Of a stretch of 64,000 nt of DNA, positions 1-64,000 are shown in pieces (the first letter of the stretch is position 1; each line of letters begins with the position of its first letter). The DNA is taken from the sequence record OR836606.1; one strand, given 5' to 3'. The notes beneath the pieces are model-generated. The model worked only from the letters and a program-made list of their open reading frames with translations. It had not been told where the DNA came from and did no database searches. The stretch is from Staphylococcus phage LY01. A program made the position numbers and the translations under genes.

Positions 1-551
1 TTGTGAATTAAAAGAAATAAAATATTTAATAGTCTAGTTTTTTAATATTAGGGTCAAAACTAGAAAACAAATTAAGTTAAAGTTAGTCAATTATTAAAAG
101 ACCTCTTTAACAAAAATAAAATCTAATAACTAAACGTAAATTAGATATAAGCTTTAATTTTACAACTGACGATATGCCTTAACGACAGTTGAATCTAACA
201 GCATAAGTATGGCATATGACTCATACTGTGTTTCATTTACACTAAGTCTGCAGCCTTAGTGTGAGGATGATTAATCCTATCAGTTTGTTCTTGGTGAGAG
301 TTGAACTCACAAAATATCGATTTGTTCGATATGCTTTAACCAGTAGCAACAAGAACATAATAAATAAAGTGGATCATTTTTCTATGATCCACTTAAATAA
401 AGCGCAACATTATACGGGTCGGAGGCTCATGTAAATCACTTGACGTAGAGCAAATTACATGATTGAATGAGAAAAAGAATTTACGAATATAGTAAATAGA
501 AATATATCTATTACTATATTAAAATAGTTATTTATAAATCCTAAATAAAAA

Positions 552-600
552 AAAAAAATAATTATAATACAGTGACAAATTAATGTCACTGTATTATATT
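552..600 (-). terminator. rho-independent terminator downstream of 599..2782
   Basis: Inverted repeat acagtgacaaattaatgtcactgt adjacent to an A/T run immediately 3' of the minus-strand stop codon. Confidence 0.45.
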
Positions 601-2782
601 AATAAATCATAATAGTTCTACCGCAATCATAAATTCTATTAGGATTATTAGGATCTTTCTTTTCAAGTCTTTTGCTTCGATATTTAACTTTTCCTTTAGT
701 TCGGAAATTTCTATAATCTGGCGATTCTTCTTCAATACTAACGAATCCATATTCTTTAAATTTATATTTGTTATAAGAATCAGATCTTAAATTAAAAATA
801 ATATTTGGATATTGATTTAAAATTAAATCAATATCTGCATTGGTCCTATAATTAGTGCAATAATTATTAGATATACCTTTATTATTATAAGAAAATACAG
901 ATATTAAAGTGTTTTTATAAAAAATTCCTTTATAAAATTTATCTTCTTTATTAAAGAAATCTAAAGAGTGATTTTTATAAAATTCTTTTATTTGTGTATA
1001 ACTTATTTTTCTTATTTCTAAATTATTTTCTATTTCTTTATCAATATTAAGATTTTTATCACCAAACAATAGAATTTCTTTTAAGATTTTACTATATTGA
1101 TTTTTTATATGCTCATACTTGTTAAAGAATTGATCTTCATATAGATTTATTAATTTATAACCTTTATTTTCCATTATATCCATTTTTTCTTTTTGATGCG
1201 TTTTTGCGTAATGTTCATCTTTAATCATATTTGAATGCCATCTTAATCCATTTACTTCAATACCCAAACCAATATCTTCTATAAAAATATCTATTTCTTT
1301 TCTATTACCTAGTATTAATCTATTAGAAATTTTAATATTTTGATACAGAGTATATTTTTTGATAATATTAAATAGAGTATCTTCTAAACTTGAAGGACCC
1401 GCAAATTTACATTTAGGACAACCTCCTCCTTTTATAATATTCTCTACTCTAGATTCAAAATAACCATGTTTTTTACATCCAAATATTGATACAGCTTTAT
1501 CATAATCATATTGAAAATTGAATTTATCTAAAATTAGTTGATCTTTTCTTTTATAACGTATCTTATATTTATAAAATTCATTTTTCTGTTTTTGATTGAA
1601 TTGTATTTTTGCTATCATTCCTTTTTCTCTATTATTTAAGTTCTTATCTTTAAATAACTCAAAAGGTGTATACTTTTTAAAATTGGTTTTAATGCTTATT
1701 AAAGGAATGTCTTTTTTATTTAGAGGTTTTCCTGTAAAATTTCCTGCTTTTTCTCTTTTAATAGCCGCAGTTTTTTCTAAAGCACATTTTCTACAACCAT
1801 AACCATTTGAATGAGATCTTAAAGATGTTCGAACTCTACCATGTTTTTTACATTTTATAATTACATGATCTTTATTAAAATTATTAAATCTTAATTCACT
1901 ATAATCATATTTATTGTTATGGATATAACTTAATTTCATTTTCATAAATTCATTTTTTTCATCAATATTAAATTTTATATAATTCTTACGAAAATCTTTA
2001 TCGCCTTTTTTCCATTTTTTAAACAAAGATTCTGGAGTTTCTTTTTTACTAATAGATGCATTTCTTTTTATTTTTTCTTTAACACAATCAGGACAGCTTT
2101 CATTATTTCTTTTAGAATAGTGGTTTACTGCTATTATTTCAAATTTTCTGTTGTGTTTTTTACATCTTAATTTTAACCTACAATGCCTTCCTGTATATAC
2201 TGCTTCAGAATAATCATATTTCTTTTCATATTCTGGGTGTCTTTTAAAAACATTTTTTAAAAATTGTTCTTTCGTTAAAATTTTATTTTTACTATCTCTT
2301 TCTTTTTGACATTTAGGACAATCTACAAATCTTAATAAATGATTACTTATACTTCTTTTGAAGGTGCCATGTTTTTCACATTTTATTTCTATATAGGTCG
2401 ATTTATTATAACGTTTATCTAAGTCTAAATTAGGATAAGTAAATTTATCACCATATATCTCTTTAAATTTAGATAAAAATTCTCTTCCAGTTAGATAATG
2501 TTTTTCTTCATAACATTTAACACATCTTTTAGCACATTTAGCATTGCCCCATAAATCAAAATATTTCTCATGTCCTTTTTCACATGTATATTTTATTCTT
2601 AAATCTTTTTTCTTCATCCCTTTACTATAATTCAATATCTCTATACTACCACCATAAGCATTAAGTAATTTACTCATACTTTTTTCTATATCTTTTTTAG
2701 TAAATGTAACCATTATCCTTTTCATCTCCGTTAAATTTATTTTTATAATTATGAATGTATATTTTAAATTAATACATAACAA
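599..2782 (-). CDS. multi-zinc-ribbon protein with C-terminal Vsr/DUF559-like (PD-(D/E)xK) endonuclease-like domain; possible homing/HNH-like nuclease
   Basis: 727 aa ORF. Five tandem repeats of roughly 110 aa, each with the pattern C.KHG.F......H....G.GC.KC (paired CxxC). C-terminus ...EIDIFIEDIGLGIEVNGLRWHS... resembles the very-short-patch-repair/DUF559 restriction-endonuclease-like fold. Confidence 0.45.
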   Translation of the reverse strand: MLCINLKYTFIIIKINLTEMKRIMVTFTKKDIEKSMSKLLNAYGGSIEILNYSKGMKKKDLRIKYTCEKGHEKYFDLWGNAKCAKRCVKCYEEKHYLTGREFLSKFKEIYGDKFTYPNLDLDKRYNKSTYIEIKCEKHGTFKRSISNHLLRFVDCPKCQKERDSKNKILTKEQFLKNVFKRHPEYEKKYDYSEAVYTGRHCRLKLRCKKHNRKFEIIAVNHYSKRNNESCPDCVKEKIKRNASISKKETPESLFKKWKKGDKDFRKNYIKFNIDEKNEFMKMKLSYIHNNKYDYSELRFNNFNKDHVIIKCKKHGRVRTSLRSHSNGYGCRKCALEKTAAIKREKAGNFTGKPLNKKDIPLISIKTNFKKYTPFELFKDKNLNNREKGMIAKIQFNQKQKNEFYKYKIRYKRKDQLILDKFNFQYDYDKAVSIFGCKKHGYFESRVENIIKGGGCPKCKFAGPSSLEDTLFNIIKKYTLYQNIKISNRLILGNRKEIDIFIEDIGLGIEVNGLRWHSNMIKDEHYAKTHQKEKMDIMENKGYKLINLYEDQFFNKYEHIKNQYSKILKEILLFGDKNLNIDKEIENNLEIRKISYTQIKEFYKNHSLDFFNKEDKFYKGIFYKNTLISVFSYNNKGISNNYCTNYRTNADIDLILNQYPNIIFNLRSDSYNKYKFKEYGFVSIEEESPDYRNFRTKGKVKYRSKRLEKKDPNNPNRIYDCGRTIMIY

Positions 2783-2873
2783 TCACCTCATAATTATAAT
2801 ATAAATTTGAAGAATGATTTAATACAATAAAATTGGGATAATAATCATTAATTAGATTATTATCCCTTTTATA

Positions 2874-3300
2874 TTATTCTATATAACTTTCTATATCTAC
2901 TTCATTTTGTTTAATTGTCATGTCATGGAAAGATTTCATTGAGCTTGTTACAATAGCTTGAGCCACTTGGTTGACCAGTAGACCAATATTCTCAATTCCT
3001 AATTTATAAGGTAATTCTCCCGCACATTTACTACAAATATCTTCATTAGCACAATACATAGGACTTCTAAACTCTAATACTTTACCCATATAATCATCAA
3101 CATTTTCAGGAGTTAACAAAATTAATTGACCCGATCTCGCATTGTTATCTTTGAAATATCTATACATCATTAATGATGCGTTTGACTTGTCTAATGTCAA
3201 TTTAAGAAAATGATTCGTTCTACAATCCGAACCTTTTTTATCTAAAACTGTTGTTTGAAAGGCTGACATCAATTGCTTGGCTTGATCTAATTTAATTTTT
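2874..3300 (-). CDS. rpoC: RNAP beta-prime subunit, C-terminal exon (region F/G, trigger-loop region); spliced, no own start codon needed
   Basis: RSPMYCANEDICSKCAGELPYKLGIENIGLLVNQVAQAIVTSSMKSFHD aligns to E. coli beta-prime [65 protein letters not shown] aligns to EDDCGTHEGI. The reading frame is open upstream of the annotated Met as far as the intron boundary. Confidence 0.65.
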
Positions 3301-3449
3301 CTGTATTAGTACAATACAGATAAGACTATATCTTCTAATGTAATATATTTAGTCGTTGAACAACTTGTATTAAGTTGATGCTGATTAATCTAATAAGATA
3401 CTTCCAGCAATTAATATTATTTAATGTGAGCATCAAGTTTACCCACCTT
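3301..3449 (-). mobile_element. mini group I intron (family copy, minus orientation) in beta-prime C gene
   Basis: On the minus strand it contains the family core TTAATTGCTGG / ATCAGCATCA / GTTCAACGACTAAATA / GATATAGTCT plus a P9 hairpin (ctgtattgtactaatacag). It is flanked by coding sequence that aligns to beta-prime. Confidence 0.6.
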
Positions 3450-3461
3450 CTTGAGTCATTT

Positions 3462-3636
3462 ATGTTAACTATATTAAAATAATACAGATCAGACTATATC
3501 AAAAACTCTATATGAGCTTAATTATATTTAGTCGTTGAACACTATTTTTAGTGATGCTGATTAACTTAATAAAGGATCTCAGCAATTAATAATTTTTCGT
3601 ATATTATATTACTATAATAAAGGGCATTCATATACC
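3462..3636 (-). mobile_element. mini group I intron (family copy, minus orientation) in beta-prime C gene
   Basis: Same P/Q/R/S core elements as the other copies. The 5' leader aatgccctttattatagtaatataatatacgaaaaat is shared with the copies at 10056 and 10669. About 12-17 nt of exon (atgactcaagaaggtgg) separates it from the intron at 3301-3449. Confidence 0.6.
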
Positions 3637-4431
3637 TAGTGCACGTCCAGCTGAACCAGCAGTCATGACATCTCCAAACATATAAAGTTCATTAGGATCA
3701 ATTCCTTCAGCTAGTGAGCTTTTAGCAATTCTAATTTTACTTGGATCAGCAAAGTTTTTATTGGCTCCACGAATCAATGCAGTTAATTTATAGTTATTAC
3801 CGAATGAACCACGTGAACCACTATCATAAATATCTAAATCGGCTAAACCTTTTAATTCTTCTTTACTTAATTTAATTAATTCTTTTTCAATAGCAGATAT
3901 TGCGTTTAATTCTTCTCCAGAAGTATTCAACTCTTTTTCATATTTAACTAATAATTCTTCTTTCTTTTGTTTAACCTTATCAGTAGCAGTCATCATTGTA
4001 GTAGTTAAACTAGAATTAATAAAACTAGCTATAGAGAATCCTAACCATTGTAATTTATCAATGTAATCTGACATTTCTTGTGTAGTAATAATATCATTGA
4101 GTAATAAGTTTGATAAATCAGATTGAAGCTTACCAATTCCAGAACCACCCATATCGTGATTCATATATCCTATAATTGGCCCAATTTTATTATCTAAAAT
4201 AAATTTATTAAATATATATCTACCTACAGTAGTCTTTTCATCTTTTTTATTATAAACTAAATCTTTTTTTAATGTAAATTTATCTGATGGATTATACATT
4301 GGTTCTGTATTCTGTCTAAAGGCAAATAATTCTTTTAACTTGTCTAATGTAATATCATCTTTACCAACACTTAATAATGTAGATACTTCTTTTTCGTTAA
4401 GTGTTTTATTCTCATAATTCATATTAGCCAA
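3637..4431 (-). CDS. rpoC: RNAP beta-prime subunit, middle part (regions E-F), start of the C-terminal beta-prime gene
   Basis: TTVGRYIF aligns to E. coli TTVGRAIL. YDSGSRGSFGNNYKLTALIRGANKNFADPS aligns to [28 protein letters not shown]. The annotated C-terminal tail ...GI and its stop are read-through into the intron; the true exon ends near 3637. Confidence 0.6.
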
Positions 4432-4970
4432 TTTATTTTCACTTCTTTCATTATTTTATTCATATTTAGATGTTATTGAGCATTTTATAATTTTTATATA
4501 ATTAAACAATGTATATGAAGTTAATAGTTATTTTTATATTAAATATTTAATTGTATTAATTTAATAAAGATAATATAAATAGTCAATGATTTATATTAAA
4601 TTAATATAAATTACAGAAATAAATTATGTAAAAACTATAAATTTTTATAATTATGTGATAAAAAATTTGAAAATGCCCGGAATATTATAATTATATTATA
4701 ATAAAATTATAATAATAAATATATTATTCTTATAATATATTTATATAAATTAAAATATTATGAGGGGATAGTACACATTTTTATTTCATAAAAATGTATT
4801 AAGAAAATAACGAACGAAGTGAGTTATTTTATTTATATAAATCCAATTAAAATACATAACAATAATAATCAAAACTATTGTATATAGGAAATTTATTGAA
4901 TAATATTATAAAATAAAAATAATATAAATATATTAATCAATAAAATTAAATACGGAAAGGAATGGCATAA
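4432..4970. promoter_or_regulatory. 540-bp AT-rich divergent intergenic/promoter region between beta-prime C (-) and beta (+) genes
   Basis: No ORF of 60 aa or longer; extremely AT-rich with many TATAAT-like hexamers. Sits between divergently transcribed RNAP subunit genes. Specific promoters cannot be assigned by eye. Confidence 0.3.
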
Positions 4971-6560
4971 TTGAAATATCTTAATAGATTAAAAAATCTT
5001 AAATTCTATTCAATATCTGGATATAAAATTAAAGCTATTGATGAAGAAATCGAAGATAAGAAAAAAGATCAGTTAGTTATTTATAAAGGTTTTAAAGAAA
5101 ATTCATTTACTGATTTTTTAAATAGTGGATTATTATATCATCAGAATTTTAAGAATATCTATATTCCGAGATTGTATAGAACTAGAAATAGAAGAACTAG
5201 ATTATTAACAAATATAACAGATTATCAAAAAGAGATTAAATCTAAATCTTACAAACAGTATAGAGTTGAAAGAAATGAGAAATTATTTAAAGGTAGAAAC
5301 TATATTGTTGATTCAACTAAATTTATTGATTTAGAAGATAAATCATTAATAACTAGAAATTTTAATACAGTATTGGATTCAATTAAATCAACTTTTAATT
5401 CTTTAAATAATGCAGAAGATTACAATAATTTATTATATGTAATTAATGTTGATGGGTATAATAAGTCTTCTCAAGAAGCAATTAGACCTAATACAAAAGA
5501 TTTCATGTCAAGCTTATTCATGATGATTAAGAATCAAGAGGAATTACCTCATGGTGAAAATCAAAATATTAATTTATTATTTGTCTCATTAGATAATGGA
5601 ATAATGTTTAAATTTGATTATAAAGATTATAATAAACTTAATATGAGACTTAGACAAAGATTAAGAAGAATCATTGATACTAATACACAAGCATTAGATA
5701 CTGATGAAATTAGTAAAGTTGAAGATGATGACAATACTGAAGCTGTAGATGGAGTAATTAAAAAGAAAGCATTTGATAATGTAGGAACAATTGATCCTAT
5801 CGAAGCTCAGAACGATGAAGCTGAATATGAAAATGATGAACAGTTAGAAAAAATATCTAATAAAATAGATTCTACAATAAGTTATATTAGATCATTAGAC
5901 AATACTGAAATGGATGTTGATGATGAATATAATATAGCTATGATAATTGAAAAAGAATTAAATAATAATAAAGATTTAATTGATATTGATACTGAAACAT
6001 TATATTCGGATGTATTGGATAAAAATGATTCATTTAAATCAATTAAGAGAAATATTAAAAATAAATCTAGTATTGGCGATGAAGCACTTAAAAATACTAA
6101 AAAGATATTAGCTTTATCCAAGAAACAAGATGAATACCTTAATGATTTAGAGGATTTTAGCTTTTCTGAAGATAAATTAATCGATAGAGAAATTAATGAA
6201 AATATTAATAATATTAATGAAGAGACTATTAATAATATTGCTTCTAATGATTTTGATGTTTCTTATATGCAAAAAACATTTAATAAAGACTTTATTGATA
6301 TAATGAAAAGCTTTAATGACAATGAAGATATTCCGGTATTTATTAATAAAATGAATATTGAAGATAATTCAGATAGTCAATCATTAAAAAATACAGTTAA
6401 AGTTCAATTTAGAAGTCCAGACGGTTTAACTCATAATGTTAAATTTGATGTTCCTAAAGTTATTGACGGTAAGTACATGAAGCTTAACGGTGGGAAAAAG
6501 ATATTAACTAAACAGTTAATGATGTGGCCAATCGTTAAATATAAACCGGATTGTTCATAA
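4971..6560 (+). CDS. rpoB: RNAP beta subunit, N-terminal exon 1
   Basis: C-terminal part VQFRSPDGLTHNVKFDVPKVIDGKYMKLNGGKKILTKQLMMWPIV aligns to E. coli rpoB [35 protein letters not shown]. A long acidic insertion is present. A Shine-Dalgarno-like sequence lies upstream. Confidence 0.55.
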   Translation: MKYLNRLKNLKFYSISGYKIKAIDEEIEDKKKDQLVIYKGFKENSFTDFLNSGLLYHQNFKNIYIPRLYRTRNRRTRLLTNITDYQKEIKSKSYKQYRVERNEKLFKGRNYIVDSTKFIDLEDKSLITRNFNTVLDSIKSTFNSLNNAEDYNNLLYVINVDGYNKSSQEAIRPNTKDFMSSLFMMIKNQEELPHGENQNINLLFVSLDNGIMFKFDYKDYNKLNMRLRQRLRRIIDTNTQALDTDEISKVEDDDNTEAVDGVIKKKAFDNVGTIDPIEAQNDEAEYENDEQLEKISNKIDSTISYIRSLDNTEMDVDDEYNIAMIIEKELNNNKDLIDIDTETLYSDVLDKNDSFKSIKRNIKNKSSIGDEALKNTKKILALSKKQDEYLNDLEDFSFSEDKLIDREINENINNINEETINNIASNDFDVSYMQKTFNKDFIDIMKSFNDNEDIPVFINKMNIEDNSDSQSLKNTVKVQFRSPDGLTHNVKFDVPKVIDGKYMKLNGGKKILTKQLMMWPIVKYKPDCS

Positions 6561-6803
6561 CAGTCCACTTTTATAGCAATATGAAAGTAAAAAGAATATT
6601 AATTGCTGAAACGGTTTTATTAAATTAATCAGCATCAATTATTATTAATTGTTCAACGACTAAATATATTCACTCTTATTGAGAGTATGATATAGTCTGT
6701 GCTCTAAATTGATAATTTAGAGATTGTATAAAATACAGATAAAAAATTCATATCAGAATTTCTCTTAACATATTTTTATAATATGATTAGGAGGTGAAAT
6801 TAA

Positions 6804-8006
6804 ATGATAAACAAAAACGGAAAATTAGTTAAATCTTTCAAAACTAGAATATACCCAAATCAAGATCAAATAAATTATTTCAATAAATGTTTTGGTGTAA
6901 GAAGAAAAATATGGAATATGGCTTTAGAAGACTATCAAAATAAAGATGATGACGCTCAATTTAGCGGATTTGATTATCAGAAAAAATTAAATAATGAAAT
7001 TTATGAATCTGGTAAATATCCCTATCTTTATGAAGTTAATAGCATGGTTAGACAAGAAGCTTTAAAAGACTTAGATGAATCTTTTAAAATATATAGAAAT
7101 GAACAAAAGAAAGCTAGAAAGTCTAAAGATGCAATTGACACTGAAAAATTTAAACCCAAGTTTAAAAAGAAAAAACATTCTAATGAGTCATTTAGATTTA
7201 TGGTTAAAGATAAGAAATATTTACCTATTAGATTTTTATCTAAGAAATGGATAAAAATTTCCGTAATGAAAGGAATTAAACCTTTTATAATCAAATCTAA
7301 AGAATCAATGAAGTTTATTAATTCTAATAACCATAGATTTCTCACTTACACTATAAGCAGAAAGAATGAAAAATATTATATTTCTGTAACTTATGAGATA
7401 AACAATTATAAGAAACAGAGATTGAATAATGATTCAATTGGTATTGATATGGGTATGAAAACACCATTAGTATGTGTAGATTCAAATGGTCAAACATTTG
7501 AATTTAAAATCCCACATAACTTATGGAAACAAGAAAGAAAAACTGAGAAATTGCAAGCAAAACTATCAAGTAAGAAATATTATTCAAAATCATATTACAA
7601 AACTTTAAAACAATTAAGAAAATCTTATAATAGAGAGTGTAATATATTAGAAGATTATAGAGATAAAATCACTAATTGGTTAGTTAAAAACTATAAAGTG
7701 ATTAATATTGAACCATATAGTCATAAAGCTTCTAATAATTTAAGAAATGCTCGTAGATCTAATAGAAGATTTGGCAAATATGATTTCCTAGAAAAATTAA
7801 AGTATAAGATTTTACAATATGATAATGAATTGAATATAATTACTAAAAAGAAAACTACACAAACATGCTCATCATGCGGTTATGTAAGAACTAACGATGA
7901 GAAACTTGTCATTGGCGATGATATTCATGATTGTCCTAAATGTAATGTAGTTCTTGATAGAGATTTAAATGCGGCTAAAAATATTCTAGATTTAAAATAT
8001 GTTTAA
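6804..8006 (+). CDS. tnpB: TnpB (IS200/IS605 OrfB-family RNA-guided nuclease), no TnpA
   Basis: RuvC-I (IGIDMGMK) and RuvC-II (VINIEP) motifs, Zn-finger (CSSCGY...CPKCN), and RuvC-III (DRDLNAAKNIL). Strong Shine-Dalgarno site. Confidence 0.85.
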   Translation: MINKNGKLVKSFKTRIYPNQDQINYFNKCFGVRRKIWNMALEDYQNKDDDAQFSGFDYQKKLNNEIYESGKYPYLYEVNSMVRQEALKDLDESFKIYRNEQKKARKSKDAIDTEKFKPKFKKKKHSNESFRFMVKDKKYLPIRFLSKKWIKISVMKGIKPFIIKSKESMKFINSNNHRFLTYTISRKNEKYYISVTYEINNYKKQRLNNDSIGIDMGMKTPLVCVDSNGQTFEFKIPHNLWKQERKTEKLQAKLSSKKYYSKSYYKTLKQLRKSYNRECNILEDYRDKITNWLVKNYKVINIEPYSHKASNNLRNARRSNRRFGKYDFLEKLKYKILQYDNELNIITKKKTTQTCSSCGYVRTNDEKLVIGDDIHDCPKCNVVLDRDLNAAKNILDLKYV

Positions 8007-8180
8007 TTAATTTCACAAAATAAAAGATATGAGAGTCGCCTGCGGTCAGCGGGAGACGATAAACGGGTGATAAGCTAATGTCTGATTAGCTTTACAAGGA
8101 GTACAGAGGTACCTCTATACGTTAGTCACTGAGCCAAGTGTATTTTATACAAGATCTTGCCTTTAGATTTAATTATTTAA
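8007..8180 (+). ncRNA. putative omega-RNA / IStron right end
   Basis: A GC-enriched segment with several hairpins (gtcgcctgcggtcagcgggagac...) lies immediately 3' of tnpB. This is atypical for a genome at about 25% GC and sits where TnpB guide-RNA scaffolds are encoded. Confidence 0.45.
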
Positions 8181-8189
8181 AATCAAGAT

Positions 8190-9556
8190 TTAACAAGACA
8201 GACAGTATGGATTACAACTAACTATAATAAATTCATTATAGAAAAATTTGGTTATAAAGAAAATGCTGAAACTGAATGGATCAAGAAAGTTATTGAAGAT
8301 GACCAAGTTATAGATTATATTGAAAATAAATCTAACTTATCTGTTAAAAAAGGTAATGCTTCTTTAATCAATAATAAATATGTAACTTCAGTTATTTATA
8401 ATAGCTTATCTAGAAATATATTAAATTTCCAAGATGACACTAATGTACTTGAATTTAATCAAAGAAGTTTATTAGCGATGATTTCTGATAGTGCTAGTTT
8501 ATCTAAAATTGATTATGATCAAGATAAATATTTCCCTATTGGTTATAATATTAATAAATCTAAATTAATATTAGCAGATAAGACAGAATCTGTTATGTAT
8601 GAATGTAGTAAGACTAATATTAAGTCAATGGAAATGAATATATTTGATTACCTTATTGATAAATTAGACAATGAAGTTGACTTTGGTGTTATTGATAAGA
8701 AATTCAGTAAGAATATTCAGGCTAATAAGACTATGGCATTTTCACGTGTTAAAATTACTAATAAATTAGTACCTACAATTTTATTATTAGGTTTCTATAA
8801 AGGTTTAACTAGTATTCTTGATCTTTATGAAGTTGATTATAAATTTACTACTGAGAATGAAAGAATTAGTATTCATGATAAAAAGAATAAAATTAAATTC
8901 CAAGATGGTTATTTAATATACTCTACTGATAAATTAAGATATGATTTATTAATGTCTGGATTAACTGTATTGCCTACATCACAATACAATTTCAGTGATT
9001 TTGAAACTGAAACACCTTACTTAGAATATTTCAATGATAAATTCTACAGTCGTAATGTTGGTAAAGGTATCAAAAATACTATGGATTTAGCAATGGATCC
9101 TATTACTAAAGAAGTATTAAGGGATTTAAAACTTCCTGATAATATGGTTGAATTATTACTATTAGCTAATACGATGTTAGAAGATGTATCAGCTAGAGAT
9201 CATAATGATATGGGAATTTATCGTGTACGTGGCCCAGAACAAATTAATGCATTATTATATAAAATGATGGCAAATGCTTATAAAGAATATTCAGATTCTT
9301 ATAATAATAAAAATCCTAAGAATATTTCAGTTAAACAAGATCAATTAATTAAAACTATTATGGAACAACCTACAGTGGATGAAGTATCTGATTTAAACCC
9401 TAACTTAGAAATAGATAAGATGACTTCTGTTACATTTAAAGGACCTGCTGGACGTAACTCTGAACAATCATATGAACCTGATATTCGTTCTTACGATGAA
9501 AGTATGCAAGGTATATTAGGAATAAGTACACCTGACAGTAATAAGGTAAATTACTT
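8190..9556 (+). CDS. rpoB: RNAP beta subunit exon 2
   Basis: The frame is open from about 8200, upstream of the annotated ATG at 8478. KGPAGRNSEQSYEPDIRSYDESMQGILGISTPDSNKV aligns to E. coli [39 protein letters not shown]. The annotated C-terminal LPLITVM* is intronic read-through. Confidence 0.6.
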
Positions 9557-9725
9557 GCCCTTAATTACAGTAATGTAATTCAATGAAAATTTATTAATTG
9601 CTAAAAATCTTTATTAAGATGATCAGCATCACTAAAAATAGTGTTCAACGACTAAATATAAATTCACTTATTATAAGTGTAAGATATAGTCTAATCTGTA
9701 TTAGATTATTATAGAATAATACAAA
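9557..9725 (+). mobile_element. mini group I intron in beta gene
   Basis: Family core elements; P8 hairpin cacttattataagtg; P9 ctgtattag...taataca. The exon ends ...AAGGT and the next exon begins after ...ACAAATG. Confidence 0.65.
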
Positions 9726-9885
9726 TGAGGTATTGTCAGACAACTTTCATATGATACACAAATTAAATCTACTCGTGGTTATACTGATGGTAGTAAAAAA
9801 GATGTAAGTGATACAGCTTTATACACACCATTAGAATTATTAAATCCATATACTAGTAGACATGCGGATATACGAAATGAGGTAA
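9726..9885 (+). CDS. rpoB: RNAP beta subunit exon 3 (about 50 codons)
   Basis: (G)IVRQLSYDTQIKSTRGY...LNPYTSRHADIRNE aligns to E. coli INSLSVYAQTNEYGFL...IPFLEHDDANRAL. Confidence 0.55.
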
Positions 9886-10031
9886 GTTCGCAATAAAATT
9901 ATTTAATTGCTGGAAAGCTTTATTAAGTTAATCAGCATCAGTTAAAGACTGTTCAACGACTAAATAATAATTACCATTTATATGGTGAAGATATAGTCTA
10001 ATCTATATTAATTTAATATAGAATAATAAAA
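9886..10031 (+). mobile_element. mini group I intron in beta gene (shortest copy; 5' leader GTAAGTTCGCAATAAAATTAT)
   Basis: Family core; P8 hairpin accatttatatggt; P9 ctatattaatttaatatag. Confidence 0.6.
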
Positions 10032-10055
10032 ATGTCACCTCGTATAGGAATGACT
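10032..10055 (+). CDS. rpoB: RNAP beta subunit micro-exon (about 8 codons, SPRIGMTG)
   Basis: Lies between two introns. With the flanking exons it reads HADIRNE-SPRIGMTG-TQAKHLIATKTNDRPLVGSG, which aligns to E. coli [30 protein letters not shown]. Confidence 0.45.
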
Positions 10056-10238
10056 GGTATTAAAATGAATGCCCTTTATTATAGTAATATAATATACGAA
10101 AAATATTTAATTGCTAAGAATCTTTAATTAAAGAAATTAGCATCAAATTAATACAATTTGTTCAACGACTAAATAATATTATACTTATTTAAGTATTTGA
10201 TATAGTCTGATCTGTATTAAATTAATACAGTTAACATA
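10056..10238 (+). mobile_element. mini group I intron in beta gene
   Basis: Begins after the exon ...ACTGGT and ends ...ACATAAATG. P5 stem shows covariation (GCTAA/TTAGC here versus GCTGG/TCAGC in other copies). P8 is atacttatttaagtat. Confidence 0.65.
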
Positions 10239-10668
10239 AATGACTCAAGCTAAGCATTTAATTGCTACTAAAACAAATGACCGTCCATTAGTTGGTTCCG
10301 GTGTAGATAAATCTTTAGCCTACCAAATTTCAGACACATTTGCTTTTAAAGCTAAAGAAGATGGAAAAGTAACTTCTATTAATGAGAAAACAGGATTAAT
10401 GATTGTTGAATATATTAATGGAGATAAAGATGTAATTGATATATCTGAAAAACTTGCTAAAAACTCTAATGGCGGATTTTATCAAAATAATAAACTTACA
10501 CCGCAATTTGAAGTAGGTAAGAAATTTAATAAAGGACAAATATTAGCTAAAAATGATAATTACTTTGCAGGTTCTGGTAGTAATAATGATATTCAATTCA
10601 CTGCTGGTAAATTATCTAAAGTTGCAGTAGCTAGCTCATATGGTATTATAAATGCCTTTCATTATAGT
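10239..10668 (+). CDS. rpoB: RNAP beta subunit exon 5
   Basis: TQAKHLIATKTNDRPLVGSGVDKSLAYQ...GKVTSINEKTGLMIVEY aligns to E. coli [29 protein letters not shown]. The exon ends ...VAVASSYG, aligning to VAFMPWNG. Confidence 0.65.
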
Positions 10669-10828
10669 AATATAATGTATAAAAAATATTTAATTGCTGG
10701 AAAGTCTTTATTAAGACAATCAGCATCATTAATTTATAATGTTCAACGACTAAATAATATTATACTTAATTAATATGTATTTGATATAGTCTAATCTGTA
10801 TTGATTAACTCTTAATGCAGTTAATATA
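10669..10828 (+). mobile_element. mini group I intron in beta gene
   Basis: Inserted between WNG|Y-NFED codons (exon ...TCATATGGT | intron ... ATAAATG | ACTTATGAGGAC). Family core elements present. Confidence 0.65.
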
Positions 10829-11591
10829 AATGACTTATGAGGACAGTTCTATTATTTCTAATAGTATGTCTGAAGCTATGTCAACTAAAGTTACTATGAA
10901 GAAAACAGTAAATTTAGCTTCCAATACGAATATTCAATATATTGTAAAAGAAGGTCAAAATGTACGTACAGGAGACCCATTAATGATATTTGAGAATTCA
11001 TTTGATGATGAAGGTATCGGTTCTTTATTAGATAAAATTGGATCTGAATTTGAACAAGAAATCCAAGATATTTCTAATAGAGCTGTTAGATCTAAATATA
11101 CAGGCGTAATTAAGAAAGTAAATATCTATTATAATGATGATATTGAAAATATGTCTCCTACATTAGCTAAATTGGTTAATAGTTATATTAATAAATCTAA
11201 GAATAAATATAAAGAATATAAAAATGCAGTTAAAGGTAACAAATCTACATTACCTGGATTAGATGTAGATATTCCTGCAGTTGAAAAAATCAATAATGAA
11301 AAAATTAAAGGTGAAAAAGTTGATGGTGTTCTTATTGAAATCTTTACAGAATATGAAGATGATATGAGTATCGGTGATAAGATTAGTTTCTATGGGGCGT
11401 GTAAAACGGTCATTGCTGACGTTACTCCACCTGACGAATCCCCTTATGCAGAATATAGACCTGATGAAGAAATTGAAGCTATATTCTCTCCATTAAGTAT
11501 CGTGTCTCGTATGACTACAGATATATATCTCATGTTGTTTACCAATAAAGCACTCATAGAGCTTAAGAGAAAAGTTAAAGATATGCTTTAA
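10829..11591 (+). CDS. rpoB: RNAP beta subunit C-terminal exon
   Basis: TYEDSSIISNS aligns to E. coli YNFEDSILVSE. MSIGDKISFYGACKTVIADVTPPDESPY...EAIFSPLSIVSRMTTDIYLMLF aligns to GDKMAGRHGNKGVISKI...[20 protein letters not shown]. Confidence 0.75.
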
Positions 11592-11596
11592 TATTA

Positions 11597-11640
11597 TATA
11601 CCCTAACCATTTATACTTTGGTTAGGGTTATTTTTAATAA
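11597..11640 (+). terminator. rho-independent terminator
   Basis: Hairpin ccctaaccatttatactttggttaggg followed by a T-run. Confidence 0.5.
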
Positions 11641-11695
11641 ATCATTATTTTAACACATTAATATTAATAAAATAAATAGAAATGAGGAAAATATA

Positions 11696-12115
11696 ATGGA
11701 TTTGAAATCTTTAGAAGAATCTCTAGACAAAGAATTTAATTTAGTTAATGAAGATCCAGAACAAGATTTTTTTAAAAGCATGATAGGGGTTATCATAAAT
11801 CAATATCAAAAAGGGATAGATGGTTTAACAAAACAAGGATATGCTAACTTCCAACCTAGTAAATTTGTTTATGCAGGAACTAATATAAACTTAGAAGTAA
11901 AATGTAAAAACCTAGTTAGTGGAGAAAATACAGAAAGAGATTTTGCTGTAGTTAGAATTAATAGAACTATTGCTTCAGGAGGACAGTATGAAAGCTTAAT
12001 GAATAGAAATAAATCATCTGTATTCCCTGAACTTAAAAAGATGAAACCTTCAGATGAAGCTAAAAAAGCTGCTGAAAGTAGAATTAAGAAGGATAAAATA
12101 AAATTAGAACTTTAA
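11696..12115 (+). CDS. hypothetical protein (late/virion block)
   Basis: 139 aa ORF. N-terminus carries the motif LEESLDKEFNL, which is shared with the C-termini of the next two ORFs. Confidence 0.5.
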   Translation: MDLKSLEESLDKEFNLVNEDPEQDFFKSMIGVIINQYQKGIDGLTKQGYANFQPSKFVYAGTNINLEVKCKNLVSGENTERDFAVVRINRTIASGGQYESLMNRNKSSVFPELKKMKPSDEAKKAAESRIKKDKIKLEL

Positions 12116-12190
12116 AAAGATATCGAGGATATTAGAAATACTAAAGATAAACAAGAGAAAAAAAGAAAGATTAAAGAATATAAAGAAAAA

Positions 12191-12724
12191 TTGAAAAATA
12201 GTAAGAAAAAATTAAATGAAGAATTAAAAAGAGATATTGACACTGATAAAGAAGAACCTATTTGTGAAGAATGTGGATCTAAAATGTCTCCAAATGAATC
12301 AGGTCAATTAGTATGTGAAGAATGTGGTAACACTTCTGATGTTGCAGTTCAAGAAGGAGTTGTTGAACCTGATAATCTTGAAGCAGATTTTGCTAAAGCT
12401 TGTATGAATTTTAAAATAAAAGCTAAAAGTAATGGCATTAGAATTGATTCAGGTAATGCTGTAGTTGTAGCCAAACGTACTGGTGGTAAAAATGCTGCTT
12501 TGGAGGTACCTATTAAATATAAAGGTAAAGATAAAATTAGAAGAATACCGATTGGTATAGTTGCAGATCGTTTCAAAGAAGCACAAAAATGGGTTCAAAG
12601 TAATGGTAATAAATTTGTATCCATCTTTAAGAAAGCTCCTGATAAGAAACCTGAAATTGATGAAGATGATAAAGTTATTGAGAACTTAGAAAAAATATTA
12701 GATGAAGAATTTAATTTAAACTAA
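12191..12724 (+). CDS. hypothetical protein with Zn-ribbon (CEECGS...VCEECG)
   Basis: 177 aa ORF. Zn-ribbon motif CEECGSKMSPNESGQLVCEECGNTS. C-terminal LEKILDEEFNLN. Confidence 0.5.
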   Translation: MKNSKKKLNEELKRDIDTDKEEPICEECGSKMSPNESGQLVCEECGNTSDVAVQEGVVEPDNLEADFAKACMNFKIKAKSNGIRIDSGNAVVVAKRTGGKNAALEVPIKYKGKDKIRRIPIGIVADRFKEAQKWVQSNGNKFVSIFKKAPDKKPEIDEDDKVIENLEKILDEEFNLN

Positions 12725-12767
12725 ACTATATAGAAAAAAATAAATTAAGAAAGTAGGAATTATAATT

Positions 12768-13277
12768 ATGGAAGATTTTTTACAAGAAACACTATTAAAT
12801 GAAGGTAAAGTAAGAGACACTGCTAGAAAAATGTTAAACCCTTCCGATAAAGATACTGAAGAAAGATTCGTAGCACGTGCTACTAAAAAGAAAGCTAAAA
12901 TTATCGCCAAAGGTAAAAAGTTTGATGAAAATGAATTTAGTTTAGACGCAGAAAAAGATGGAACAGTTAACTTTATTTTTAGATTAGTTGACAAATCAGG
13001 GTCTTCTTCTGTATTACAACGTTTTATTCAGGTATGCAAATTTTCAGATCCTGAGAAAGCTAAGAAATGGGCTCAAGCTAATGAAAAGAAATATATTGCA
13101 TTATTCAAAAAATTACCTACTAAATTAAATGAAGCTATGGAAAATAAAATTGATTCAGTTGTAAGTCCTGTTGAAGAAGCTTTATTTAGTTTATTTGAAG
13201 CTATTAAAGAAGAAGAACAAACTAATGAAGAAATCAATTCTTTAGAAGAAGCTTTAGATAGAGAATTCGGTCTTTAA
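12768..13277 (+). CDS. hypothetical protein
   Basis: 169 aa ORF; C-terminal LEEALDREFGL; Shine-Dalgarno site upstream. Confidence 0.5.
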   Translation: MEDFLQETLLNEGKVRDTARKMLNPSDKDTEERFVARATKKKAKIIAKGKKFDENEFSLDAEKDGTVNFIFRLVDKSGSSSVLQRFIQVCKFSDPEKAKKWAQANEKKYIALFKKLPTKLNEAMENKIDSVVSPVEEALFSLFEAIKEEEQTNEEINSLEEALDREFGL

Positions 13278-13278
13278 T

Positions 13279-13322
13279 TTTTTATCCCAATACCTTATAT
13301 TAATAGGTATTGGGATTATTAT
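13279..13322. terminator. rho-independent terminator
   Basis: Hairpin cccaataccttatattaataggtattggg flanked by T- and A-runs. The same stem sequence recurs at 44925-44955 and 57668-57712. Confidence 0.5.
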
Positions 13323-13394
13323 ATTAAAACAAAATTCAAAGATAACAATACCATATACGAAAATTAATAAAGAAAGTGAGGATAATGAGAATAT

Positions 13395-14663
13395 ATGGGT
13401 ACATTTATATCAAATGATGAATTACAACCAAAAGATATTGTAAATAGTTACGTATCCTCATATTTATCCGGTACAGAAAAATATAGTAAGTTTCAAGCAG
13501 GAGCTCCTAGTTTTGTTACATACTATAGTAAAGATCATGAGAAATCTACTTCTGATCGTTCACTAGATAATGTTGAAGAAATTATTGGAGATAATTCTCC
13601 ACTGAAATATAACAAATTAAAAGATTTTCCCTTATATAATGTAGCTGAAATGAATCCTACAATTGAATGGGACGAAGAATGGGGAACTGATAAAGACCTA
13701 GAATCTGAAGCGGTTATATTACCAGGTACTATTGAACCTTTACCAGATGATTTTATTGTATTTCAGTATCAATCTAAAGAAAATGCAACTAGTAGAATAT
13801 ATCGTGTAACTAACGTAGAAATGAGTTCACTAGAGAATTCAGCTTACTATAAAATACAATATCAGAATTTTAATGTTAATACAGAAGATATTGAAAATCA
13901 AGTATCAAACGTGTATAGAACAGTATTTTCCAATATTGGAACAGATAATAAATCGCTGATATTAGAAGAAGATTTCTATCAAGTTAATCACAGTATTAAA
14001 TATGCTGATGAATTTTCACAAATATTTATTGATCATTTCTATAATTCTTCATTAAATACTTTTATTTACTATGAAGATGAGTTCAGTGCAGTTGCATCAA
14101 CTAAATATATTGATTTGAATTTATCTAGATTTATTTATGATAATAATCTATTAGTAAAATCTAACACCTATCTTTCTAATATATTACCTTATAAAGATAA
14201 AAATCCTAAGAATGAAAGAATAAATCAAAAGAATTATAAATTCTCTCTATATGAAAAATTAAAGGATAAAAAGACTTTACCTAATGTTATTACTCTTAAT
14301 GACACTAAGGATAATTTCTTAAAAATGTTTAGAGAGAAGTATAAAGAAATAAGCTTCGTTCATAAAAGTATAGAAGACACTGAAGTATTAGATGGATTAA
14401 ACGATTTTATAGAATTGAGTAATTTAACTAAGATTAATGAAGTTAATGAAGATTATCAAGGCACTAAAAGTTTAACTTACTTTGACGATAGATATAAATT
14501 AATCTCAATGTATATGAATGATGAAAAGGTAGAAGAAAAAATATTAAGTAAAGTGTTTAATTACTATGATGATAAATATGATATGAATATGGAAGATTAT
14601 GTATTACTTCCGTGTATATTATTTATTATTAAAGATAGTATTGAAGGAACTTTTAGAAAATAA
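13395..14663 (+). CDS. hypothetical (possible virion structural) protein
   Basis: 422 aa ORF in the late-gene block; no recognisable motif. Confidence 0.4.
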   Translation: MGTFISNDELQPKDIVNSYVSSYLSGTEKYSKFQAGAPSFVTYYSKDHEKSTSDRSLDNVEEIIGDNSPLKYNKLKDFPLYNVAEMNPTIEWDEEWGTDKDLESEAVILPGTIEPLPDDFIVFQYQSKENATSRIYRVTNVEMSSLENSAYYKIQYQNFNVNTEDIENQVSNVYRTVFSNIGTDNKSLILEEDFYQVNHSIKYADEFSQIFIDHFYNSSLNTFIYYEDEFSAVASTKYIDLNLSRFIYDNNLLVKSNTYLSNILPYKDKNPKNERINQKNYKFSLYEKLKDKKTLPNVITLNDTKDNFLKMFREKYKEISFVHKSIEDTEVLDGLNDFIELSNLTKINEVNEDYQGTKSLTYFDDRYKLISMYMNDEKVEEKILSKVFNYYDDKYDMNMEDYVLLPCILFIIKDSIEGTFRK

Positions 14664-14683
14664 TTTAAGGAGGATATTTAAAA

Positions 14684-16606
14684 ATGTCTGAAGAAAATAA
14701 AAATGATATGTTGTTATTTGAAGATGATTTAAATGATGATGAAAATGAAGAATTAAAACGTGACATTCCTGAAGATGATGAGGAATTAGAAGAAATGTTT
14801 AATGGATTAATTAATGAAGAAGAAATTGATGATGAAGAATCTGATGATCTTGATGAAATTGAAGATGCTGAAGAAGAAGATGGTGTCGAGATAATTGATT
14901 CTGATCATCCTGACTATGATCAACCAATCATATTAGATAAAGATGAAACTATTACTACAGATGTAGCTAATTCAGATAATGAAATTGAAGAAGATTACTT
15001 ATTCGAAGATGAAAAAGAAGATGAAGATAAGAAACAACCAGGATATTCTGAATTGAGAGCTAAATTCTTAGATTCTCAAATGATAGTTCCTACTACTTTT
15101 GGTCCACATAACTCAGTTTCTGTAAATACTTCTAATTCAGGTGTGAGCGCATCTTCTGTTAGTGATGGTGGAATGTCAGCAGCTAACGGTTCAGCTACAG
15201 TATCTGGTGCTGTAACTGAGAGTGTTAGAGGTGGCGCTTATTTATATGAAAAAGATCTACCTCCAGAATACACTTATGTAGATTTAAGAAATGGAATTCT
15301 AGCTACTGACGCTAAAGTTGGTTACACTATCGGCACACCGGAAGTGGATGACGTTAATAAAGATGGTAAAATTGATATTATTGCTAATGAAAATTATGTA
15401 GATGATAAAAATAAAGCATTTCCATTCATTGCCATTGGAGAAGATTCTGATTTTGCTGTAGTCAAATCATTTAAAAACCATGCAGAGAAAATTCATGAAA
15501 CTCTATTAAACACATTTAAATTAGAGAATGAAAATAAAAAACAAATTTTTGTTACTAATGAATCAATTGAAAATGTTAGACGTATTTTAAGTGAAACTGG
15601 TAAAATTGAAAATGGAAAGGCTATTTGTGAAAATTGTGGAAGCAATTTAACAATGAATGAATCAAATGAATTAGTATGTGAAAATTGTAATGAAGAAATT
15701 GAAGAATCTTTAAAAAATTCTAAAGAAGTTGGAGAAGTAATTTGTAATGAATGTGGTGTTCAAGAAACAGTCGACCCTAACGTCAATGAAGATGAGTTAG
15801 TATGTGAAAATTGTGGTTCTACTGATGTTGAATTTAAAACTAAAGTTATTAATGAAGATGAAGTTAATGAATCTTATACAATTAAAGATTTGATTAGATA
15901 TACAAATGCTTTATCTGAATCTTTAGGTAAACGTGTTGATATTGTCATTAGTAAAGAATCTTATATGGAAGAAGTTCCTAAAGTTTATAATCCTTCTTCA
16001 TTATTAGTTAATAAAGTGGATTTTGGTGAAGGATTTAAAAAAGTAATTGTAGTTGAACCTAAAGTGAACAATATACTTAAAGAATTCTATACGGATAATG
16101 AAATAACTTTAGAAAATTTAGAAAAAGAATTTAATATGAATGCAATTCAACGTGTTAATAATGAATCTCAATCAGGTCTTTTAGAAAATTATCTTAATCC
16201 TTTAGATGAGGTCAATGAAGATGTTAAAGAAAAATTATCTAAGGAAATTAATTTAGAATTACTAGAAGAAAATATTAATTTCCAATTAAAAAATAAAGAT
16301 GATTCACTTTATGAAGGAATTGAGGAATCATTAGAAGAATACTATGAAGATATAGTGTTTGAAGCTTATGAAAATGTACCTAATGAAGATGAAACTCGTC
16401 TTAAAAAATTCTTAGAAGAAAATATTAATGATCTTAATGTAAGCAAAGTAATTCAAGTTAATGAATCTTCTATTTCTATTAATGGACATGATTCCGTATC
16501 TTTTGATGAATATACAGAAAAAGAATTAATGGAAAAACTTTCTGAAGAAAGTAGATTAGAAAGAGATTTATTAAATGAAAATATTTTTAAAATTATTAAT
16601 ATTTAA
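14684..16606 (+). CDS. acidic protein with three Zn-ribbon motifs
   Basis: 640 aa. The N-terminal 120 aa are rich in D/E. Three Zn-ribbon motifs (CENCGSNLTMNESNELVCENCN, CNECGVQETV...LVCENCGS) match the motif in the 12191 ORF. Confidence 0.5.
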   Translation: MSEENKNDMLLFEDDLNDDENEELKRDIPEDDEELEEMFNGLINEEEIDDEESDDLDEIEDAEEEDGVEIIDSDHPDYDQPIILDKDETITTDVANSDNEIEEDYLFEDEKEDEDKKQPGYSELRAKFLDSQMIVPTTFGPHNSVSVNTSNSGVSASSVSDGGMSAANGSATVSGAVTESVRGGAYLYEKDLPPEYTYVDLRNGILATDAKVGYTIGTPEVDDVNKDGKIDIIANENYVDDKNKAFPFIAIGEDSDFAVVKSFKNHAEKIHETLLNTFKLENENKKQIFVTNESIENVRRILSETGKIENGKAICENCGSNLTMNESNELVCENCNEEIEESLKNSKEVGEVICNECGVQETVDPNVNEDELVCENCGSTDVEFKTKVINEDEVNESYTIKDLIRYTNALSESLGKRVDIVISKESYMEEVPKVYNPSSLLVNKVDFGEGFKKVIVVEPKVNNILKEFYTDNEITLENLEKEFNMNAIQRVNNESQSGLLENYLNPLDEVNEDVKEKLSKEINLELLEENINFQLKNKDDSLYEGIEESLEEYYEDIVFEAYENVPNEDETRLKKFLEENINDLNVSKVIQVNESSISINGHDSVSFDEYTEKELMEKLSEESRLERDLLNENIFKIINI

Positions 16607-16776
16607 AATTTATAACATTATTATATAATAATTATTTTTGCTATTAAATAAATTCCCTAATACATTACTAAACGATGAGCCAATTAAAAAAATAAGAGAC
16701 TGTCATCGATTTACAAGTGTATTAGGGGAATTTTATCGCATTTATTTTAACATCAAATAGAAAGTAGGAGAAAATC

Positions 16777-17862
16777 ATGGCAGAAAACAATGAAATTTTA
16801 ATAACTGTTCCTCATAAAACATATATACCTAATAAAGGAATGGGACCAATAAATAAACCTTTTTATGTTGACAAAGATATTTTAAAATTATATGACTTAA
16901 TGAATATACAATATAAGAGAATAACCGATTATGATTATACAGATATAAATGAAGATGGAAAATATGAAGTTAAAGAAATCAAATCAGTGGAAGATTATAT
17001 TGAACAGAAGTATTTACAAGTTAATGAAATATTTAAACAAATAAAAATTATGTCTAATGATAGTGAAAATATTAATAGAGAAATAGAAGATAAATTTGAA
17101 AAAGTTAAAAAGAACTTAATTAACGCTGACAGTCTTGATGCATATTTGAGCGATCTTGATAAATTTAAATATGATATAGAAGATAAAAAACTAGATCTCC
17201 AAACTGAAAAAGAAAATGTAATTTCAACAATAGAAGATATGAATAATAAATTGGATAGTGTGAAAGAAACTTTATCTGATTTTGAAAATGTAAGAGAACA
17301 ATTCAATAGTAATTATAACAACACAATGAGTCTTAATGATGAAATGCAGAACTTAAGTGAAACTGCAAACTATATTAAGAGCATGGTAAATGATGTAGCT
17401 AATGTAGAAAAAAAATTAAATCTTATAAAAGATAAAACTGCAGAATTAGAATTATCACAGGAATCATTTAACAATAGTATAAGTGATTTTGAAAATAAAT
17501 TATTAGATTATAAAGAGAATCTTAAAAATTATATGATAGAAAATGCTGAAATGTATAAAGGTGAACCAGGCAAACAAGGACCAAAAGGAGAACCTTTCAA
17601 ATATTCTGATTTCACTCCAGAACAATTAAAGGAATTAAAAGGAGAACCTTTCAAATATTCTGATTTCACATCAGAACAATTAGAAGAATTAAAAGGAGAA
17701 TCTTTTGAATATTCTGATTTTACTCAAGATCAATTAGAGCTATTAAAAGGTGAAAAAGGTGATAAAGGAGATTCAGTTCCTCCTAAAGTATTTACCAAAG
17801 AAGAATATGAAAATTTACCAAATAAAGATCCAAATACTCTATACTTTATAAGTGAGGGATAA
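16777..17862 (+). CDS. tail fibre-like protein with coiled coil and collagen-like/tandem repeats
   Basis: Coiled-coil heptads; GEPGKQGPKGEP followed by three tandem repeats of about 20 aa (FKYSDFTPEQLKELKGEP), then GEKGDKGD; C-terminal ...DPNTLYFISEG. Confidence 0.5.
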   Translation: MAENNEILITVPHKTYIPNKGMGPINKPFYVDKDILKLYDLMNIQYKRITDYDYTDINEDGKYEVKEIKSVEDYIEQKYLQVNEIFKQIKIMSNDSENINREIEDKFEKVKKNLINADSLDAYLSDLDKFKYDIEDKKLDLQTEKENVISTIEDMNNKLDSVKETLSDFENVREQFNSNYNNTMSLNDEMQNLSETANYIKSMVNDVANVEKKLNLIKDKTAELELSQESFNNSISDFENKLLDYKENLKNYMIENAEMYKGEPGKQGPKGEPFKYSDFTPEQLKELKGEPFKYSDFTSEQLEELKGESFEYSDFTQDQLELLKGEKGDKGDSVPPKVFTKEEYENLPNKDPNTLYFISEG

Positions 17863-17867
17863 TTAAT

Positions 17868-18578
17868 ATGATTAATATAGGAAAACAAACAATCCCTTTT
17901 TTGTATAAAGGAAATAATCTTTTATACCCAAGTATAACAAAAGAAAATTTAGTATTGTATTTGGATTTTAAACAATTAACCGGTAAAAGAATTAATAATC
18001 GTCAAATGAAAGATTTGACTTTAAATAATAATATAACATTCAATAATTTCCCAATTTATCCAAATAATTTAATAATGGATTCTATCAAGCTTGACGGAAT
18101 TGATGATTATATCCTTAGTGATGCTAAAGTTGGCGGAAAATCTTTCACCTTACTTCAAAGTCTAGAGATTGTTAGTGATAAAGAACAACAGTTTTTCCAC
18201 TGTTTTAACAATCCTTCTTTTTATATGAGAAAATATCGAAATTTATTACAGTGCTCAGTTAATTATGGGACGCAGACATTAATAACTGCAAATGATATTT
18301 TTCTAGAATTTCCTAAAAAAATTTTTATAGGTTACTCATTCGATTATGAAAAGAAAGAAATAAAACTAATAATTAATGGAAATATTGTTGATAGTAGAAT
18401 TATCACTATCACGTCAAATGTTGATTTAACATTAACTAACATAGGACAGTATTACACTCCTAGTAAAACATATAATTTTGATGGTAATCTTTGTTCTATT
18501 TCATTGTATGATAGAGCTTTAACTAATGAAGAAATAATGAAAAATTATTTAGTGGATAAAGAAAGATGGGGTGTTTAA
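17868..18578 (+). CDS. LamG/concanavalin-like domain protein (paralog 1)
   Basis: N-terminus GKQTIPFLYKGNNLLYP is paralogous to the next ORF; C-terminal LamG-like region (IINGNIVDS...). Start overlaps the preceding stop. Confidence 0.45.
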   Translation: MINIGKQTIPFLYKGNNLLYPSITKENLVLYLDFKQLTGKRINNRQMKDLTLNNNITFNNFPIYPNNLIMDSIKLDGIDDYILSDAKVGGKSFTLLQSLEIVSDKEQQFFHCFNNPSFYMRKYRNLLQCSVNYGTQTLITANDIFLEFPKKIFIGYSFDYEKKEIKLIINGNIVDSRIITITSNVDLTLTNIGQYYTPSKTYNFDGNLCSISLYDRALTNEEIMKNYLVDKERWGV

Positions 18579-19406
18579 GTGAGTATAATAAGAATGGGTG
18601 ACAAATCTATTGCCTTTGTATATAAAGGTAATGATTTAATTTATCCAAATCCTATTGAAGATGGTTTAATATTATGGTATGATTTTGCGGGAATGAAAAA
18701 TGATAGTGTTAATAAAAATATTACAAAAGATTTAACTAAAAACACAAATGAAAGTGCTAAACACTTTAATTTTTTATACAATTCTCAAAGCGGTTATAAT
18801 AAGGGAATAAAGTTTGATGGCATTGATGATGAAATTATTCCAATGATAAAATATAAAGACGATATAACACGACAGCTAGATATGAAAAAAATAAATAATG
18901 GTCAAATCTTTTCAATTGAAATGACATTAAAAATGTCAGATAAGATTATAGACAAAGGATCAGAAATATTTATGACTGACAAAACATATGGTAGGTTCTG
19001 GTTACAATTTTTGAAAGATAATAACTATACAGAGACTGATGAGTTTGTTATATCTGCTTCAACATATTATGGAAATGAGGGTGGAAGAAATACTTCTGCC
19101 TTTAGCATAAAAGAATCATATAAATACGGAGATGAATTTCATTTAATTACTACATTAGATAAAAATGATAAAATCGTATTATATGTAAATGGAATAAAAA
19201 AAGATGAAAAAACTTTAGGTGACATTGCAATTACGACACCTCAGGAGGAAGAACTTTTAGTTTATATAGGTCAAGGAGATTCAAGTACGTATTATCGTAG
19301 ATTTGATCATGAAATATACTCAATGAAAATATATGACAAGGTTCTTACTGAAGAAGAAGTTAAACATAATTATGAATTGGAAAAAGTAAGATGGGAGTTA
19401 GAATAA
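18579..19406 (+). CDS. LamG/concanavalin-like domain protein (paralog 2), possible receptor-binding protein
   Basis: GDKSIAFVYKGNDLIYPNP; HLITTLDKNDKIVLYVNGIKKDEKTLGD is typical of the laminin-G/ConA-like fold. Confidence 0.5.
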   Translation: MSIIRMGDKSIAFVYKGNDLIYPNPIEDGLILWYDFAGMKNDSVNKNITKDLTKNTNESAKHFNFLYNSQSGYNKGIKFDGIDDEIIPMIKYKDDITRQLDMKKINNGQIFSIEMTLKMSDKIIDKGSEIFMTDKTYGRFWLQFLKDNNYTETDEFVISASTYYGNEGGRNTSAFSIKESYKYGDEFHLITTLDKNDKIVLYVNGIKKDEKTLGDIAITTPQEEELLVYIGQGDSSTYYRRFDHEIYSMKIYDKVLTEEEVKHNYELEKVRWELE

Positions 19407-19520
19407 TAATCTAAATAATGAACTATCTTTTTTGATTATTATGACTTACTCAAGAAAAATAGATATATGATAGATTGTTGCTATTAAATATTATAGATTA
19501 GAAAAAGAAAGAAGTGATAT

Positions 19521-19745
19521 TTGATGAAATTTGTTATTGCAAATATAGAATTATTTGAGAGAATGGGATACAATACTAAATATTGGAGAAAATCAATAGA
19601 TGGTAATAAAACTATTTGTCATTTAGAATATGCTGAGATTTTAGATAACGGAATTCAAGAAGAACCAGATACTTTAGTTGTTGATGCAGCTGAAGCTCAA
19701 GATATTATGAATTCTGAAGAATGGACTAGTAAAGAAGAAGAATAA
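19521..19745 (+). CDS. hypothetical small acidic protein
   Basis: 74 aa ORF upstream of the lysin genes. No transmembrane segment, so not an obvious holin. Confidence 0.35.
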   Translation: MMKFVIANIELFERMGYNTKYWRKSIDGNKTICHLEYAEILDNGIQEEPDTLVVDAAEAQDIMNSEEWTSKEEE

Positions 19746-19787
19746 AAACAAGTAAATATAATAAAAATAATTGGAGGAATTTTAATA

Positions 19788-20738
19788 ATGGCTAAAAAAT
19801 ATATCGGTACATGGAATGGTGTTCCAGTATATACTGATTTTTTACCTATTGGTACACGTAGAACTGGAGACAAAATCAACAGCCCTAAATTTATTGTTGC
19901 TCATGACACAGGAAATCCTAACTCTACAGCTCAAAATAATGTCGATTACTATCGTAATTCATACAATATTAATTGGAATTATACGGCTTCAGCACATATT
20001 TTTGTTGATGATAAGGAATGTATTATCTGTGTTCCTTTAGATGAAAAAGCATGGCACGTTATGTATAATACGCCAACTGATAATATTTGGTATGGAGTAG
20101 ATGCAAACGATGCAGCTATCGGTGTAGAAGGTTGTTATTTCTCTAATAGAAACCGTTCATTAAAATCATTTGATAATTATTGTCGTATTCTTGCTTTCTT
20201 ATGTAAAGAATATAAAATTAATGCTAGTACTAATATGCCAGGACATCAAAATATTCAAGCTGATAAACAAGATCCAGGCAATTTGTTAGCTGCTTGCGGC
20301 ATGTCTCGTAATATTTCTAACGTAGATAAAAAAGTTCTAGCTTATATGAAATCTGGAGTAACTTCTACTGCTAAAAAAGAAACTGCTACAAAAGCACCCG
20401 TAAAAGAAAAAGCACCTGCAAAACCTAAGAAAACTAGTACAGTAACTTCTAAAACATGGAAACGTAATTCTGACGGTATTTTATGGAAAACTGAAAGAGC
20501 TATTTTTAAATGTGGTGTCTCAGTAGGAATTGTCACTCGTAAAAATGGTCCATGGACTGGATGGCCGCAAGGTCCTCTTATGAGTAAAGGAGATACTATT
20601 AAATATGATGAAATCCAAGATTTTAATGGTTATATTTGGGTCTCAGGTAAATTTAAAGGTCAATATGTATATGTACCAGTAGGTAAATCAAATGGTAACG
20701 GTAAACGTATTGGACCAGCATGGGGAACATTTAGCTAA
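19788..20738 (+). CDS. endolysin: N-acetylmuramoyl-L-alanine amidase (amidase_2/PGRP) + SH3b (SH3_5) wall-binding domain
   Basis: Amidase_2-like region (HDTGNPNSTAQNNVDYY... and ...PGHQNIQADKQDPGN). C-terminal SH3_5-like WKRNSDGILWKTERAIFKCGVS...GPWTGWPQGP...YIWVSGKFKGQYVYVPVG. Shine-Dalgarno GGAGG. Confidence 0.85.
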   Translation: MAKKYIGTWNGVPVYTDFLPIGTRRTGDKINSPKFIVAHDTGNPNSTAQNNVDYYRNSYNINWNYTASAHIFVDDKECIICVPLDEKAWHVMYNTPTDNIWYGVDANDAAIGVEGCYFSNRNRSLKSFDNYCRILAFLCKEYKINASTNMPGHQNIQADKQDPGNLLAACGMSRNISNVDKKVLAYMKSGVTSTAKKETATKAPVKEKAPAKPKKTSTVTSKTWKRNSDGILWKTERAIFKCGVSVGIVTRKNGPWTGWPQGPLMSKGDTIKYDEIQDFNGYIWVSGKFKGQYVYVPVGKSNGNGKRIGPAWGTFS

Positions 20739-20769
20739 TAAATGATTCTATAATGTAAATTACAATTTA

Positions 20770-20812
20770 ATATTACCCTAACGATCATATTAAAGATTCG
20801 TTAGGGTATTTT
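20770..20812 (+). terminator. rho-independent terminator
   Basis: ccctaacgatcatattaaagattcgttaggg hairpin followed by a T-run. Confidence 0.5.
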
Positions 20813-20906
20813 ATTTTTATATTATTGTGAAACATATTATTTTTATAAAAGAACAACTAAATATAAAGGAATAAAGAAAAATTTATCGAAAGGGTTTGAA
20901 TAAAAT

Positions 20907-21689
20907 ATGAAAACTAAAGCTCAAGCTTTAAATTGGGTTAATGATCGTATTGGTCGTAGACTTGACATGGATGGAGCTTATGGAGCTCAATGTATGGATT
21001 TGACTATTGGTTATTGTAATTATTTAACTGATGGAAAATTCTGGCCATGGGGTAATGCTAAAGATCTTAAAAATAATACACTACCCGAAGGATGGAAACT
21101 TATTAAAAATACTCCATCGTTCTTGCCTCAACCAGGGGATATCGCTATTTGGGCTTATTCTCCATACGATGTTTATGGACATACAGGTATTATTACTTCA
21201 GCTAACTTAAATAATTTCTATTCAGTTGACCAGAACTGGTTTAACGCAGGTAGCAATGGTTCACCTGCAGCTAAAGTATTCCATGATTATACAGGATTTT
21301 GGGGAGTAATTCGTCCAGCTTACGGTATTGATACTAACAAGAAAGCGACACATAAGAAAAAAGCAGTTAAGAAAGTAGCTCCTAAGAAAGCAGTTACATC
21401 TAATAAATGGAGACGTAATTCTGCAGGCATTCTATGGAAAACTGAAAGAGCTACTTTTAAATGTAATGTTTCTTCAGGAATTATTACTCGTAAGAATGGT
21501 CCATGGACTGGATGGTCTACAGGTCCATTCATGAAAAAAGGAGATTCTATTGAATACGAAGAAATCCAAGATTTTGATGGTCTTATCTGGGTTTCAGGTG
21601 AATTTAAAGGACAATACGTTTATATTCCAATTGGTAACTCAAATGGTAAAGGACAACGTATTGGTAAAGCATGGGGAACATTTAGCTAA
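20907..21689 (+). CDS. CHAP-domain peptidoglycan hydrolase + SH3b (SH3_5) domain
   Basis: CHAP catalytic Cys/His context (GAQCMDL ... YGHTGII). The C-terminal SH3b module is almost co-linear with that of the amidase (WRRNSAGILWKTERATFKCNVS...YIPIGNSNGKGQRIGKAWGTFS). Confidence 0.85.
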   Translation: MKTKAQALNWVNDRIGRRLDMDGAYGAQCMDLTIGYCNYLTDGKFWPWGNAKDLKNNTLPEGWKLIKNTPSFLPQPGDIAIWAYSPYDVYGHTGIITSANLNNFYSVDQNWFNAGSNGSPAAKVFHDYTGFWGVIRPAYGIDTNKKATHKKKAVKKVAPKKAVTSNKWRRNSAGILWKTERATFKCNVSSGIITRKNGPWTGWSTGPFMKKGDSIEYEEIQDFDGLIWVSGEFKGQYVYIPIGNSNGKGQRIGKAWGTFS

Positions 21690-21762
21690 AGAAGGATTTT
21701 TATAAGATCCTTCTTTAACTTTTATTTATAAAATAAAATATGATAAAGGAGATCACGTATTT

Positions 21763-22314
21763 ATGTTAAATTTCAACGAAGATAATAATTTCATTATTAT
21801 TAATGAAAAAGCATTTGTGCCTGGTAAAGGTAAAGGTCCTTTTGTTAAACCTTTCCGAGCTTCAGGTTCACAAATCCGTTTATTTAAACGTTTAGGTTTA
21901 CAAGTAACAATTGTCGATGAAGACTATGTATACCCAAGCGATAAATCAGATAAAAAAGAAGATAAAAATGAAACTGTTTCCGAATCAAGTGACACACAAC
22001 CTCAAGAAGAAAGCAACAATGAAGAGAAGAAATTGGATGAAGAAACAGAAAGTAAAGAAACAGAAAGTAAAGAAACAGAAAGTAAAGAAACGGAAAGTAA
22101 AGAAACGGAAAGTAAAGAACCAGAAAGTAAAGAAACGGAAGAATTAAAAGAAGAAGACAAAGAAGCAAAAGTTTATGGAGAAATCAAAGTTACAGAAGAA
22201 GAACTAAATGAATTCACTGTAGCTGAACTTAAAGAAGAATTAGATTCTAAAGGAATCGATTATGTTAAAAATGCTCGCAAACAAGATTTAATTAACTTAT
22301 TATTAAAAAAATAA
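21763..22314 (+). CDS. SAP-domain protein with ETESK tandem repeats
   Basis: Six copies of KETES encoded by 15-bp tandem repeats (22040-22140). C-terminal SAP motif FTVAELKEELDSKGIDYVKNARKQDLINLLL. Confidence 0.55.
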   Translation: MLNFNEDNNFIIINEKAFVPGKGKGPFVKPFRASGSQIRLFKRLGLQVTIVDEDYVYPSDKSDKKEDKNETVSESSDTQPQEESNNEEKKLDEETESKETESKETESKETESKETESKEPESKETEELKEEDKEAKVYGEIKVTEEELNEFTVAELKEELDSKGIDYVKNARKQDLINLLLKK

Positions 22315-22337
22315 AGAAAGGAAAGTGAATTCTAAAA

Positions 22338-24266
22338 ATGGCCACTACTAACTACTTTAAAGTAAAATTATTAGATGAAAAATTAATTCCATTTTTAGGA
22401 TTAGGTGAACGTGGACCTCGTGAAAACGTTATTCTTTCTAGTAATGATTTAGCTAGCTTAAAACAAGCTGGCTGGACTGTTACTGATATTCAACCTCTTC
22501 CTGAAACTGGTAAAATTAAATATGATAGAAGAACAGTTTATTTCAAATCTGAAGGAGAAAGTAATAAATTTATTAATGTGCCTTTCTATATTAATCCTGT
22601 AGACGCTCGTGACGTATTAGGTTTATTAAAATTTGATTTAATTAAACTTTCAGATAAATCTGTAGTTAATACTTATACTGCTAAAGATATTAAGTCTGAA
22701 GTTTTAAGTTTACCTACTTCTGATTTAGAAATTAATGAAGAATATGAACTTAAATTGTATTTCCCTAAAGATACTGCAGAAAAGTATGATATTGCTATTT
22801 CTGAAGGTCATGAAAATATTTTTGAACGTGTTAAAGATTCAATCTTTATTAAAGTTAAGGAATATGGCAAATTTACAGGACGTCTTGTTCAATTACAACA
22901 AGATATTAATGTTTTTAAAGAATCTGTTTTACCTTTAGATAAAATTTTAGGTTATAAAGACTTTGATTCTAAGGAAGTTACTCCTGTAGCTAAAGAAAAC
23001 TTATTACAATTATTGTCTGTAAATATTAGTGATGAAAGTTATGCTAAATATCAGTCAGATAAAAAACGCTTATTATTCTTTAGTAAAACTGGTGAAATCT
23101 TAGTTAAAGTACATGAAAGAAGCATTCAAGATAATATTGTTAATTTCAATATTCGTATTTTAAATGAAGAAACAGTACAAAACGAAATTGATAAAAAAAT
23201 TGATTATTCCATTTATAATCCTAAAAATGGAGAATTTGAAAGTATTAATCAAACTAAAAGTTTAACCGTTACTCCAGAAACAGTTAATATTGAAGCTGAA
23301 GAAACTCAGAAATTAGAAGTTACTACTGAACCTGAAGGAAGAAAAGTAAGCTTTGAATTAAAAGACGGTTCTGAATTTGCTTCATTAGATGATGAAGGAA
23401 ATATTACTGGTATCTCTGAAGGAACTGCAAATGTGACGGTTAAATCAGACAATATTTCTAAAAATGTGGAGGTTAATGTAAGCCGTTTAAAGACTAAGAG
23501 TCTAACTGTTAATCCAGAAGAAGTTAACATCGATGCAGAATCAACTCAACAGTTAGACGTTAAAATTCAACCATCCACAAACCCTGTAAGTTATTCCATT
23601 ACTGAAGGATCTGAATTTGCTTCAGTTAATGATAGCGGTCTTGTGACTGCACAAGCTGAAGGAACTGCTAAAGTCAAAGTAAGTTCTGACGATATTAGTA
23701 AGACAGTCATTGTTAATGTAACTAGAGTGAAGACTAAAAATCTAACTGTTACCCCAGAAGAAGTTAACATCGATGCAGAATCAACTCAACAGTTAAATGT
23801 AACTACAGATCCTGAAGGGAATCCTGTAAACTATTCTATCGTTGAAGGCTCTGAATATGCTTCCGTTAATAGTAATGGTCTTGTAACCGCTAAAGAAGTA
23901 GGAACTGCTAAAGTTAATGTAAGTTCTGATAGCGTAAATAAAGAGATTACTATTAATGTAACTAAAGTAGAGACTAAAAATCTAACTGTTACTCCTGATA
24001 GTATTGATATGAAAGATAATGAAACTCAACAATTAAATGTAACTACTGAACCTGAAGGAAATCCCGTAAGTTATTCTGTCACTGAAGGTTCTGAATATGC
24101 TTCCGTTAACGAAAGTGGTCTTGTAACTGCTAATGCGGTAGGAACTGCTAAAGTTAGAGTTACTTCTGATAGCGTAACTAAAGATATTAACGTTAATGTA
24201 ACTACATCACAAGTAGAAGAAACTCCATTAGAAGAAACTCCAGAAGAAGAAGAAGCTACAGAATAA
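22338..24266 (+). CDS. structural protein with four tandem Big_2 (bacterial Ig-like) domains
   Basis: Four repeats of about 80 aa each (TKSLTVTPETVNIEAEETQKLEVTTEPEG...SEGTANVTVKSD...) between roughly 23260 and 24190; acidic C-terminus. Confidence 0.65.
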   Translation: MATTNYFKVKLLDEKLIPFLGLGERGPRENVILSSNDLASLKQAGWTVTDIQPLPETGKIKYDRRTVYFKSEGESNKFINVPFYINPVDARDVLGLLKFDLIKLSDKSVVNTYTAKDIKSEVLSLPTSDLEINEEYELKLYFPKDTAEKYDIAISEGHENIFERVKDSIFIKVKEYGKFTGRLVQLQQDINVFKESVLPLDKILGYKDFDSKEVTPVAKENLLQLLSVNISDESYAKYQSDKKRLLFFSKTGEILVKVHERSIQDNIVNFNIRILNEETVQNEIDKKIDYSIYNPKNGEFESINQTKSLTVTPETVNIEAEETQKLEVTTEPEGRKVSFELKDGSEFASLDDEGNITGISEGTANVTVKSDNISKNVEVNVSRLKTKSLTVNPEEVNIDAESTQQLDVKIQPSTNPVSYSITEGSEFASVNDSGLVTAQAEGTAKVKVSSDDISKTVIVNVTRVKTKNLTVTPEEVNIDAESTQQLNVTTDPEGNPVNYSIVEGSEYASVNSNGLVTAKEVGTAKVNVSSDSVNKEITINVTKVETKNLTVTPDSIDMKDNETQQLNVTTEPEGNPVSYSVTEGSEYASVNESGLVTANAVGTAKVRVTSDSVTKDINVNVTTSQVEETPLEETPEEEEATE

Positions 24267-24278
24267 AAAAAAGATATA

Positions 24279-24312
24279 AATTCCCCTAACCTTAAATTAA
24301 TAAGGTTAGGGG
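24279..24312. terminator. bidirectional rho-independent terminator
   Basis: cccctaaccttaaattaataaggttagggg hairpin between convergent genes. Confidence 0.5.
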
Positions 24313-24319
24313 ATATATT

Positions 24320-25156
24320 TTATTTTTTATGAATTATATTATCATCTTCTAGTCTTATTTGATTAGATACATCAATTTTATTGACTTCATCAGTATCTAT
24401 AACGTCCTTTATAAAATCGACTTTAATATTCATACCTAAAGAATTTGTTATAGTTTCCATAGTTTTCCATGTCAATTTTCCTTGTTTGATCATTTTATCC
24501 ATAGATGATTTAATTTTACTTATAGGATTTTTCTCATCAGAATTATTTTCAAGTTCTCCAAATAACATCTCAAAAGTATATCCTTCTTTTCCTAATTCTT
24601 CTAAAAACTCTACAAACTCTAATATAAAATCTTCATATATAACATCAGGCATTAAATCGAAATTTAATTTACCCATAAATCTAGAAGACTTAACTTTACG
24701 TTTAGGTTCATATAATTTTAATTCATTCATGCTTTTAAACTCTTCAGTTATTATATGAACTTTATAATCTATAGCTTCAGTAATAGTCATTAATGACTGT
24801 ATTGTAAAAACTTTACTACTTTTAAGTCTATAAATAGTGTTTTTAAAGGAATCAATTTCATCTTTACCATACGCTTTTGCATATCTTTCGAAATAAGATT
24901 CAAAATCTAGATTTTCTTTATCAGCTACAATATTTTCCATAAATTGAATAGCACGTTTACCTAAATATGGAAGACTTTCATATTCCTCCTTAGTTACTAA
25001 ACCTTTAATATCTCCTTTATATTTAGATGAATTTAGATCATCTTCTCCATTAATATTATCTGAACTCCTTACTTCTTTAAAAACTTCTCTAACATCAATA
25101 GTGTCCATACCGCTTATAATTCTTTCTAATTCACTTAAATCCTTTTTGTTCGCCAT
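24320..25156 (-). CDS. hypothetical protein
   Basis: 278 aa ORF; no recognisable motif. Confidence 0.4.
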   Translation of the reverse strand: MANKKDLSELERIISGMDTIDVREVFKEVRSSDNINGEDDLNSSKYKGDIKGLVTKEEYESLPYLGKRAIQFMENIVADKENLDFESYFERYAKAYGKDEIDSFKNTIYRLKSSKVFTIQSLMTITEAIDYKVHIITEEFKSMNELKLYEPKRKVKSSRFMGKLNFDLMPDVIYEDFILEFVEFLEELGKEGYTFEMLFGELENNSDEKNPISKIKSSMDKMIKQGKLTWKTMETITNSLGMNIKVDFIKDVIDTDEVNKIDVSNQIRLEDDNIIHKK

Positions 25157-25254
25157 ATAATATCACTCGCTTTATTTATTTTTTATAAAAAATAAAAGGT
25201 ATATATGATCTAATATAGACATTTATCTATATTAGATCATAAATTATTTGATTC

Positions 25255-26457
25255 TTAAATTCCTAAATCATCATCTTCTTGTTCTGATTCTTTACCCTTT
25301 TTAATAAAATCATCTAGTAAAGAACTAGCTTTACCTTCACTTTCACTGTTTACCTTATTTGATAAATCTTCTAAAGAACCTGATTCTTTGTTAACTTCAG
25401 CATCTTTAAACATGTTAGACTTATCAATTTGTCTATCATTTTGTTCTGGAGTCTCTTTACTTCCAAATGGTAAATCATCATCACTAATTTGATCCACTTG
25501 ACCAACATTAAATGGATTGTCATTTTTTTGTGTTTGTTGATTCTGTTGTTGCGGAGCTTGATTAAAATTTCCAAAAGGATTTCCTTGAGTTTGATTATTA
25601 GATTTTTGTTGGTTAAAGTTATTCTGTTGTTGCGGAGCTTGATTAAAATTTCCGTTATTGCTGCCAAAATTACCAAATTGATTATTGTTATTGAAACCTC
25701 CACCATTGTTATTATTAAAGTTATTATTACGTGGGGCATTACTTTGCGTTGATTTTTCATCCATATGATGATTACTCATATCCGTAGGTAAACCTTGAGC
25801 TCTTAATAGCCCTTTTAATAACTGATTATTTTCAATTTCTTTAGCTTGCATTTCTGCTTGTACACATTGATTTCTGAATGTTAGTGGATCATTAGTAATT
25901 CTAACTAATAAATTAATTAAACTGATAAATGTATTAGCAGATACAAAATCATATTTATTGGCATCATTTACCATAATATTAAATCCAATTTCAAAATTAT
26001 TAGTTCTATTATTTTGGATTACTGCAGGCGCAATAGCAATTTCTTTACCAGATACTAATTTTGGTGATTGCCAAATATGTTGTTGATAGTTTGGATTAAC
26101 TTGATTATTAGAGAAAATATTATTAAAATTCTCACTAATACTTTTATAAGTTGCTTTTAAGAAATTATTAAATTCTTGTAAATGTGGATAACTAATTAAT
26201 ACATCTTCACGAATAGGTGCTTGACCTTGTTGAAATTTGTTATAAGAAAAAGAAATATAATGATTACTATTATTTTCAATCTCACTTAAGAAAGGTACAT
26301 TGTTATATTGACTTGATTGATACGTATTAATATACTCGCTATGAATAGCACTACCAGTATTTTTATTTTTTCTAGTAAATAGTGTATAAATTGAAATTGA
26401 AAGGTTTCCGCCTCTGTGTAAATGATCTTTGAAATTTGTTAACATAATATCCAACAC
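25255..26457 (-). CDS. hypothetical protein with Q/N-rich low-complexity (prion-like) C-terminal half
   Basis: NNFNNNNGGGFNNNNQFGNFGSNNGNFNQAPQQQN... duplicated; the C-terminus is acidic. Confidence 0.45.
   Translation of the reverse strand: MLDIMLTNFKDHLHRGGNLSISIYTLFTRKNKNTGSAIHSEYINTYQSSQYNNVPFLSEIENNSNHYISFSYNKFQQGQAPIREDVLISYPHLQEFNNFLKATYKSISENFNNIFSNNQVNPNYQQHIWQSPKLVSGKEIAIAPAVIQNNRTNNFEIGFNIMVNDANKYDFVSANTFISLINLLVRITNDPLTFRNQCVQAEMQAKEIENNQLLKGLLRAQGLPTDMSNHHMDEKSTQSNAPRNNNFNNNNGGGFNNNNQFGNFGSNNGNFNQAPQQQNNFNQQKSNNQTQGNPFGNFNQAPQQQNQQTQKNDNPFNVGQVDQISDDDLPFGSKETPEQNDRQIDKSNMFKDAEVNKESGSLEDLSNKVNSESEGKASSLLDDFIKKGKESEQEDDDLGI
25540..25665. repeat. about 80-bp direct tandem repeat within the Q/N-rich ORF
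   Basis: ctgttgttgcggagcttgattaaaatttcc occurs twice (about 25545 and about 25625) and encodes the duplicated NFNQAPQQQ segment. Confidence 0.5.
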
Positions 26458-26527
26458 TCTCCATTTAAATTATTTGTATAATAAATATTTCATTATTAAT
26501 ACATCGTTATAATATATATTTAAAAAT

Positions 26528-27127
26528 TTATTTTAATATTCCAGCATTTTTAATAAATGTTAATAGGAATGATGAAATTGATAAAGATGAATCCGTTAGT
26601 GATTCACTTGTCCCCATTAATTCTTCTGCATAAGAATAATCATCATCTCTTATAGCTGACATCCTAACTACTGACTTAATATCAATAGGCTGGAAGTCAA
26701 TGTATGAAGGTAATTCATACGTGTTATCTGATGAGCCTCCATAAACCAATTCTATCAACTGAGACCATAAAGTAATTTCATCAATCCAAAATACTAATTT
26801 ATCAGCATATTCAGATAATTCTTCAAAGTAATCTCTAATACGTTGTATTTGGATAACTGTATCATCTTTAATCATTCTAATATTATAATTATCTAAAGTC
26901 TGATCAATTTTAGTATACTCTGACAATTGACCATTTTCATAAGCTTCTTTAAGTATTTCATTTTTAAATACTTCTGATAAATCGATATCAGAAAATTCTA
27001 AATACATATCTTTAAATTTAGGATTATCTACCATAAATGTCATATTAATAAATTCTGTATTGGTCTTAGGCGTAGTAGTCACTGCAGAAACAATAATATT
27101 TAATGCAGGCAATTTTTCTTCAGACAT
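26528..27127 (-). CDS. hypothetical protein
   Basis: 199 aa ORF. Confidence 0.4.
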   Translation of the reverse strand: MSEEKLPALNIIVSAVTTTPKTNTEFINMTFMVDNPKFKDMYLEFSDIDLSEVFKNEILKEAYENGQLSEYTKIDQTLDNYNIRMIKDDTVIQIQRIRDYFEELSEYADKLVFWIDEITLWSQLIELVYGGSSDNTYELPSYIDFQPIDIKSVVRMSAIRDDDYSYAEELMGTSESLTDSSLSISSFLLTFIKNAGILK

Positions 27128-27156
27128 TTAAAATTCACCCTTTCATAATTTTTATT

Positions 27157-27867
27157 TTATATGATCTCATTTTTAATGTAGAACTCAAAACCATATTCGT
27201 TTTTAAAGTACTGTGCAAATTCATTAATCTTATTGAATAAATATTTATCATTAGTGAATCTAAAATCATATTTATTAATATCTTTCTTATTTTCTTCTAA
27301 TAATTTTATATCACTATCATTATTCTCTATAATTAAATTATTCTTTTCAATACTTTTATTAAGTTCATCTATTTCTTCTTTTAATTTAAATGAATTAGGC
27401 ATTTTTAGCATATTTAGTAAGGCATTGGTAAAAATACCTAATTTAATTCTTTCATTAAGCTCATCATTTTTTTCAGCTATTTCATTATTAAATTTTTTAT
27501 TCTTATTTCTAAGTCTATTATTGACTTTATATTTAGTATCTAGTTTATTTTCTATCATGGATTTTTGAATGTCTATTTTTTCTTTCATTAAACTAATATT
27601 TTCTTTAAAGTTATGAAGAATGATAAATCCTTCATAAAGATCGAATTCAATAAATTTATCATCTAATAATAAATATATCCTATCTTTTTCATTTTTAACT
27701 TTAAATTCTGAATTAACACTGTTCATAATAGAATTTTTAAAATCAGTATGATTAATTTTAAATATCTCACTAGATAAAAATTCATTAATTTCTTTTCTAA
27801 AACTTATAAATAATTCATTGAGGTATTGATAATTATCAATAGCCTCTCCACGAGATATAATAGACAC
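27157..27867 (-). CDS. hypothetical coiled-coil protein
   Basis: 236 aa ORF; K/E-rich heptad-like sequence. Confidence 0.4.
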   Translation of the reverse strand: MSIISRGEAIDNYQYLNELFISFRKEINEFLSSEIFKINHTDFKNSIMNSVNSEFKVKNEKDRIYLLLDDKFIEFDLYEGFIILHNFKENISLMKEKIDIQKSMIENKLDTKYKVNNRLRNKNKKFNNEIAEKNDELNERIKLGIFTNALLNMLKMPNSFKLKEEIDELNKSIEKNNLIIENNDSDIKLLEENKKDINKYDFRFTNDKYLFNKINEFAQYFKNEYGFEFYIKNEII

Positions 27868-27888
27868 AATACCTCAACAACCCTTCTA

Positions 27889-29436
27889 TTACTTAATTTT
27901 AAAATCAGTTATATTTAAAGCTTTTTTCTTATATACATTTCTCAATCTATTACTTCCTTGAGAAACTAATTTCTTAAAACCATGGTCAATTAAATCAAAG
28001 AACATTAATTTTTCATTTTCAATATATCTCAGTCTACCCATAATTTGAGTTACTTTGCTTTCACTTGATAAAGGTACTGTATTAATTACTGCTTTTAAAT
28101 CAGGTATATCTATTCCAGTACCTAAAGATAAATCAGTAGTGATAATTAAATTAGATTCCAATACTTTATCTTTTTCTTCCTTATCAATACCGTCATAATA
28201 TCTAATACAGTTTAAGAATTCTAATCCTTCAGGTCCAAGTTTATCTTCTAAATATGAGTAAAAATCATCTATCATATTCTTCAATTTAAACATAACCACA
28301 GTCTTTTTAACTTCTTCTTTCATAATGACATTATTAATAATATTAAATACAATATCAAAATATTCTTTCCTTCTTCTATCTTCTTCAATTAAGTATTTAC
28401 TATAATGATTTACATTAAGGCCATTACGTTTAGAAGCTTTCATGAAATCAGCTAATTCAACTTCTTTAGGATTACTATTCCATCTGATAATAAATACATC
28501 ATGGTATTTAGATGGTATTTTTCTATTATTAGCTATTTGCCTATCATAATTATTAGAACTAAATATAGGTGTTTTTAAGAATATATTACTAAATACTATA
28601 TTTTCTGATTTATCAGATCTTCTAGGTGTAGCTGATAAGTATATTGATGGCAAATCTGTTTGTATATCAATATTGGTTAAACTGCGAAAATCCAAATGTG
28701 CTTCATCAAATATTTTAATACCTACTTTAGTTTTTAATAATAATTCTTGCAACCTTTCTTCGTCTTCTTGAATAAAAGAATTTAATGTTTTATACATTAC
28801 TATATAGAAATCTATTTTATTTCTTTCTTTAGATTTCATTTTAAATAACTTATTGATACTTGATCTCCCTTGAATCACATATATTTTTTCATCATCGATA
28901 TTAGTATATTCTTTTATTTTTTCTTCCCATTGCTCTTTAAGTTTATTATTATTAACGAAAATCATAGGCACTAATTCTCTATCAATGACTGATTTTAAAG
29001 CACAGAAAGTTTTACCTTCACCAGTTTGTAATGAAAGAAATTTTTGAGTTGATGGATCATATATACTAAATGAATTTAAAAATTCTATAGCTTTTCTTTG
29101 TAGAAGATCTCTAGGTTTAAAATTCATTTCAACATCATAATTTGGTTTAGGCTTAAAGAATAAATTTTCAACTGCTCTGAAATCTTGATAGTCAATTTCT
29201 CCATGATTTTTTAATGACTGTAATAATAATTTAGTATTAATGCCTGCTGGAAAAGATATAGTTTTATTTTCTTCATCATATTTGAAAGCTTTATAAGTAT
29301 GTTTATGATATATTTTATCCCATACTGATAAATAACTTTCTATTGCAGAACAAAATCCTAACTCGTAATTTTCAACTAATATACGAGTAGGATATACAGA
29401 TACTTTTATTTTTCTTGTTTCATTTAATACTACCAT
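27889..29436 (-). CDS. SF2 DEAD/DEAH-box helicase (UvsW/RecG-like or SNF2-like)
   Basis: Walker A LQTGEGKTF, motif II IFDEAHLD, helicase C-terminal region (TDLSLGTGIDIPD...QIMGRLRY). Confidence 0.7.
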   Translation of the reverse strand: MVVLNETRKIKVSVYPTRILVENYELGFCSAIESYLSVWDKIYHKHTYKAFKYDEENKTISFPAGINTKLLLQSLKNHGEIDYQDFRAVENLFFKPKPNYDVEMNFKPRDLLQRKAIEFLNSFSIYDPSTQKFLSLQTGEGKTFCALKSVIDRELVPMIFVNNNKLKEQWEEKIKEYTNIDDEKIYVIQGRSSINKLFKMKSKERNKIDFYIVMYKTLNSFIQEDEERLQELLLKTKVGIKIFDEAHLDFRSLTNIDIQTDLPSIYLSATPRRSDKSENIVFSNIFLKTPIFSSNNYDRQIANNRKIPSKYHDVFIIRWNSNPKEVELADFMKASKRNGLNVNHYSKYLIEEDRRRKEYFDIVFNIINNVIMKEEVKKTVVMFKLKNMIDDFYSYLEDKLGPEGLEFLNCIRYYDGIDKEEKDKVLESNLIITTDLSLGTGIDIPDLKAVINTVPLSSESKVTQIMGRLRYIENEKLMFFDLIDHGFKKLVSQGSNRLRNVYKKKALNITDFKIK

Positions 29437-29453
29437 AGTATCAGCTTCTTTCT

Positions 29454-29900
29454 TTATTGTTTAAGCTCAATAGTGGTAGGAAATACTTCTGCAATAGTTT
29501 TAAAGAAATCTAAACCGTCTTTTTTAAACATGCCGGATAAATCAAATGTAGCTTCAGGATTTTCTAAATCAGTGTATACGGGCACAGAACCCATTAAATC
29601 AAATACCATATAGAAACAACCTTTTTTAAATTGATCATCTTTTTCAGCTTTAATCAAAGTAATTTGCTTATCATCTTCAACAATCACGTTAAGCTTATAA
29701 ACATCATCTACAGTTACTCCATCTTTAGCATGTTTGAAAAATTCTTCAATATTATCATTAATAGTTTTATTTACCATATAAGTACCTGACTGATTATTAA
29801 AAAATGCGTCTCTAATTTCTTTAAGGTTTTTATCATTGCCGGTTAATTCAATTGTTTGTTCTTTATTACCTTCTAATTCTTTTAATTTAAAAATTTCCAT
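29454..29900 (-). CDS. hypothetical protein
   Basis: 148 aa ORF. Confidence 0.4.
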   Translation of the reverse strand: MEIFKLKELEGNKEQTIELTGNDKNLKEIRDAFFNNQSGTYMVNKTINDNIEEFFKHAKDGVTVDDVYKLNVIVEDDKQITLIKAEKDDQFKKGCFYMVFDLMGSVPVYTDLENPEATFDLSGMFKKDGLDFFKTIAEVFPTTIELKQ

Positions 29901-29968
29901 ATTAAATTAAATTCTCCTTTTTTATTTTAAAAATTTATATCTAAGAGTTATTATAAAAAATTAATTTT

Positions 29969-30286
29969 TTAAGAATTGATACTTTCTACTATAATTTTAT
30001 TAAGTTCTTCAAATTCATAAATGTTTTCAATTGAAAAACTATGACTTGAAACAGGCATATTATCTTTAACTAATAAGAAAGAAAATACATATTTATTATC
30101 AATTTCTAAATCAGATAATCTATAAATGTCTCTCTCACCATTTTCGTTTATATTGTCAAATACGGTATAACAACTCTTTAATATAGCCTCTATCAATTTA
30201 TTATCTTTGTTAAACATATATTTCTCCAATAAACTTTCATTTAAAATATTATCTATTTCCATATTAAATCCTCCTAGAGTTATCAT
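29969..30286 (-). CDS. hypothetical protein
   Basis: 105 aa ORF. Confidence 0.35.
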   Translation of the reverse strand: MITLGGFNMEIDNILNESLLEKYMFNKDNKLIEAILKSCYTVFDNINENGERDIYRLSDLEIDNKYVFSFLLVKDNMPVSSHSFSIENIYEFEELNKIIVESINS

Positions 30287-30335
30287 ATATAACCAAACTC
30301 CTAAATTAATAGAAGTTTGGTTGAATTATGTTGTT

Positions 30336-32249
30336 TTAAATATCAAAATCAAATAACGGATCAAACATTGAATCTCCATCTTTACTGAAGAAGTTATTAG
30401 TTTCATCAGTACTTAATTGAGCTTTAATCTTTTCAAATATTAATGATTGTACTGGTGAAGGTGAACTTAAAATAGCACTACCTACATTTTTTAATTCAAT
30501 ATTAGGTTCAAAGTTAGGGTCTTTATAATTGATTCTTTCTTCATAACCTCCATTTAAGAATACCATATTTCTAATAATAGTTTCTAAATGAACACTCATA
30601 ACATTTGTACCTGATTTAAGTAATAAATCTGTTACATCATTGAACATTGCCTGATAGTTTTTTTCTTCATAGTCATTTCTAATGTATTTAGTACTTTCTA
30701 ATATAGATCGTATTTTAAGAAGTGGGTCAGCGACACCTTCATTTTTAATTTTAATATTAAATAAGAAATTTTCTTTTAAGTCTTTCATACTGAATATGAA
30801 TGCATTTTCGTCTTCATCGTAAAAATTATCTATAGTTTCAATATTTTGGTCTGGTATTTTAAGAGTTACAGGAGATTTAACAGTATGAGTTTTATTACCT
30901 ACTTTAAATTTAAAGCTTTTAGCTTTATATCTTCCATATTCATAATCTTCATTAATAATCATTTCATCAATAATGACTTTAGTCTTTTCATTACGAGGAA
31001 CAATATTGTCTCCAGAAAATTCAAAATGTTCTTTAAAGATATCAGGCCAAGAGAAACCAGATAATTGTACTGCTTGCAAGTGTTTTGTTGAAAGTAATTT
31101 TTGAGTCATAGGCTCTGTTAATCTTAAAGTAGCCAAAATGCCTACAGATAAGTTTCTATTAATATCGTATAAACGTTTGCCGTAACAAGTTTGACATATT
31201 TTTCCTTCAGATTCGGCACATGTAATAGGGGAACGTAATGGAACAATTTGTCCTATTAAATGAGTGTCTTCTTTAGAATTAATTAATTTTAATTCTTGAT
31301 CCTTATCATCATAATAGAATCTATCATTAAATCTATCTAATTTATCTTGACTGTCCATATTAACATAAACAAAATGTTTACTTCCGCAATCTTCATTTTC
31401 TGATAATTTTAAATCTGATGTTAATAAAGTAATTTTACGGTTTAAGTAGCCTGATTCACGTACTTTATTCTTAGAGTTCATTAATGCGTTTAATGAAGAT
31501 TCTGCATCAATAGCAAATTGTGTTGTATCTTTTAAACCACGCATGAATGAGGTATCAATAATATCAGTTACAACATCGCCACGAATATCTGGTTTATATC
31601 CCACGAAACTTAAAACTTCATTTAATTGTATCTTATTAATACCTGTTCCTGAATGTAAGAAAGTTTTATAATCATTTTCTTTATCAGATTTAATACGTTC
31701 AATTAATTTATGCATATTAGGTTTTTGAACTTCATTAATAATTTGTTGATAGTTTAAGCTAGGATCAATGTCTTCTTTATTAAAGTTAATTAATTTTTCT
31801 ACTTCTTTATCTTCATTAGCTAATCTCATAATATCATATAATGAAATAGAAGGACCGTCTAGAGGTAAAATATATTCATTTGAAAATATAGTTAATTCAT
31901 CAATAATAAATGCAATAGATTGACTAACTTTTATTGGGTCATGTCCTTCATGAATAAAATTGACAACAACTTTGTCAAAATAATCATAATAATCATCAAT
32001 AACAGTTGGATTAACTAGGTATTCTTCTGTAAACTCTTTATTCATATCTCTAAAAGGTTTACCTAATACTAATAGAGTGAAATAATTACTTTTAGAAATA
32101 TTGTCTTCAAAATAGTCTTGCATTCTTCCTTGAGGATTACCAATAATATCTTTCTTTAAATCTTCTAAGATATTAAAGTAATTATCTGAATGTAAATAAT
32201 CATTGTACTTACCTAATTTTAAGTCTAAAACAATTTCTTCATTTGTCAT
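30336..32249 (-). CDS. second RNAP beta-prime-like subunit, C-terminal half (regions F-G), intron-free paralog
   Basis: [42 protein letters not shown] aligns to E. coli beta-prime [88 protein letters not shown] aligns to [21 protein letters not shown]...[23 protein letters not shown]. Confidence 0.6.
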   Translation of the reverse strand: [637 protein letters not shown]

Positions 32250-32349
32250 ACCTAATTCATTCTCCTTGTAAATAAATATTTTATACTACATTTATATAAT
32301 ATAAATTTGAATAACGAATTGTATTTAATCCGTTATTCAAATGTCAATA

Positions 32350-34800
32350 TTAGAAATCGTCCTCAAGATTATCTTCAGAATTGTCTGAAGAAGATAAATT
32401 ATCTTCATCGCTATTGCTATTTACCATTTCATTTCTTTTTTTATCTTTATTTATTTCATCTTTAATGTTATTAATAATATTTTCGTATCTATCATAATCT
32501 AAATTAGACATGAATTCTTGTTGAACTAATTCTTTACGAAATAGACGTTTTAGTTTTTCGTTATCATCTTCTTCTTCATCACCGGAAGCTTCTGAAGTAT
32601 ATAAAGGAACTAAAAAGTCTACCATTTGTGTAACAGCTCCAACTTCTTCATTAAGATTTCCTAAATTTAAGAATACTGGTGCTGGGAAGTATGCTTCAAT
32701 TTCTTGTAGTTTATTATTTAATTCCTCATTATATTTTTTATCTTTACTATTTACATTTTCTAAATAATAAAGCTTTCTTAGTACATCAGTATAGAATTTA
32801 CCAAAAGATTTTTGATAATTAACTACACGTCTGACAAAGTTATTATTTTGCATTGATAATGAGCGAGCATAATCAGTTTCATTTTCAGCATCAATATAGT
32901 TTAAAGGAACTCCTGTACCTGATATAACTGATTTTTTAAGCCATTCTAAAAATTCATCATTAATATCAACTTGAATACCAGAAATTGTATCTATTTCTAA
33001 AGGAGAAGTTCCTTCTTTATTTTGAGGGATGTACATATTCTCTAAGTTACCTACTTGATTAAATAATGTTTGAACTGAAGTTCCATCACCAAATAATCCT
33101 GTAGACATTTCGTTCTGTCTCACATTACGGATTATTTCTTCTACAGTTCCTTCATAATCATCATCTAAACCTGCATTAACTCTAAATACACGTCTATCTC
33201 TTGATTGATTTAATTTAACCATCATTGTAGTTATTAAAGTACTTAAATATAATTTAGCAAAGAATAATGATTTACTAAGTTTAGAGACTCCATAAGTTTT
33301 TTGACTATCTAATTTATGATGAAATACTTCATCCGCTTCTAAGAAAGTCATTTTAATACCATTTTCAATAATATAATTCTTACGGATTAATCTATATATA
33401 ATATCTTTAAATGAATCATTTTTATTAATAAAATCCATATTGATTTTTTGAGAAATACCTTTAACTATAACATCAACTAATCCTTGATATGCCATAACAG
33501 TGTTTCCATTTTCATAATATGAACCAGAGGTAGCATTCATTCCTGAATTAGGATTTTTAGAATTGCTAGACATGTTATTTCCTGCAACACCGCCAGTAAC
33601 AGGATCCAGATTAGTAATTCCCATGCCTCCTGAAAAAGATCCTGTTTGACCTTGTTTCTGATATCCGTCTCCCATTAAATTATTCATAGCGGACAATAAA
33701 GGATTACTACCTCCTCTTAAATCAGTTCCAGAATCAGGTTCAATATAAATATATCCAATGCACATACCATCAATTTCTAATTTAATCATATCTTCAGGTT
33801 CCACAGCTCTAAAATATATTGAGCCAGACTTTAATTTATTAGATTTATTTTTATTATTTGCTTTATTTAGAAATGTTTGTAAGTCATTAGATCCTTTGTA
33901 TTTACCTATATCCGAAAGTAATTCAGAAGAATTTTCAAAAAATATTACATTTTCATTAATGCTCTTTAATATTTCATTTTTAAAATTAGCTCTTTGTTCA
34001 TTTAATTGCTCTTCATCTTTAATGGGTTTCTCAAATTGATTATTAAATTCATTAATTATAATATCTAAATCAGATTCTTTAAGATTCTGATCGATAAATG
34101 ATTCATTAATTACTTTTTGATTCTCTTGTGTTTCTCTTCCTAATACATCATCATTTTCATTAAGAATTTCTTCAAAATCAGATTTAGTATCTTTAATAAT
34201 ATAGAATACGTCACCTAATAATAAACCTTCACGAATAGAAGTATAAGTTAAATCATCCAAATTATATTTCTTTACAATCCTATCTAATTCATTTAAAACT
34301 TCTTTATTTTCTGATTCATTTTTATTATTTGTGTCTCCATAACGATACATCAATGATAATTTAGAAGTATCGTCAGGTGCAATAATAGAAGTAGCGAATA
34401 CATCAATACTTGTTGATATTTCAGGTATAAATTTATCTATAATTCTGTAGTCATCATATCTAGAAACTCTAGCAATTTCAGATGAAAAGTCTTGATTTTC
34501 AATATTATTTTCTATGAAATCTTTAATGAAATCTTTTTTATCGTCACCCGTATTAGATTTTCTAAAATTTCTATTCTTACCGTTCACTTTAGATGCTAAA
34601 GATAAGATATCTCCATTACTATTACCATGATTACTTTTACGTCTTATCTTTTTTAATCTATCATCAAAATCAGGTATATTATCAGATAAATTCTTAGGAT
34701 TTTCTTCATCTCCTAATCCTCTGACCATATCCTTATTGATATTATTTATATTTCTCTGAGTTTTATTCTCATCAGCCAAATTTAAAACACTCCTTTTCAA
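32350..34800 (-). CDS. large hypothetical protein (816 aa), candidate divergent RNAP subunit or virion protein
   Basis: Adjacent to and co-oriented with the beta-prime-like paralog. No conserved RNAP motif (GDKxAGRHGNKG, NADFDGD) can be confirmed by eye. Confidence 0.35.
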   Translation of the reverse strand: MKRSVLNLADENKTQRNINNINKDMVRGLGDEENPKNLSDNIPDFDDRLKKIRRKSNHGNSNGDILSLASKVNGKNRNFRKSNTGDDKKDFIKDFIENNIENQDFSSEIARVSRYDDYRIIDKFIPEISTSIDVFATSIIAPDDTSKLSLMYRYGDTNNKNESENKEVLNELDRIVKKYNLDDLTYTSIREGLLLGDVFYIIKDTKSDFEEILNENDDVLGRETQENQKVINESFIDQNLKESDLDIIINEFNNQFEKPIKDEEQLNEQRANFKNEILKSINENVIFFENSSELLSDIGKYKGSNDLQTFLNKANNKNKSNKLKSGSIYFRAVEPEDMIKLEIDGMCIGYIYIEPDSGTDLRGGSNPLLSAMNNLMGDGYQKQGQTGSFSGGMGITNLDPVTGGVAGNNMSSNSKNPNSGMNATSGSYYENGNTVMAYQGLVDVIVKGISQKINMDFINKNDSFKDIIYRLIRKNYIIENGIKMTFLEADEVFHHKLDSQKTYGVSKLSKSLFFAKLYLSTLITTMMVKLNQSRDRRVFRVNAGLDDDYEGTVEEIIRNVRQNEMSTGLFGDGTSVQTLFNQVGNLENMYIPQNKEGTSPLEIDTISGIQVDINDEFLEWLKKSVISGTGVPLNYIDAENETDYARSLSMQNNNFVRRVVNYQKSFGKFYTDVLRKLYYLENVNSKDKKYNEELNNKLQEIEAYFPAPVFLNLGNLNEEVGAVTQMVDFLVPLYTSEASGDEEEDDNEKLKRLFRKELVQQEFMSNLDYDRYENIINNIKDEINKDKKRNEMVNSNSDEDNLSSSDNSEDNLEDDF

Positions 34801-34843
34801 TAAATTTTAGAATTTTCTCTTAATTTATAAGTATTTTTTCACA

Positions 34844-35626
34844 TTATATATTATAAATTAAAGTCTTCAGTTTTGCAACAAATTTATCCTGATAAATTGA
34901 AAATTTTAACATAATCAATTCACTATATACATCTGTTTCTGGGGCATAGATATCTATTTTAACTAAAGGACAAATTATTTTATCTTTAGACTTTTTATAT
35001 TTTAACCCTAATAAATACTTTTTAGAAGTTCTAAAATCAATAAGGTAGTCTTTTTCATTATAAATATAATAAGGGTCCTTAACAATAACTTTGTCTTTGG
35101 TAAATATAAATTTAAAGAACTCGGAAGGTTTCCTTTCTTTAATATCTAATAAACTATCATTATCTAATTTAAAATTTAGACTTGGTTTAAAAGAACTAAA
35201 ATAATTAATAGCTTCTAATGAATAATTTAATTCTTCATCTAATCTATCTTCATCAAATTCATCATTATTAATAATAGTTTCTAAATCAGATTCTCTAGTT
35301 ATTTTAATACCACTATTATCAATTTCATTAAAAAATTCAACTTTAATAATTTTATCCCCTTTATTCTTTCTTACTTCAATAAAATCTTCTACATTAAAAA
35401 TGCAATTTTCAACAGGTAAAAGATAATCATAAATTGGATTATCTTCTATAATTTCTACTTCGACTGCATTGGGATTGTCATCTGATTTAGAATAATTTTT
35501 TATAATGTTTTTATTTAAACTAATATACTTACTTCCATCAACAATATTATTGAATAACTTAGATATCTCTTCAAAAGTCATTACTAATTTATTTACTATT
35601 TTTGATTCTTCAATAATAATGGACAT
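34844..35626 (-). CDS. hypothetical protein
   Basis: 260 aa ORF; its start overlaps the stop of the DNA polymerase part-1 gene (ATGA). Confidence 0.4.
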   Translation of the reverse strand: MSIIIEESKIVNKLVMTFEEISKLFNNIVDGSKYISLNKNIIKNYSKSDDNPNAVEVEIIEDNPIYDYLLPVENCIFNVEDFIEVRKNKGDKIIKVEFFNEIDNSGIKITRESDLETIINNDEFDEDRLDEELNYSLEAINYFSSFKPSLNFKLDNDSLLDIKERKPSEFFKFIFTKDKVIVKDPYYIYNEKDYLIDFRTSKKYLLGLKYKKSKDKIICPLVKIDIYAPETDVYSELIMLKFSIYQDKFVAKLKTLIYNI

Positions 35627-36548
35627 TAACCAATTTCCCCCTCTAATTCTTTAATGATATCATCAGAAGCTTCAATAAGAGAAGGTAAACCATGAAACTC
35701 TTGAGCAAAAGCAACACTGTCTTGACTATTAAATTTACTTACGAATTCAGTATTAAAATCATAATTATCTTTATCTTGCTCATATTTAGGTACCGTTATT
35801 CTATCTTTATCAAGAATATTCATCTTACCTACATGTCCTTCAGGTGTTATATTAAATGCTCTAATAATAGATGGATATAGAGAACTTAAGTCAAAGTCAC
35901 AAACATTACTAAATAATCTATTAGATCTAATATCTTTACCTTTAACCAATACGTCTCCATTACGTTCGATTAACATCATATCAGCTACAAATCCGCCACG
36001 AATTTTATCAGCATTAGGATCCGATAATAATTTTGAATGATTATTGCTTAATACATATCCTTGATTTTCAAAGAATACTGAACTACGATTTCTTAAACAA
36101 ATAGTTTTCTTAAGTGCTTTACTAGGTCTTGTTCTAGTCATGTCTACAATAGAGAATAATAGATCAAACATATTAGTGTTATGTTCAATCAATGCAGCTA
36201 ATACAGTATCCTTAATATTATAAAGAATAAATGTATAGTAATCTCTAAAATGTAAATCAGAGATAGAACCTTCATATACATCTTTAGTAACTCCTGCTTC
36301 TTTTTCTCCAATATCATTTAACTTAACTGATTCCAAAGCACCATTGGGCTTATTAATATTTGCATATAACGCTAATTGGTCAATCCAATTAGTATAAGAA
36401 TTAGTCTCAAATGTAGAAGATCTATTAGCCATATCAGTAGCATTTTTATCTAATTTATAATATGCTTTTTTATCTTCAAATTCTTTAGAACAGAAATAAT
36501 CTGCAGGATTTTCTCCATTAGCTCTAATACGTTCAAATATTGCAGGAA
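35626..36548 (-). CDS. family B (T4 gp43-like) DNA polymerase, part 1, exon 3 (polymerase motif A)
   Basis: DFDLSSLYPSIIRAFNITPEG aligns to T4 gp43 DLTSLYPSIIRQVNISPET. The exon begins (K)LDYDFPAIFERI, aligning to T4 IEGFDVPYIMNRV. It ends ...ELEGEIG* with a stop, so the polymerase gene is split here. Confidence 0.75.
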
Positions 36549-36714
36549 AGTCATAATCTAGCTTTTATATTTATTAAATATAAAATAGACTATATCATAC
36601 TCATTAATATGAGTGAATATATTTAGTCGTTGAACAACTCTTATTAAGTTGATGCTGATCATTCTAAAAAGAACGTTCCAGCAATTAATATTCTTTTAAT
36701 GGAACCTATTATCA
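36549..36714 (-). mobile_element. mini group I intron in DNA polymerase gene (minus orientation)
   Basis: Family core elements. Splits the Exo II motif between ...ICTAWN and LDYDFP (T4 ...IFTGWN|IEGFD). Confidence 0.6.
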
Positions 36715-37018
36715 ATTCCATGCAGTACATATGTCAGGCTTACTAATTTCATTAATATAATATAAGAAAGATTTAATTACTTGCATTTCTGTATCTAATT
36801 CATATATCTCAAATTCTAAACCTAAATTTTTACCAATTTCACTATTTTCATTATTATAAATTTCATTTAAGTTTTTAATTAATTTATCTTGATCTTCCAT
36901 AGTTTCTTTATAAGTGTCAGTGTCATATTTAAGAGCAAATGTTAATACTTTTTTCTTACTCCAATCCACTACAGTTATAATATTTATCTCTGCCTCAGCT
37001 TTAAGCGGGTCCGGGACA
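36715..37018 (-). CDS. DNA polymerase part 1, exon 2 (Exo II region)
   Basis: VPDPLKAEAEINIITVVDWSKKKVLTF aligns to T4 FPDPMKAEYEIDAITHYDSIDDRFYVF. PDICTAWN aligns to PAIFTGWN. Confidence 0.7.
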
Positions 37019-37151
37019 ATTTGTATTAAAAGTAATACAAATTAGACTATATCTTCTTAGTAATATATTTAGTCGTTGAACATTAAATTTTTAATGATGC
37101 TGATTATCTTAATAAAGAATTTCCAGCAATTAATATTATTTTATCTGAGCT
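37019..37151 (-). mobile_element. mini group I intron in DNA polymerase gene
   Basis: Family core. The junction ...TTAAAGGT | intron | CCCGGACCC restores LKVPDP in frame. About 133 nt, among the smallest copies. Confidence 0.6.
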
Positions 37152-37642
37152 ACCTTTAACCCAGTTACTTGAGATCCATCAACCTCAATATCGAATAGAC
37201 ATATATCTATACCAACTTTACTGTCTAAATTCTTTTTAATATACTCATTGATATTATAATCTTCTATATTTATATCAGAACCATGAGCATTATTTAATAA
37301 ATGGAAATCTTTTAGTTTTCTATATTCTTGCCAATTACCTGACTTCATAATTCTATCGTATTCTGCTTTATCTTGAGAATTACCAGCTTCTTTAACTACT
37401 GATTTGATAATATCTTTATGCTTACAAATAACAGTTCTTACTTTATCTTTTTCAATAGAACCTACAATTTTATTAGGAGGTAACCAATGTTCATCTTTAG
37501 TTACATAATAATGCATCATAGGATCTGTTATTTCCATATGTTTTTTAGTACCATCCTCTTCTTTAACTACCATTACTACTTTTTCTTTACCAGAAGCAGT
37601 TTCTTTTTTATTTAAATATGTTGATTTAATGAATCTTCCCAT
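37152..37642 (-). CDS. DNA polymerase part 1, exon 1 (N-terminus, Exo I motif)
   Basis: ICLFDIEVDGSQ aligns to T4 ANCDIEVTGDK (Exo I DxE). The annotated tail VAQIK* is intron read-through. Confidence 0.7.
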
Positions 37643-37761
37643 TTATCAATTCCACTCCTTAATTCAAATGTTACTTTGATAATTTAAACGTTATCTAGAA
37701 TTTGTAAAAAATTAAAATATAAATTGCCAAACATTCTAATTTAAGAATGTTTGGCTTATTA

Positions 37762-37917
37762 AATTAAATAAACAATGGTTCTTCCATAAAAGAATCCTCA
37801 GCAGTATCAACTTCATCTTGTTTATAAATTGTCTTATTTAAAAATAATTTAGTGGCTATTGTTGAAGATATAAATAATATAATTGATATAAAAATGATTA
37901 ATAATTTCTTTTTATTC
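37762..37917 (-). CDS. small membrane/secreted protein (51 aa)
   Basis: MNKKKLLIIFISIILFISSTIATKLF... has an N-terminal hydrophobic helix. Below the 60 aa ORF-track cutoff. Confidence 0.35.
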
Positions 37918-37958
37918 ATAGAATTTCATCTCTCCTCTAGATATAAAATAAAGTCTTT

Positions 37959-38156
37959 TTAGAAAAATGTATTTTTAACATTTAGCATTTCAATTCGTTT
38001 ATTAACGATATTAATATCCTTTTGAATTTCTTCTAATTTATCTTTATCAGGGCCATTAGTATGATGTGCTCCATTATTTAATATAATTTGGTAGTGTAAT
38101 TTATTAAATCTTTGAACTAATTTCATTTCATCTAATTTGTTTGTTTTATTTAACAT
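37959..38156 (-). CDS. hypothetical small protein
   Basis: 65 aa ORF upstream of the DNA polymerase gene. Confidence 0.3.
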   Translation of the reverse strand: MLNKTNKLDEMKLVQRFNKLHYQIILNNGAHHTNGPDKDKLEEIQKDINIVNKRIEMLNVKNTFF

Positions 38157-38171
38157 ATTATCATCTTATCC

Positions 38172-40907
38172 TTAATTTACTTTAAATAATACATTTTTGC
38201 CTTGCATCATTTCTTTATCATTAATGTCAATTTTACTTTCATAACCTTTAAGTAAAATTAAATCAATATCAGCGCTATAGAATTCATCGTTATGACTAAT
38301 TAAAAATACCTGTTCAAGACCCATTAACTCAATTTGCCTGTCTATCACATCAACAAATCTTCTTCGGTTATGAGAATCTAATGTACTATCCATTTCATCT
38401 AAGTAAAGAATATTATAATCTTGAGAAACTTTATTTAATAATGATAATGATAAGCTAATATTAGTTAAAGCTGTTTCTCCTTGGGAAGCTTCTTTAATAT
38501 CTTTAAGCTCAGTTCCATTACCTTTATATACATTGATAAAGAAATCTTTATCTGTCAAATCAAAATCAATTTTAAATGAATTATTATAAGCTACTGAAAG
38601 TAATTCATTAGTACTTACTGCAATATCTTTAAGATAGTTAGTAATGAATATTAATGGTATAGAGTCTTTCTTAGGATTTAATGAATCTACCACCATATTA
38701 TATTTCCATAATACTGATTCAATTTCATCAATCTTAGTAATAATAGAATTAACTGCAAAATATTTTTCTTTAGTGGATTCTAAATCATTTTTCTTCATAG
38801 TTAAATTATCTTTAATAGATTGAATCTTATTATCTGCTTTCTGATTAAGTTCATACAAATTGCTTAGTTTTGAAAGATCTTTATCAATATCATTAACTAT
38901 ATCATTTTTATCTTTAATTTTTGATTTAATTTCTTCAGATTTCTCTGTTAAATTAATAAATTCATTAATAATATTTAAGTTAGTGATTGCTTTTTCTTTA
39001 CGACCATTAAGGTAATTAAGATTCTCAGAAATTTCATTATTTTTATTTTTAATTTCTTCAATTTGTTTAATTAAATCTTCTTTATCTTCTTTATATTGAT
39101 CTAATATTTTCTTATTAGAATAATCTTCTTTAAGAGCATTTTCTTTTCTTTCTAATTCAATAGTCAATTTATCTCTATTAGTTTCATTAGTACGAATTTC
39201 ATTTGTCTTTTCAATTAATGAATTAAGACTATTTAGTTCACTAGAGAATGTATTGCCATTAGTAAATATTTCTTCAATACTATCAATATTAATTATTTCA
39301 AACCCAATATATTTAATTAAACTATTTCTACTAGTAAGTATATCATTGAATTTACGTGATAAGTCAATATGATTAGATAATAGTTTATTATCTTTTTCTA
39401 ATTCTTGATTATTTTTATAAAGTTGATTACCTTTATTTTCTAATTCAGAAATTGAATCAAATTCATTATCTTTAAAATCAGCTACTAAAGGAACAAATAC
39501 ACATTCATTATAGTGTTCATGATCTTTTTGTTCCAATATTTTTAATAAGTCTGATTTACCTTTAATTTGATTAAGCTTAGTATTAATTTCATTAAATTCA
39601 TTCTGGTTCATAGAAATTTTTTCATTATTACCTTTAATTTCTCTTTCAAAATCTCCATGAATAGAATTATATTTGAATTCATTATCATTAATGAATTCTT
39701 TAAAGTTATTTATTTTAGAAATTAAATCATTTACATATAATCTTAATGAATCTTCTTTAATATTATCTTTAATCTGTAATCCGAATTCACTTACAAAAGA
39801 CCCTCTAGAAATATCTACATCCTCTTTAATACCTTCTAAATCTTCTTTATACCCTTCAAGAATTGAATCAATTTCATCAGAAGCATCATAATCTTCATTA
39901 AACTTAATAGCATTCATACGAGATTCTATTTTAGATTTTCTACTAATTAAATCATCTAATTTATCTTGATTATTTTCTTTATCTTTTTCAACAGAAGTTA
40001 ACTCGTTATTAGTGTTATTTAATATAGTATCTATTTTATCTTTTTTATCATTAGCAGATTCAATAGTATATTTATTTAAATTCTCATTATCTTCTTTTAA
40101 TTTTCTTTCTTTTTCTAATTTTTGATTAAGTTCATTAATTTCATTAATTAATTGATTTTTATATTCAGTTGGATGAATCTCTTTGTATTTATCTTCCATA
40201 ATAGAGTTCATCTTAGTTTCATGAGTTGTTTTATCTTTATTAGCTTCATCAAGTTCATCCTGTAATTGATCAATTAAAGTTTCTAAATTCTCTTTTTCTT
40301 TTTTAATTTCATCAAATTCTTTATATTTATCTAAATCAAATCTAAGTGATTTTAAATCTTTAGTAATAACTCTTAATTTCTCATTAGCTACTTTATAAGC
40401 TTCTAAGTATCTATCAATGTTAGGTACAAATTTATTAATATATGATTTACGATCACCTGTAGTATAATCGATAAAGTTTGATACATTATCGCCTAAACGT
40501 CCTACAGTAAAGTATTCTTTAGATACACCTAATTCTTTATCTACTATTTCATTAAATAATTTAATGCCACCATTTTCATTGAGTTCTTCACCATTCTTCT
40601 TAATGAATGATTTATTTTGAGAACTATTTTTTCCATAGTGATGTTTAATTTCATAAAGATCATTATCTTTAATATAATCAATTTCTTTTAATCCTTTTTC
40701 ATTTTCTATGATAATATCTCTTCTTTGGTCATTAGATTCTCTATAAGGACTTAATTGAGAGAGTATGACAGTTTTTGAGCTTCCATTATCTCCAAGAAGC
40801 ATTATCATATTATTTTTACTTTTACTAAAATCAATTTCAACTTCTTTTAATCCCATACCAGCATAAATGCCGATAAAATTCTTTAACTTTAATCTTTTAA
40901 TCTTCAT
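38172..40907 (-). CDS. SbcC/Rad50-like recombination ATPase (T4 gp46-like)
   Basis: N-terminal Walker A (LLGDNGSSKT), very long coiled coil, C-terminal signature/Walker B/D-loop (LYLDEMDSTLD...VFLISHNDEF). Confidence 0.75.
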   Translation of the reverse strand: MKIKRLKLKNFIGIYAGMGLKEVEIDFSKSKNNMIMLLGDNGSSKTVILSQLSPYRESNDQRRDIIIENEKGLKEIDYIKDNDLYEIKHHYGKNSSQNKSFIKKNGEELNENGGIKLFNEIVDKELGVSKEYFTVGRLGDNVSNFIDYTTGDRKSYINKFVPNIDRYLEAYKVANEKLRVITKDLKSLRFDLDKYKEFDEIKKEKENLETLIDQLQDELDEANKDKTTHETKMNSIMEDKYKEIHPTEYKNQLINEINELNQKLEKERKLKEDNENLNKYTIESANDKKDKIDTILNNTNNELTSVEKDKENNQDKLDDLISRKSKIESRMNAIKFNEDYDASDEIDSILEGYKEDLEGIKEDVDISRGSFVSEFGLQIKDNIKEDSLRLYVNDLISKINNFKEFINDNEFKYNSIHGDFEREIKGNNEKISMNQNEFNEINTKLNQIKGKSDLLKILEQKDHEHYNECVFVPLVADFKDNEFDSISELENKGNQLYKNNQELEKDNKLLSNHIDLSRKFNDILTSRNSLIKYIGFEIINIDSIEEIFTNGNTFSSELNSLNSLIEKTNEIRTNETNRDKLTIELERKENALKEDYSNKKILDQYKEDKEDLIKQIEEIKNKNNEISENLNYLNGRKEKAITNLNIINEFINLTEKSEEIKSKIKDKNDIVNDIDKDLSKLSNLYELNQKADNKIQSIKDNLTMKKNDLESTKEKYFAVNSIITKIDEIESVLWKYNMVVDSLNPKKDSIPLIFITNYLKDIAVSTNELLSVAYNNSFKIDFDLTDKDFFINVYKGNGTELKDIKEASQGETALTNISLSLSLLNKVSQDYNILYLDEMDSTLDSHNRRRFVDVIDRQIELMGLEQVFLISHNDEFYSADIDLILLKGYESKIDINDKEMMQGKNVLFKVN

Positions 40908-40963
40908 TATCCAGTTTCAACTCCTATTGATAAATATATTTCCGTTATTATAAATTTTTAATT

Positions 40964-41764
40964 TTATTTAAAATTATTTTTCACTAAATATTCTCTAACA
41001 AATTTTTCATCGGTAATTTCTTCAAATATATCATCTAAATCATCTTCAAAAATATTTATTTTATAACTATGATGATTATTATTAATAACATCATAATCAT
41101 AAACATTTAGCATATCTAAAAAAGAGGCTTTAGAAAAGAAAAATTCAATATTAAAATGATGTCTTAATGATTTTAATAAAATAAGATAATTATTAAAGAT
41201 ATCTTTAATTAAATTCTTAAAATCATCATGGTGCTTTATATTTTGATCTTGAATTTCATTTAATAATTTTTCAAGATTGTCAACTAATATCATTCGTTTT
41301 ATTTCTATTTCATCTTCTTCGTTTAAAATATCTTTTATAATACTATTAAATAAAATTTTATCAATTTTATTTTTTATAGGTTTGATTGTAAATAGTATTT
41401 TATCATTAACACTATTTTTATCTATACTAAAAATAGATTTAGTAGAATCTCTTTTAAATTTAAAATCTGCAATAGTTATAAGTGTTTCAAATGAATTTTT
41501 ATTATTAACATTGTAAAGAACAGGAGGTAGACATCTTGGTAAAAATTTTAAATTGCCTTTAATTGCATTATCTTCTTTTTTATAATGAACATCTATTGCA
41601 AGAGTTTCATATGAATCTTCTTCAGTCTGATTAATTATTTTTTCAGCTATTATTAAAGGTAAATAGTCATATAAAAATGAACCTCTATTATTCTTATCAA
41701 CTTCAAATAATTCATCATTTATTTTACATAAGAAATATTTTTTATCACTTTTCATTGCACCCAT
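40964..41764 (-). CDS. NNFK-tail paralog family member
   Basis: N-terminus MGAMKSDKKYFLCKINDELFEV; C-terminus HFNIEFF...IFEEITDEKFVREYLVKNNFK. Confidence 0.6.
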   Translation of the reverse strand: MGAMKSDKKYFLCKINDELFEVDKNNRGSFLYDYLPLIIAEKIINQTEEDSYETLAIDVHYKKEDNAIKGNLKFLPRCLPPVLYNVNNKNSFETLITIADFKFKRDSTKSIFSIDKNSVNDKILFTIKPIKNKIDKILFNSIIKDILNEEDEIEIKRMILVDNLEKLLNEIQDQNIKHHDDFKNLIKDIFNNYLILLKSLRHHFNIEFFFSKASFLDMLNVYDYDVINNNHHSYKINIFEDDLDDIFEEITDEKFVREYLVKNNFK

Positions 41765-41778
41765 TATATTGATCTCCT

Positions 41779-42558
41779 TTATTTAAAATTATTTTTCACT
41801 AAATATTCTTTAATAACTTTCTCATCTGTAATTTCTTCAAATACTCCAGATATTTTATATTCATCAAACAAATTATAATATTCATCATCTATATCATCAT
41901 TATTTCTTTTATCATTCTCTGGTATGTGCGAGAAACAACTATCTGATACAAAGAATTCTATATCAAAATGTGATCGGATTTGTGATAAAATTTCTAATAT
42001 ATAACTATTTACTTCGGTTAATATTTGGTATAAATCTTTATTATTTTTAAAATTAGTTTCTTTACTATTATTATAATCTGATATTAGATTTTCAGGACTT
42101 TCTATAGGTAAATTAAAAGGTATTTTTAAGATATTATCATTATCTAATATATTACCAATGACATTATTGAAAAATATTGAAGTTACATCTGGATTATATA
42201 TGGGTTCAATTCTAATTTTCAAACAATTTTTATTTTCTATTTTTTCATTGAATATAATATCAAAATCAATATTAAGTATATTTATTCCTTCTTTATTACC
42301 AACCTTATATTCTAAAAATGGAAAAATATTGCCAACTGATATAATTCCTGACCATAAATTATTTCCATTACTATCTTCACCCACAATCTCTTCAGAAAAT
42401 ATATCTATTTCTTCACTTTTTATTTGTAAATTAGGAAGTAAATAAGGTAGATATAAATGATCTTCATTTATACCATATCTAGATAAGTTATTAACTATAA
42501 ATAACTCATCTGTCATTTTACTTAAAAAATATGTTTTATCACTTTTATTTATACTCAT
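41779..42558 (-). CDS. NNFK-tail paralog family member
   Basis: MSINKSDKTYFLSKMTDELFIV ... HFDIEFF ... VFEEITDEKVIKEYLVKNNFK. Confidence 0.6.
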   Translation of the reverse strand: MSINKSDKTYFLSKMTDELFIVNNLSRYGINEDHLYLPYLLPNLQIKSEEIDIFSEEIVGEDSNGNNLWSGIISVGNIFPFLEYKVGNKEGINILNIDFDIIFNEKIENKNCLKIRIEPIYNPDVTSIFFNNVIGNILDNDNILKIPFNLPIESPENLISDYNNSKETNFKNNKDLYQILTEVNSYILEILSQIRSHFDIEFFVSDSCFSHIPENDKRNNDDIDDEYYNLFDEYKISGVFEEITDEKVIKEYLVKNNFK

Positions 42559-42574
42559 TAAATTGATCCCTCTT

Positions 42575-43279
42575 TTATTTAAAATTATTTTTCACTAAGT
42601 ATTTTTTAATAACTTTTTCATCTTTAATTTCTTCAAATAATCCAGATTCATTAAGTAAAAATTTATAATCAAATATAGAAAATGATGTGTCTTCGTGTTT
42701 TTCCATTTTTGTATATATTCCTGTCATAAAATATGCTAACTCTGATTTCCTAACATTTAATTTTAAATTTCCATAACTCATTAAATCCATAATATAATTT
42801 AAAAGAGTTTTATTAAATTCTTTGACTAGTAATTCTAATCCTTCAAAATTTTCAATAGTGTGCCTTATAGTATCACTTAAGATTAAGTATTTTCCATCTT
42901 CTCTATTTTCTATTTCGTAAATAAAAGATTCTTCTGGAAAATCTTTTTTAAATATTCCTCCATCTAGAATAGAATTAAATTCTAAATTAAAATCTGTTTT
43001 GCAAATTTTTAAATTTCTTACATAATCATTACTTATTATATTAGAATTTTGTTTGATTTTAACTACTTTATCATTAAAAAGAGAATAGGTTAAAGAAAGT
43101 TCAGATCGGTAATTAAGATATCCAGGGTCTTTATTCAAATTCTCATTTTTATTAATATATTTCATACACATTTTAGTAAATATTTCAGTCAATTTATCTA
43201 TACGAAAGTCAGTTCTATCTATATCGAAGTGAAGTATTTCTCCATCTAATTTATATCTATAGTAATTATTATATTCCAT
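42575..43279 (-). CDS. NNFK-tail paralog family member
   Basis: C-terminus LFEEIKDEKVIKKYLVKNNFK. Confidence 0.6.
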   Translation of the reverse strand: MEYNNYYRYKLDGEILHFDIDRTDFRIDKLTEIFTKMCMKYINKNENLNKDPGYLNYRSELSLTYSLFNDKVVKIKQNSNIISNDYVRNLKICKTDFNLEFNSILDGGIFKKDFPEESFIYEIENREDGKYLILSDTIRHTIENFEGLELLVKEFNKTLLNYIMDLMSYGNLKLNVRKSELAYFMTGIYTKMEKHEDTSFSIFDYKFLLNESGLFEEIKDEKVIKKYLVKNNFK

Positions 43280-43300
43280 TATGAAAATCCTTTCTTTATA

Positions 43301-44158
43301 TTATTTAAATCCTTTTCTAACTTTAAACGCTTTCATTTCTTTTTCTGTTTTAATTTCTTTAAATAAATTATTTTCATCACTTTCTATTAAATCTAATATA
43401 TTAACTAAACCATAATTTTCATTATAAAAATCAATATAAAATTCTATATCATCTTTATACATATATTTAATTTCATAAAGAGACATTAATATACTAAGAT
43501 TATTCTGGTATAATATGATAAAGAATAAATCCTTAAAATCTTCTATAAATTTAATAATAGGATTTTTATCAAATGCTGATATTGGAAAACTTAAATCCAT
43601 AAATGGTTCATTGCCATATTTGATCTCATATAAATTCTTTTCAAACAATTCAATATTATTTACAAGAGCTCTCATTTTTTCATTTATTCCTTCATTAACC
43701 AAATTATTTTCATTTACTAAATCATTAGTAATTACATTGAAATATTCTTTATATAATGAATTATCAAAATGAAAATCTAATTTAAATTCTCCACTTTCAA
43801 TAGTTTCAATTTTATTCATTCTAGCAATATTAAAATTAATATGAAAATTAGTATTAAATTTTTTAAGAGTATCATTTTTATTATGTGTATTTCTAAAATA
43901 AATATCGCTATCAATTTCTTTATAATGAAAAATCATATAATCTTCTTCTTTAGAAATATTATCTATGAAAGATTTAGCATATCCTTTGCTACTTAAAAGA
44001 TTATTAATATCCATAGTAGTTAATACGTATGCAATATATTCATATCGGTTAAGATAATTTCTATCAATTTCAATTAATTCATCTCTCTCTTTATCTATAA
44101 AATATTTCATATTAGGAAAATCCTTTCTTAACTTTAAATTTTTTAATTTCTTTCTCAT
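43301..44158 (-). CDS. NNFK-tail paralog family member (divergent)
   Basis: C-terminus LFKEIKTEKEMKAFKVRKGFK; N-terminus overlaps the previous member by 47 nt. Confidence 0.55.
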   Translation of the reverse strand: MRKKLKNLKLRKDFPNMKYFIDKERDELIEIDRNYLNRYEYIAYVLTTMDINNLLSSKGYAKSFIDNISKEEDYMIFHYKEIDSDIYFRNTHNKNDTLKKFNTNFHINFNIARMNKIETIESGEFKLDFHFDNSLYKEYFNVITNDLVNENNLVNEGINEKMRALVNNIELFEKNLYEIKYGNEPFMDLSFPISAFDKNPIIKFIEDFKDLFFIILYQNNLSILMSLYEIKYMYKDDIEFYIDFYNENYGLVNILDLIESDENNLFKEIKTEKEMKAFKVRKGFK

Positions 44159-44888
44159 CAGTTATTTCTCTAAAATATGCATCAACATCAAAATCATTTA
44201 AACTAATATACTTATCATATTCTTTTTCAAAACTAAAATCTTTTTCTTTTTCCCTTTCTTTACCACTAAAATTCCAATCTGTTGCAATAAGAAATTCAAT
44301 ATCTGAATGATCTTGTATCTGATCTAGCAATTCAAAAATTAATTTATTTGTAGTAGTAAACATCTTGTGTAAATCTTCCTTGAGTTCTAAAGGTCTTTTT
44401 CCCTTTTGTATATGACTTTTAAAATATTTTAAAAAGCGAATCATAACTTCTTCATTAAAGTCATGCGGTAAATCTAGTTCACCATTATCATCAAATATAC
44501 CAGATCTTTTACTAAATAATCTCTTCCCTATTTCACTATTATTATATAAAGGAATAGCTTTAAACTTAATATAATTATCGTCTTCTTCATTTAGACTAAA
44601 GCGTATTATAGCGTATATAAGAAGTTCCATTTTATTTTTCTTACCTTTATATTTGTATTTAACTTTGGGGAAAGCATTAAAATTTATTCTAAGACCAACT
44701 AAACCATTGTCATCATGTTCTTCATGAGATATAAGAAAACTCTCATTATAATTTATTTGCATTGTAGTGAATAGCTCACTTAAAACTTTCCACTTAAAGT
44801 CAAAATAGAGTGTTTCATTTTCATTGAAAGTTAATTCTATAAATTCATCTTTCGATTTACTAATGTAGTATTTGTTAATTTTCTCCAT
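44112..44888 (-). CDS. NNFK-tail paralog family member (divergent)
   Basis: HSDIEFL ... YFREITDEKEIKKFKVKKGFS. Confidence 0.55.
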   Translation of the reverse strand: MEKINKYYISKSKDEFIELTFNENETLYFDFKWKVLSELFTTMQINYNESFLISHEEHDDNGLVGLRINFNAFPKVKYKYKGKKNKMELLIYAIIRFSLNEEDDNYIKFKAIPLYNNSEIGKRLFSKRSGIFDDNGELDLPHDFNEEVMIRFLKYFKSHIQKGKRPLELKEDLHKMFTTTNKLIFELLDQIQDHSDIEFLIATDWNFSGKEREKEKDFSFEKEYDKYISLNDFDVDAYFREITDEKEIKKFKVKKGFS

Positions 44889-44992
44889 TTACTTAACTCC
44901 TTTTATTATAATAATCCCAATACTAATTTAATAGTATTGGGATAACATTTTTATAATATATATTTATTCTAATTTTCAGAATTAGGCGATAC

Positions 44993-45370
44993 TTAACTAT
45001 TTTCCATTTCTTCACGTTGTCTTTTTAATCTATCAAGAACTTCTTTTTCTTCTACATTTTGATTTAATTCTGGTTCAATTAATAATTCTTTTTCTTTCAT
45101 ATCTTCTAATATATTTAATCCTTTTCCAAACTCTGGAGATTCATTAGGAGGATTAAATCTATTGTGTTTATTATCATAGAAATTTAATTTAACTAGATCT
45201 GAATTAGGTTCAATAACTACCTCAGCTTCTATGAATAAAATATCATAAGGGTCAGTGACACGTTTTCTATATAGCAAAGCTTTAGTATAAGAATCTTTTT
45301 TAAATCCATAATCTCTTAATTCTTGTTTAATATTTTCTTTACTTAAGTTTAATTTGTATTCTGATAACAT
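44993..45370 (-). CDS. hypothetical protein
   Basis: 125 aa ORF interleaved in the paralog array. Confidence 0.4.
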   Translation of the reverse strand: MLSEYKLNLSKENIKQELRDYGFKKDSYTKALLYRKRVTDPYDILFIEAEVVIEPNSDLVKLNFYDNKHNRFNPPNESPEFGKGLNILEDMKEKELLIEPELNQNVEEKEVLDRLKRQREEMENS

Positions 45371-45519
45371 TACTTATTGCACTCCTTTTCATTGTATTCA
45401 TGAACTTCATTAAGATGTCTATGGTCATGATAAATAAACATGCAATCTTCTAATTTAGGTTCATATCTCTTTTTAGTTAATAATTCATATAATCTTTTTA
45501 ACATGATAAACCTCCTTCC

Positions 45520-45861
45520 TTAAAATGATACGTGTAGAAATATATAAAAATCATTCTTAACTCTATCAATTTTATATATTTCTGACATAAGAGCATGATA
45601 ATAAGATAAATCATAATAAAAGTTATCTTCTTTTAAGTCATCAATCATTAGATCTCTTAAAGTTTCATTATCTATAACAATAATATCATCATGCGGAACT
45701 TTTGATTTAAACTTTAATGTTTTATAAAGTTCTTTAGGTGTATTAAAATATAATTCAAATAAATGGTTATCTTCTTTTTTATATCGTTCTTGATCAAGAT
45801 ACCATTGTAAATCTCTTTGTTTACTTTTATTAATTCCGTATATACTTAAACTAAATTCCAT
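45520..45861 (-). CDS. hypothetical protein
   Basis: 113 aa ORF. Confidence 0.4.
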   Translation of the reverse strand: MEFSLSIYGINKSKQRDLQWYLDQERYKKEDNHLFELYFNTPKELYKTLKFKSKVPHDDIIVIDNETLRDLMIDDLKEDNFYYDLSYYHALMSEIYKIDRVKNDFYIFLHVSF

Positions 45862-45915
45862 ATTCTCTCCTCCGATATAATATAGCTCCGTAATACATTA
45901 TAGAGATAAAATTAA

Positions 45916-46695
45916 TTAAAATTCAGCTTTTTGATATAAGTTTCCGAATTCATCTTTAACTATATCATCTCTGCCCTCAACTTCTTCAAATACTAAATCT
46001 CTGGTCATGGTAAATAATTCTGGGTATTCTTCTTGAAGTTCATCTTCTTCAATAATATTCATATCCATATCAGCAACTACTAATTCATATTCTTCAGGAG
46101 AATCCCCTAAAACAAAGAATTGTAGTGAACCTTTATAGACTTTTAATATAGAAGATAAATCTTGTTGATCTAATTCATTAATTTCTTGACTCAATTCTTC
46201 TTTTCGATCCAATTCTTTATTAATAGATTTTTCTTCTTCATCCAATTGTAATAATTTTGCGTCTAATTCTTCTCTAAAATCATTGTCTTCATCATTTACT
46301 TCTTCAGGTTCCATCATACTGTCTAGAATGTCTTTATTAGACATTGTATTAAGTTGATTAAGTACATTCTTAGCAAGCTCTTTATAATTATCTTCTGATT
46401 CATCATCAATAGACATTTTCTGAGCTTTCATAGTTAAGTCTATAATATCTTTCTTAACATTTTTCATTTGCATAATAGTATCTTTAATTTCTTTCTCTAC
46501 ACTAATAATGTTAGCTTCCATATTAGATACAAATGTATGTTTAGGATATTTCAGATTCTTAGTTAGATCCATTATACGATGTTCTAATTGAACTTCTTTC
46601 TTTTCCATTTTATCCTTAAATTTTACTAGCATTTTATATTCTTCCATCATATCATTAATTTGTGATATCAAATCAATTTCAACATTATCGGACAT
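45916..46695 (-). CDS. hypothetical acidic coiled-coil protein
   Basis: 259 aa ORF. Confidence 0.4.
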   Translation of the reverse strand: MSDNVEIDLISQINDMMEEYKMLVKFKDKMEKKEVQLEHRIMDLTKNLKYPKHTFVSNMEANIISVEKEIKDTIMQMKNVKKDIIDLTMKAQKMSIDDESEDNYKELAKNVLNQLNTMSNKDILDSMMEPEEVNDEDNDFREELDAKLLQLDEEEKSINKELDRKEELSQEINELDQQDLSSILKVYKGSLQFFVLGDSPEEYELVVADMDMNIIEEDELQEEYPELFTMTRDLVFEEVEGRDDIVKDEFGNLYQKAEF

Positions 46696-46751
46696 TTATT
46701 TTTTCAACTCACTTCCATCATATTAATTAATATAAAAGAAAGTTAATTAAA

Positions 46752-47390
46752 TTATTTAAAATTTTCTTTAACCGCTAACTTTTTTATTTCTTTTTCATCT
46801 TCTACCTTTTCTAAAATCTCATAAAGTTCATTAAAAGTATATTCATTTAAAATTAAATCTTTTCTAAATTCTTGACTGGTTATGAAATCGACATTATCTT
46901 TTTTTGAATTAACTGTGTATACTAATAAACTTATATCTTTTTCGTTATTAAAAAGATTAACTATATTTGAAATTAATTCGTATTCTATATTATTTATATT
47001 TTCAATTTGAATATAAGTTACATATGAAAATACATTACCGCTAATTAAAGTTTTAAAAGGTCCTATATTTTTACATTCTTTATCAATATTACGTAATAAT
47101 GAAAATACAAAATATAATTCAAAACAACCATTACCTTTATCAGTTATATCTATATAAAAACCTCTAGTTCTATAATAGGTATTTTTGTCCTTTATCAAAA
47201 TACCATCATTTCTTAACGAAAATGAGCCATTTTCATCTATCTTATTTTTAATATTGTTAGAATTAAATAACTCTTTAAATAATTCAATATTTAATTCTTC
47301 TTTACTAGTATCTTTTTTAACGGAAACTATGTCACCTCTATCATCAATCTTATAAAAATCATGATTTTTGATATATTGATTTATACTCAT
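46752..47390 (-). CDS. NNFK-tail paralog family member
   Basis: C-terminus LYEILEKVEDEKEIKKLAVKENFK. Confidence 0.55.
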   Translation of the reverse strand: MSINQYIKNHDFYKIDDRGDIVSVKKDTSKEELNIELFKELFNSNNIKNKIDENGSFSLRNDGILIKDKNTYYRTRGFYIDITDKGNGCFELYFVFSLLRNIDKECKNIGPFKTLISGNVFSYVTYIQIENINNIEYELISNIVNLFNNEKDISLLVYTVNSKKDNVDFITSQEFRKDLILNEYTFNELYEILEKVEDEKEIKKLAVKENFK

Positions 47391-47406
47391 TAAGTTATTC
47401 TCCTTT

Positions 47407-48015
47407 TTATTTAAAGTTTTCTTTAGTTAGATATTTTTTAATTTCTTTTTCGTCTTCTAACTCTCTAAAATATGCATGAGGTTCAAATATATCAATACCA
47501 TTTATAAAGATTTTAATATTTCCATTATTTTCTTCTTTAAGCATTTCATCTAGCAAATTAGATAATTTATCTAAATCATTTTCATGTTCATCATAACCTA
47601 TAATATTTTCTTTATGAAAATTTTTCATCATGATTATACTGACACCGAGTGAATTCTTATCAACTTCTAAAAGTTCTTTATCCGCATGTCTACTAATAAA
47701 AGCCCTTAATTGCAAAGTTACTTTATTATCTTTAATTTTTGCATATGAGAATTCTAAGAATTCTACTGGAAGATTCTTTCTAACTTCATTATACATATTG
47801 CTGAAATATATATTTTCACTATCAATTAATTCAAAGAGTAAACTTAGATTATAATAAAGGTCATCATTTAAACTATAGTAATCTAAATTTCTTTCTATTA
47901 ATTTTTTATAATAGAGTTTATTTATCTTATCTTTAATATCACTTTCATCTTTACTAATTATAAAAAGCTCATTAATATCTTTATTATAATAGAATTTATT
48001 TTCTTTTAAAATCAT
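47407..48015 (-). CDS. NNFK-tail paralog family member
   Basis: C-terminus YFRELEDEKEIKKYLTKENFK. Confidence 0.55.
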   Translation of the reverse strand: MILKENKFYYNKDINELFIISKDESDIKDKINKLYYKKLIERNLDYYSLNDDLYYNLSLLFELIDSENIYFSNMYNEVRKNLPVEFLEFSYAKIKDNKVTLQLRAFISRHADKELLEVDKNSLGVSIIMMKNFHKENIIGYDEHENDLDKLSNLLDEMLKEENNGNIKIFINGIDIFEPHAYFRELEDEKEIKKYLTKENFK

Positions 48016-48120
48016 ATCTTTTCCACTCCCTTAATTAGATTAATATAGAGATAATGAATTAATATAATTCATTATCTCATTTTTATAATATATATTTACA
48101 TACATTTTTCATCTAAATAA

Positions 48121-48165
48121 AAGAGATAACGGACAATTATAGTCCGTTATCTCATCTTTTTAAAT
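48121..48165 (-). terminator. rho-independent terminator of the beta-prime N gene
   Basis: On the minus strand: gagataacggactataattgtccgttatctc hairpin followed by a T-run, directly after the TAA stop. Confidence 0.55.
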
Positions 48166-48198
48166 TTATTCTTTAGTTAAAGAGTATAAAGCTTGTAC
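48166..48198 (-). CDS. rpoC: RNAP beta-prime N gene, last exon (VQALYSLTKE*)
   Basis: Joined to the previous exon it gives ...NESNMLVQALYSLTKE, aligning to E. coli ...PSQDVVLGLYYMTRD. Confidence 0.5.
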   Translation of the reverse strand, partial: VQALYSLTKE

Positions 48199-48327
48199 CA
48201 TATTATTTATGATAATTAGACTATATCTTCTTAGTAATATATTTAGTCGTTGAACAACTTATATTAAGTTGATGCTGATTAATCTAATAAGATACTTCCA
48301 GCAATTAATATTATTTATTGAGAGCAT
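48199..48327 (-). mobile_element. mini group I intron (minus orientation)
   Basis: Family core elements; 3' end ...ATAAATAATATG. Confidence 0.55.
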
Positions 48328-48461
48328 ACAAGCATGTTACTCTCATTACCCAAATTACGTACTGAATTACCAGTGTAGTTTAGGTAGTTAGTTTTCTTAT
48401 TAAGAAGTTTATTAGCTTCTTTATTAGCCTCTACAGTCCAGAGAGATCTGATAGAAATCAT
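48328..48461 (-). CDS. rpoC: RNAP beta-prime N gene exon (DMISIRSLWTVEANKEANKLL...)
   Basis: D-MISIRSLWTVEANKEANKLLNKKTNYLNYTGNSV aligns to E. coli [36 protein letters not shown]. Confidence 0.6.
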
Positions 48462-48621
48462 ATCCATTTACGTTATCTATATTAAGATAATATAGATCAG
48501 ACTATATCTTTACTTTAATAAGCATATTATATTTAGTCGTTGAACACTATTTGTAGTGATGCTGATTAAGATAATAATCTTTCCCAGCAATTAATAATAT
48601 TTAAATACGGCAATATAAATT
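48462..48621 (-). mobile_element. mini group I intron (minus orientation)
   Basis: Family core; 5' end GGT|AATTTATATTGCC..., 3' end ...AACGTAAATG|GATATG. Confidence 0.6.
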
Positions 48622-48630
48622 ACCGTCAAA
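48622..48630 (-). CDS. rpoC: 9-nt micro-exon TTTGACGGT (Phe-Asp-Gly of the catalytic NADFDGD loop)
   Basis: The splice model gccgaT | intron | TTTGACGGT | intron | GATATGATTTCT reads ...LGADFDGDMISIRSL, reconstituting the universally conserved ADFDGD. No other junction choice gives the motif. Confidence 0.5.
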
Positions 48631-48811
48631 CGTTTATGTTATCTATAATAAATGATATCATAGACCAGACTATATCATCATCTCAATTGAGATATATTAT
48701 ATTTAGTCGTTGAACAACTTATATGAAGCTGATGCTGATTGCTCTAATAAGAGTTTTCAGCAATTAATAATATTTTCATTCTTAAATCACTTTAAGAAGC
48801 GACTTTTTCAA
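48631..48811 (-). mobile_element. mini group I intron (minus orientation)
   Basis: Family core. Its 5' leader GTCGCTTCTTAAAGTGATTTAAGAATGAAAATATTATTAATTGCT is shared with the copy at 49393-49550. Confidence 0.6.
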
Positions 48812-48825
48812 ATCGGCACCTAACG
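48812..48825 (-). CDS. rpoC: 14-nt micro-exon (..LGAD) of beta-prime N gene
   Basis: cgttaggtgccgat lies between the large intron and the next mini intron and supplies G-A-D of GADFDGD. Confidence 0.4.
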
Positions 48826-49200
48826 CTATTTAATTTATAATTAAATTTGGACTATATCATAAACCTAAATATTAGGTTCCCTCACACTTCGGGAATTCAT
48901 TTCCCTACTCTACTCACTTCGTTATAGTATTTCAACTATACTTATTCTCTATATAAGAGTTACATTTATTGTTTTCGATAGTCTCTGAACGTTTATCCAT
49001 CATGTGGATACTTCGCTGCTAGACTTTCCCATTATTAAATACCCTTAGCATTTTCAGCATAGGTCATCAAAGAGATTTTTTCTGTCTTTCGACTGCATGT
49101 CACGCTATCCATTACTGGCATACGTTGTAGCTCTCTAAGCATTAGGGTTTACAAGCAATTCATAAGGTATTTTTTATCCTATATTACTATAAGACTGGAG
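48826..49200 (-). mobile_element. larger group I intron (about 370 nt, no ORF), same R/S core with expanded peripheral domains
   Basis: The minus-strand reading contains GAATTGCTTGTAAAC (P), GTTCAGAGACTATCGAAAAC (R-like) and GATATAGTC (S). It is about 80% identical to the segment at 56265-56640. The 5' boundary is uncertain (about 49190-49215). Confidence 0.55.
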
Positions 49201-49392
49201 CGTAAGTTACTCCGGCATAACTGTTGTGTATAATAGCGGTATCTATAAATACATCTTCATCAACAGGATATTCATGAACAACTTTAGGATAATCTTTAAG
49301 TACAATATCGTCTAAAGTAATTTCAGGAATTGTATCAACTGTAGTCAATATTTTAATTTTGGCAGGTGCAACATTCAAGAAATTTTCGCAAA
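49201..49392 (-). CDS. rpoC: RNAP beta-prime N gene exon
   Basis: (C)ENFLNVAPAKIKILTTVD...NSYAG; follows region ...HVVYSRYPINTLV, which aligns to E. coli EHPVLLNRAPTLHRL. Confidence 0.45.
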
Positions 49393-49550
49393 CTATATTA
49401 AATTAATACAGATCAGACTATATCATTACCTACTTTTAGGTATATTATATTTAGTCGTTGAACAAGTTTAATTGACTTGATGCTAATTAACCTATTAAAG
49501 TCTTTTAGCAATTAATAATATTTTCATTCTTAAATCACTTTAAGAAGCGA
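49393..49550 (-). mobile_element. mini group I intron (minus orientation)
   Basis: Family core elements; 3' end ...TTTAATATAG. Confidence 0.6.
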
Positions 49551-50712
49551 CCAGTGTATTAATCGGATATCTTGAATAAACCACATGCTTATCTTCACAT
49601 ATTTCTGTAGCAGCTATATAAAGTAAATCAATTACAGTAAAAGTTCTACCTAAAGTATTTTCAAATAATTTAACTTTATGACGTTTACCTTGTCTATCAT
49701 TTACATATATAGGACTAAATCTTTCATTAGGATCCTTAATAAAGAATTCTAACATATTCTTAATAGCTTTATCATCAAACTGTTCATATACTTCTTCTAA
49801 TGATAATTCATTTTCATCAGTTCCAGTAGCGGTTTGGAAGGCATCTTTGTGGATTTCAATAAAATCGATAATGTATTTGCTAAAGAAAGGTAAGAATAAA
49901 GTAACTAATTGAGTTAATGGTACCCCTAACTGACCAAATTCAATTTGCATTTCATCCCATTTATTTGAATTAATCTTAGGTGAAGAAATAACTGAGCGAG
50001 TACTGTTATCTACCGTCTTACCTAAAATATTTCTTTGCATCATACCAGTTTTACCTGATAGTTCTCCTGAAGTTAATTTAACGTATATTTCAAATAATTT
50101 ATTTTGAATATTATATTTAGTCGTATTAGCTACAAAGTCAAATGAATTAAAACTAATTGAATCTACAGATCTTAAGATGCTTGCATACATATCATTTATT
50201 TCTTCAGTATCTTGAATTTCCCCTGAAGTTTCATTAGGATTAAAGTCACGATAGAAAGCAGGTATTACGAGCCATTTATCTGTGAATATTCTATCTTTAG
50301 GAGTATTTTTAAGCATATCAATTTTTTCATTTCGGATACGAGAATCATTTTTTCTAAATTTAAGATTTTCATAATTATCGTATAAGAAATTTAATCCAGT
50401 TTCACCATTTTCATCTGGAACTAATTGTCCTTTCTCAATTTTAAAGTAATCAGAACCTTGAATACATAGATCTATATTCTTATCTAATTCTCTCATAGCT
50501 TTATAAGCTACAGGATTCAAGTATTTGCCACCTAAATTAATCCAACCTATATTATTCTTTCTTTCATCAGTACCTATTAAACCAAATATTTCATATGAAA
50601 ATAAACCATCTTCTTTAGGTAAAGTTCCTGAATCAAAGAAAATAGGATTAGTAACTTCTTTAGCTCCATAAGCTGTAATAACTTGATCAACATTAACCAT
50701 ATCTATTTTCAT
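49551..50712 (-). CDS. rpoC: RNAP beta-prime subunit N-terminal exon
   Basis: LPKEDGLFSYEIFGL aligns to E. coli KPERDGLFCARIFGP. GWINLGGKYLNPVAY aligns to GHIELASPTAHIWF. WLVIPAFYRDF aligns to WMILTVLPVLPPDLRP. NILGKTVDNSTRSVISSPKI aligns to [21 protein letters not shown]. Confidence 0.75.
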
Positions 50713-50798
50713 TTAATACTTCACTTCCAATCTAATTTTATAAAAAAATAAATATATAAAAGCCATGTTAAGCTATAAACTTAACATGGCAATAATTA

Positions 50799-51551
50799 TT
50801 AATTAACTAAGCTGTTACTCATATAACTAAAATAATTTAAATCTATTTCTTTTTCTTTAGCTTTCATAATAGTTGCTTCATCTAATTTTTGATTATATCC
50901 TAATGAAGGAATATCAATACCGGTCTGCATAACATTATCACAGTTCATTATAATATCTTTAATATTACTAACCTCGTCTTCATATATTCTAGTAACATAC
51001 CCTAATGTGTTAATTACATCTGATTTCTTTTCATCTGATTCAAGATAATAAATATCAACCTTTTCCATACTTCCCCTAAATAAAGTTTTTAAAAATCTTT
51101 CTTTAGATTTTAAGTTATTGTCAGAAGTCTTAGTTACAATTGACAATTTATTCATTAAAGGAGTATTAATTGTATATGACAAACTTTTAGCTAGATTTGT
51201 TGGCTGTAATGTATCGTATAAATCTTTTTTAAATACAATTTCTTCGTGAAGTTTATTTCTAGCTTCATTAACTTCATCTTCAGAAAATCTTTCATAAACA
51301 TCTTTTCTCACTAACCATTGGTCAATATAATATTCAGGACGATTGAGAACTGTATTGTAATGAGTGCTATAATTATAATCTGGAGATAGTCTGAAAAATT
51401 GATTGTAATAATCAAAATCTTCATGCATTAATTGAACAATTTTAGGTGAAATATTCACTAAAACTTCATCGCAATCAACAACTATATGACCTGTATTCAT
51501 TTCGTTCTCTTTATACATATAATTAAAATTCTCCTTTGTCATAATCTTCAA
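50799..51551 (-). CDS. hypothetical protein, possibly HAD-like 5'(3')-deoxyribonucleotidase
   Basis: N-terminal GHIVVDCDEVLVN resembles the DxDxV motif I of HAD nucleotidases. The call is weak. Confidence 0.3.
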   Translation of the reverse strand: MKIMTKENFNYMYKENEMNTGHIVVDCDEVLVNISPKIVQLMHEDFDYYNQFFRLSPDYNYSTHYNTVLNRPEYYIDQWLVRKDVYERFSEDEVNEARNKLHEEIVFKKDLYDTLQPTNLAKSLSYTINTPLMNKLSIVTKTSDNNLKSKERFLKTLFRGSMEKVDIYYLESDEKKSDVINTLGYVTRIYEDEVSNIKDIIMNCDNVMQTGIDIPSLGYNQKLDEATIMKAKEKEIDLNYFSYMSNSLVN

Positions 51552-52863
51552 TGAATCTATTTTTTAATTCTTTTATTTTATCTTCATGAAATTTAGTTTG
51601 TCTAATTTTAAAAGGTTTAGTGCTGTCAAGAAAATCTGTTGAATGAATATTTTCTTCATCAACTAAAGTCATATATTTAGGATTAGTTGTATTTAGTGCA
51701 TCATATAAATCAAATTTATTCTTTTTCATAAGATTGTATTTATCTTGAGTCATTAAAACTGAATAATAAATATCCTTTAATTTAACTGATCTTCTGTAAT
51801 TAGAAGGATCTTGTAAACCAGGTGTTTCTTTAGTATTAGTTATAATTCCTTTACCATGATACTCCTTACCAATATAATAAACTAAATAAATGAACCCCAT
51901 ATTATCTTTAACGCTAAATAATCTATATCCATCTTTATTTTCATCAAATACCTCATAAATATTCCAATCATTAATTACTCTACGCTTAGCATAATAGGGT
52001 CTATTTTCTGGTTTTAAATGATATGGTTGTCCTCCAATACTAAGTCGTTTCTCATATTCTTCTTTTTCAAGTTGTTTAATATAAGTTTTACTAAATTTAT
52101 CCAAAACAATTGAATGTTCTTCATCAAAACTTTCATAATTATAATTAAAAGGTAATACAATCCTAAAAGTTTTACTTGTACATCTATATAAAACTTTACT
52201 TAGATTTTTTTCATTTAATTTAATTTGGATTTCATTAGTTTCTTCATTATAATTAATATCTTCATCATTTATAGAATATAGACTTTTAGTAATTACATTA
52301 AATGTAATTGGATTAACGTCTTCAATCATATTAATAATGATTAAATTTCTTTCATAATCTATATATGCTAACATGTTATACATATCTAAGTTAAGTGAAT
52401 CAGGGTCATACTTATCCTTTGTTTTATGAGGATCTCTAGCCCATACCTCTAATTCTCCCGCATTTTTAATTTTTAATTTAGAATTATCTTTTAATGTGAT
52501 ATCTTTAAGAAAATCTTTACCAATATGATTTCTACCAATCTCATTTAATAATATTGCTAGTTGATGTTCAAATAACTTAGGTATATCTTTCTCTAAAGTA
52601 AAGAAATAACAATCATTATTAAAATTATTTTTATTGCTTTTACGATATTCCTTTAATAAATCAACTAACTCTTTATCTTCATTAAATCGAATAATATTAT
52701 CAATAATAAATCTATTTTGATCAAATCTATAGAACCATGTCCCATTATCATCCATTTTTCTTAACTTAGCCGGTATTTTTCTACCATTTTTTCTGTATAA
52801 ATTCAAATTTTTACTAAATACATCTGACTGTTTTGCCATAGCATTAATACACTCCATTTTCAT
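51523..52863 (-). CDS. hypothetical protein
   Basis: 446 aa ORF. Confidence 0.4.
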   Translation of the reverse strand: MKMECINAMAKQSDVFSKNLNLYRKNGRKIPAKLRKMDDNGTWFYRFDQNRFIIDNIIRFNEDKELVDLLKEYRKSNKNNFNNDCYFFTLEKDIPKLFEHQLAILLNEIGRNHIGKDFLKDITLKDNSKLKIKNAGELEVWARDPHKTKDKYDPDSLNLDMYNMLAYIDYERNLIIINMIEDVNPITFNVITKSLYSINDEDINYNEETNEIQIKLNEKNLSKVLYRCTSKTFRIVLPFNYNYESFDEEHSIVLDKFSKTYIKQLEKEEYEKRLSIGGQPYHLKPENRPYYAKRRVINDWNIYEVFDENKDGYRLFSVKDNMGFIYLVYYIGKEYHGKGIITNTKETPGLQDPSNYRRSVKLKDIYYSVLMTQDKYNLMKKNKFDLYDALNTTNPKYMTLVDEENIHSTDFLDSTKPFKIRQTKFHEDKIKELKNRFIEDYDKGEF

Positions 52864-53050
52864 TTATTTAAAAATGTATCTTAAAAAAGATACATTTCTA
52901 TTACAATTTTATAATATATATTTTAACATAAATTAAAAATTTATGCAAGAAATTTTATATGAAAGTTGATAAATTTTTCTAATTATATAAAATCAATTAT
53001 TTTATCTGAATACATACCAATATTTTCCAATATGTATCCAGATAAATTAT

Positions 53051-53751
53051 TTAGAATTTAATCATATTAGATACAAATGAACTATTTGAAGATTCCAATA
53101 CTCTAACACCAATAGATTCAATAATATCTTTACCTGGTTTAATATGATCTTCAATCATACTATCATAGTCAATAAAAGGTCTAAACTCTTCAGGAATTGT
53201 ATTACCTTCAACTGCAATTACATTTAAACCGTTTTTAACTAAACTTTCATTCTTAAATACTTCTCTAAATCTATCTAAAGTATCTTCATCAGTTATCTTA
53301 TTTTTAATATCTCCAAATGTACTAATATTCAATTTAACTGCTAATATCTTAGCAGGTAATGCTATTTCTTTTTCTGGGAACATTATATTCCATGCTAAAG
53401 CAGCTCTATATGCCATTTGAGAATAAGGGTCTTTATATACCTCAGCATTATTAGCTTTAAACGGTTTTAAGAATTCGATTTCTCCATTATCTAATGATTT
53501 CTTAATCATTTCTTCTATATCTTTAAATTTACGTATTATCTTAATACGATCTACACCGGTTTTATTTTCTAAAATATCTTTTTGTAATATTTCAGTAAAT
53601 AGTTCTCTAATACGTTTATTAGTATTAACTTTTCTAATAGCCATACCTTTAACATCTAAATCTGGAGGTTGAATTAAATTACCCTCTTGTTGAATTACTG
53701 ATGATGCATAAGTTTTCTTTTTATCAGTTGTTAATTGTTTATCAAGTAAAA
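53051..53751 (-). CDS. DNA polymerase part 2, C-terminal exon
   Basis: The frame is open upstream of the annotated Met. ...DKKKTYASSVIQQEGNLIQPPDLDVKGMAIRKVNTNKRIRELFTEILQKDIL aligns to T4 gp43 ...[51 protein letters not shown]. Confidence 0.6.
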
Positions 53752-53893
53752 CATTTTTATTAGCTTTATTAAATTAATAAAGATTAGACTATATCTTATA
53801 CTTATATTAAGTACATTTATATTTAGTCGTTGAACTTAATTTCTTAAGCTGCTGATTTAATTAATGAACTATTCCAGCAATTAATAAATTTAT
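53752..53893 (-). mobile_element. mini group I intron (minus orientation) in DNA polymerase part 2
   Basis: Family core elements; 3' end ...GCTAATAAAAATG. Confidence 0.55.
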
Positions 53894-54161
53894 CTTTCTG
53901 TATATCGCTATACAACGGAGCATTAACTTGATAATACTCATTTTTCATTGATATTAAACCTAAATGTTCTTCCTCTAATCCTACATCTTTACAGAATCTA
54001 TAGTAAGACAATTCTAATAATTTAGTTATTTGATAGTTAATAATAGATATATTACTTACACGTTGTTCTAATTTATCCTCTAAACCATTCTCTGCAATTG
54101 GAAAATCTTCAGGTTTTAAAGATTTAAATTTTTCGTATAACGGATCTAAGTGAACAAAGTT
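53894..54161 (-). CDS. DNA polymerase part 2 exon (after motif C)
   Basis: NFVHLDPLYEKF... follows DTDS directly. T4 gp43: DTDSVYVCVD. The annotated ATG is the ATG of the intron 3' end ATAAATG. Confidence 0.6.
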
Positions 54162-54315
54162 CATTTATGTTAGCTGTATCAAATATAATACAGATCAGAC
54201 TATATCTTCTTTAGAAATATATTTAGTCGTTGAACTTAATTTCTTAAGCTGCTGATTTGATTAATAAATCATTCCAGCAATTAATATTTTTTATTGACAG
54301 CAATTTTTTATCACA
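54162..54315 (-). mobile_element. mini group I intron inserted right after polymerase motif C (DTDS|)
   Basis: Family core elements. Read-through tail ...NCWNDLLIKSAA of the upstream ORF is intron-encoded; the same tail occurs on ORF 53844..54164. Confidence 0.6.
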
Positions 54316-54888
54316 ACTGTCAGTATCTATAGTTAATACGCTTCTACGTTTCTTGTAATTCATTCTATACATTCTATTATAATCTTGATAATTATATATA
54401 ACCCAATCTTTTAATATTTCAAATAATTCATCTAATAATGGAATCATATCTTCAGGAGGATCATTTGGATCTAAGAAATCTTCTCTGCCAGTCATTTTAC
54501 TAATTTTATTATCAAATATATCGGTATGATCAATTAACCCAAATAAATTATTTTTGAAATATACTTTATTTTTATCTTCTTGACTTAATTTACTAAATAC
54601 TTCTTCTAACTTAAGAAAATCTTCTTCACTATAATCTTCTTCAACATTAGAAACTAAACCTTCTAAAATTTCTTTATCAGTTGGAATTGATTTTATCTTA
54701 ATATCATGATCTTCATATTTTTCACTAATTATTCTTAATATATAATGATATATTTCATCAATCTTCATGAAAAAGATTTTACCGCCAATAAATCTTTCTA
54801 AAGCTATCGCTGAAGTAGTTACAATATCAACTGCTATATAAATTCGTGAATTTAATTTAATTAATTCGAATTTATTCGACTTCGTCAT
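54316..54888 (-). CDS. DNA polymerase part 2 exon containing motif C (LTIDTDS)
   Basis: RSVLTIDTDS aligns to T4 gp43 FIAAGDTDS. The true 5' end of the exon is the IStron 3' splice site near 54889 and is not determined. Confidence 0.55.
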
Positions 54889-55030
54889 TACTTTTACTTA
54901 CTTTGCACTTTAAGTTTTTCGTTATAAACTACTTCAACATAAAGTGTCAACCAAAGCAGAGGTTAAAGCTCTTAAGTCATCACATTTGGACATTCAAGAG
55001 AATTTAAATCTAGTTAGCCTGCCCAACAAA
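54889..55030 (-). ncRNA. putative omega-RNA / IStron right end of TnpB-2
   Basis: GC-enriched segment ...gctgctgtcaacctcaaaatgtacggtaagcgttttgttgggcaggctaac... overlaps the tnpB 3' end and extends beyond it. Confidence 0.4.
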
Positions 55031-56158
55031 ACGCTTACCGTACATTTTGAGGTTGACAGCAGCGTTATAATCTCTATCCATTTTATTTCCACAATCACAC
55101 TTATACCATCTATCTGATAACTTCATCTTATTTTCTTTAGTTAAGACTTGACCACAATTAGAACATAATTGAGTTGATGGGAACCATCTATCTGCTACAA
55201 TAATAGTATTACCATTGCTTTCAGCTTTTTGTTTTAATAAAGTTCTGAATTGTCTCCAATTCATTGCAGAAATAGATTTAGACAAATTTCTATTTTTAAT
55301 CATATTTGAAACTTTAAGATCTTCAATTGTAATATACTGATAATTTTTAATTAAGTTAGTAGTTATTTTATGAAGATAATCTTTTTTAATGTTATTAATT
55401 CTCATCCATATTTTTTGTATTTTGGTTTTCAATACATTGTATTTGTTAGAACCATAAACTTTACGAGATAATCTTTTTTGATAGTACTTAATCTTATTGT
55501 ATAGTGGAATCAATTTATCATTTAATGAATGATATTTCTTAAATTTACCGAAATCATCATTAATGATAGCTAAATCTTTTACACCTAAATCAATACCAAC
55601 ATGGCTATTGTTATGAATTAAGCTCTTATTATTATCAACTTTCATTACTATTGAAGCGAAATATTTTCCAGCATATTTAGATATAGTAACTTCTTGAATG
55701 GAATTATAATTAAACGGGATAGATTCTTTCATTTTAATTAATGAATTAATTCCTTGAAGTTTTAATTTATTATTTTTATCGCCTTTAATTTGTAATGAAT
55801 AATTATTCTTCTTATAGAACCTTGTACTTAATTTAGAATGTTTTTTAGATTTAAATCTCGGATACTTACCGTAACCTTTCCACATCATATTAAAAGCTTT
55901 ACCTAAATCTTCAGTTGCTGTGTCCATAACTTGAGATATTTGATCTTTTTCCCAATCTTCTTTACATTTTTTAAGTTCATCACGAACTTTCCTATGTGTT
56001 GGTTTTGGAAGAGATGTATCAAGTTGATGAGCATTCCACATTTGTTTCCATTTATTAAGCCCTTTATTATAAATATATCTAGAATATCCAAATGCTTGAT
56101 TAAATACTTCTTTTTGTTCTTTATTTGGTTTCAATTCGATTTTAATAGATTTGTACAT
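55010..56158 (-). CDS. tnpB: TnpB (IS200/IS605 OrfB-family RNA-guided nuclease), no TnpA
   Basis: MYKSIKIELKPNKEQKEVF (N-terminal HTH); RuvC-I VGIDLGVKDLA; RuvC-II ITIEDLK; Zn-finger CSNCGQ...CDCGN; RuvC-III DRDYNAAVNL. Confidence 0.85.
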   Translation of the reverse strand: MYKSIKIELKPNKEQKEVFNQAFGYSRYIYNKGLNKWKQMWNAHQLDTSLPKPTHRKVRDELKKCKEDWEKDQISQVMDTATEDLGKAFNMMWKGYGKYPRFKSKKHSKLSTRFYKKNNYSLQIKGDKNNKLKLQGINSLIKMKESIPFNYNSIQEVTISKYAGKYFASIVMKVDNNKSLIHNNSHVGIDLGVKDLAIINDDFGKFKKYHSLNDKLIPLYNKIKYYQKRLSRKVYGSNKYNVLKTKIQKIWMRINNIKKDYLHKITTNLIKNYQYITIEDLKVSNMIKNRNLSKSISAMNWRQFRTLLKQKAESNGNTIIVADRWFPSTQLCSNCGQVLTKENKMKLSDRWYKCDCGNKMDRDYNAAVNLKMYGKRFVGQAN

Positions 56159-56724
56159 GTGATTTCACCTCCTTCAAATATATAATATATACTTAAAGTT
56201 AGTGATGAATTTTAATTAAATTAAACTCACGAATTCCTGATTTAGTGTTTCCACATCAGTTAAATAGCAAGACTATATCATATTCTATCAGAATGATAGA
56301 ACCCTCGCACTTCAGGAATATTATTTCCCTACTCTACTCACTTCACATAGTATTTCAACTATGCTTATTCAGGCGTTAATCCTGTGCTTTCGATAGTCGT
56401 TGAACGTTCATCCATCATGTGGATGCTTCGCTGCTAGATTTTCCATTAGTCCACCCTTAGCACTTAATTTACATTAAGCTTTTATTTCAGCCTAGGTAAT
56501 CTTAGAGTATTTTTTCTGATTTTCATCTGCTTTCACGCTATCCATTACTGGTATACGTTGTAGCTCTCTAAGCTTTAGGAGTTTACAAGCAATTCACGAG
56601 GTTTGCTCACTTCTTTCATGAATTAAACTAACTTTAATTCACTATGAAGTAAGGGAGTTTTGATTAACTATTTTAAAATAATTTAAGTGAGCAATTCGTG
56701 TTAAATCACTTAAATTATATTAAA

Positions 56725-57234
56725 CTAAAATAGTTTCTTTTCTCCACTATAAGTAGTTGCTGGACCTGAATTAGCATCATAGAATGTACTATTTTTCTGT
56801 ATCATAGCACCGTAATAACTGTTAGCTAAGATCTTAATTGTTTTTTGTTCATTCATATATTTATCATGTAAAACATCATCTTTACCTTTATAAATAAACA
56901 TATTGTGCTTAGCTACTTTACGAGAATCTATAAAGTCTTTTAACATTTCCGCATTTAAATTTTTTCTTTGTGATTGAGGCTGATAAATAGAACCAGAACC
57001 AGTTACAATTAAATTATTATTAATAATTTGTCTTAAGGTTGTATCTACATTCATTTTTTGTCCTGATATTTCTATTAAAGCTGGATCTAAATGTTTTTTA
57101 ATATATTCTCTACAGGCATTAATTAGTTTCTCATCATCAATATCAGGTTTTCTTATTTTAATTAATTTAATTAAATTTTCTAAATAACCCGTTATAGCCC
57201 TTTTACGTTCATATTTATTATCTTGATTAGACAT
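56725..57234 (-). CDS. DNA polymerase part 2, first exon (starts with its own Met; polymerase motif B)
   Basis: QKTIKILANSYYGAM aligns to T4 gp43 motif B KILINSLYGALG. GPATTYSGEK aligns to ATAITIFGQ. N-terminus NKYERKRAI aligns to T4 QRKDWKKKM just after the part-1 split point. Confidence 0.65.
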   Translation of the reverse strand: MSNQDNKYERKRAITGYLENLIKLIKIRKPDIDDEKLINACREYIKKHLDPALIEISGQKMNVDTTLRQIINNNLIVTGSGSIYQPQSQRKNLNAEMLKDFIDSRKVAKHNMFIYKGKDDVLHDKYMNEQKTIKILANSYYGAMIQKNSTFYDANSGPATTYSGEKKLF

Positions 57235-57361
57235 AAATACATTCTCATCTCCTTATAAAATCATACTTATATAAGATAAGTTACTATAGTTTAATAATTT
57301 TTTCATATTTCTTAAATAAAACATATTTCTTATAATCATTATAATGAATAATAAAAAATAA

Positions 57362-57664
57362 TTGAAAGGAAGATCTTCCGTTATGAAAAATAATATTACT
57401 CCACTAGAAGAGCAAATTATGCAAGCAACTGATGAAGCTCTTTTACGTGAACAAAATATCATGCGTTTAGATGAACGTACTAAACGTAAGCGTAGATTAA
57501 ATCAATTAGCCTTAGTTGCTGCTAAAGAAGCTCAAGATCCAATCTACTTTAAATATCAAAAAGCTGCTCGTGCTCGTAAAAAATGGCGTGATATAATTCG
57601 TCAAAAATATGCCACTAAAGCCAAATTAAAATTAGCAGAATTAGATAATGTGAATAAAAAATAA
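57362..57664 (+). CDS. small basic protein (100 aa), lone plus-strand gene in a minus-strand block
   Basis: K/R-rich; uses CGT Arg codons, unlike its neighbours; a bidirectional terminator follows. Confidence 0.4.
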   Translation: MKGRSSVMKNNITPLEEQIMQATDEALLREQNIMRLDERTKRKRRLNQLALVAAKEAQDPIYFKYQKAARARKKWRDIIRQKYATKAKLKLAELDNVNKK

Positions 57665-57667
57665 TTA

Positions 57668-57712
57668 AAATTTATCCCAATACCTATTAATGCAATAGGT
57701 ATTGGGATTATA
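57668..57712. terminator. bidirectional rho-independent terminator
   Basis: tcccaatacctattaatgcaataggtattggga hairpin between convergent genes. Confidence 0.5.
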
Positions 57713-58372
57713 TTATTTAAAATTTTCATTTATTTTATATTTTTTAACTTCACTTTCAGAAAGTTCTTCAATTATACTATTCCTTCTGGTATTAAATACA
57801 ATTTCAATATCTTCTAAATAAAATATATTACTATCTTCTATCTTCCCATTTTTAAATAAAGATAGATTAAATGAATATATTTTCCATCCTAAAATAAATT
57901 TAATTTTGTTTAGAATAGAGCAAACTACATTTTCAAAATTATCTTTATCTGTATGGATTATAACATCGTTATCCGAATATTCTATATGAAATTCTTCATT
58001 TAAGTCTATTAAAGATATTTTAGTTGCATGTAAATCATAATATACACCTAAATCTAATTTCAATTCAATATCAGAACGATACTTAGTGAATAATATAGAA
58101 ATAAAATTATTATTATCAATATCACTTGAAAATACTAATGACACATCATTTTTATTTAAATTATTCGAAATAAAATCTTGGATTAAAATTTTAAAATATA
58201 AGAAAAAGCTGATTTTATCATTTAATTTAAACACATTATTTTTTCTTAAGTTTACATCTTTAGAAAAATTGAAGTTCAAATAATTAATTTTTAATCTATA
58301 ATAAAAAGAATCATCGTTGAATCTCAATAAATTTGTATAGTGATTTATTAATTCATCTCTAAATTTTTCCAT
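57713..58372 (-). CDS. NNFK-tail paralog family member (remote copy)
   Basis: C-terminus EDIEIVFNTRRNSIIEELSESEVKKYKINENFK. Confidence 0.5.
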   Translation of the reverse strand: MEKFRDELINHYTNLLRFNDDSFYYRLKINYLNFNFSKDVNLRKNNVFKLNDKISFFLYFKILIQDFISNNLNKNDVSLVFSSDIDNNNFISILFTKYRSDIELKLDLGVYYDLHATKISLIDLNEEFHIEYSDNDVIIHTDKDNFENVVCSILNKIKFILGWKIYSFNLSLFKNGKIEDSNIFYLEDIEIVFNTRRNSIIEELSESEVKKYKINENFK

Positions 58373-58394
58373 TCAAAATTTCCTTTCTCACTGT

Positions 58395-59108
58395 TTATTC
58401 TAATTCTAATCTTTCGTATCCTAAATAACCTTTAGCTTCTTGTATATTATTGTACTTATTAATTACATTAACTAAACTATGTCTTAATCTATGATAAATA
58501 GGTCCTTTAAGACCATCTATTTCATAATCAATGAACATGATCCATTTATTTAATAATTGATCATCAATTTCAATTATTAAATTACTATTCATCAAATATT
58601 CAAATAATGATGTTAAATGAGGATTAGACATTAAACCTTTTAATCTATCCAATGGAACATCTTCTCTAAAATTAGTATATAAAAAATAAGCTAAGTCTTT
58701 GCTATCAGTTTCTTTTATATTAGATTTAATATTTTTTAATCTAGTAATAAATAAATTTTCATTACTGATAGTTTTATCAATTGGATCAATCATTTTAAAT
58801 AATCTAGAGATAGAAGCTTTTCTTATTAAATTAGTTAGAAATTCATCTGGTTTTTTATTTATAAATAAACCATTTGATTCGAAATTATCTATAACAAAAT
58901 CTATAAATCTATTATATTTATCTAATTCTTTTTTAGTAAATAGAGTAGTATCTAAGTTGTTATTAATATAACAACTTAAAATATTACTTTCTATTAATAA
59001 TTGAAATGAAACCATATTAAGCGCAGAAGGATCATCTAAATTAATACTCATGATATGGTCTATTCTAATATCATTTCTATTTTTTAATTTTTCTTCTTTA
59101 ACTAGCAT
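58395..59108 (-). CDS. hypothetical protein
   Basis: 237 aa ORF. Confidence 0.4.
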   Translation of the reverse strand: MLVKEEKLKNRNDIRIDHIMSINLDDPSALNMVSFQLLIESNILSCYINNNLDTTLFTKKELDKYNRFIDFVIDNFESNGLFINKKPDEFLTNLIRKASISRLFKMIDPIDKTISNENLFITRLKNIKSNIKETDSKDLAYFLYTNFREDVPLDRLKGLMSNPHLTSLFEYLMNSNLIIEIDDQLLNKWIMFIDYEIDGLKGPIYHRLRHSLVNVINKYNNIQEAKGYLGYERLELE

Positions 59109-59122
59109 AAGCGGATTCTCCT

Positions 59123-60313
59123 TTAAATAAATGTCTTTTTAATTGTTTCATTCATAATTAATCTCTTTAATTTTCCTTTAGACATTTTAACAAGTGTAGA
59201 TGTTTTACTGTATTTCTCATTTGAAATATTAAATGTATTGTCTTTCATATTCATGTATTCTTTAACAAATTGTCTTTTCTGATTTTCCGTAAAATTATTT
59301 TCAATTAATTTTAATATCTCTTTAACTGCAATATCAGTATATTTATTAGCTGATTTAAAAGATAATAAGAATGATACCTCTTTATAAATATTATCTATTA
59401 ATGTAAAGAAACCAATTTTTGAAAAATATTTAACTTTATCTTCATTCTCAGCTTCCTGTATTTTATCGGTAAAATAATTATAATTTATTCCATTATTATA
59501 TCCTAAGAATTCATGTCCATATAAATTATCTATACCTAATACAAATCTTTCATATAAATAATATTTATTAAATTCATCATATTTAAGACTATTTATTTTA
59601 GACTCCATTAATAAATCTGCGTACTCTAGATCTTCTTTACTATTAATATGATTATTAAATAATTTATAAAAATTGTTTATAATTTTTAATTTAAGCACAT
59701 TATCTTTATGTGAAATATCCAAATCTATTAAACTAGATAATAGTTTCATAAATTTCTTTTTATCACCATTAAACGATAATTTAGTATCTAATAATTCTTT
59801 ATTTAAATTAAAAAATTTATTATTACTTATTTCATCCATATCATTAATGAATTCATCTATATATTCTTCTTTTAATAATCCAAATGAAAAATTTTCATAA
59901 GAAGATTTAAAACTATAAAGGAATTTAATGTTTTTAATATCATTATCTTTACAAAATTTATTTATATAAAATATTAAAGGTAATTGAGATATATTTAAAA
60001 TTATATTTCTATCTTCTTTATAACCATGCATAATAATATCTTTAATAACATTCTTTAAAAATGCTTTTAGTGATTCATTATCTGTATAGTAATAATTAAA
60101 TACAAAACTTATTAAAGAATTACCGTTAAAATTATTTAATATAATATTATCACTTATTGAAATATCAATCTTCTTTTCGAATACAATATCAATATCTGGT
60201 ATTTTTAATAATTTTTCTTTATCAATTTCATTAAGTTCATGATCTTCACTAACATCAATATAACCAATATCATAGTTAATAAAGAAATCTTTCATTGATT
60301 CACTCATATCCAT
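59123..60313 (-). CDS. hypothetical protein
   Basis: 396 aa ORF. Confidence 0.4.
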   Translation of the reverse strand: MDMSESMKDFFINYDIGYIDVSEDHELNEIDKEKLLKIPDIDIVFEKKIDISISDNIILNNFNGNSLISFVFNYYYTDNESLKAFLKNVIKDIIMHGYKEDRNIILNISQLPLIFYINKFCKDNDIKNIKFLYSFKSSYENFSFGLLKEEYIDEFINDMDEISNNKFFNLNKELLDTKLSFNGDKKKFMKLLSSLIDLDISHKDNVLKLKIINNFYKLFNNHINSKEDLEYADLLMESKINSLKYDEFNKYYLYERFVLGIDNLYGHEFLGYNNGINYNYFTDKIQEAENEDKVKYFSKIGFFTLIDNIYKEVSFLLSFKSANKYTDIAVKEILKLIENNFTENQKRQFVKEYMNMKDNTFNISNEKYSKTSTLVKMSKGKLKRLIMNETIKKTFI

Positions 60314-60386
60314 TTCACTCTCCTATTAATTAAAAATTAAATTGAGTTGATAATTTAACTTACCAACTCAATTATATAATATATAT

Positions 60387-62453
60387 TTAAATAAATATTC
60401 TAGAAACTAAATACTTAGATCTTACCTTTTTAAATTTCTTTTTAAAATCAGGTGTTATATTTTTATTATTATTGATTATATTAATATAACTATCAACTTC
60501 TAATTCATTTTCTTCATTAATATATTCAAATTTATTGTAATATAAAATACTATAGATATATTTATCTTCTTCAAAAGAATTATCTGATAAAGCCAACAAA
60601 TTATAAATCAAAGACATATATTTAGATAAACTTTCCCCATCCAAATCAGTAAAGATATTATCCATATTATTTATAAATTTATTTATATCTTTTCTAAAGA
60701 AATAACTTCCATCATTGATATCCAATTTTTTGTCTGGGTATAGACTGATTTCTCTATGCGAATATAAAAAGATAGTAGCAATATCCTCATCAGTTAATTT
60801 TTTCTTAAAAGTAACTCCTTGCATCATTATTTCTATTTTTTTAATATGCGTCCTATTTCCTATTACAGTAAAATTAATATTAAAGTTATCAAATTCAATA
60901 ATAGCGTTGGAATTTACTTTAGATGCATCATTAAAATTTTCTAATAATTTTTGCTCCATATACTGCATATTATTTTTTAATATATCACGATTTAATTCTT
61001 TTTTCACACTTAACTTATAGAAATATTCCATATTGATTTCGCTAGGTTTCATAAGAAGATTATTTACTTCTCCATTTGTTATGAAATCATCTAATAATGC
61101 AAAAGAGCTATCCTTCAATTTACTTACATCAACATTGGATAAATCTAAATATAATTTTTTAGTGTTATTTTTAAAATAATCAATTATTCTATTCATAACT
61201 TTTTCTTTTGATTCTCTAACATCTCTAATTACAGGCTTATATACACTATCATCTAAAACTTTGTATATACTTCTAATCATTAAAATTTCGAGATCGTCCA
61301 ATTCTATAAAGAAATCAAATAAACTTTCACCTATTAAAATCTTAGATGAGTCTTTTAATAGATTGGTATCATCTTTAATATATTTTCTAAAATTAGATAA
61401 TGTATTGTCAATATAATCTCTCAATATTTTTTCAAGGTCTTCATCTAATTCATTTTCTTTAATTATTAAATTAATATTATCTTCTATATTATCCGAATCA
61501 CTCTGTTCTATAAATTTATTAATAGAATCTGTTTTCATTTTAATACTTCTAATTAAATTAAACATGATTTCAATATCATCATTATTAGATAAAGATAATT
61601 CAGCATTTTCTAAGTGTTTTGGATTTTTATTTAAATAATCCTTATCTATTAAATCTAATATTAATTTGTAATTGATATTAGATGTTAAAGATAATATTGA
61701 TTTCAAAACTTCCGAAATACTTCTATCTACATTGATAATACTTCTATCCATGTTTGATAATTTGAAATCTGACCCTTCATATATGCTATTCGCTAATATA
61801 AATACTACTTCTGGAACTTCTTTAAATATAATATTCATGTCAGGTAATTCTTCATTTTCAATTGAATTTAGCCATTTTTTTCTTAATGAATTAGATACCA
61901 TTGTATCGATAGCTAGTAAAGATTCTAAACTAACTTGTTTATTTTTGTTTAAAAAATCTTTTTTCACATTTTTATCTAAAAATTCTATAGGTAGGCCATT
62001 ATCTGTTTTAAAAATATTAATATTTGTATTTCCATTTCTTAATAAGAAAGAGTCTTCCAATTTGGAGTTATTTTCTATAGATTGATGTATTTGATGTTTA
62101 CTTCTTTTAATTATGTCTACATCGTATATAAAAGATCTGAAAAATTTATCTGTACGACCAATACTATTCTCATCTAATAAATCTCCTTTATCAAGTCTAT
62201 TTATTAGGAAATTAATATATTTATCTTTATATTCATTAGAGCGAGTTAAAAACATATGTGTCATTCCCGCTTTAGAATAATTAATGAAATTTATTAAATT
62301 CTCATATACTCTAGAATTTTGATTATCATTTAATTTATCCCTAGTATTAGTATTTTTTCTATTATACATAGGTTTTAAATTAGAAAATTCTTTATTATAA
62401 ATAGTGACATTAAATAATTTTTCTAATTCATTTTTTACATTCTTATTTAACAT
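60387..62453 (-). CDS. hypothetical large protein
   Basis: 688 aa ORF. Confidence 0.4.
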   Translation of the reverse strand: MLNKNVKNELEKLFNVTIYNKEFSNLKPMYNRKNTNTRDKLNDNQNSRVYENLINFINYSKAGMTHMFLTRSNEYKDKYINFLINRLDKGDLLDENSIGRTDKFFRSFIYDVDIIKRSKHQIHQSIENNSKLEDSFLLRNGNTNINIFKTDNGLPIEFLDKNVKKDFLNKNKQVSLESLLAIDTMVSNSLRKKWLNSIENEELPDMNIIFKEVPEVVFILANSIYEGSDFKLSNMDRSIINVDRSISEVLKSILSLTSNINYKLILDLIDKDYLNKNPKHLENAELSLSNNDDIEIMFNLIRSIKMKTDSINKFIEQSDSDNIEDNINLIIKENELDEDLEKILRDYIDNTLSNFRKYIKDDTNLLKDSSKILIGESLFDFFIELDDLEILMIRSIYKVLDDSVYKPVIRDVRESKEKVMNRIIDYFKNNTKKLYLDLSNVDVSKLKDSSFALLDDFITNGEVNNLLMKPSEINMEYFYKLSVKKELNRDILKNNMQYMEQKLLENFNDASKVNSNAIIEFDNFNINFTVIGNRTHIKKIEIMMQGVTFKKKLTDEDIATIFLYSHREISLYPDKKLDINDGSYFFRKDINKFINNMDNIFTDLDGESLSKYMSLIYNLLALSDNSFEEDKYIYSILYYNKFEYINEENELEVDSYINIINNNKNITPDFKKKFKKVRSKYLVSRIFI

Positions 62454-62535
62454 CGTTTATTCTCCTTTAAGTAAAAAATTTTAAATATGAACGTCAATGG
62501 ATATTAATATTTATCCATTGACGTAAAATTTAAAA

Positions 62536-64000
62536 TTATCTATTATTGTCTATTTTTAATTCCAATACTTTACCTTTTGGCTCTCTAACTGAAAGATTAT
62601 TTTCATTTTCAGTGATAACCCAAATAACATCAGTTAATAGACCATATTCCACTTCAGGTTCACCAAATCCGTCTGAGAAGAATAGTAATGTGTCATCTTT
62701 TGATACTGAATATTTACGTTTATTATCTTTATTATTCAAGAAATTAAATACAGAACTGAAATAAGTTCCACCACGACCCATTACATAATCATTAAATTGA
62801 TTTGGTCTTTTCACTTCAACTACTTCTTCAACATCAGTTGAGAAGAATAATAAAACTAAATCAATTTTCATATCATTACTAATGTAATATAATTCAGCAA
62901 TAATTTCTTCAATTTCATTTCTACTCATTGAACCTGAAGTATCAATAGCTGCAAATAATTTACCTAATTTTCTACCAGGTAAAGTTCCACGTACATCATT
63001 ACGATAAGGTTGTCTTCTATTTCTTCTTAAGATAGTTTTTGTACTAGAAGAACGTTTTTTACCTACCTTAGCTTTAAGATAATCTTGCCATTTAATCTTA
63101 GGTTTACGTTTTAGAATTTCAATTTGTTCTTTAATATGAGCAGGTGTATCACCACGACTGTTATTACTAGCAGTTTCTAATAAATCATATAACTGATCTT
63201 TCATTCTCTCTTCTGTAGCATCTCCTTCAAGAGGATTAGAATCAAATTTATCTGCATATTTAGAATTTCCATCTAAAGAAGATGACATAGCCATATTACT
63301 TCCCATATCAGAAACATTTTGCCCGTCTTGCATACCGCCATCTTCACATTGCATACCTTGAGAACCTTGTTGCATATTATTTTGAATCATTTGATTTAAT
63401 ATATCTGATTTCATTTCTTGTATTTTATCAGATAAATCACTATTGTCTTTACTATCAAATTTATTATCTGAAGTATTATTTCTCATTGAATCTAGTAAAT
63501 CATTCATTTTCTCTTCTATATTTTTCTGATTTTGAGTATCATTACTGTTGTTTTCATCATTTTGATTCATTTCATCTAATTTATTCATATACTCTTGAGC
63601 TTTATTTTCAAAATCATCAACTTTGTTTTCTTCTAATTTGTTATCTTCTAATTTACTAGATAAATCATTTTTATCTTCAATATCTTTTAAATCTTCTAAC
63701 ATGTCTTTCAACATTTCGTTTTCTTCTTTCAATGAATCTTCATCACGTCCATTTTGTTTTTCTGAAGACTCTTGAATCATATTTTGCATAGATTCACCCA
63801 TAGAATCAAATATATCTTCTTCATTATTCTCTTTGTAGACATCTACTAATTTCTTAATATAATAGTGAGAAGCGTCATTATGATTTAATTTAAAATCTGT
63901 TTTATTAAATTTATCTTGAATATATCTTTCAATCTTGTCTACGTTAGGTGCAATTTCAGGTAAAACTTTTTTACTTGTATTAGCTTCACGTTTACCTAAT
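62536..64000 (-). CDS. vWA-domain protein (5' end beyond window)
   Basis: MIDAS motif AAIDTSGSMS with downstream vWA fold features; acidic, coiled N-terminal half. The reading frame stays open beyond 63801 to the window edge (...YIKKLVDVYKENNEEDIFDSMGESMQ). Confidence 0.5.
   Translation of the reverse strand, partial: LGKREANTSKKVLPEIAPNVDKIERYIQDKFNKTDFKLNHNDASHYYIKKLVDVYKENNEEDIFDSMGESMQNMIQESSEKQNGRDEDSLKEENEMLKDMLEDLKDIEDKNDLSSKLEDNKLEENKVDDFENKAQEYMNKLDEMNQNDENNSNDTQNQKNIEEKMNDLLDSMRNNTSDNKFDSKDNSDLSDKIQEMKSDILNQMIQNNMQQGSQGMQCEDGGMQDGQNVSDMGSNMAMSSSLDGNSKYADKFDSNPLEGDATEERMKDQLYDLLETASNNSRGDTPAHIKEQIEILKRKPKIKWQDYLKAKVGKKRSSSTKTILRRNRRQPYRNDVRGTLPGRKLGKLFAAIDTSGSMSRNEIEEIIAELYYISNDMKIDLVLLFFSTDVEEVVEVKRPNQFNDYVMGRGGTYFSSVFNFLNNKDNKRKYSVSKDDTLLFFSDGFGEPEVEYGLLTDVIWVITENENNLSVREPKGKVLELKIDNNR

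Follow-up and report, generated by a model that had tools for sequence, protein, structure and literature searches.

Organization of the beta-prime locus

The window analysed here, a stretch of 64,000 nucleotides from Staphylococcus phage LY01 (OR836606.1), has a G+C content of about 25% and belongs to the Staphylococcus jumbo phages, a PBS1/AR9-like group. Its closest relatives in the phage collection were S6, PALS_2, DC4, Madawaska and MarsHill, at about 92-94% identity; Machias, AH12 and PB50 showed about 81% identity to the window. Between positions 2874 and 4431, the minus strand carries two ORFs separated by 355 nt. The upstream one (3628-4431) has the C-terminus ...TAGSAGRALGI*, and the downstream one (2874-3272) can start only at an internal TTG. 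The Machias orthologue of this region is annotated as 'viral RNA polymerase beta-prime subunit, mid-domain', and its GenBank record presents it as the mid piece of a three-part virion beta-prime. As judged by this sequence relationship, the gene at 2874-4431 is the virion RNA polymerase beta-prime "mid" subunit gene, and not the C-terminal beta-prime gene of the original prediction.

The junctions were fixed to the base by aligning the window gene with the intron-less alleles of S6, Madawaska and SA1, in which the gene is uninterrupted (1227 nt, 408 aa). In S6, the micro-exon sequence is contiguous with both of its flanks (ACTCAAGAAGGAGGGT). The resulting layout, in the direction of transcription, is as follows.

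Positions 4431..3634, minus strand: exon 1 of the virion RNA polymerase beta-prime (mid) gene, 798 nt, ending in ...GCA CTA GGT (GRALG) and collinear with the S6, Madawaska and SA1 coding sequences.
Positions 3633..3457, minus strand: intron 1, 177 nt, a group I intron with no ORF, ending in ...AACATAAATG with a terminal G.
Positions 3456..3441, minus strand: micro-exon, 16 nt, ACTCAAGAAGGTGGGT; it specifies T-Q-E-G-G plus the initial base of a Tyr codon and maps to the centre of the bridge helix.
Positions 3440..3287, minus strand: intron 2, 154 nt, a minimal group I intron with no ORF, ending in ...AAATTAG.
Positions 3286..2874, minus strand: exon 3, 413 nt through the stop codon, starting with ATCAAGCC (AT CAA GCC AAG, which completes the Tyr codon and continues as QAKQLMSAFQ...).

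At the 5' splice site of intron 1, the U is contributed by the last base of exon 1. The original prediction had placed two family copies back-to-back after ...TAGSAGRALG, with a micro-exon of about 12-17 nt between them. Both copies are present on the minus strand where they were placed, ahead of the downstream ORF, and the alignment with intron-less alleles sets the spacing at exactly 16 nt. Their limits had to be moved, from 3462-3636 to 3457-3633 for intron 1 and from 3301-3449 to 3287-3440 for intron 2. For the latter, a 3' boundary at 3301 (...ACAG) falls 14 nt short and gives the translation ...TQEGG*, the true end being the G of ...AAATTAG at 3287. Similarly, the 17-mer atgactcaagaaggtgg proposed to lie between the copies is exon sequence except for its leading ATG, which represents the last three bases of intron 1 (the G being its terminal G), and it misses the final GT of the exon.

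The micro-exon restores an uninterrupted bridge helix in the predicted protein

Conceptual translation of the unspliced gene ended in ...GRALGI*, at an in-frame TGA located in intron 1 two codons past its 5' end. Removal of intron 1 alone gave ...TQEGG*, with a TAA stop arising across the 5' junction of intron 2, and skipping of the micro-exon produced a frameshift followed by a stop (...GRALGIKPSN*). Since the frame is lost without them, the 16 nt between the introns are needed. When both introns were removed, the predicted ORF comprised 1227 nt and 408 aa, equal in length to those of S6, Madawaska and SA1. The protein reads ...GRALG-TQEGG-YQAKQLMSAF... and is identical to the intron-less proteins across the junctions, which are spanned by the stretch ...ALGTQEGGYQAK...; likewise, ...GRALGTQEGGYQAKQLM... 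is identical in the spliced product and in the S6, Madawaska and SA1 proteins. The predicted protein aligned to the bridge helix of bacterial beta-prime without gaps (AGSAGRALGTQEGGYQAKQLMSAFQ; longer stretch AGSAGRALGTQEGGYQAKQLMSAFQTTVLDKKGSDCRT), which bears out the earlier expectation that the micro-exon and its flanks supply the corresponding segment of E. coli beta-prime.

Compared with S6, the micro-exon and exon 3 (143 codons) showed 36 synonymous and 5 non-synonymous codon differences, and exon 1 showed 35 and 10, respectively. The excess of synonymous differences argues that the frame of the micro-exon and exon 3 is translated, and by this measure the downstream exon is under purifying selection in the frame that the micro-exon restores. 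This observation bears on whether the gene is spliced at all, as it might instead be truly split into two polypeptides, or be a pseudogene broken by repeat elements. The natural splitting of jumbo-phage RNA polymerase subunits into several genes would favour a split gene, and AH12 and PB50 annotate the pieces as separate CDSs; however, a split would cut the bridge helix in its middle and remove TQEGGY, the downstream piece has no start other than the internal TTG, the selection just described acts in the restored frame, and the inserts have a group I core, U and G boundaries and covariation (see below). We therefore consider an unspliced gene very unlikely.

Occurrence of the two introns in related phages

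Intron 1 was found in Machias and AH12, and was absent from S6, Madawaska, SA1 and PB50. Intron 2 was found in PB50, Machias and AH12, and was absent from S6, Madawaska and SA1. Machias and AH12 thus carry both introns, at the same two sites as the window gene, whereas PB50 has intron 2 only, with exon 1 and the micro-exon contiguous; this distribution argues for two independently acquired elements rather than one. The original claim of two introns flanking a micro-exon is upheld by this independent presence and absence as well as by the frame that the 16 nt keep.

The Gly codon that pairs with the guide of intron 2 is GGT in all four carriers of this intron, and GGA or GGC in the three intron-less phages, a sequence pattern that fits either a functional P1 or co-conversion. 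In an alignment inspected by eye, no co-conversion tract (Machias-like exon sequence beside the introns) was evident past the first 7 nt of exon 3.

Homologues in more distant phages (about 48% identity) were often truncated at the same place where the window gene has its introns. One of them (P0107) was truncated after SYSR and had one intron, about 385 nt long and of a different type, another (P0004) was truncated after GRALG, and six (P0003, P0005, P0096, P0099, P0113 and P0119) were truncated after ...GG. At one locus among these six, a 598-aa ORF with DUF7487 lies downstream of the truncated ORF. In AR9, the orthologue (g264) has no interruption.

Group I structure of intron 1 and intron 2

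A scan of the whole window in Rfam gathering mode gave no match. In E-value mode, RF00028 matched the intron 2 region at 3301-3463 (34.1 bits, E 1.5e-6) and the intron 1 region at 3469-3677 (24.3 bits, E 1.4e-3), both under the RF00028 gathering score of 50 bits. Both introns contain GUUCAACGACUAAAU and GAUAUAGUC, which form the J6/7-P7 and J8/7-P7 core and align to the RF00028 consensus, together with P4, P5 and P6. A U.G wobble occupies the 5' splice site in P1 of each intron (GGU|A with GCC in intron 1, GUGGGU| with GCUCAC in intron 2), and the 3' junctions fixed by the intron-less alleles leave a terminal G in both. The pairing elements upstream of the cores are the following.

Positions 3623..3625, minus strand: guide of intron 1, GCC, pairing with the exon end GGU; P1 (GGUA/UGCC) consists of three exon base pairs and one intron-side A-U pair.
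Positions 3602..3619, minus strand: P2 hairpin of intron 1, UAUUAUA-GUAA-UAUAAUA, with a GNRA loop.
Positions 3426..3437, minus strand: internal guide sequence of intron 2, CUUGAU-GCUCAC, 12 nt, continuous.

Intron 1 has helices P1, P2 and P3-P9, including a P8 of 6 bp, and a P10 with ACUCA of the micro-exon that, as read from the sequence, is weak (4/5). In intron 2, GCUCAC pairs with the micro-exon end GUGGGU in a P1 of 6 bp with the U.G at the splice site, and CUUGAU with the start of exon 3, AUCAAG, in a P10 of 6 bp. This intron lacks P2, and its P8 is reduced to C-AUUA-G, at most 1 bp. Minimum free energy folding recovered P1, P4, P5, P6, P7 and P8 in intron 1 (z = -2.3), and P1, P4, P5, P6, P7 and P9 in intron 2 (z = -2.5). 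With a G+C content of 23-24%, the helices are thermodynamically weak and the fold z-scores modest. Because P8, a part of the canonical P3-P8 domain, is nearly gone, autonomous catalysis by intron 2 is uncertain. No ORF was found within intron 1 or intron 2 (177 and 154 nt), and hence no embedded IS200/IS605/IS607 transposase or TnpB gene of the kind that defines an IStron.

We also considered that both modules, together with the 16 nt between them, might be excised jointly as a composite intron (tandem twintron). Tandem group I modules spliced as one unit do exist, as in cox3-640 of Ophiostoma mitochondria (PMC12308204), and the Machias GenBank record joins the gene from two pieces only. Nevertheless, removal of 3633..3287 as a unit leads to the frameshifted ...GRALGIKPSN*, S6, Madawaska and SA1 retain the 16 nt as exon, PB50 has them contiguous with exon 1, and a P1, a guide and a terminal G are present in each module separately. 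Neither intron interrupts the other, as would be the case in a twintron; they stand side by side with an exon between them, each with a complete core. A composite intron is thus extremely unlikely, and we favour, with a probability of about 0.9, one continuous beta-prime 'mid' gene whose bridge-helix codons were invaded, at positions 16 nt from each other, by two distinct small group I introns.

A family of fifteen related copies in the window

In the window, 15 occurrences of the core word GTTSAACGACTAAATAT were counted where 0.84 would be expected; none of 100 shuffles reached 15. The boundaries of all insertions in the window were set against the intron-free S6 genome. The family consists of 14 ORF-less introns of 140-188 nt and of one copy of 1650 nt (6552-8201), the only one in the window bearing an ORF, which encodes TnpB/OrfB_IS605. 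A covariance model of the family (R1), covering the core from P3 to the 3' end, retrieved from the window exactly 15 strong members with 99.7-142.4 bits, the next match scoring 21.5 bits. The scores of intron 1 and intron 2 were 128.4 and 120.8 bits, respectively, and that of the beta-gene intron at 10059-10242 was 126.1 bits. Another member (48646-48819) reached 54.6 bits with RF00028, over the gathering score of 50. All 15 copies have T as the last base of the 5' exon and G as the last base of the intron. A fixed target motif of IS605 type was rejected, as the 5' flanks of the copies share the final T only. For the beta-gene intron at 9870, a 5' splice site after GAGGT was likewise discarded, as the S6 alignment places it after GCGGAT.

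Covariation was counted on an alignment of 14 sequences over helices P3, P4, P5, P6, P7, P8 and P9. Paired cells amounted to 97.2%, compared with 80.1% in shuffles and 27-47% when partners were slid; changes on both sides were observed in 23 of 40 pairs, and none of 500 shuffles reached any of the five measures. P3 was paired at 6/6 positions in every copy, with five of its six pairs covarying, and pairs changed on both sides numbered 4/5 in P5 and 3/5 in P6. P7 was paired in all copies and invariant, and hence adds nothing to the covariation. The copy at 54162-54315 has a guide containing AATTGCT and a P3 of 6/6 bp.

P8 was lost in 4 of the 14 mini-introns: four of the seven copies without P2, compared with none of the seven with P2. 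Such a restriction of P8 loss to P2-less copies is what a tertiary contact between a GNRA L2 and P8 would predict, a contact that we presume for the family by analogy with the Azoarcus intron. Across viral contigs, the combination of the core word with GATATAGTC was matched by many unrelated phage and giant-virus contigs among the matches listed, which indicates a general group I core rather than a family-specific signature.

A sister intron in the beta gene

The closest relative of intron 1 among the copies of the window, with 84% identity, lies in another polymerase gene.

Positions 10059..10242, plus strand: sister intron in the virion RNA polymerase beta gene, 184 nt.

The insertion site of both introns is the same 10 nt, GGT|ACTCAAG. 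ACTCAAG is exon sequence, and S6 has ACTCAAG in beta-prime and ACCCAAG in beta. A likeness between the 3' junction of intron 1 and that of a beta-gene intron near 10238 had been noted from the start, and it stands: the intron at 10059-10242 ends in ...AACATAAATG|ACTCAAGC. Reverse splicing or homing of relaxed specificity would be expected to yield related introns at sites sharing a guide complement (PMC3984707). Sister copies at GGT|ACTCAAG in two genes fit either route, that is, reverse splicing directed by the guide, or homing promoted in trans, for which the free-standing nucleases of the phage could serve; a nuclease-like ORF lies next to the gene, at 599-2782. Either process may have given rise to the sister copies.

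Proposed splicing pathway

The comparisons with intron-less alleles suggest that both introns are spliced in vivo, and the spliced small introns of other jumbo phages (PMC12880540) give a precedent. Each of the two would fold separately, forming P1 between its guide and the final 3-6 bases of the upstream exon; the U.G wobble in this helix would mark the cleavage site, the point of attack by free guanosine. The terminal G of the intron would then dock, P10 would align the next exon, and the exons would be ligated. The micro-exon would play a double role in this scheme, its ACUCA serving as 3' exon of intron 1 (weak P10) and its GUGGGU as 5' exon of intron 2 (P1). As these two stretches do not overlap, the two reactions could be independent and proceed in either order. 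With both introns out, the mRNA would encode the 408-aa protein with an intact bridge helix; on unspliced or half-spliced RNA, translation would stop at the TGA or TAA just beyond each 5' junction.

In its simplest form, this pathway would rely for both introns on RNA catalysis without a helper, and intron 2, which lacks P2 and P8, may need a protein. Indeed, a pathway of non-autonomous splicing, in which intron 2, and possibly every AT-rich mini-intron, depends on a phage or host protein or on in vivo conditions, would compete with the self-splicing part of our reading only. The missing P2 and P8 of intron 2, the AT-rich helices and the modest fold z-scores speak for such a dependence, and many group I introns require protein cofactors (PMC2813881). 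On the other side, copies without P8 reside in four essential genes of the phage, and cores of comparable brevity, 112-116 nt, are found repeatedly in unrelated huge phages of the gut, although the one inspected lacks P9 and not P8. We regard helper-dependent splicing as a serious possibility, at somewhat below even odds.

A bolder proposal, which we put forward tentatively and consider rather unlikely to hold in full, is that the copies of 140-154 nt without P2 and P8, including intron 2, are autonomous ribozymes that multiply within the genome by guide-directed insertion at sites matching P1 and P10, and that repeated insertion into the same conserved codons accounts for the micro-exons (9-24 nt) within catalytic motifs (bridge helix, NADFDGD). 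If true, these autonomous copies would be, to our knowledge, the smallest natural self-splicing group I introns.

Implications

The public records of the orthologues, being two-piece joins or fragments, lose six bridge-helix residues (TQEGGY) from the predicted protein. Micro-exons of 9-24 nt, which recur in the polymerase genes of the window, will be missed by gene callers. The family provides a natural series from 188 nt down to 140 nt with correlated loss of P2 and P8, and hence a test of the minimal fold for splicing in vivo. The sister copies at the same 10-nt site in two genes offer a handle on how ORF-less introns spread, and the same holds for neighbouring sites that are occupied independently in close relatives.

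Comparison with known systems

The classical phage group I introns are those of T4 (td, nrdB, sunY), Twort (orf142, nrdE) and SPO1; without ORFs they typically measure about 250 nt or more, and they keep P2 and P8. We know of no exon as short as 16 nt between them. They share with the introns described here the group I type, a location at conserved sites of essential genes, the presence of several introns per gene and an in-frame stop near the 5' splice site (PMC3984707). Bacterial tRNA group I introns that were surveyed ranged from 184 to 894 bp (PMC13011429), which puts sizes of 140-154 nt at or below the usual low end; no authoritative statement of a minimum size for group I introns was found in the literature searched.

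Tandem group I introns are known from fungal mitochondrial genes, where exons of 18 nt separate them, where exons of 3 bp and 1 nt have been reported elsewhere, and where the mini-exons are commonly missed by annotation (PMC12308204). The arrangement side by side with tiny exons is the same as here, whereas the fungal introns are organellar, large and usually endonuclease-encoding, and some pairs splice as a unit. IStrons are chimeras of a group I intron with IS605 or IS607; ORF-less copies are known and they are present in phages (PMC4227781, PMC3984707). The copy at 6552-8201 with its TnpB/OrfB_IS605 resembles them, whereas neither intron 1 nor intron 2 has an ORF and the insertion sites share the terminal T only, with no fixed target motif.

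The 'Jug' jumbo phages of the gut carry small group I introns (mean of about 206 nt, 18.5 per genome) that fragment essential genes, with metatranscriptome support for the splicing of 37 out of 76 (PMC12880540). They are like the family of the window in being short, ORF-less group I introns in essential genes, but they belong to another lineage and host, the window introns are shorter (140-188 nt), and the passages available on the Jug introns contain no micro-exons. Compact cores, some of them in tandem, were also found with R1 on huge-phage contigs of IMG/VR.

The closest precedent comes from the same phage group and the same gene. The available text of Korn et al. (bioRxiv 10.1101/2020.12.14.422802) predicts introns in the RNA polymerase subunit genes of MarsHill-like Staphylococcus jumbo phages, cites Lavysh et al. 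2016 for introns in the RNA polymerase genes of Bacillus phage AR9, and states that the number and position of introns differ between phages; the Machias orthologue is annotated as intron-disrupted. As far as that text goes, those introns were inferred by protein alignment only, and it gives no RNA structure, junction rule or micro-exon. Among the annotations, the two-piece join of Machias and the fragments of AH12 and PB50 cannot include the micro-exon. Introns in the polymerase genes of these phages, small phage group I introns and fungal tandem group I introns with tiny exons are already published; new in this work are the junctions at base level, a micro-exon absent from annotations and the minimal build of intron 2.

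Tandem introns in the RNA polymerase genes

The tandem arrangement recurs in other RNA polymerase genes of the window. In the virion RNA polymerase beta gene, two mini-introns, i.e., ORF-less copies of the family, are separated by a short exon, and two additional introns are present:

9870-10034, +, first mini-intron of a tandem pair
exon between the pair, +, 24 nt, TCACCTCGTATAGGAATGACTGGT
10059-10242, +, second mini-intron of the pair
9548-9727, +, additional intron
10645-10832, +, additional intron

The beta-prime N-terminal gene (homologue of S6_0550 of the intron-free phage S6; about 48100-50700, minus strand) contains five introns, three of which cross the catalytic NADFDGD motif in tandem (48465-49209, minus strand):

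5' exon, -, ends ...GCCGGAG
49209..48826, -, first intron, 384 nt
micro-exon, -, 14 nt, CGTTAGGTGCCGAT
48811..48631, -, second intron, 181 nt
micro-exon, -, 9 nt, TTTGACGGT, encodes F-D-G
48621..48465, -, third intron, 157 nt
3' exon, -, begins GATATG...

Both micro-exons are shorter than the 16-nt micro-exon of the beta-prime mid gene. The 384-nt intron (48826-49209, minus strand) is a group I intron of a type unlike the mini-introns (27.2 bits with Rfam), and it is preceded by a G paired to C instead of the U.G wobble.

Mini-introns in replication genes and loss of P2 and P8

Four mini-introns were located in replication genes, one of them in the gene of a divergent family B DNA polymerase, whose DTDS motif it interrupts (...GATACTGACAGT|intron|AAC...):

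36562-36714, -, mini-intron
37017-37158, -, mini-intron
53752-53935, -, mini-intron
54162-54315, -, mini-intron

The smallest mini-introns of the window are those at 48199-48338 (140 nt) and 37017-37158 (142 nt). Among all 14 mini-introns, P8 was absent in four of the seven without a GNRA-capped P2 and in none of the seven with P2. This loss of P8 only in copies lacking P2 suggests that the two partners of an L2-P8 tertiary contact are given up together.

TnpB-carrying insertions and neighboring DNA

The copy at 6552-8201 (plus strand), inside the RNA polymerase beta gene, belongs to the same ribozyme family as the mini-introns (103.5 bits with R1, the covariance model of the intron core), and its 3' part contains a 400-aa TnpB/OrfB_IS605 ORF (6804-8006). 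Compared with S6 the insertion is exact, with a 5' exon ending in ...CCGGAT and an intron ending in ...GACAG; it is an IStron-like element. Another insertion that encodes TnpB (1912 nt; 54832-56743, minus strand; ORF 55010-56158) is located in the DNA polymerase gene, and its flanks are contiguous in S6. No match to RF00028, the Rfam group I intron model, was obtained for it at E<0.01. Its 5' exon ends in ...GTGG and not in U, as is also the case for group B IStrons, whose 5' exon end is not U (PMC4227781).

Collinearity with S6 is also lost at 17764-19758, 37827-38171 and 51579-53044, which represent replaced or inserted DNA; the ORF at 51523-52863 showed no clear Pfam match.

Comparison with other phages

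The beta-prime mid gene is followed immediately downstream by a 727-aa ORF (599-2782, minus strand), which carries repeated CxxC motifs and weakly matches REase_MTES_1575 and DUF723. The Bacillus phage AR9 has a 'Hef-like homing endonuclease' at the equivalent position, and the ORF may be a free-standing homing nuclease acting on the neighboring gene.

An intron similar to the 384-nt type was found in a metagenomic phage locus (L130, 3274-3680), in the bridge-helix region after SYSR. Compact cores matching the R1 model occur in arrays on huge gut-phage contigs of IMG/VR (306 and 359 kb; L033 3404-3760 and L041 3172-4200). The L041 array has five such cores within 1.1 kb, inside an RNA polymerase beta-prime gene around NADFDGD, and in L033 about 14 nt (TGACACTTTCCCAT) lie between two introns. 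Given these arrays, tandem mini-introns with micro-exons seem to be widespread.

What the first reader, a model, noticed from the sequence alone, without database searches (positions are those of the whole stretch)
6555..8190. IStron (group I intron + TnpB + omega-RNA) inserted in the RNAP beta gene of a phage
A mini group I intron (6561-6745) is followed by an intact TnpB gene with RuvC-I/II/III and a Zn-finger, then a GC-rich structured 3' region typical of an omega-RNA scaffold.

Beta coding sequence is interrupted at ...MMWPIVKYKPD and resumes near 8190. There is no TnpA. This matches the intron-transposon chimera architecture known from clostridial and Bacillus IStrons, but here it sits in a phage RNAP gene.

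The guide portion of the omega-RNA would be the beta-exon sequence just 3' of about 8180. That would let TnpB cut intron-less alleles, a homing-like drive.
Basis: partly seen in the sequence, partly recalled or inferred. Interest (0 to 1): 0.75.

Follow-up and report, generated by a model that had tools for sequence, protein, structure and literature searches.

The report
TnpB-carrying self-splicing intron in phage RNAP
A 1,650-base mobile element made of a tiny self-splicing group I intron, an RNA-guided nuclease gene (TnpB) and its guide-RNA scaffold interrupts the RNA polymerase beta gene of a Staphylococcus jumbo phage; it is an IStron-type element that seems to spread between phages as an RNA-guided homing intron, which makes that long-suspected mechanism directly testable.

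Summary
The window comes from Staphylococcus jumbo phage LY01. Its RNAP beta gene carries an exact 1,650-nt insert (6552-8201) that nine related phages lack. The insert follows a U and ends in G. Removing it, together with four small ORF-less introns, restores a 4,254-nt ORF collinear with the intron-less S6 gene.

- **5' part (6552-6737):** a complete miniature group I ribozyme (P1-P9.1, P/Q/R/S elements), supported by covariation.
- **Middle (6804-8006):** an intact TnpB with D215/E303/D387, a zinc finger and dN/dS of 0.11-0.29.
- **3' part (8035-8201):** an omega-RNA scaffold. It covaries, has a pseudoknot, and shares its core with intron-free TnpB elements from high-GC soil and Actinomycetota contigs.

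Three sister copies sit in three other genes of phage Machias. Eight more distant TnpB relatives on AT-rich metagenomic contigs have the same layout where the contig reaches. None has a TnpA. Occupied sites carry short patches of synonymous changes next to the junction, as expected from homing with co-conversion.

Verdict: a genuine IStron-type element. IStrons, TnpB-only IStrons and phage-borne IStrons are already published, so this is a new TnpA-less, virulent-phage variant. Splicing and cleavage are inferred, not shown.

The parts
4971..6551 (+). RNAP beta exon 1; its last four bases GGAT (6548-6551) are both the exon strand of P1 and the candidate TAM
   Evidence: Contiguous with exon 2 in MarsHill, S6 and seven other phages. 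The spliced ORF equals the S6 beta CDS in length, with 97.5% aa identity.
6552..8201 (+). Whole IStron-type element (group I intron + tnpB + omega-RNA), 1,650 nt
   Evidence: Exact insert relative to nine phages. It begins after U and ends with G. It is 85.7% identical end to end to a copy in another Machias gene.
6548..6566 (+). P1 hairpin: GGAU|UGUU pairs with AACAGUCC. The U.G wobble at 6551/6563 marks the 5' splice site. The internal guide is GUCC (6563-6566).
   Evidence: Fold. Compensatory changes in sister copies: AGAU with GUCU (L002) and UAUU with AAUA (L007).
6567..6588 (+). P2 hairpin with GCAA loop
   Evidence: Fold; coordinates.
6594..6697 (+). Catalytic core: P3 6594-6599 with P3' 6666-6671; P4 6604-6608 with 6630-6634; P5 6613-6626; P6 6636-6651; P7 6658-6662 with P7' 6693-6697; P8 6672-6686. 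Conserved P, Q, R and S elements at 6601-6614, 6627-6636, 6651-6664 and 6687-6699.
   Evidence: 18-sequence alignment A2: 99.5% of cells paired against 85% in shuffles (0/500). P3 has 5 of 6 pairs changed on both sides.
6698..6737 (+). J7/9 (UGUG, 6698-6701; its UG is proposed to pair with CA 8199-8200 as P9.0), P9 hairpin 6702-6722, P9.1 hairpin 6725-6737
   Evidence: Folds. P9.0 partners differ between intron classes (AU/AU, GU/AC, UG/CA), read from the sequences.
6769..6796 (+). Conserved hairpin (6769-6785) and Shine-Dalgarno AGGAGGUG (6789-6796) in front of tnpB
   Evidence: Identical in all four Staphylococcus-phage copies. An analogous hairpin plus GGAGGUG occurs in the metagenomic relatives.
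6804..8006 (+). tnpB, 400 aa, RNA-guided endonuclease. RuvC D215/E303/D387; zinc finger CSSC...CPKC.
   Evidence: Pfam; NCBIfam guided_TnpB, with IS200-type scoring above IS607-type; PDB ISDra2 TnpB E=1.8e-19 over the full length; dN/dS 0.11-0.29 among four copies.
8035..8057 (+). Omega-RNA stem-loop 1 (nexus-like); loop GGUCA 8044-8048, of which GUC 8045-8047 forms pseudoknot strand 1
   Evidence: 100% paired in 12 elements with three covarying pairs. The same motif lies directly after tnpB in intron-free high-GC elements.
8058..8135 (+). GAUAAACG linker plus a branched domain: outer stem (8066-8068 with 8133-8135) enclosing hairpins 8072-8092 and 8101-8120
   Evidence: Covariation (helices 3 and 4). 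The outer stem is also present, and covaries, in the high-GC soil/Actinomycetota elements.
8139..8191 (+). Small hairpin 8139-8151 and terminal long stem-loop 8152-8191
   Evidence: Fold. Compensatory differences among sister copies are visible in the sequences.
8192..8201 (+). 3' tail AACAAGACAG. GAC 8197-8199 is pseudoknot strand 2; CA 8199-8200 is P9.0; G8201 is the terminal (omega) G at the 3' splice site and the last scaffold base.
   Evidence: Pseudoknot 100% paired, 2 of 3 pairs changed on both sides (L007 GGU/ACC, L043 GUU/AAC). Boundary.
8202..8221 (+). First 20 nt of beta exon 2 (ACAGTATGGATTACAACTAA), the predicted guide of the unspliced transcript
   Evidence: Position directly 3' of the scaffold (inference from TnpB biology). 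Naive alleles differ at +3/+6 or at +6 only.
8202..9547 (+). RNAP beta exon 2

Best explanation
This is an IStron-type chimeric mobile element in virulent Staphylococcus jumbo phage LY01. It contains a miniature group I ribozyme (about 190 nt, P1-P9.1) at the 5' end, an intact IS200/IS605-type tnpB, and the TnpB guide-RNA (omega-RNA) scaffold at the 3' end. The last base of the scaffold is also the intron's terminal G.

The proposed mechanism has two RNA fates.
- **Splicing.** The beta pre-mRNA folds, P1 (GGAU|UGUU with AACAGUCC) sets the 5' splice site, and P9.0 plus G8201 set the 3' splice site. Splicing restores an uninterrupted beta mRNA, so the insertion costs the phage little.
- **Guide RNA.** A fraction of unspliced transcripts is bound by TnpB as omega-RNA. 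The scaffold is 8035-8201 and the guide is the first 16-20 nt of exon 2.

In a co-infection with an intron-less relative, the complex would recognise the contiguous RGAT motif plus target. It would cut inside exon 2, and repair from the intron-bearing genome would copy the element in, along with a short stretch of flanking exon.

The tail GACAG takes part in both the omega-RNA pseudoknot and P9.0/terminal G, so the two RNA fates exclude each other, as in Clostridium IStrons.

Shown here: the architecture, the exact boundaries, the RNA structures by covariation, the integrity of and selection on TnpB, multiple insertion sites, and the junction-proximal mosaic patches. Inferred: splicing in vivo, TnpB cleavage, the identity of the TAM, and how new sites are first invaded.
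For: **Boundaries and empty sites**
- Exact insert relative to nine phages.
- Removing five introns gives a 4,254-nt ORF collinear with the S6 gene at 97.5% aa identity.

**Ribozyme**
- P/Q/R/S elements and P3-P7 are 99.5% paired, 0/500 shuffles. Hairpins P5, P6, P8 and P9 are present in most or all of the 18 family members. Fold z-score is -4.3.
- P1 covaries with the exon at new sites.

**TnpB**
- Family matches, catalytic triad aligned to ISDra2 D191/E278/D361, dN/dS 0.11-0.29 with dS 0.57-0.75.

**Omega-RNA**
- 95% paired against 78% in shuffles, with a covarying pseudoknot.
- Its core is shared with intron-free tnpB elements.
- It is absent from ORF-less introns of the same family.

**Mobility**
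- Four copies in four genes share only the 5' flank RGAT. All of these sites are empty in the other phages.
- Synonymous patches hug the junction. Beta has changes at -4, +3 and +6. gyrB has AGT to TCG plus a change at +6. The virion gene has changes at -4, +12 to +27 and +37, matching a different phage lineage.
- MarsHill carries a perfect TAGAT plus 20-nt target for one Machias copy.

**No TnpA**.

The same layout is seen on the AT-rich metagenomic contigs. Seven of eight hold the ribozyme core, TnpB and 3' domain; the eighth is cut by its contig end inside the core.
Against: - No RNA or biochemical data: neither splicing nor cleavage was observed.
- Rfam's group I model does not hit this or any sister intron.
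- No convincing P10 pairing with exon 2 was found by inspection.
- The guides of three of the four copies do not perfectly match any sampled naive allele. Mismatches fall at +3/+6, at +6, or at +12/+15/+18, and -4 is T or C rather than G in most naive alleles. Cleavage of the sampled relatives is therefore uncertain.
- The pseudoknot is only 3 bp.
- The 5'-flank motif differs among the distant relatives (GGGT, GAGT, CCT) and overlaps P1, so conservation due to a TAM cannot be separated from conservation due to P1.
- How the element reaches a new gene without TnpA is unexplained.
Confidence: 0.75

Rival explanations
1. It is an ordinary non-autonomous IS200/IS605-type IStron. Movement to and from sites is done by a Y1 TnpA supplied in trans, by the host or by another element. 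TnpB only restores excised copies and does not drive inter-phage homing.
For: Specificity is 5'-only, at (R)GAT, which resembles the TTGAT TAM of ISDra2 and Clostridioides difficile IStrons. The 3' end is CAG, as in group A IStrons (PMC13565253). Hairpins lie about 16 nt from the left end and 10 nt from the right end, a geometry like IS608 ends as I recall them. Four unrelated insertion sites require some way of reaching new sites.
Against: No TnpA or TnpA remnant occurs in the window, in the three Machias loci or in the eight metagenomic loci. The mosaic patches around occupied sites point to recombinational acquisition from other phage lineages, not to cut-and-paste insertion, which leaves flanks unchanged.
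Confidence: 0.15
2. TnpB and the 3' domain are passive or decaying cargo. The 3' domain serves only as an intron peripheral structure, and the intron spreads by general phage recombination or by reverse splicing.
For: Phages recombine freely. The ribozyme belongs to a family with at least 15 ORF-less copies in this window, which persist without any nuclease. The guides mismatch most sampled naive alleles.
Against: TnpB is under purifying selection with an intact active site in all four copies. The 3' domain is far more conserved than synonymous sites, and it is homologous to the RNA downstream of intron-free tnpB genes. The ORF-less introns do without it.
Confidence: 0.07
3. The insert is not spliced. 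Beta is made as two polypeptides, as with the naturally split RNAP subunits of AR9-like phages.
For: AR9-type phage RNAP subunits are often split (my own knowledge). There is an in-frame stop three codons into the insert.
Against: The break falls inside a contiguous conserved ORF in nine relatives. Exon 2 has no start codon or ribosome-binding site near 8202; the first ATG in frame is at 8478. The insert has every group I hallmark and is bounded by U and G.
Confidence: 0.03

Closest known systems
Group A IStrons (CdISt1 of Clostridioides difficile and relatives; IS200/IS605-type)
   Same: Group I ribozyme at the 5' end, tnpB downstream, and an omega-RNA at the 3' end whose last base is the 3' splice site. 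The 5' exon ends in T and the element ends in CAG. Target specificity lies on the 5' side only, and copies occur in unrelated protein-coding genes (PMC4227781; PMC13565253; bioRxiv 10.1101/2023.11.20.567912). The TnpB scores higher on the IS200-type NCBIfam model than on the IS607-type.
   Different: No tnpA or remnant in any of 12 elements examined. The flank is RGAT (GGGT, GAGT or CCT in distant relatives), not T-rich TTGAT/ATTAT/TTTAT. The end is ACAG/CCAG/ACGG rather than TCAG. The hosts are virulent jumbo phages and AT-rich phage-like contigs. The ribozyme is only about 190 nt and belongs to the phage's own resident intron family. There is comparative evidence of transfer between genomes with co-conversion.
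Group B IStrons (BcISt1; CboIStron; CbISt3/CbISt4 of Clostridium botulinum phages c-st and D-1873; IS607-type)
   Same: Phage-borne IStrons already exist. The omega-RNA has consecutive stem-loops plus a pseudoknot whose 3' strand overlaps the nucleotides needed for splicing, so guide formation and splicing exclude each other (PMC13521648).
   Different: Group B elements insert after GG, the 5' exon ends in G, they end in CGG, and they use a serine TnpA. Here the 5' exon ends in T, and the TnpB is IS200/IS605-like.
Homing-endonuclease-bearing group I introns of phages (T4 td/I-TevI, Twort, SPO1, AR9)
   Same: A self-splicing intron in an essential phage gene carries a nuclease ORF. Presence is sporadic among close relatives, and flanking exon markers are co-converted.
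   Different: The nuclease is RNA-guided. [quoted passage not shown]
ISDra2 TnpB / omega-RNA (PDB 8EXA, 8H1J)
   Same: Full-length homology, RuvC D-E-D and zinc finger conserved. The guide RNA is encoded at the 3' end of the element.
   Different: About 27% identity judged from the alignment. Here it is embedded in an intron, with no partner TnpA.

Membership tests
IStron | Group I intron ribozyme occupying the 5' end of the element | tested here: met
   P1-P9.1 at 6548-6737 and P/Q/R/S elements. Covariation in 18 relatives: 99.5% paired, 0/500 shuffles.
IStron | IS200/IS605- or IS607-family gene(s) (tnpA and/or tnpB) inside the intron, downstream of the ribozyme | tested here: met
   tnpB at 6804-8006. 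tnpA is absent.
IStron | Splice sites coincide with the element's ends; precise removal restores the host ORF | tested here: met
   The insert 6552-8201 is exact relative to nine empty alleles. The spliced ORF is collinear with the S6 gene. The same holds for three Machias copies.
IStron | Copies in different genes sharing a short 5' target motif but no 3' motif | tested here: met
   Beta CCGGAT|, large hypothetical-protein gene (Machias 207/209) TTAGAT|, gyrB TCGGAT|, virion gene CCGGAT|. The 3' flanks are unrelated.
IStron | Omega-RNA scaffold at the 3' end with a pseudoknot overlapping the 3' splice-site nucleotides | tested here: met
   (structure and pseudoknot covariation). (homology to RNAs of intron-free tnpB elements).
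IStron | Self-splicing demonstrated | not testable with these tools
   Needs RT-PCR or in vitro splicing.
IStron | Transposition by TnpA at the DNA level (subterminal hairpins bound by a Y1 or serine transposase) | tested here: inconclusive
   No TnpA in the window or in related loci. Hairpins lie near both ends, but binding cannot be tested, and the complete LY01 genome was not available.
Group I intron | U.G wobble at the 5' splice site in P1, terminal G at the 3' splice site, P3-P7 pseudoknotted core with conserved P7 | tested here: met
   U6551.G6563 and G8201. P3 and P7 are each 100% paired; P3 covaries (5 of 6 pairs) and P7 is invariant. All five introns of this gene follow T and end in G.
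Group I intron | Match to the Rfam Intron_gpI covariance model | tested here: not met
   No hit even at E<=10. The model also misses every ORF-less sister intron, so this reflects the model's reach. It is not a defining feature of the class.
Group I intron | Subclass IA2 (as for all known IStron introns) | not tested
   The P/Q/R/S sequences resemble phage IA-type introns as I recall them. No classifier was available.
TnpB (RNA-guided endonuclease) | HTH/WED-REC, split RuvC with D-E-D, and zinc-finger TNB domain | tested here: met
   Pfam PF12323, PF01385 and PF07282. NCBIfam NF040570 at 200.8 bits against a cut-off of 100. D215/E303/D387 align to ISDra2 D191/E278/D361.
TnpB (RNA-guided endonuclease) | TAM-dependent, guide-dependent DNA cleavage | not testable with these tools
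   Needs a plasmid-interference or in vitro assay.

The most novel reading that the evidence does not exclude
A whole lineage of IStrons has shed its transposase and lives in virulent phages as a true RNA-guided homing intron. TnpB with an exon-derived guide replaces the protein-only homing endonuclease. It drives the intron, plus a few dozen bases of flanking exon, into co-infecting relatives, and it retargets itself automatically whenever the element lands in a new gene. The ribozyme's internal guide and the flanking codons are then recoded to fit, as in the gyrB change AGT to TCG. On this reading it is a natural, programmable gene drive acting between phage genomes, and a weapon in phage-phage competition.
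Probability: 0.5. Interest if true: 0.75.

Novelty: new variant of a known kind. Interest (0 to 1): 0.62.

Why it matters
IStrons are known, and TnpB-only IStrons have been taken to imply intron homing, but a 2026 review says this still awaits experimental validation (PMC13565253).

This element offers a tractable natural system:
- culturable Staphylococcus jumbo phages with the element (LY01, Machias);
- close relatives with empty sites (S6, MarsHill, PB50), including one with a perfect motif-plus-20-nt target;
- four different guides in one family.

A mixed-infection cross with a RuvC-dead mutant would directly test RNA-guided intron homing. The element also shows that RNA-guided nucleases circulate in virulent jumbo phages inside essential genes (RNAP beta, gyrB, virion proteins). 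It provides a compact 400-aa TnpB with a roughly 170-nt scaffold from an AT-rich background. Finally, it illustrates how splicing, guide formation and target choice are packed into the same few nucleotides.

Tried and rejected
**Searches that gave nothing**
- Rfam scans of the window, of 6300-11000 at E<=10, and of eight related loci gave no group I or omega-RNA family hit. I relied on manual structure plus covariation instead.
- IMG/VR scans with the TnpB protein and with the omega-RNA motif gave nothing useful.
- The second LY01 TnpB (P0002, 89% identical) could not be located on a contig, so its insertion site is unknown.
- Campylobacter phage CP220 was fetched as a source of a TnpA sequence, but it is TnpB-only. 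I used a recalled IS200 TnpA instead, validated as Pfam Y1_Tnp. Whether any Staphylococcus jumbo phage outside the fetched loci encodes a TnpA could not be read from the truncated organism list.

**Readings considered and rejected**
- The 3' domain as a P9 extension of the intron. It is shared with intron-free tnpB elements and missing from ORF-less sister introns.
- Beta naturally split at this point. Nine relatives are contiguous there, and exon 2 has no start signal.
- A P10 pairing between exon 2 and the P1 loop. Only a displaced 4-bp match (UAUG/CAUA) exists in LY01 and none in the Machias copy.
- A long-range helix between the post-P9 segment (GAUUGU) and the tail (ACAAG). It is suggestive in some members (7 bp in L008) but not positionally consistent, so I do not claim it.
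- A single TAM for the whole family. The 5' flanks differ among distant members and overlap P1.

Full report
**1. Source and observation**

The TnpB protein encoded in the window is 100% identical to a protein of Staphylococcus phage LY01, from a contig of 258,897 bp. The beta region is 95-96% identical to the AR9-like S. aureus jumbo phages S6, DC4, PALS_2, MarsHill and Madawaska. The region has about 23% GC.

An ORF in frame 0 runs from 4971 to 6557, and frame 0 reopens at 8181. blastn against MarsHill aligns 4900-6551 and 8202-9548 to adjacent positions 4652|4653. The insert is therefore exactly 6552-8201 (1,650 nt).

Exon 1 ends ...KYKPD with T6551. The insert ends with G8201. Exon 2 begins ACAGTATGG (TVW). 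All nine related phages examined have an uninterrupted allele at this point.

The same gene holds four further small introns: 9548-9727, 9870-10034, 10059-10242 and 10645-10832. Deleting all five gives a 4,254-nt ORF of the same length as the intron-less S6 beta CDS, with 97.5% ungapped amino-acid identity.

**2. The 5' part is a complete, miniature group I ribozyme**

By inspection, 6601-6699 carries the classical conserved elements:
- P: AAUUGCUGAAACGG
- Q: AAUCAGCAUC
- R: GUUCAACGACUAAA
- S: AUGAUAUAGUCUG

The thermodynamic centroid of 6546-6760 reproduces P1, P2, P4-P5, P6, P7 enclosing P8, P9 and P9.1, with z = -4.3 and 0 of 200 shuffles as stable.

The core belongs to a family with at least 15 copies in this 64-kb window. 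I aligned 18 members: 15 from the window (14 ORF-less plus this one) and the three TnpB-bearing copies of phage Machias. P3, P4, P5, P6 and P7 are 99.5% paired against 85% in shuffles (0/500). The long-range P3 helix has 5 of 6 pairs changed on both sides. The variable segments fold into P6 and P9 hairpins in every member, and into P5 and P8 hairpins in most.

P1 is GGAU|UGUU with AACAGUCC, and the U6551.G6563 wobble marks the splice site. In sister copies the exon and intron strands change together: AGAU with GUCU in L002, and UAUU with AAUA in L007.

The two bases before the terminal G appear to pair with J7/9 (P9.0). The partners differ between intron classes: AU/AU in ORF-less introns, GU/AC in the intron near 48.7 kb, and UG/CA in the TnpB introns (sequences). 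This ties the distant 3' end to the ribozyme.

Rfam's group I model detects none of these introns. I treat that as a limit of the model.

**3. The ORF is an intact TnpB**

- Pfam finds HTH_OrfB_IS605, OrfB_IS605 and Cas12f1-like_TNB.
- NCBIfam guided_TnpB scores 200.8 bits against a cut-off of 100. The IS200-type model (171.7 bits) scores above the IS607-type model (85.4 bits).
- The protein aligns over its full length with ISDra2 TnpB (8BF8/8EXA, E = 1.8e-19). D215, E303 and D387 fall on D191, E278 and D361, and both CxxC pairs are present.
- Among the four Staphylococcus-phage copies, dN/dS is 0.11-0.29 at dS 0.57-0.75. The gene is under purifying selection.
- A strong Shine-Dalgarno (AGGAGGUG) preceded by a conserved hairpin lies upstream.

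**4. The 3' part is an omega-RNA scaffold, not an intron appendage**

I collected eight more distant TnpB relatives (36-46% aa identity) from AT-rich metagenomic contigs (GC 25-31% where measured). Seven of them have a larger group I core, then GGAGGUG, then TnpB, then a 3' domain. The eighth (L010) is cut by its contig end inside the core. The 3' domain ends in UAACAAGACAG|, AAUAAGACGG| or AACAAAACAG|.

I aligned 12 of these 3' domains as A1. A structure of stem-loop 1, an outer stem, an inner hairpin and a pseudoknot is 95% paired against 78% in shuffles (0/500), and 16 pairs change on both sides. The 3-bp pseudoknot joins the SL1 loop (GUC 8045-8047) to the tail (GAC 8197-8199). It is 100% paired, with two independent double changes: GGU/ACC in L007 and GUU/AAC in L043.

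The decisive result came from a motif scan. The pattern GUCGC..RGU..GRGAGACKAUAAACG was found in 25 high-GC contigs (59-76% GC) from soil metagenomes and an Actinomycetota MAG. Wherever tblastn detects a tnpB on these contigs, the motif lies directly after its 3' end. None of the contigs has group I R or S elements. Most of these elements diverge from each other right after ...AACGG, about 190-220 nt downstream. They also share the next stem, with covariation (GACG/CGUC, CUCG/CGAG, CGCG/CGCG), and most share a GGAG motif.

The domain therefore travels with TnpB, whether or not an intron is present. Conversely, the ORF-less introns of the same family lack it. In the phage collection the domain occurs only at the three Machias TnpB copies, and in the window only once.

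The architecture matches what has been described for Clostridium IStron omega-RNAs: consecutive stem-loops, with a pseudoknot whose 3' strand lies in the last nucleotides that splicing also needs (bioRxiv 10.1101/2023.11.20.567912; PMC13521648). In LY01 the tail GACAG serves the pseudoknot (GAC), P9.0 (CA) and the terminal G. The guide state and the splicing state should therefore exclude each other.

**5. Mobility**

Machias carries three copies (80-87% aa identity to this one). They sit in a large hypothetical-protein gene (207/209), in gyrB at the conserved ...RHRSD|MYVG... motif, and in a virion-protein gene. LY01 has a second copy that I could not locate.

The four mapped sites share only the 5' flank:

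| Gene | Junction |
|---|---|
| RNAP beta (LY01) | CCGGAT\|ACAG... |
| Large hypothetical-protein gene (Machias 207/209) | TTAGAT\|ATGA... |
| gyrB (Machias) | TCGGAT\|ATGT... |
| Virion gene (Machias) | CCGGAT\|GTTT... |

Joined exons of each Machias site align in one piece to all other Staphylococcus jumbo phages in the collection. The boundaries are therefore exact and each insertion is lineage-specific.

Three of the four occupied alleles differ from naive ones by clustered synonymous changes at the junction:
- **Beta.** Changes at -4, +3 and +6. They are the only differences from MarsHill, DC4 and PALS_2 within 45 nt on either side, and two of them match the Machias-type allele.
- **gyrB.** The Ser codon changes from AGT to TCG, plus TAT to TAC. 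Neither change is seen in any of four naive alleles spanning 79-98% identity.
- **Virion gene.** Changes at -4, at +12 to +27 and at +37. This tract matches SA1/MarsHill-type alleles, while the rest of the flank is PB50-like.

Such short mosaic tracts are what double-strand-break repair from an intron-bearing donor leaves behind. Their extension into exon 2 fits a TnpB cut some 15-21 bp downstream of the TAM, a distance taken from published TnpB biochemistry as I recall it. This link is an inference.

The fourth site shows no patch. MarsHill there has a perfect TAGAT plus 20-nt match to the Machias guide.

No Y1 transposase is detectable in the window or in any related locus.

**6. Mechanism, with confidence**

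The architecture and boundaries are essentially certain. Splicing is very likely. RNA-guided homing by TnpB is the best-supported account of spread, at roughly two chances in three.

Weak points:
- There are no expression or cleavage data.
- The guides of three copies mismatch the sampled naive alleles, and -4 is T or C in most of those alleles. They may be resistant survivors.
- The TAM cannot be separated from the P1 requirement.
- The first invasion of a new gene is unexplained. Candidates are a TnpA in trans, reverse splicing at GGAU sites, or illegitimate repair.

**7. Comparison with what is known, and novelty**

IStrons were described in C. difficile and B. cereus. A survey found 16 types, including TnpB-only elements and copies in C. 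botulinum phages c-st and D-1873 (PMC4227781). Their RNA conflict has been dissected experimentally (10.1101/2023.11.20.567912; PMC13521648). A 2026 review notes that TnpB-only IStrons imply intron homing, still unvalidated (PMC13565253).

My literature searches found no report of IStrons in Staphylococcus or jumbo phages. GenBank labels the Machias genes simply 'transposase'.

The element meets the IStron definition and is closest to group A. It differs in four ways:
- a consistently TnpA-free lineage;
- a non-T-rich flank;
- residence in virulent phages, in essential genes;
- a roughly 190-nt ribozyme drawn from the phage's own intron family.

I rate it a new variant of a known kind, bordering on a new member. 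Interest is 0.62. A specialist would not be astonished, but the element turns an open question into a simple phage cross.

Noticed in passing
window 4971-11591: The LY01 RNAP beta gene carries five group I introns: 6552-8201, 9548-9727 (180 nt), 9870-10034 (165 nt), 10059-10242 (184 nt) and 10645-10832 (188 nt). A 24-nt mini-exon lies at 10035-10058. The S6 orthologue has none. At 165-188 nt the ORF-less introns are unusually small for group I.
   Followed up: yes
window cores at 3249-3662(-), 36513-37206(-), 48144-49588(-), 53712-54357(-), plus the four in beta: At least 15 mini group I introns of one family lie in 64 kb, some in tandem a few dozen bases apart (3662-3249, 48840-48425). Two larger group I-like cores have S elements near 56279(-) and 48858(-). 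Rfam detects none of them.
   Followed up: partly
window cores 54162-54294(-), 48183-48318(-), 37009-37143(-), 3288-3424(-): Four family members have no P8 hairpin; P3' runs almost straight into the S element (ATATTACTAAGAAGATATAGTC). Whether they still splice is unknown.
   Followed up: no
window 6769-6796; also L002, L006-L011, L037-L043 upstream of tnpB: A hairpin directly upstream of, or overlapping, the tnpB Shine-Dalgarno is conserved across all TnpB-bearing introns, including the distant metagenomic ones. It may gate TnpB translation, as in some phage homing-endonuclease genes.
   Followed up: no
loci L012-L036 (soil metagenomes and an Actinomycetota MAG): A multi-copy family of high-GC TnpB elements shares the omega-RNA core with the phage IStrons (SL1, GAUAAACG linker, outer stem, and GGAG in most). 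Most end at ...AACGG with unrelated flanks. This implies an old, widely conserved scaffold type.
   Followed up: partly
L006 2745-2756 versus L051, L052, L060, L061: In Machias gyrB, the serine codon just before the intron is TCG. All four naive alleles have AGT, a three-base synonymous switch. It places G at -4 (GGAT), which both P1 and the presumed TAM would use.
   Followed up: partly
protein P0002 (Staphylococcus phage LY01, outside the window): LY01 encodes a second TnpB, 89% identical to this one. Its location and host gene could not be retrieved.
   Followed up: partly
L003 6215-7322 and L001 6343-7275: Elsewhere in the Machias and MarsHill beta genes, introns carry other ORFs: an annotated homing endonuclease in Machias and a hypothetical protein in MarsHill. 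Different relatives thus hold different mobile introns in the same gene.
   Followed up: no

What the first reader, a model, noticed from the sequence alone, without database searches (positions are those of the whole stretch)
9557..10828. A family of ultra-compact (about 130-180 nt) group I introns, at least 14 copies plus 2 larger relatives, riddles the phage RNAP and DNA polymerase genes
**Shared repeat**
A repeat is shared at 3301-3449, 3462-3636, 6561-6745, 9557-9725, 9886-10031, 10056-10238, 10669-10828, 36549-36714, 37019-37151, 48199-48327, 48462-48621, 48631-48811, 49393-49550, 53752-53893 and 54162-54315. Larger versions sit at 48826-49200 and 56265-56720.

**Group I core elements**
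Each copy carries, in order:
- TTAATTGCTGG-AAAG (P-like; compare Tetrahymena AAUUGCGGGAAAGG).
- ATCAGCATCA (Q-like).
- GTTCAACGACTAAATA (R/P7 5' strand; compare GUUCACAGACUAAAUG).
- A short hairpin (P8).
- GATATAGTCT (S/P7 3' strand; compare AAGAUAUAGUC).
- A P9 hairpin.

The stems covary between copies:
- P5: GCTAA/TTAGC versus GCTGG/TCAGC.
- P8: atactta/aagtat, accat/atggt, cactta/aagtg, actctc/gagagt.
- P9: ctgtatt/aatacag, ctatatt/aatatag.

This covariation argues for a functional RNA rather than a DNA repeat.

**Evidence for splicing**
Every copy is flanked by coding sequence that aligns to RNAP or DNA polymerase only when the element is removed. They sit in the most conserved motifs: [14 protein letters not shown] and WNGYNFED of beta; NADFDGD of beta-prime; Exo II and DTDS of DNA polymerase.

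**Why it matters**
At about 130-180 nt these would be among the smallest group I introns known. Sixteen copies in three genes is an extreme intron load.
Basis: partly seen in the sequence, partly recalled or inferred. Interest (0 to 1): 0.9.

Follow-up and report, generated by a model that had tools for sequence, protein, structure and literature searches.

The report
Miniature group I introns riddling phage genes
Five essential polymerase genes of a Staphylococcus jumbo phage are interrupted by 17 group I introns, 14 of them only 140-188 nt long (some lacking helices normally thought to be core) and two carrying the RNA-guided nuclease TnpB, which makes this a natural test of how small a splicing ribozyme can be.

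Summary
**Observation: confirmed.** The window comes from a Staphylococcus jumbo phage about 94% identical to Madawaska and S6. It holds 15 copies of one repeat: 14 ORF-less elements of 140-188 nt, plus one 1650-nt element with the same core. Two introns of a second, larger type bring the total to 17, in five genes.

**Evidence for splicing**
- Phage S6 has none of the elements. Deleting them in silico restores gapless full-length matches to all five S6 proteins.
- All 15 follow an exon T and end in G.
- Each guide sequence pairs with its own 5' and 3' exons (0 of 20,000 permutations match).
- 91% of structure cells pair, against 68% in shuffles, and 36 of 53 pairs show compensatory changes.
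- Rfam's group I model matches at up to 59.5 bits, but only when short segments are searched.

**New points**
- Four introns lack both P2 and P8.
- Exons between introns are as short as 9 nt.
- Both ORF-bearing introns encode TnpB, the IStron layout.
- One of these sits in a different gene in phage Machias, with a compensated guide.
- Copy number ranges from 0 to 24 among close relatives.

**Not shown:** self-splicing itself, and how the elements move.

**Verdict:** new variant of a known kind.

The parts
9548..9727 (+). Intron C (180 nt, small type, with P2 and P8), phase 2 in vRNAP beta
   Evidence: Absent at a single point in Madawaska and S6. Exon -1 is T and the last base is G. RF00028 scores 37.3 bits.
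9870..10034 (+). Intron D1 (165 nt, small type, no P2, has P8), phase 0 in vRNAP beta
   Evidence: RF00028 scores 59.5 bits, above the gathering score of 50. P1 is TGCGGAT/GTTCGCA, 7 bp. Present in Madawaska at 97% identity and absent in S6.
10035..10058 (+). 24-nt mini-exon between D1 and D2 (encodes SPRIGMTG)
10059..10242 (+). Intron D2 (184 nt, small type, P2 with GUAA loop, P8)
   Evidence: Shares the target GGT|ACTCAAG with A1 and is 83% identical to it.
10645..10832 (+). Intron E (188 nt, small type) in the YG^TYEDS motif of beta
   Evidence: Empty site in Madawaska and S6..
6552..8201 (+). Intron B (1650 nt): small-type ribozyme core at 6552 to about 6760, TnpB ORF at 6804-8006, and a roughly 195-nt tail ending at the 3' splice site (IStron-like)
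   Evidence: Absent in S6 and Madawaska. The ORF matches Pfam OrfB_IS605, Cas12f1-like_TNB and HTH_OrfB_IS605. The whole element aligns end to end at 86% identity with an element in a different Machias gene.
3457..3633 (-). Intron A1 (177 nt, small type) in the beta-prime-mid bridge-helix region
3441..3456 (-). 16-nt mini-exon between A1 and A2
3287..3440 (-). Intron A2 (154 nt, small type, no P2, no P8)
   Evidence: P1 is GTGGGT/GCTCAC and P10 is ATCAAG/CTTGAT.
36562..36714 (-). Intron F (153 nt) in the Exo II motif (WN^LDYDF) of the DNA polymerase exonuclease subunit
   Evidence: P1 is ATGGAAT/GTTCCAT.
37017..37158 (-). Intron G (142 nt, no P2, no P8), phase 1
48199..48338 (-). Intron I (140 nt, the smallest; no P2, no P8) in beta-prime-N
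   Evidence: P1 is 7 bp and P10 is 8/8 bp. RF00028 scores 30.9 bits. The orthologue in PB50 has a compensated P3, has P8 and lacks P5.
48465..48621 (-). Intron J3 (157 nt) inside the GADFDG^D motif
   Evidence: RF00028 scores 43.4 bits.
48622..48630 (-). 9-nt mini-exon (TTTGACGGT, encodes FDG) between J2 and J3
48631..48811 (-). Intron J2 (181 nt, P2 with GUGA loop)
   Evidence: RF00028 scores 54.6 bits, above the gathering score..
48812..48825 (-). 14-nt mini-exon between J1 and J2
48826..49209 (-). Intron J1 (384 nt, large type, ORF-less); exon -1 is G
   Evidence: RF00028 scores 27.2 bits. The pairing GGAG/CTCC follows the group B IStron rule.
49389..49561 (-). Intron K (173 nt, same lineage as J2: target CGAT|, guide GTCG)
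   Evidence: RF00028 scores 39.9 bits. A third copy of this lineage sits at TACGAT| in the Madawaska prohead protease gene.
53752..53935 (-). Intron M (184 nt) in the DNA polymerase catalytic subunit, phase 1
54162..54315 (-). Intron N (154 nt, no P2, no P8) in the DTDS^ motif
   Evidence: P1 is TGACAGT/GCTGTCA.. The site is occupied in five relatives and empty in four.
54831..56741 (-). Intron O (1911 nt): large-type core at 56741 to about 56265, TnpB ORF at 56158-55010, and a roughly 180-nt tail
   Evidence: The ORF matches Pfam OrfB_IS605 (3e-21) and TNB (2.1e-19). It is 31% identical to B's TnpB and keeps the RuvC motifs.
4971..11591 (+). vRNAP beta gene (1417 aa after removal of B, C, D1, D2, E)
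   Evidence: Annotation from Madawaska.
2874..4431 (-). vRNAP beta-prime mid-domain gene (408 aa after removal of A1, A2)
35626..37642 (-). DNA polymerase exonuclease subunit gene (573 aa after removal of F, G)
48166..50712 (-). vRNAP beta-prime N-terminal gene (503 aa after removal of K, J1, J2, J3, I)
53051..57234 (-). DNA polymerase catalytic subunit gene (644 aa after removal of O, N, M)

Best explanation
**What the elements are**
- The repeats are group I introns, transcribed as part of five essential genes: three virion RNA polymerase subunit genes and two DNA polymerase subunit genes.
- They are removed from the mRNA by the standard two-step, guanosine-initiated transesterification.

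**How each intron would splice**
- An internal guide sequence pairs with the last 3-7 nt of the intron's own 5' exon. This forms P1, with a U.G wobble at the cleavage site.
- The segment just upstream of the guide pairs with the 3' exon, forming P10.
- The intron's terminal G docks in the P7 pocket. P7 is A[C]GACUA/UAGUCU, with a bulged C next to a G-C pair.
- Exon ligation restores an open reading frame colinear with the intron-free genes of phage S6.

**The small family**
- It has 14 ORF-less members of 140-188 nt.
- It keeps P1, P3, P4, P6, P7, P9 and the joining strands.
- It treats P2, P8 and, in at least one orthologue, P5 as dispensable.

**The TnpB-bearing members**
- One member of the small family (B) and one intron of a second, larger family (O) carry an intact-looking TnpB gene followed by a tail of about 190 nt that ends at the 3' splice site. 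This is the IStron layout.

**Inferred, not shown**
- TnpB, guided by an RNA spanning the 3' junction, cuts intron-free alleles in co-infecting phages. This would drive homing and co-conversion of neighbouring ORF-less introns.
- New sites are chosen through the guide sequence.
- The mechanism of ectopic movement is unknown.
For: **Precise presence/absence**
- S6 lacks all 17 elements and Madawaska lacks A1, A2, B, C and E, in each case at single points.

**In-silico splicing restores the genes**
- Gapless matches to S6 over 408/408, 1417/1417, 573/573, 503/503 and 644/644 aa, at 96-98% identity with no internal stops.
- Seven introns are in phase 1 or 2, and internal exons are 9, 14, 16 and 24 nt.

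**Splice-site features**
- 15 of 15 small-core introns follow an exon T and end in G.
- All 17 are in the sense orientation of their host gene.
- P1 own-exon pairing totals 73 against 43.4 +/- 4.4 for permuted exons. P10 totals 82 against 57.4 +/- 4.1. In both tests 0 of 20,000 permutations reach the observed value.

**Core helices**
- P3 is 6/6 bp in every copy, in 8 sequence versions. Swapped strands pair 61%, and only 1% pair fully.
- The formal count gives 91.1% of cells paired against 68.3% shuffled and 31-44% slid. 36 of 53 pairs are compensatory, and the score is 0.504 against 0.152.
- RF00028 aligns full-length to the copies tested, at up to 59.5 bits.

**Comparisons with other phages**
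- PB50's orthologue of intron I has a fully compensated P3: TAATAT/ATATTA becomes TTTCAT/ATGAAA.
- The B element sits in a different Machias gene, its ends fall exactly at the splice sites, and the guide is compensated: GGAT/GTCC becomes AGAT/GTCT.
- The J2/K lineage (guide GTCG) sits at CGAT| in three different genes.

**TnpB**
- Pfam domains and RuvC motifs are present in both ORFs.

**Published precedent**
- Korn et al. relied on experimentally determined mature mRNAs of the related phage AR9.
Against: - No RNA or protein data exist for this phage, so splicing is inferred.
- Most copies score below Rfam's gathering threshold (15-43 bits). None are found at all when the whole window is searched.
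- Four introns lack P8, and PB50's orthologue lacks a P5 stem. These helices are normally part of the group I core, so unaided self-splicing of the smallest forms is uncertain.
- The helices are short and almost entirely A-U (18-27% GC).
- The register of P5, P6 and P8 in the covariation alignment was fitted with a folding program. The P1 guide position was chosen to maximise own pairing.
- For the TnpB-homing step, no omega-RNA was identified. There is no Rfam hit, and the fold z-score is only -1.84.
- No TnpA was found.
- Within-genome copies are only 58-83% identical. Recent in-genome transposition is therefore not evident.
Confidence: 0.9

Rival explanations
1. The elements are group I-derived introns that no longer self-splice. 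The smallest forms (no P2/P8, or no P5) would depend on a shared helper. This could be a phage- or host-encoded RNA chaperone or maturase, or complementation by intact family members. They would then be 'introns' but not autonomous ribozymes.
For: - P8 is absent in A2, G, I and N, and P5 is absent in PB50's copy.
- The helices are extremely A-U rich and only 4-7 bp long.
- With 8-24 similar copies per genome, a common cofactor would be economical.
- These phages reportedly do not plaque at 37 C. That would fit marginally stable RNA folds, though this link is speculative.
Against: - The catalytic core strands (J3/4, J4/5, J6/7, J8/7 and the P7 pocket) are invariant in all copies.
- P1, P10 and P3 are maintained by compensatory change.
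- No candidate maturase ORF lies in the small introns.
Confidence: 0.35
2. The ORF-less copies are non-autonomous DNA transposons (mini-IStrons). They would be moved at the DNA level by an IS200/IS605- or IS607-type TnpA supplied in trans. The ribozyme would serve only to keep insertions phenotypically silent.
For: - B and O have the IStron layout.
- B occurs at unrelated sites in two phages, and its ends coincide with the splice sites.
- Insertion sites end in GAT, GGT or AGT, reminiscent of the TTGAT target of group A IStrons.
- ORF-less IStrons are known.
Against: - No Y1 transposase was found in the window or in about 190 kb of related phage DNA. Staphylococcus was not among the ten genera listed for the 122 phage records with TnpA hits.
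- The small introns do not end in the TCAG terminus of group A IStrons.
- Targets differ between lineages and track each lineage's guide sequence, rather than following one fixed motif.
Confidence: 0.15
3. The elements are intergenic DNA repeats, such as regulatory or REP-like elements, lying between genuinely split genes. The fragments would be translated separately and assemble into the enzymes.
For: - Jumbo-phage RNAP genes are naturally split.
- Nine of the small introns end in ...ATG. For phase-0 introns this creates apparent ORFs, and annotators have called them separate genes, for example 'beta subunit (x3)' in PB50.
Against: - Exons of 9-24 nt cannot be genes.
- Seven elements lie within codons.
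- S6 encodes each protein as one uninterrupted ORF.
- All 17 are in the sense orientation, and none of the 15 copies is intergenic.
- The guide-exon pairing and helix covariation would have no explanation.
Confidence: 0.02

Closest known systems
Self-splicing group I introns of Staphylococcus phage Twort and other Firmicute or T-even phages (subgroup IA2)
   Same: - Group I core with P, Q, R and S elements.
- Located in conserved motifs of essential phage genes.
- Several introns in one gene.
- U.G at the 5' splice site and a terminal G.
   Different: - The small family here is 140-188 nt and has no helices between P7 and P3.
- P2 and P8 are optional.
- Known phage introns are, to my knowledge, over 200 nt even without ORFs.
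- The density here (17 in 64 kb, with exons down to 9 nt) is far higher.
- The mobility gene is TnpB, not a GIY-YIG, HNH or LAGLIDADG endonuclease.
IStrons: CdISt1 (group A, IS200/IS605) and BcISt1/CboIStron (group B, IS607). Sources: Tourasse 2014, PMC4227781; Zedaveinyte 2023, PMC10690162
   Same: - B and O have a 5' group I ribozyme, then a TnpB ORF, then a 3' tail whose end is the 3' splice site.
- They are TnpB-only, like many IStrons.
- B follows exon T, as in group A.
- J1 and O follow exon G paired to an intron C, as in group B.
- ORF-less derivatives exist.
- The same element occurs in unrelated genes.
   Different: - The host is a lytic jumbo phage, not a bacterial chromosome or a temperate Clostridium phage.
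- Both group-A-like and group-B-like types share one genome, which was reported not to occur.
- Targets (CGGAT, TAGAT, GGAG) and termini (ACAG, CAG, TAG) differ from the published TTGAT...TCAG and GG...CGG.
- ORF-less relatives are 140-188 nt against 482 nt, and they outnumber the TnpB-bearing copy 14 to 1.
- No omega-RNA or TnpA was identified here.
Intron-disrupted RNAP and DNAP genes predicted in phages MarsHill, Madawaska and Machias, and spliced genes of Bacillus phage AR9 (Korn et al., bioRxiv 10.1101/2020.12.14.422802)
   Same: - The same phage clade, the same genes, and variable exon numbers between phages.
- In fact the same elements: the family has 8-22 copies in those three genomes.
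   Different: - That work inferred exons from protein alignment only.
- It did not describe the RNA family, its size, its structure, its guide sequences or the nature of the 'transposase' and 'homing endonuclease' ORFs.
- A later paper reported that Rfam finds no introns in a relative.
Azoarcus tRNA-Ile intron (about 205 nt) and engineered sunY/Tetrahymena mini-ribozymes (own knowledge)
   Same: Minimal group I ribozymes that keep P3-P9 and rely on direct packing of short helices.
   Different: - The elements here are 20-30% shorter.
- They are A-U rich instead of G-C rich.
- Some lack P8 or P5, which Azoarcus retains.
- Their activity is untested.
Mobile intron of jumbo phage PhiPA3 in an RNAP gene (bioRxiv 10.1101/2023.09.30.560319)
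   Same: An intron in a jumbo-phage RNA polymerase gene whose encoded nuclease can attack the intron-free allele of a co-infecting phage.
   Different: - That nuclease is a protein-guided homing endonuclease.
- Here it is an RNA-guided TnpB, and its activity is only inferred.

Membership tests
Group I intron (Rfam RF00028) | Match to the family covariance model at or above the gathering score (50 bits) | tested here: met
   - D1 scores 59.5 and J2 54.6 bits, with full-length model alignment.
- Other tested copies score 15-43 bits (E from 1e-9 to 0.7), below threshold.
- All are lost when the whole 64-kb window is searched.
Group I intron (Rfam RF00028) | Conserved core helices P3-P4-P5-P6-P7-P8-P9, with the P3/P7 pseudoknot, supported by covariation | tested here: met
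   - 91.1% of cells are paired against 68.3% in shuffles.
- 36 of 53 pairs are compensatory.
- P3 is 100% paired, with 5 of 6 pairs covarying.
- P7 is invariant.
Group I intron (Rfam RF00028) | P8 helix present in every member | tested here: not met
   - A2, G, I and N have only a 7-8 nt linker between the P3 3' strand and J8/7.
- PB50's orthologue of I has P8 but no P5 stem.
Group I intron (Rfam RF00028) | 5' splice site after a U that forms a U.G wobble with an internal guide sequence (P1); 3' exon pairing (P10) | tested here: met
   - U.G is present in 14 of 14 small introns plus B.
- P1 is 3-7 bp.
- Own-versus-permuted exon tests give 0 of 20,000 for both P1 and P10.
- J1 and O have G-C instead.
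Group I intron (Rfam RF00028) | Terminal guanosine (omega G), and a G-binding pocket in P7 (bulged nucleotide next to a G-C pair) | tested here: met
   - 17 of 17 introns end in G.
- P7 is A[C]GACUA/UAGUCU in all 15 small-core copies.
Group I intron (Rfam RF00028) | Precise excision that restores the host gene | tested here: met
   In silico only: gapless, stop-free matches to all five S6 proteins.
Group I intron (Rfam RF00028) | Guanosine-dependent self-splicing in vitro or in vivo | not testable with these tools
   No transcript or biochemical data are available.
IStron, group A (group I intron fused to an IS200/IS605 element) | 5' group I ribozyme followed by an IS605 OrfB/TnpB gene, with element ends coinciding with the splice sites | tested here: met
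   - Intron B has the core at 6552 to about 6760 and TnpB at 6804-8006.
- Its ends match the boundaries of the transposed copy in Machias.
IStron, group A (group I intron fused to an IS200/IS605 element) | Insertion after TTGAT, ATTAT or TTTAT, and a 3' terminus of TCAG | tested here: not met
   - B follows CGGAT in the window and TAGAT in Machias, and ends in ACAG.
- This is similar to the published motifs but not the same.
IStron, group A (group I intron fused to an IS200/IS605 element) | Omega-RNA encoded at the right end, extending into the flanking target | tested here: inconclusive
   There is no Rfam match, and the tail folds only marginally better than shuffles (z = -1.84).
IStron, group A (group I intron fused to an IS200/IS605 element) | TnpA (Y1) transposase, or remnants of it | tested here: not met
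   - tblastn with IS608 TnpA gives no hit below E = 1.6 in the window or in about 190 kb of related phage DNA.
- Published IStrons are often TnpB-only.
IStron, group B (group I intron fused to an IS607 element) | Last 5' exon base is G, paired to C in the intron | tested here: met
   J1 and O have exon ...GGAG| pairing with intron CTCC (rule).
IStron, group B (group I intron fused to an IS607 element) | Insertion after AGGG, TGGG or GAGG, and a 3' terminus of CGG | tested here: not met
   The target is GGAG, and the termini are ...GCAG (O) and ...ATAG (J1).
Homing-endonuclease-bearing mobile group I intron (T4 td type) | Intron-encoded LAGLIDADG, GIY-YIG, HNH or His-Cys box endonuclease | tested here: not met
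   - The only intron ORFs are TnpB.
- Fourteen small introns and J1 have no ORF.

The most novel reading that the evidence does not exclude
**Claim one: size.** The 140-154 nt members are the smallest natural, autonomously self-splicing group I ribozymes. That would show that P2 plus P8 (or P5) are dispensable for catalysis.

**Claim two: mobility.** The family proliferates in lytic jumbo phages as a non-autonomous partner of TnpB-bearing IStrons.
- New sites would be chosen through the RNA guide sequence, by reverse-splicing-type transposition. This might use the reverse transcriptase that these phages encode.
- Occupied sites would then be fixed by RNA-guided TnpB homing and co-conversion.
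Probability: 0.2. Interest if true: 0.92.

Novelty: new variant of a known kind. Interest (0 to 1): 0.72.

Why it matters
- **Ribozyme size.** If the smallest copies self-splice, they reset the lower size limit of a natural group I ribozyme. They also provide naturally occurring 'deletion mutants' (no P2/P8, or no P5) for structure-function work and for compact RNA-circularisation tools.
- **Splicing order.** Three introns within 40 coding nucleotides share 9- and 14-nt exons. Neighbouring ribozymes must use the same few bases for P1 and P10, which raises testable questions about splicing order and exon skipping.
- **Host range of IStrons.** TnpB-bearing introns in a lytic jumbo phage extend IStrons to a new host type. 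They suggest RNA-guided homing or exclusion between co-infecting phages.
- **Intron gain and loss.** Copy number ranges from 0 to 24 among genomes about 90% identical. [quoted passage not shown]
- **Annotation.** Standard Rfam scans miss these introns completely. Phage genes are consequently mis-annotated as fragments.

Tried and rejected
- **Rfam on the whole window.** Both the gathering threshold and E <= 0.01 gave no group I hit. This is a filter artefact and not evidence of absence, because 1.5-kb segments give hits.
- **Plain MAFFT alignment (A1).** It was out of register in P3 3', P5 and P6. I replaced it with an anchor-based parse and an N-padded alignment. MAFFT still shifted the P9 block, so P9 was left out of the formal count.
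- **P1 search allowing any G in the 5' region.** This discriminated poorly between own and swapped exons. I redid it with fixed guide positions and a permutation test.
- **Omega-RNA in B's tail.** There was no Rfam family match and only a weak fold signal.
- **TnpA.** The CP220 element turned out to be TnpB-only. IS608 TnpA recalled from memory was validated by 100% hits in Helicobacter phages, but it found nothing in the Staphylococcus phage DNA I held.
- **Literature for a documented size record.** I found no explicit statement. The AR9 genome paper and the journal version of Korn et al. are not held.
- **The 3-mismatch 16-mer at 38102-38117.** The profile search does not support it, so I discarded it.
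- **Intein, pseudogene or assembly artefact.** I considered and rejected these. The elements contain stop codons, they are conserved at the same sites in independently sequenced phages, and their removal is exact.
Full report
**Source and observation**

The window is 25% GC. It comes from a Staphylococcus jumbo phage of the S6/Madawaska/MarsHill clade, an AR9-like group. Its best match is about 94% identity, with only 65-85% of the query covered.

The reported repeat is real. The 16-mer GTTCAACGACTAAATA occurs exactly 15 times, against 0.87 expected. A profile HMM built from the copies finds exactly those 15 (E <= 1e-26). It finds none in intergenic DNA and no further degenerate copies.

**Exact boundaries from empty sites**

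Phage S6 lacks every element, and Madawaska lacks several of them. In each case the extra DNA is missing at a single point. This fixes 17 intervening sequences:
- 14 ORF-less elements of 140-188 nt: A1, A2, C, D1, D2, E, F, G, I, J2, J3, K, M and N.
- One 1650-nt element (B) whose 5' end is the same core.
- Two elements of a second type: J1 (384 nt) and O (1911 nt).

All 15 small-core elements follow an exon T and end in G. J1 and O follow an exon G and end in G. All 17 lie in the sense orientation of their host gene.

**Removal restores the genes**

Deleting the 17 elements gives five open reading frames with no internal stops. Each aligns without a single gap to the full length of the uninterrupted S6 protein (gene names):

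| Gene | Match to S6 | Identity |
|---|---|---|
| vRNAP beta-prime mid | 408/408 aa | 96.3% |
| vRNAP beta | 1417/1417 aa | 97.5% |
| DNA polymerase exonuclease subunit | 573/573 aa | 96.9% |
| vRNAP beta-prime N | 503/503 aa | 97.8% |
| DNA polymerase catalytic subunit | 644/644 aa | 96.4% |

- Seven introns lie in codon phase 1 or 2.
- Exons between neighbouring introns are 24, 16, 14 and 9 nt. Three introns interrupt G-A-L-G-A-D-F-D-G-D within 40 coding nucleotides.
- The recurrent ...AAATG at the 3' ends is therefore the intron terminus and not a start codon.
- These facts exclude separately translated gene fragments.
- Introns occupy 6277 nt, which is 9.8% of the window.

**Group I identity**

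Rfam finds nothing in the whole window, either at gathering thresholds or at E <= 0.01. On 1.5-kb segments, RF00028 aligns over its full length to the copies. Scores in bits were 59.5 (D1), 54.6 (J2), 43.4 (J3), 39.9 (K), 37.3 (C), 30.9 (I) and 27.2 (J1). The gathering score is 50.

The miss is a speed-filter effect on short, A-T-rich targets. It explains why a published Rfam scan of a relative reported no introns.

**Structure and covariation**

I parsed each intron using invariant anchors. The results by helix:
- **P3:** 6/6 bp in all 15 copies, in 8 sequence versions.
- **P4:** 6 bp.
- **P5:** 4-6 bp.
- **P6:** 5-7 bp.
- **P7:** invariant, A[C]GACUA/UAGUCU, with the bulged base next to a G-C pair that is typical of the guanosine pocket.
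- **P9:** 7-11 bp.
- **P8:** present in 10 small introns and in B. It is physically absent in A2, G, I and N, where only a 7-8 nt linker remains.
- **P2:** a hairpin with a GNRA loop occurs in eight copies. All four P8-less introns lack it.

P3 positions are fixed by anchors and not by folding. Own strands pair 100%, swapped strands pair 61%, and only 1% of swaps pair fully.

I then ran a formal count on a structure-registered alignment that included P1, P10 and the P7 pseudoknot:
- 91.1% of cells are paired, against 68.3% in shuffles and 31-44% with slid partners.
- 36 of 53 pairs have changes on both sides.
- The covariation score is 0.504 against 0.152, and 0 of 500 shuffles reach it.

One caveat applies. 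The register of P5, P6 and P8 was set with a folding program, so those helices lean towards the model. P3, P4, P7 and P10 do not.

**Guide sequences**

Each intron carries a G, 9-17 nt from its 5' end, that pairs with the exon's last T. The bases that follow pair with the upstream exon. Examples:
- N: TGACAGT/GCTGTCA
- I: TGAGAGT/GCTCTCA
- F: ATGGAAT/GTTCCAT

With guide positions held fixed, own exons pair far better than permuted exons:
- P1 totals 73 against 43.4 +/- 4.4.
- P10 totals 82 against 57.4 +/- 4.1. This pairs the 3' exon with the segment just upstream of the guide.
- In both tests, 0 of 20,000 permutations reach the observed value.

The P10 test is independent of how the guide was located. 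An RNA guide that matches both flanking exons is the hallmark of group I splice-site selection, and a DNA repeat would not explain it.

**Comparison between phages**

Family copy number by BLAST:

| Phage | Copies |
|---|---|
| AH12 | 24 |
| Machias | 22 |
| PB50 | 15 |
| Madawaska | 12 |
| MarsHill | 8 |
| S6, DC4, PALS_2, SA1 | 0 |

- Individual sites are occupied in some phages and empty in others.
- At the site of intron I, PB50 has an element of the same length with the same guide. Its P3 is fully compensated: TAATAT/ATATTA becomes TTTCAT/ATGAAA. It has a P8 hairpin and no P5 stem, whereas the window copy has P5 and no P8. P5 and P8 therefore each look dispensable in a roughly 140-nt intron sitting in an essential gene of an isolated phage.
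- Within the window, copies are 58-83% identical. The family is therefore old and diverse, and not a recent burst.
- Lineages keep their guide and target. The J2/K lineage (guide GTCG) sits at CGAT| in three different genes, including Madawaska's prohead protease. A1 and D2 share the target GGT|ACTCAAG in two different genes.

**TnpB and the IStron connection**

The ORFs in B (400 aa) and O (382 aa) are TnpB. Both match OrfB_IS605, Cas12f1-like TNB and HTH_OrfB_IS605. They are 31% identical to each other, and both keep the RuvC motifs.

A 5' ribozyme, then TnpB, then a tail ending at the 3' splice site is the IStron layout. The published rules also explain the odd G before J1 and O. Group B IStrons follow an exon G that pairs with an intron C, and here that pairing is GGAG/CTCC.

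Targets and termini differ from the published motifs, however. Group-A-like and group-B-like types coexisting in one genome was also reported not to occur.

The whole B element aligns end to end (86% identity) with an element in a different Machias gene:
- The flanks are unrelated.
- The ends fall exactly at the splice sites.
- Removal fuses the flanking ORFs in frame.
- The guide is compensated: GGAT/GTCC becomes AGAT/GTCT.

This is direct evidence for ectopic movement of the unit.

No omega-RNA could be identified and no TnpA was found. TnpB-guided homing and the route of ectopic movement therefore remain inferences.

**Breadth**

The core 16-mer occurs in more than 120 IMG/VR stretches, many on 200-400 kb contigs. 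At least 20 of 70 unique sites have the same compact layout, with a P3-to-P7 core of 105-120 nt. The window family measures 93-108 nt. The compact form therefore seems to be a wider, under-annotated class in large phages.

**What is known and what is new**

Already known:
- Intron-disrupted RNAP, DNA polymerase and other genes were predicted in MarsHill, Madawaska and Machias from protein alignments, by analogy with AR9.
- IStrons and ORF-less IStrons (482 nt or more) are known in Firmicutes and in Clostridium botulinum phages.

Not found in the searchable literature:
- Recognition of one family of 140-188 nt group I introns.
- The P2/P8-less (or P5-less) forms.
- The 9-nt exons.
- The guide-target lineages.
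- The TnpB identity of the intron ORFs in these lytic jumbo phages.

The statement that natural self-splicing group I introns are generally 200 nt or longer (Azoarcus is about 205 nt) is from my own knowledge. One paper held here says most fungal rDNA group I introns exceed 200 nt, apart from degenerate 56-81 nt forms.

**Verdict**

The elements are best described as a new, miniature variant of group I introns, linked to TnpB-bearing IStrons. Self-splicing of the smallest forms and the mobility mechanism remain to be shown experimentally.

Noticed in passing
window 6804-8006 (+) and 55010-56158 (-): The ORFs inside introns B and O are TnpB (IS605 OrfB / Cas12f-like), not classical homing endonucleases. 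They are 31% identical to each other and both keep the RuvC motifs. Relatives annotate the homologues as 'transposase' or 'homing endonuclease'.
   Followed up: yes
whole window; segments 9400-10950 and 48100-49650: Rfam RF00028 detects these introns only when short segments are searched. Both whole-window scans, at the gathering threshold and at E <= 0.01, return nothing. Pipelines using default Infernal filters will miss the family.
   Followed up: yes
L127 2242-3894 (Machias MW349128 205526-207178): The complete B-type ribozyme-TnpB element lies in an unrelated Machias gene, between CPT_Machias_207 and _209. Removing it would fuse the two ORFs in frame. The guide is compensated (AGAT/GTCT).
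   Followed up: yes
L129 151-412 (PB50) versus window 48140-48400: The orthologous intron at the same site has P8 but no P5 stem, whereas the window copy has P5 but no P8. P3 is fully compensated between the two.
   Followed up: partly
window 48826-49209 and 54831-56741: The two large-type introns follow an exon G (…GGAG|) paired with an intron C, as in group B IStrons. Their target and 3' termini (TAG, CAG) differ from the published GG...CGG pattern. An 'AG' occurs at both boundaries of each.
   Followed up: partly
IMG/VR loci L007-L126: Many metagenomic phage contigs of 200-400 kb carry group I introns with the same invariant P7 strand and an equally compact core of 105-120 nt from P3 to P7. 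Their full lengths and host genes were not determined.
   Followed up: partly
L130 (Madawaska 50506-50912, prohead scaffold/protease gene): A J2/K-lineage small intron (same P2, guide GTCG) sits at TACGAT| in a third gene. It has a further compensated P3 (AACTAT/ATAGTT) and a J8/7 variant (GACA in place of GATA).
   Followed up: partly
window 16777-19759: This block differs from S6 and Madawaska. It encodes tail-tip and Laminin_G_3 (lectin-like) proteins and is probably a host-range module.
   Followed up: no
window 23250-24204 (inside ORF 22338-24266): BLAST against Madawaska gives a ladder of hits offset by about 240 nt. This indicates tandem repeats of about 80 aa within this 642-aa protein.
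   Followed up: no
window 285-356: This is a weak Rfam hit (Plastid-ycf2, 36 bits, below threshold) at the position where relatives annotate a tRNA-Asn, flagged as a pseudogene in Madawaska. ARAGORN calls no tRNA anywhere in the window.
   Followed up: no
window 51523-52863 (-) and 46796-48086: These regions are not colinear with S6. One holds a 446-aa ORF with no Pfam match. Several S6 genes are also absent from the window between the two aligned blocks.
   Followed up: no
literature: Korn et al. report that these phages encode an RNA-directed DNA polymerase of unknown function and do not plaque at 37 C. Both facts could bear on intron mobility (reverse splicing) and on the stability of very A-U-rich ribozymes. 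Neither link was tested.
   Followed up: no

Follow-up and report, generated by a model that had tools for sequence, protein, structure and literature searches.

Two genes lie side by side on the minus strand of Staphylococcus phage LY01, within a 64-kb stretch of DNA that was analysed as a whole and is called the window below. The gene at 30336..32249 starts with ATG, is intron-free and encodes a 637-aa protein, predicted to be the C-terminal subunit of the beta-prime chain of a non-virion RNA polymerase (nvRNAP). The gene at 32350..34779 is the putative portal protein gene: its mechanical ORF runs to 34800 (816 aa), and the likely TTG start at 34779, which follows an AGGAG site at 34790-34794 and agrees with the annotation of phage Madawaska, would give a product of 809 aa. 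The first-pass annotation had called both ORFs at these positions, and the calls were borne out, apart from the likely start of the second gene.

The intergenic region carries three features on the minus strand. A terminator-like hairpin of 16 pairs with a T-rich tail (32305..32342) starts 8 nt after the portal stop codon; there are three such sites in 6 kb versus 0.8 expected. It is followed by a candidate early (virion-RNAP) promoter of the AR9 type at 32289..32308, AAATTTATATTAT-N6-G, identified by consensus match only. The motif has one mismatch to the consensus AAATATATATTAT-N6-G, which was taken from AR9 (PMC5312081), and its predicted start is the G at 32289. With one mismatch or less allowed, the AR9 motif is found nine times in the window versus 0.88 expected, and none of 100 shuffles reached nine. 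A Shine-Dalgarno sequence, AAGGAG, can be read at 32262..32267, 12 nt upstream of the ATG at 32249, and a ribosome-binding site is annotated at the equivalent place in Madawaska. The consensus-match promoter and the terminator-like hairpin indicate that the portal and RNAP genes are separate transcription units.

The window is from an AT-rich Staphylococcus jumbo phage, and its DNA is ∼92-93% identical to that of phages S6, UFV_DC4, Madawaska, MarsHill, and PALS_2; no deposited record is identical to it. Judged from its sequence, it belongs to a MarsHill/S6-like jumbo phage in the AR9/PBS1 lineage among the phiKZ-related phages. All five relatives have the same orthologous RNAP-subunit/portal pair in the same order (gp141 and gp140 in Madawaska), and the S6 proteins share 95.3% (RNAP subunit) and 96.0% (portal) aa identity with those of LY01. 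Madawaska and MarsHill annotate the pair likewise, as nvRNAP beta-prime-C and portal vertex protein.

The RNAP gene at 30336..32249 and its paralog

Profile searches placed the 637-aa protein in RNAP families. It scored 36.5 bits against Pfam RNA_pol_Rpb1_5 (PF04998; cut-off 28.5 bits), and its best PHROG family was phrog_3015, "RNA polymerase beta subunit" (E 1.3e-69). Bacterial beta-prime chains match it at regions F and G (E. coli residues 727-820, M. tuberculosis residues 960-1019), the regions that had been read there at first pass, and both motif strings quoted at that stage are present in the translation, at residues 265 and 378. The bridge helix occupies approximately residues 265-280, and the trigger loop, which retains its histidine motif, begins at 378 and is followed by an insertion domain. 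Four zinc cysteines (C288, C344, C352, and C355) lie in the strings EDCGS at 286, ITCAE at 342, and ICQTCYG at 351. The D.DGD motif was absent from this protein in a motif scan.

In a PDB search the protein matched 7S00_D over residues 23-632 (E 5.8e-82), a chain identified as gp154 by the AR9 nvRNAP structure paper. The gp154 subunit of Bacillus phage AR9/PBS1 (PDB 7S00, 7S01, 7UM0, and 7UM1) is similar in length (631 vs 637 aa), is split at the identical point after the catalytic domain, and is collinear with LY01 residues 23-632, including the region of its trigger-loop insertion domain (residues 400-508); the two differ in genomic neighbours and share only ∼33% aa identity. The alignment is one continuous stretch, so that the ORF is uninterrupted, and no insertion was found in this gene in nine of nine related phages, in accordance with the intron-free call. 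The gp74 chain of phiKZ (7OGP_D) matched residues 197-393 (E 3.5e-16). It plays the same role in a five-subunit nvRNAP, but detectable homology is confined to a core that runs from the bridge helix into the beginning of the trigger loop, and neither the N-terminal nor the C-terminal third can be aligned by sequence; phiKZ, unlike LY01, is a nucleus-forming phage of a Gram-negative host. Homologs occur in 266 phage records, almost all of them phiKZ-type jumbo phages. Orthologs of the same 637-aa length are found in PB50 and S6 (81-95% protein identity), and the Madawaska ortholog, gp141, bears the annotation "non-viral RNA polymerase beta-prime subunit, C-terminal". A beta-prime chain broken after the double-psi beta-barrel domain is also known from cyanobacteria (rpoC2, beta-double-prime; PMC7598289), and the break in LY01 is alike. 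A cellular rpoC2 identity was nevertheless rejected, because the match to TIGR02388 rpoC2_cyan was weak (E 5.7e-13) and its 47 bits were far under the equivalog cut-off of 467 bits. We assign the protein to the C-terminal half of an nvRNAP beta-prime of the AR9/phiKZ type.

The window also contains a paralog at 2874..4431 (minus strand), composed of exons 4431-3634, 3456-3441 (16 nt), and 3286-2874 and two introns, 3633-3457 (177 nt) and 3440-3287 (154 nt), with a predicted spliced product of 408 aa. In MarsHill and Madawaska the orthologous CDS has 1227 nt, is free of interruptions, and goes by the name "viral RNA polymerase beta-prime subunit (mid-domain)". The spliced product is only 25% identical to the 637-aa protein over 126 aa (E 3e-7), its best PHROG family is phrog_2962 instead of phrog_3015, and it gave no gp154 or gp74 match in the PDB search, whereas the 637-aa protein is far closer to nvRNAP orthologs than to this paralog of its own genome. 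The two genes are thus distinct, as had been proposed. The earlier description of 2874-4431 as an intron-containing beta-prime-C gene holds for the introns, of which there are two, and needs revision for the product, a "mid" piece of a virion RNAP (vRNAP) beta-prime and not a full beta-prime-C. By sequence this gene belongs to the vRNAP and not to the nvRNAP.

Since it adjoins a portal gene, 30336-32249 might itself be read as part of the packaged vRNAP, co-expressed late with a capsid gene. We regard this as very unlikely: the 637-aa protein matches over its full length a subunit of the crystallized AR9 nvRNAP and also gp74 of the purified phiKZ enzyme, the vRNAP beta-prime lineage is already represented by 2874-4431, and an early-promoter motif lies upstream of the gene. 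The virion proteome of UFV_DC4, a shallow data set that also missed the portal and is weak evidence here, contained vRNAP beta and not the ortholog of the 637-aa protein.

Two further vRNAP genes are found in the window, a beta gene at 4971..11591 (plus strand) with five introns of the mini-family, one of them with a tnpB-like ORF, and a beta-prime N-terminal gene at 48166..50712 (minus strand) that is split into six exons and yields 503 aa once spliced. In MarsHill-like phages, the vRNAP and the nvRNAP are each encoded by five subunit genes (Korn et al. 2020 preprint). In Madawaska the nvRNAP partners are encoded elsewhere, beta-N and beta-prime-N adjacent to each other at the genome start and beta-C at ∼250 kb. 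Judging from the relatives, the other four nvRNAP genes of LY01 would lie outside the window, and LY01 possesses a pair of multisubunit RNAPs like those of phiKZ and AR9. The suggestion that an AT-rich phage with a Gram-positive host carries two such enzymes is upheld by the gp154/gp74 homology and the separate vRNAP genes.

The portal gene at 32350..34779

The sole PHROG match of the second ORF was phrog_3004, "virion structural protein" in the "head and packaging" category (E 3.4e-46). The T4 portal gp20 (3JA7) matched over 176 residues (E 7.6e-6), AR9 g128, a "portal vertex protein", is 34% identical (E 2e-89), and a profile of five portal-family sequences matched PHIKZ129 (PDB 9XPE_M, 12 chains; E 2.6e-10). 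Madawaska, MarsHill, SA1, PB50, Machias, and DC4 all label the ortholog a portal; among the homologs, AR9 g128 and PBS1 gene 15 are called "portal" or "virion structural protein" and phiR1-37 g160 "phage structural protein". The gene order DNA polymerase, hypothetical gene, portal is common to LY01, AR9, and BpSp. No Pfam domain was found in the 816-aa ORF at E up to 1, and no Pfam family was common to more than one of five aligned portal-family members. With T4 gp20 (3JA7, 6UZC) and phiKZ gp129 (9XPE) the LY01 protein shares a conserved portal core at approximately residues 400-700. It is much larger than T4 gp20, and differs from both in a low-complexity N-terminus of ∼110 residues, a G/S/N-rich insert at ∼380-440, and an acidic C-terminal tail. 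The matches identify the 809-aa product as a predicted capsid portal protein.

The ORF had been put forward at first pass as a candidate partner subunit, beta-like or accessory, of the same RNAP as 30336-32249. It is the same-strand neighbour of the RNAP gene, is of suitable size, and gave a very weak, sub-threshold NusG/KOW-like match (E 0.02-0.28). However, RNAP beta and beta-prime domains were absent in the Pfam search at E up to 1, and every significant match was to a portal or virion structural protein. The terminator-like hairpin and the separate promoter motif stand between the two genes, and the Madawaska annotation places the known nvRNAP partners at other loci. Adjacency to the RNAP gene is not conserved either: the portal is followed by a different gene in AR9 (a virion protein gene, then tail sheath), BpSp, and Listeria phage LPJP1, and the PBS1 portal homolog lies ∼21 kb from the beta-prime-C homolog. 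With portal-type matches and no RNAP domain, the partner-subunit identity is effectively refuted and retains only a token probability.

Decay of 30336-32249 into a duplicate beta-prime without a role in transcription, for which nothing specific speaks, is the least credible reading of all, given an intact ORF with its four zinc cysteines, bridge helix, and trigger-loop histidine motif, 81-95% identity to the PB50 and S6 orthologs of equal length, and its own ribosome-binding site and promoter motif.

Introns in the RNAP genes

The window contains 15 copies of a group I mini-intron of 140-185 nt, and its vRNAP genes have micro-exons of 9-24 nt. Two intron elements, located in vRNAP and DNA-polymerase genes, carry TnpB. 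Neither the mini-introns nor the TnpB intron elements were detected by Rfam or by published annotation pipelines. The three vRNAP genes of the window hold 11 mini-introns and one second-type intron in total, and the twin mini-introns of the paralog at 2874..4431 lie within homologous bridge-helix codons. LY01 has far more mini-introns in its vRNAP and DNA-polymerase genes than Madawaska, 15 versus three in the syntenic region.

The earlier claim that only one of the two RNAP sets is invaded is correct inside the window and fails for the clade. The nvRNAP beta-C gene of Madawaska is split into three exons and contains the core of the same mini-intron twice, in exact copies, the nvRNAP beta-prime-N of PB50 seems to be interrupted, and the match there overlies an annotated homing endonuclease, and AR9 nvRNAP beta-prime-N is reported as intron-disrupted. 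Korn et al. describe both RNAP sets as disrupted. Selection or target-site specificity might keep the early-needed nvRNAP beta-prime-C free of introns, with late vRNAP and DNA-polymerase genes acting as intron sinks, or as competition weapons like PhiPA3 gp210; we hold this to be improbable, and a strict intron-free rule for nvRNAP is weakened by the Madawaska beta-C and the PB50 and AR9 beta-prime-N cases.

A model for the locus

Phages of the AR9 type work with two RNAPs. In AR9 itself, expression of the nvRNAP subunit genes is early or continuous, and of 43 virion protein genes 41 are late (PMC5312081). The locus is very probably an nvRNAP beta-prime-C gene, with a candidate early promoter, beside a late portal gene that has a terminator-like hairpin of its own. 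By analogy with AR9, the injected virion RNAP would switch on the beta-prime-C gene early from the promoter at 32289-32308. The 637-aa protein, the half of a split beta-prime lying C-terminal to the catalytic DFDGD domain, would supply the bridge helix, second zinc site, trigger loop with insertion domain, and C-terminal clamp and jaw elements, and may assemble, as in AR9 and phiKZ, with beta-prime-N, beta-N, beta-C, and a gp226/gp68-like specificity subunit encoded elsewhere. The resulting nvRNAP would transcribe late genes. Gene 32350-34779 would be one of the late structural genes, encoding the dodecameric portal of the capsid, with the terminator-like hairpin marking its end. That these genes are neighbours is probably due only to the lack of functional-module organisation in the genome of this lineage.

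The two-RNAP arrangement is already known, having been published for AR9/PBS1 (2016) and for MarsHill, Madawaska, and Machias (Korn et al. 2020 preprint), and the nvRNAP beta-prime-C and portal pair is already annotated in GenBank relatives; as claimed, the locus holds no new biology. The practical value lies in a correct annotation of the window, with a 637-aa nvRNAP beta-prime-C, a portal as its neighbour, and the intron-bearing paralog as vRNAP beta-prime-mid. Of more interest for this phage are the unusually dense, very small group I introns and the TnpB-bearing intron elements that lie outside 30336-34800.

A non-virion RNA polymerase beta-prime C-terminal gene in a two-polymerase phage

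The open reading frames 30336-32249 and 32350-34800 are both real and lie on the minus strand, and the strings quoted by the first-pass annotation were found in the 637-aa product of the former. This protein scored 36.5 bits against Pfam RNA_pol_Rpb1_5 (gathering cut-off 28.5) and matched phrog_3015 ('RNA polymerase beta subunit') with E 1.3e-69. The NCBIfam rpoC2/rpoC models gave E ~1e-12, well under their equivalog cut-offs, as expected of a distant viral homolog. The top PDB match was 7S00 chain D (E 5.8e-82, residues 23-632 of 637). The 7S00 structure is AR9's non-virion RNAP (nvRNAP) core, whose beta-prime-C subunit is gp154; residues 400-508 of gp154 form a trigger-loop insertion domain (PMC9209446). 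PHIKZ074, the phiKZ nvRNAP beta-prime-C (7OGP), ranked second at E 3.5e-16, and below it ranked several dozen chains of bacterial beta-prime, aligned around the bridge helix and the trigger loop. The bridge-helix motif and the trigger-loop 'TQ...T.H' motif are retained in the 637-aa protein, and the DxDGD motif is absent from it. Four cysteines in it presumably represent the second zinc site, judging by their position with respect to E. coli beta-prime. The profile searches assigned 30336-32249 to an RNAP family and not to a non-RNAP family; with the PDB matches and the motifs, they confirm the first-pass observation. The Madawaska ortholog is annotated as 'non-viral RNA polymerase beta-prime subunit, C-terminal'. 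We concluded that 30336-32249 encodes nvRNAP beta-prime-C.

The window has a G+C content of ~20-30% throughout. DNA matches to 30336-34800 in the phage collection were limited to nine Staphylococcus jumbo phages, with nucleotide identities of 92-93% to UFV_DC4 (DC4), S6, Madawaska, MarsHill, and PALS_2, and ~80% to SA1, AH12, PB50, and Machias. The 637-aa gene is uninterrupted in LY01 and in all nine relatives. Bacillus phages AR9 and BpSp are related to the Staphylococcus phages of this clade (Korn et al., bioRxiv 10.1101/2020.12.14.422802).

The beta-prime paralog at 2874-4431 (minus strand) carries two small insertions, as found by alignment to the uninterrupted MarsHill ortholog; their removal leaves a 1227-nt, 408-aa frame equal in length to the MarsHill and DC4 genes. 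The best PHROG family of its product is 2962, not 3015, the identity to the 637-aa protein is 25% over just 126 residues, and the PDB search returned bacterial beta-prime chains and no match to gp154 or gp74; the two proteins therefore belong to different lineages. In Madawaska the ortholog of 2874-4431 is annotated as 'viral RNA polymerase beta-prime subunit, mid-domain'. The lineage placement and the Madawaska annotations together indicate one nvRNAP gene and three virion RNAP (vRNAP) genes in the window: beta-prime-mid (2874-4431), beta (4971-11591), and beta-prime-N (48166-50712, minus strand). The first-pass reading of two multisubunit RNAPs was thus correct, and the wider interpretation built on it stands in part: the two polymerases and the nvRNAP beta-prime-C gene are upheld, but the neighboring ORF encodes a portal protein and the clade as a whole does not show the intron asymmetry. 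Two multisubunit RNAPs have already been published for AR9 (PMC5312081, PMC7598289) and for this Staphylococcus clade; an nvRNAP beta-prime-C in a two-RNAP phage is a known feature.

The adjacent portal gene and the spacer signals

The 816-aa ORF 32350-34800 had been proposed as a partner RNAP subunit, but every significant match was to a structural protein. It matched phrog_3004 ('virion structural protein, head and packaging') with E 3.4e-46, the T4 portal gp20 over the conserved core with E 7.6e-6, and AR9 g128 ('portal vertex protein') at 34% identity with E 2e-89; further matches were structural proteins of PBS1, BpSp, LPJP1, and phiR1-37. A profile made from five family members found a single sequence in PDB, PHIKZ129 (9XPE, 12 chains; E 2.6e-10), and the orthologs in the relatives are annotated as portal. 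No family was assigned by Pfam and NCBIfam, where the sole signal, a sub-threshold NusG/KOW-like match (E 0.02-0.28), was judged to be due to chance. The likely start codon, also used in the Madawaska annotation, is a TTG at 34779 preceded by AGGAG, which gives a portal protein of 809 aa (gene 32350-34779). The true partners of the nvRNAP subunit map to other loci in Madawaska: beta-N and beta-prime-N adjoin at the start of the genome, with beta-C located at ~250 kb.

AR9 and BpSp have in common with the window the gene order DNA-polymerase exonuclease subunit, hypothetical gene, and portal gene, but differ in having a virion protein and tail sheath on the other strand after the portal. In PBS1 the beta-prime-C gene lies ~21 kb away from the portal, and the gene that follows the portal in Listeria phage LPJP1 has no relation to beta-prime-C. 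Synteny was dropped as an argument for a portal-RNAP link because LPJP1, AR9, and BpSp have other genes after the portal.

The RNAP-portal spacer of 100 nt contains three signals: a 16-bp terminator-like hairpin directly past the portal stop codon, the promoter-like motif AAATTTATATTAT-N6-G with one mismatch to the AR9 early-promoter consensus, which is recognized by the virion RNAP (PMC5312081), and an AAGGAG ribosome-binding site. The RNAP gene and the portal gene are predicted to be separate transcription units. The extended AR9 consensus AAATATATATTAT-N6-G, allowing at most one mismatch, was found nine times in the window (0.88 expected). Eight of the nine sites are on the minus strand (2789-2808, 26502-26521, 32289-32308, 44946-44965, 48078-48097, 52904-52923, 56175-56194, and 60369-60388) and one is on the plus strand (11120-11139). 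Most sites are located just 5' of ORF starts, including that of a free-standing 727-aa HNH endonuclease ORF (599-2782); the site at 56175-56194 belongs to a TnpB-type ORF (55010-56158). Judged by sequence matches, the AR9 early-promoter consensus is conserved in Staphylococcus phage LY01. The 8-mer TATATTAT, given by Korn et al. as the early-promoter core, showed no enrichment across this AT-rich window (40 sites against 39 expected); of the two patterns, the extended AR9 consensus alone is informative. Sigma-70-type promoter sites were not above expectation. Expression in AR9 is continuous for four of the five nvRNAP subunit genes and early for the remaining one, and of 43 genes for virion proteins 41 are late (PMC5312081). 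By analogy we infer an AR9-like programme in LY01, in which an early nvRNAP gene would stand beside a late portal gene; the LY01 sites are consensus matches only.

Introns in the polymerase genes

Both beta-prime-mid insertions contain what we take to be the P, Q, R, and S elements typical of group I introns. Fifteen exact copies of the R-element 16-mer GTTCAACGACTAAATA are present in the window, where 0.87 would be expected even at up to three mismatches; Madawaska has only three in its syntenic region. The 15 copies are distributed over vRNAP beta-prime-mid (two; R elements starting at 3346 and 3525, minus strand), vRNAP beta (five; 6651, 9643, 9951, 10160, and 10741, plus strand), vRNAP beta-prime-N (four; 48240, 48530, 48700, and 49448, minus strand), and the DNA polymerase exonuclease (two; 36620 and 37066, minus strand) and catalytic (two; 53820 and 54220, minus strand) subunits. 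The mini-introns measure ~140-185 nt, apart from one with an ORF. A P3-P9 structure with a P3/P7 pseudoknot was drawn by hand on the alignment of the 15 cores; 96.6% of its cells pair (25-44% in slid controls), with compensatory changes in 13 of 30 pairs. Rfam found no family at the gathering threshold in the whole window or at the E-value threshold in 2500-5000, so the intron identity had to come from alignment to intron-less orthologs and from covariation. The family also went undetected in the Rfam scan of the DC4 authors, and a literature search on the smallest group I intron gave no match. At least 25 copies per genome were found in Machias and AH12; the mini-intron family is thus present in deposited genomes.

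The first-pass proposal that introns are confined to one polymerase set fails for the clade. Madawaska's annotation divides its nvRNAP beta-C gene into three exons, and the gene carries two exact copies of the same 16-mer. In PB50, an nvRNAP beta-prime-N query of 2.9 kb matches in two segments over 4.7 kb, and the annotation places a homing endonuclease under the match; Korn et al. also described both polymerase sets as disrupted. Within the window the comparison covered one nvRNAP gene, the other LY01 nvRNAP genes being located outside it.

The family-B DNA polymerase is encoded by two intron-split genes ~16 kb apart: an exonuclease subunit (35626-37642, minus strand) with two mini-introns and a catalytic subunit (53051-57234, minus strand) with two mini-introns and a TnpB element. 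TnpB-bearing insertions are present in vRNAP beta (6552-8201, plus strand; ORF 6804-8006, 400 aa), with a mini-family intron core at the 5' end, and in the DNA polymerase catalytic gene (54834-56741, minus strand; ORF 55010-56158, 382 aa), with an R-like element at three mismatches to the mini-family 16-mer. Both ORFs are complete, with HTH_OrfB_IS605, OrfB_IS605, and Cas12f1-like TNB domains over the Pfam cut-offs, and are 31% identical to one another. The layout of both insertions is similar to that of IStrons, with no TnpA in them. The insertion in the DNA polymerase catalytic gene and 48826-49209 (minus strand) form a second group I intron type, with R elements GTTCAACGACTATCGA and GTTCAGAGACTATCGA, respectively. 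This type is inserted after GGAG, so that the last base of the 5' exon appears to be G, not the usual U; pairing of GGAG with CUCC in the intron is possible in the beta-prime-N copy. The same oddity has been reported for group B (IS607-type) IStrons (PMC4227781, PMC13565253).

The beta-prime-N gene has six exons and five introns of 173, 384, 181, 157, and 140 nt; joined, the exons encode 503 aa, of which the final 128 are identical to those of Madawaska. Its catalytic GADFDGD motif is spread across three exons, with micro-exons of 14 nt (48825-48812) and 9 nt (48630-48622) within the motif. In vRNAP beta, four mini-introns lie within ~1.3 kb (9549-10844, plus strand), just one of them common to Madawaska, and a 24-nt micro-exon (10035-10058) encoding SPRIGMTG has a mini-intron on each side. 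In the bridge-helix codons of beta-prime-mid (3287-3633, minus strand), twin mini-introns of 177 and 154 nt flank a 16-nt micro-exon. The orthologs of MarsHill, Madawaska, S6, and DC4 are uninterrupted 1227-nt genes, whereas the twin introns recur at this site in Machias and AH12, which are more distant; this distribution suggests that the introns were transferred independently of the genome backbone.

Short target sequences recur among the mini-introns, with target-guide pairings read by eye: two follow CCGAT with guide GUCG in both, one follows CCGGAT with guide GUCC, and four follow GGT with guide GCC. The target sites are 49557-49562, 48812-48817, 6546-6551, and the exon ends before the introns with R elements starting at 3525, 9643, 10160, and 10741. 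This reuse suggests that the mini-introns spread to new sites via short guide-sequence pairing or reverse splicing, and not by protein-directed homing.
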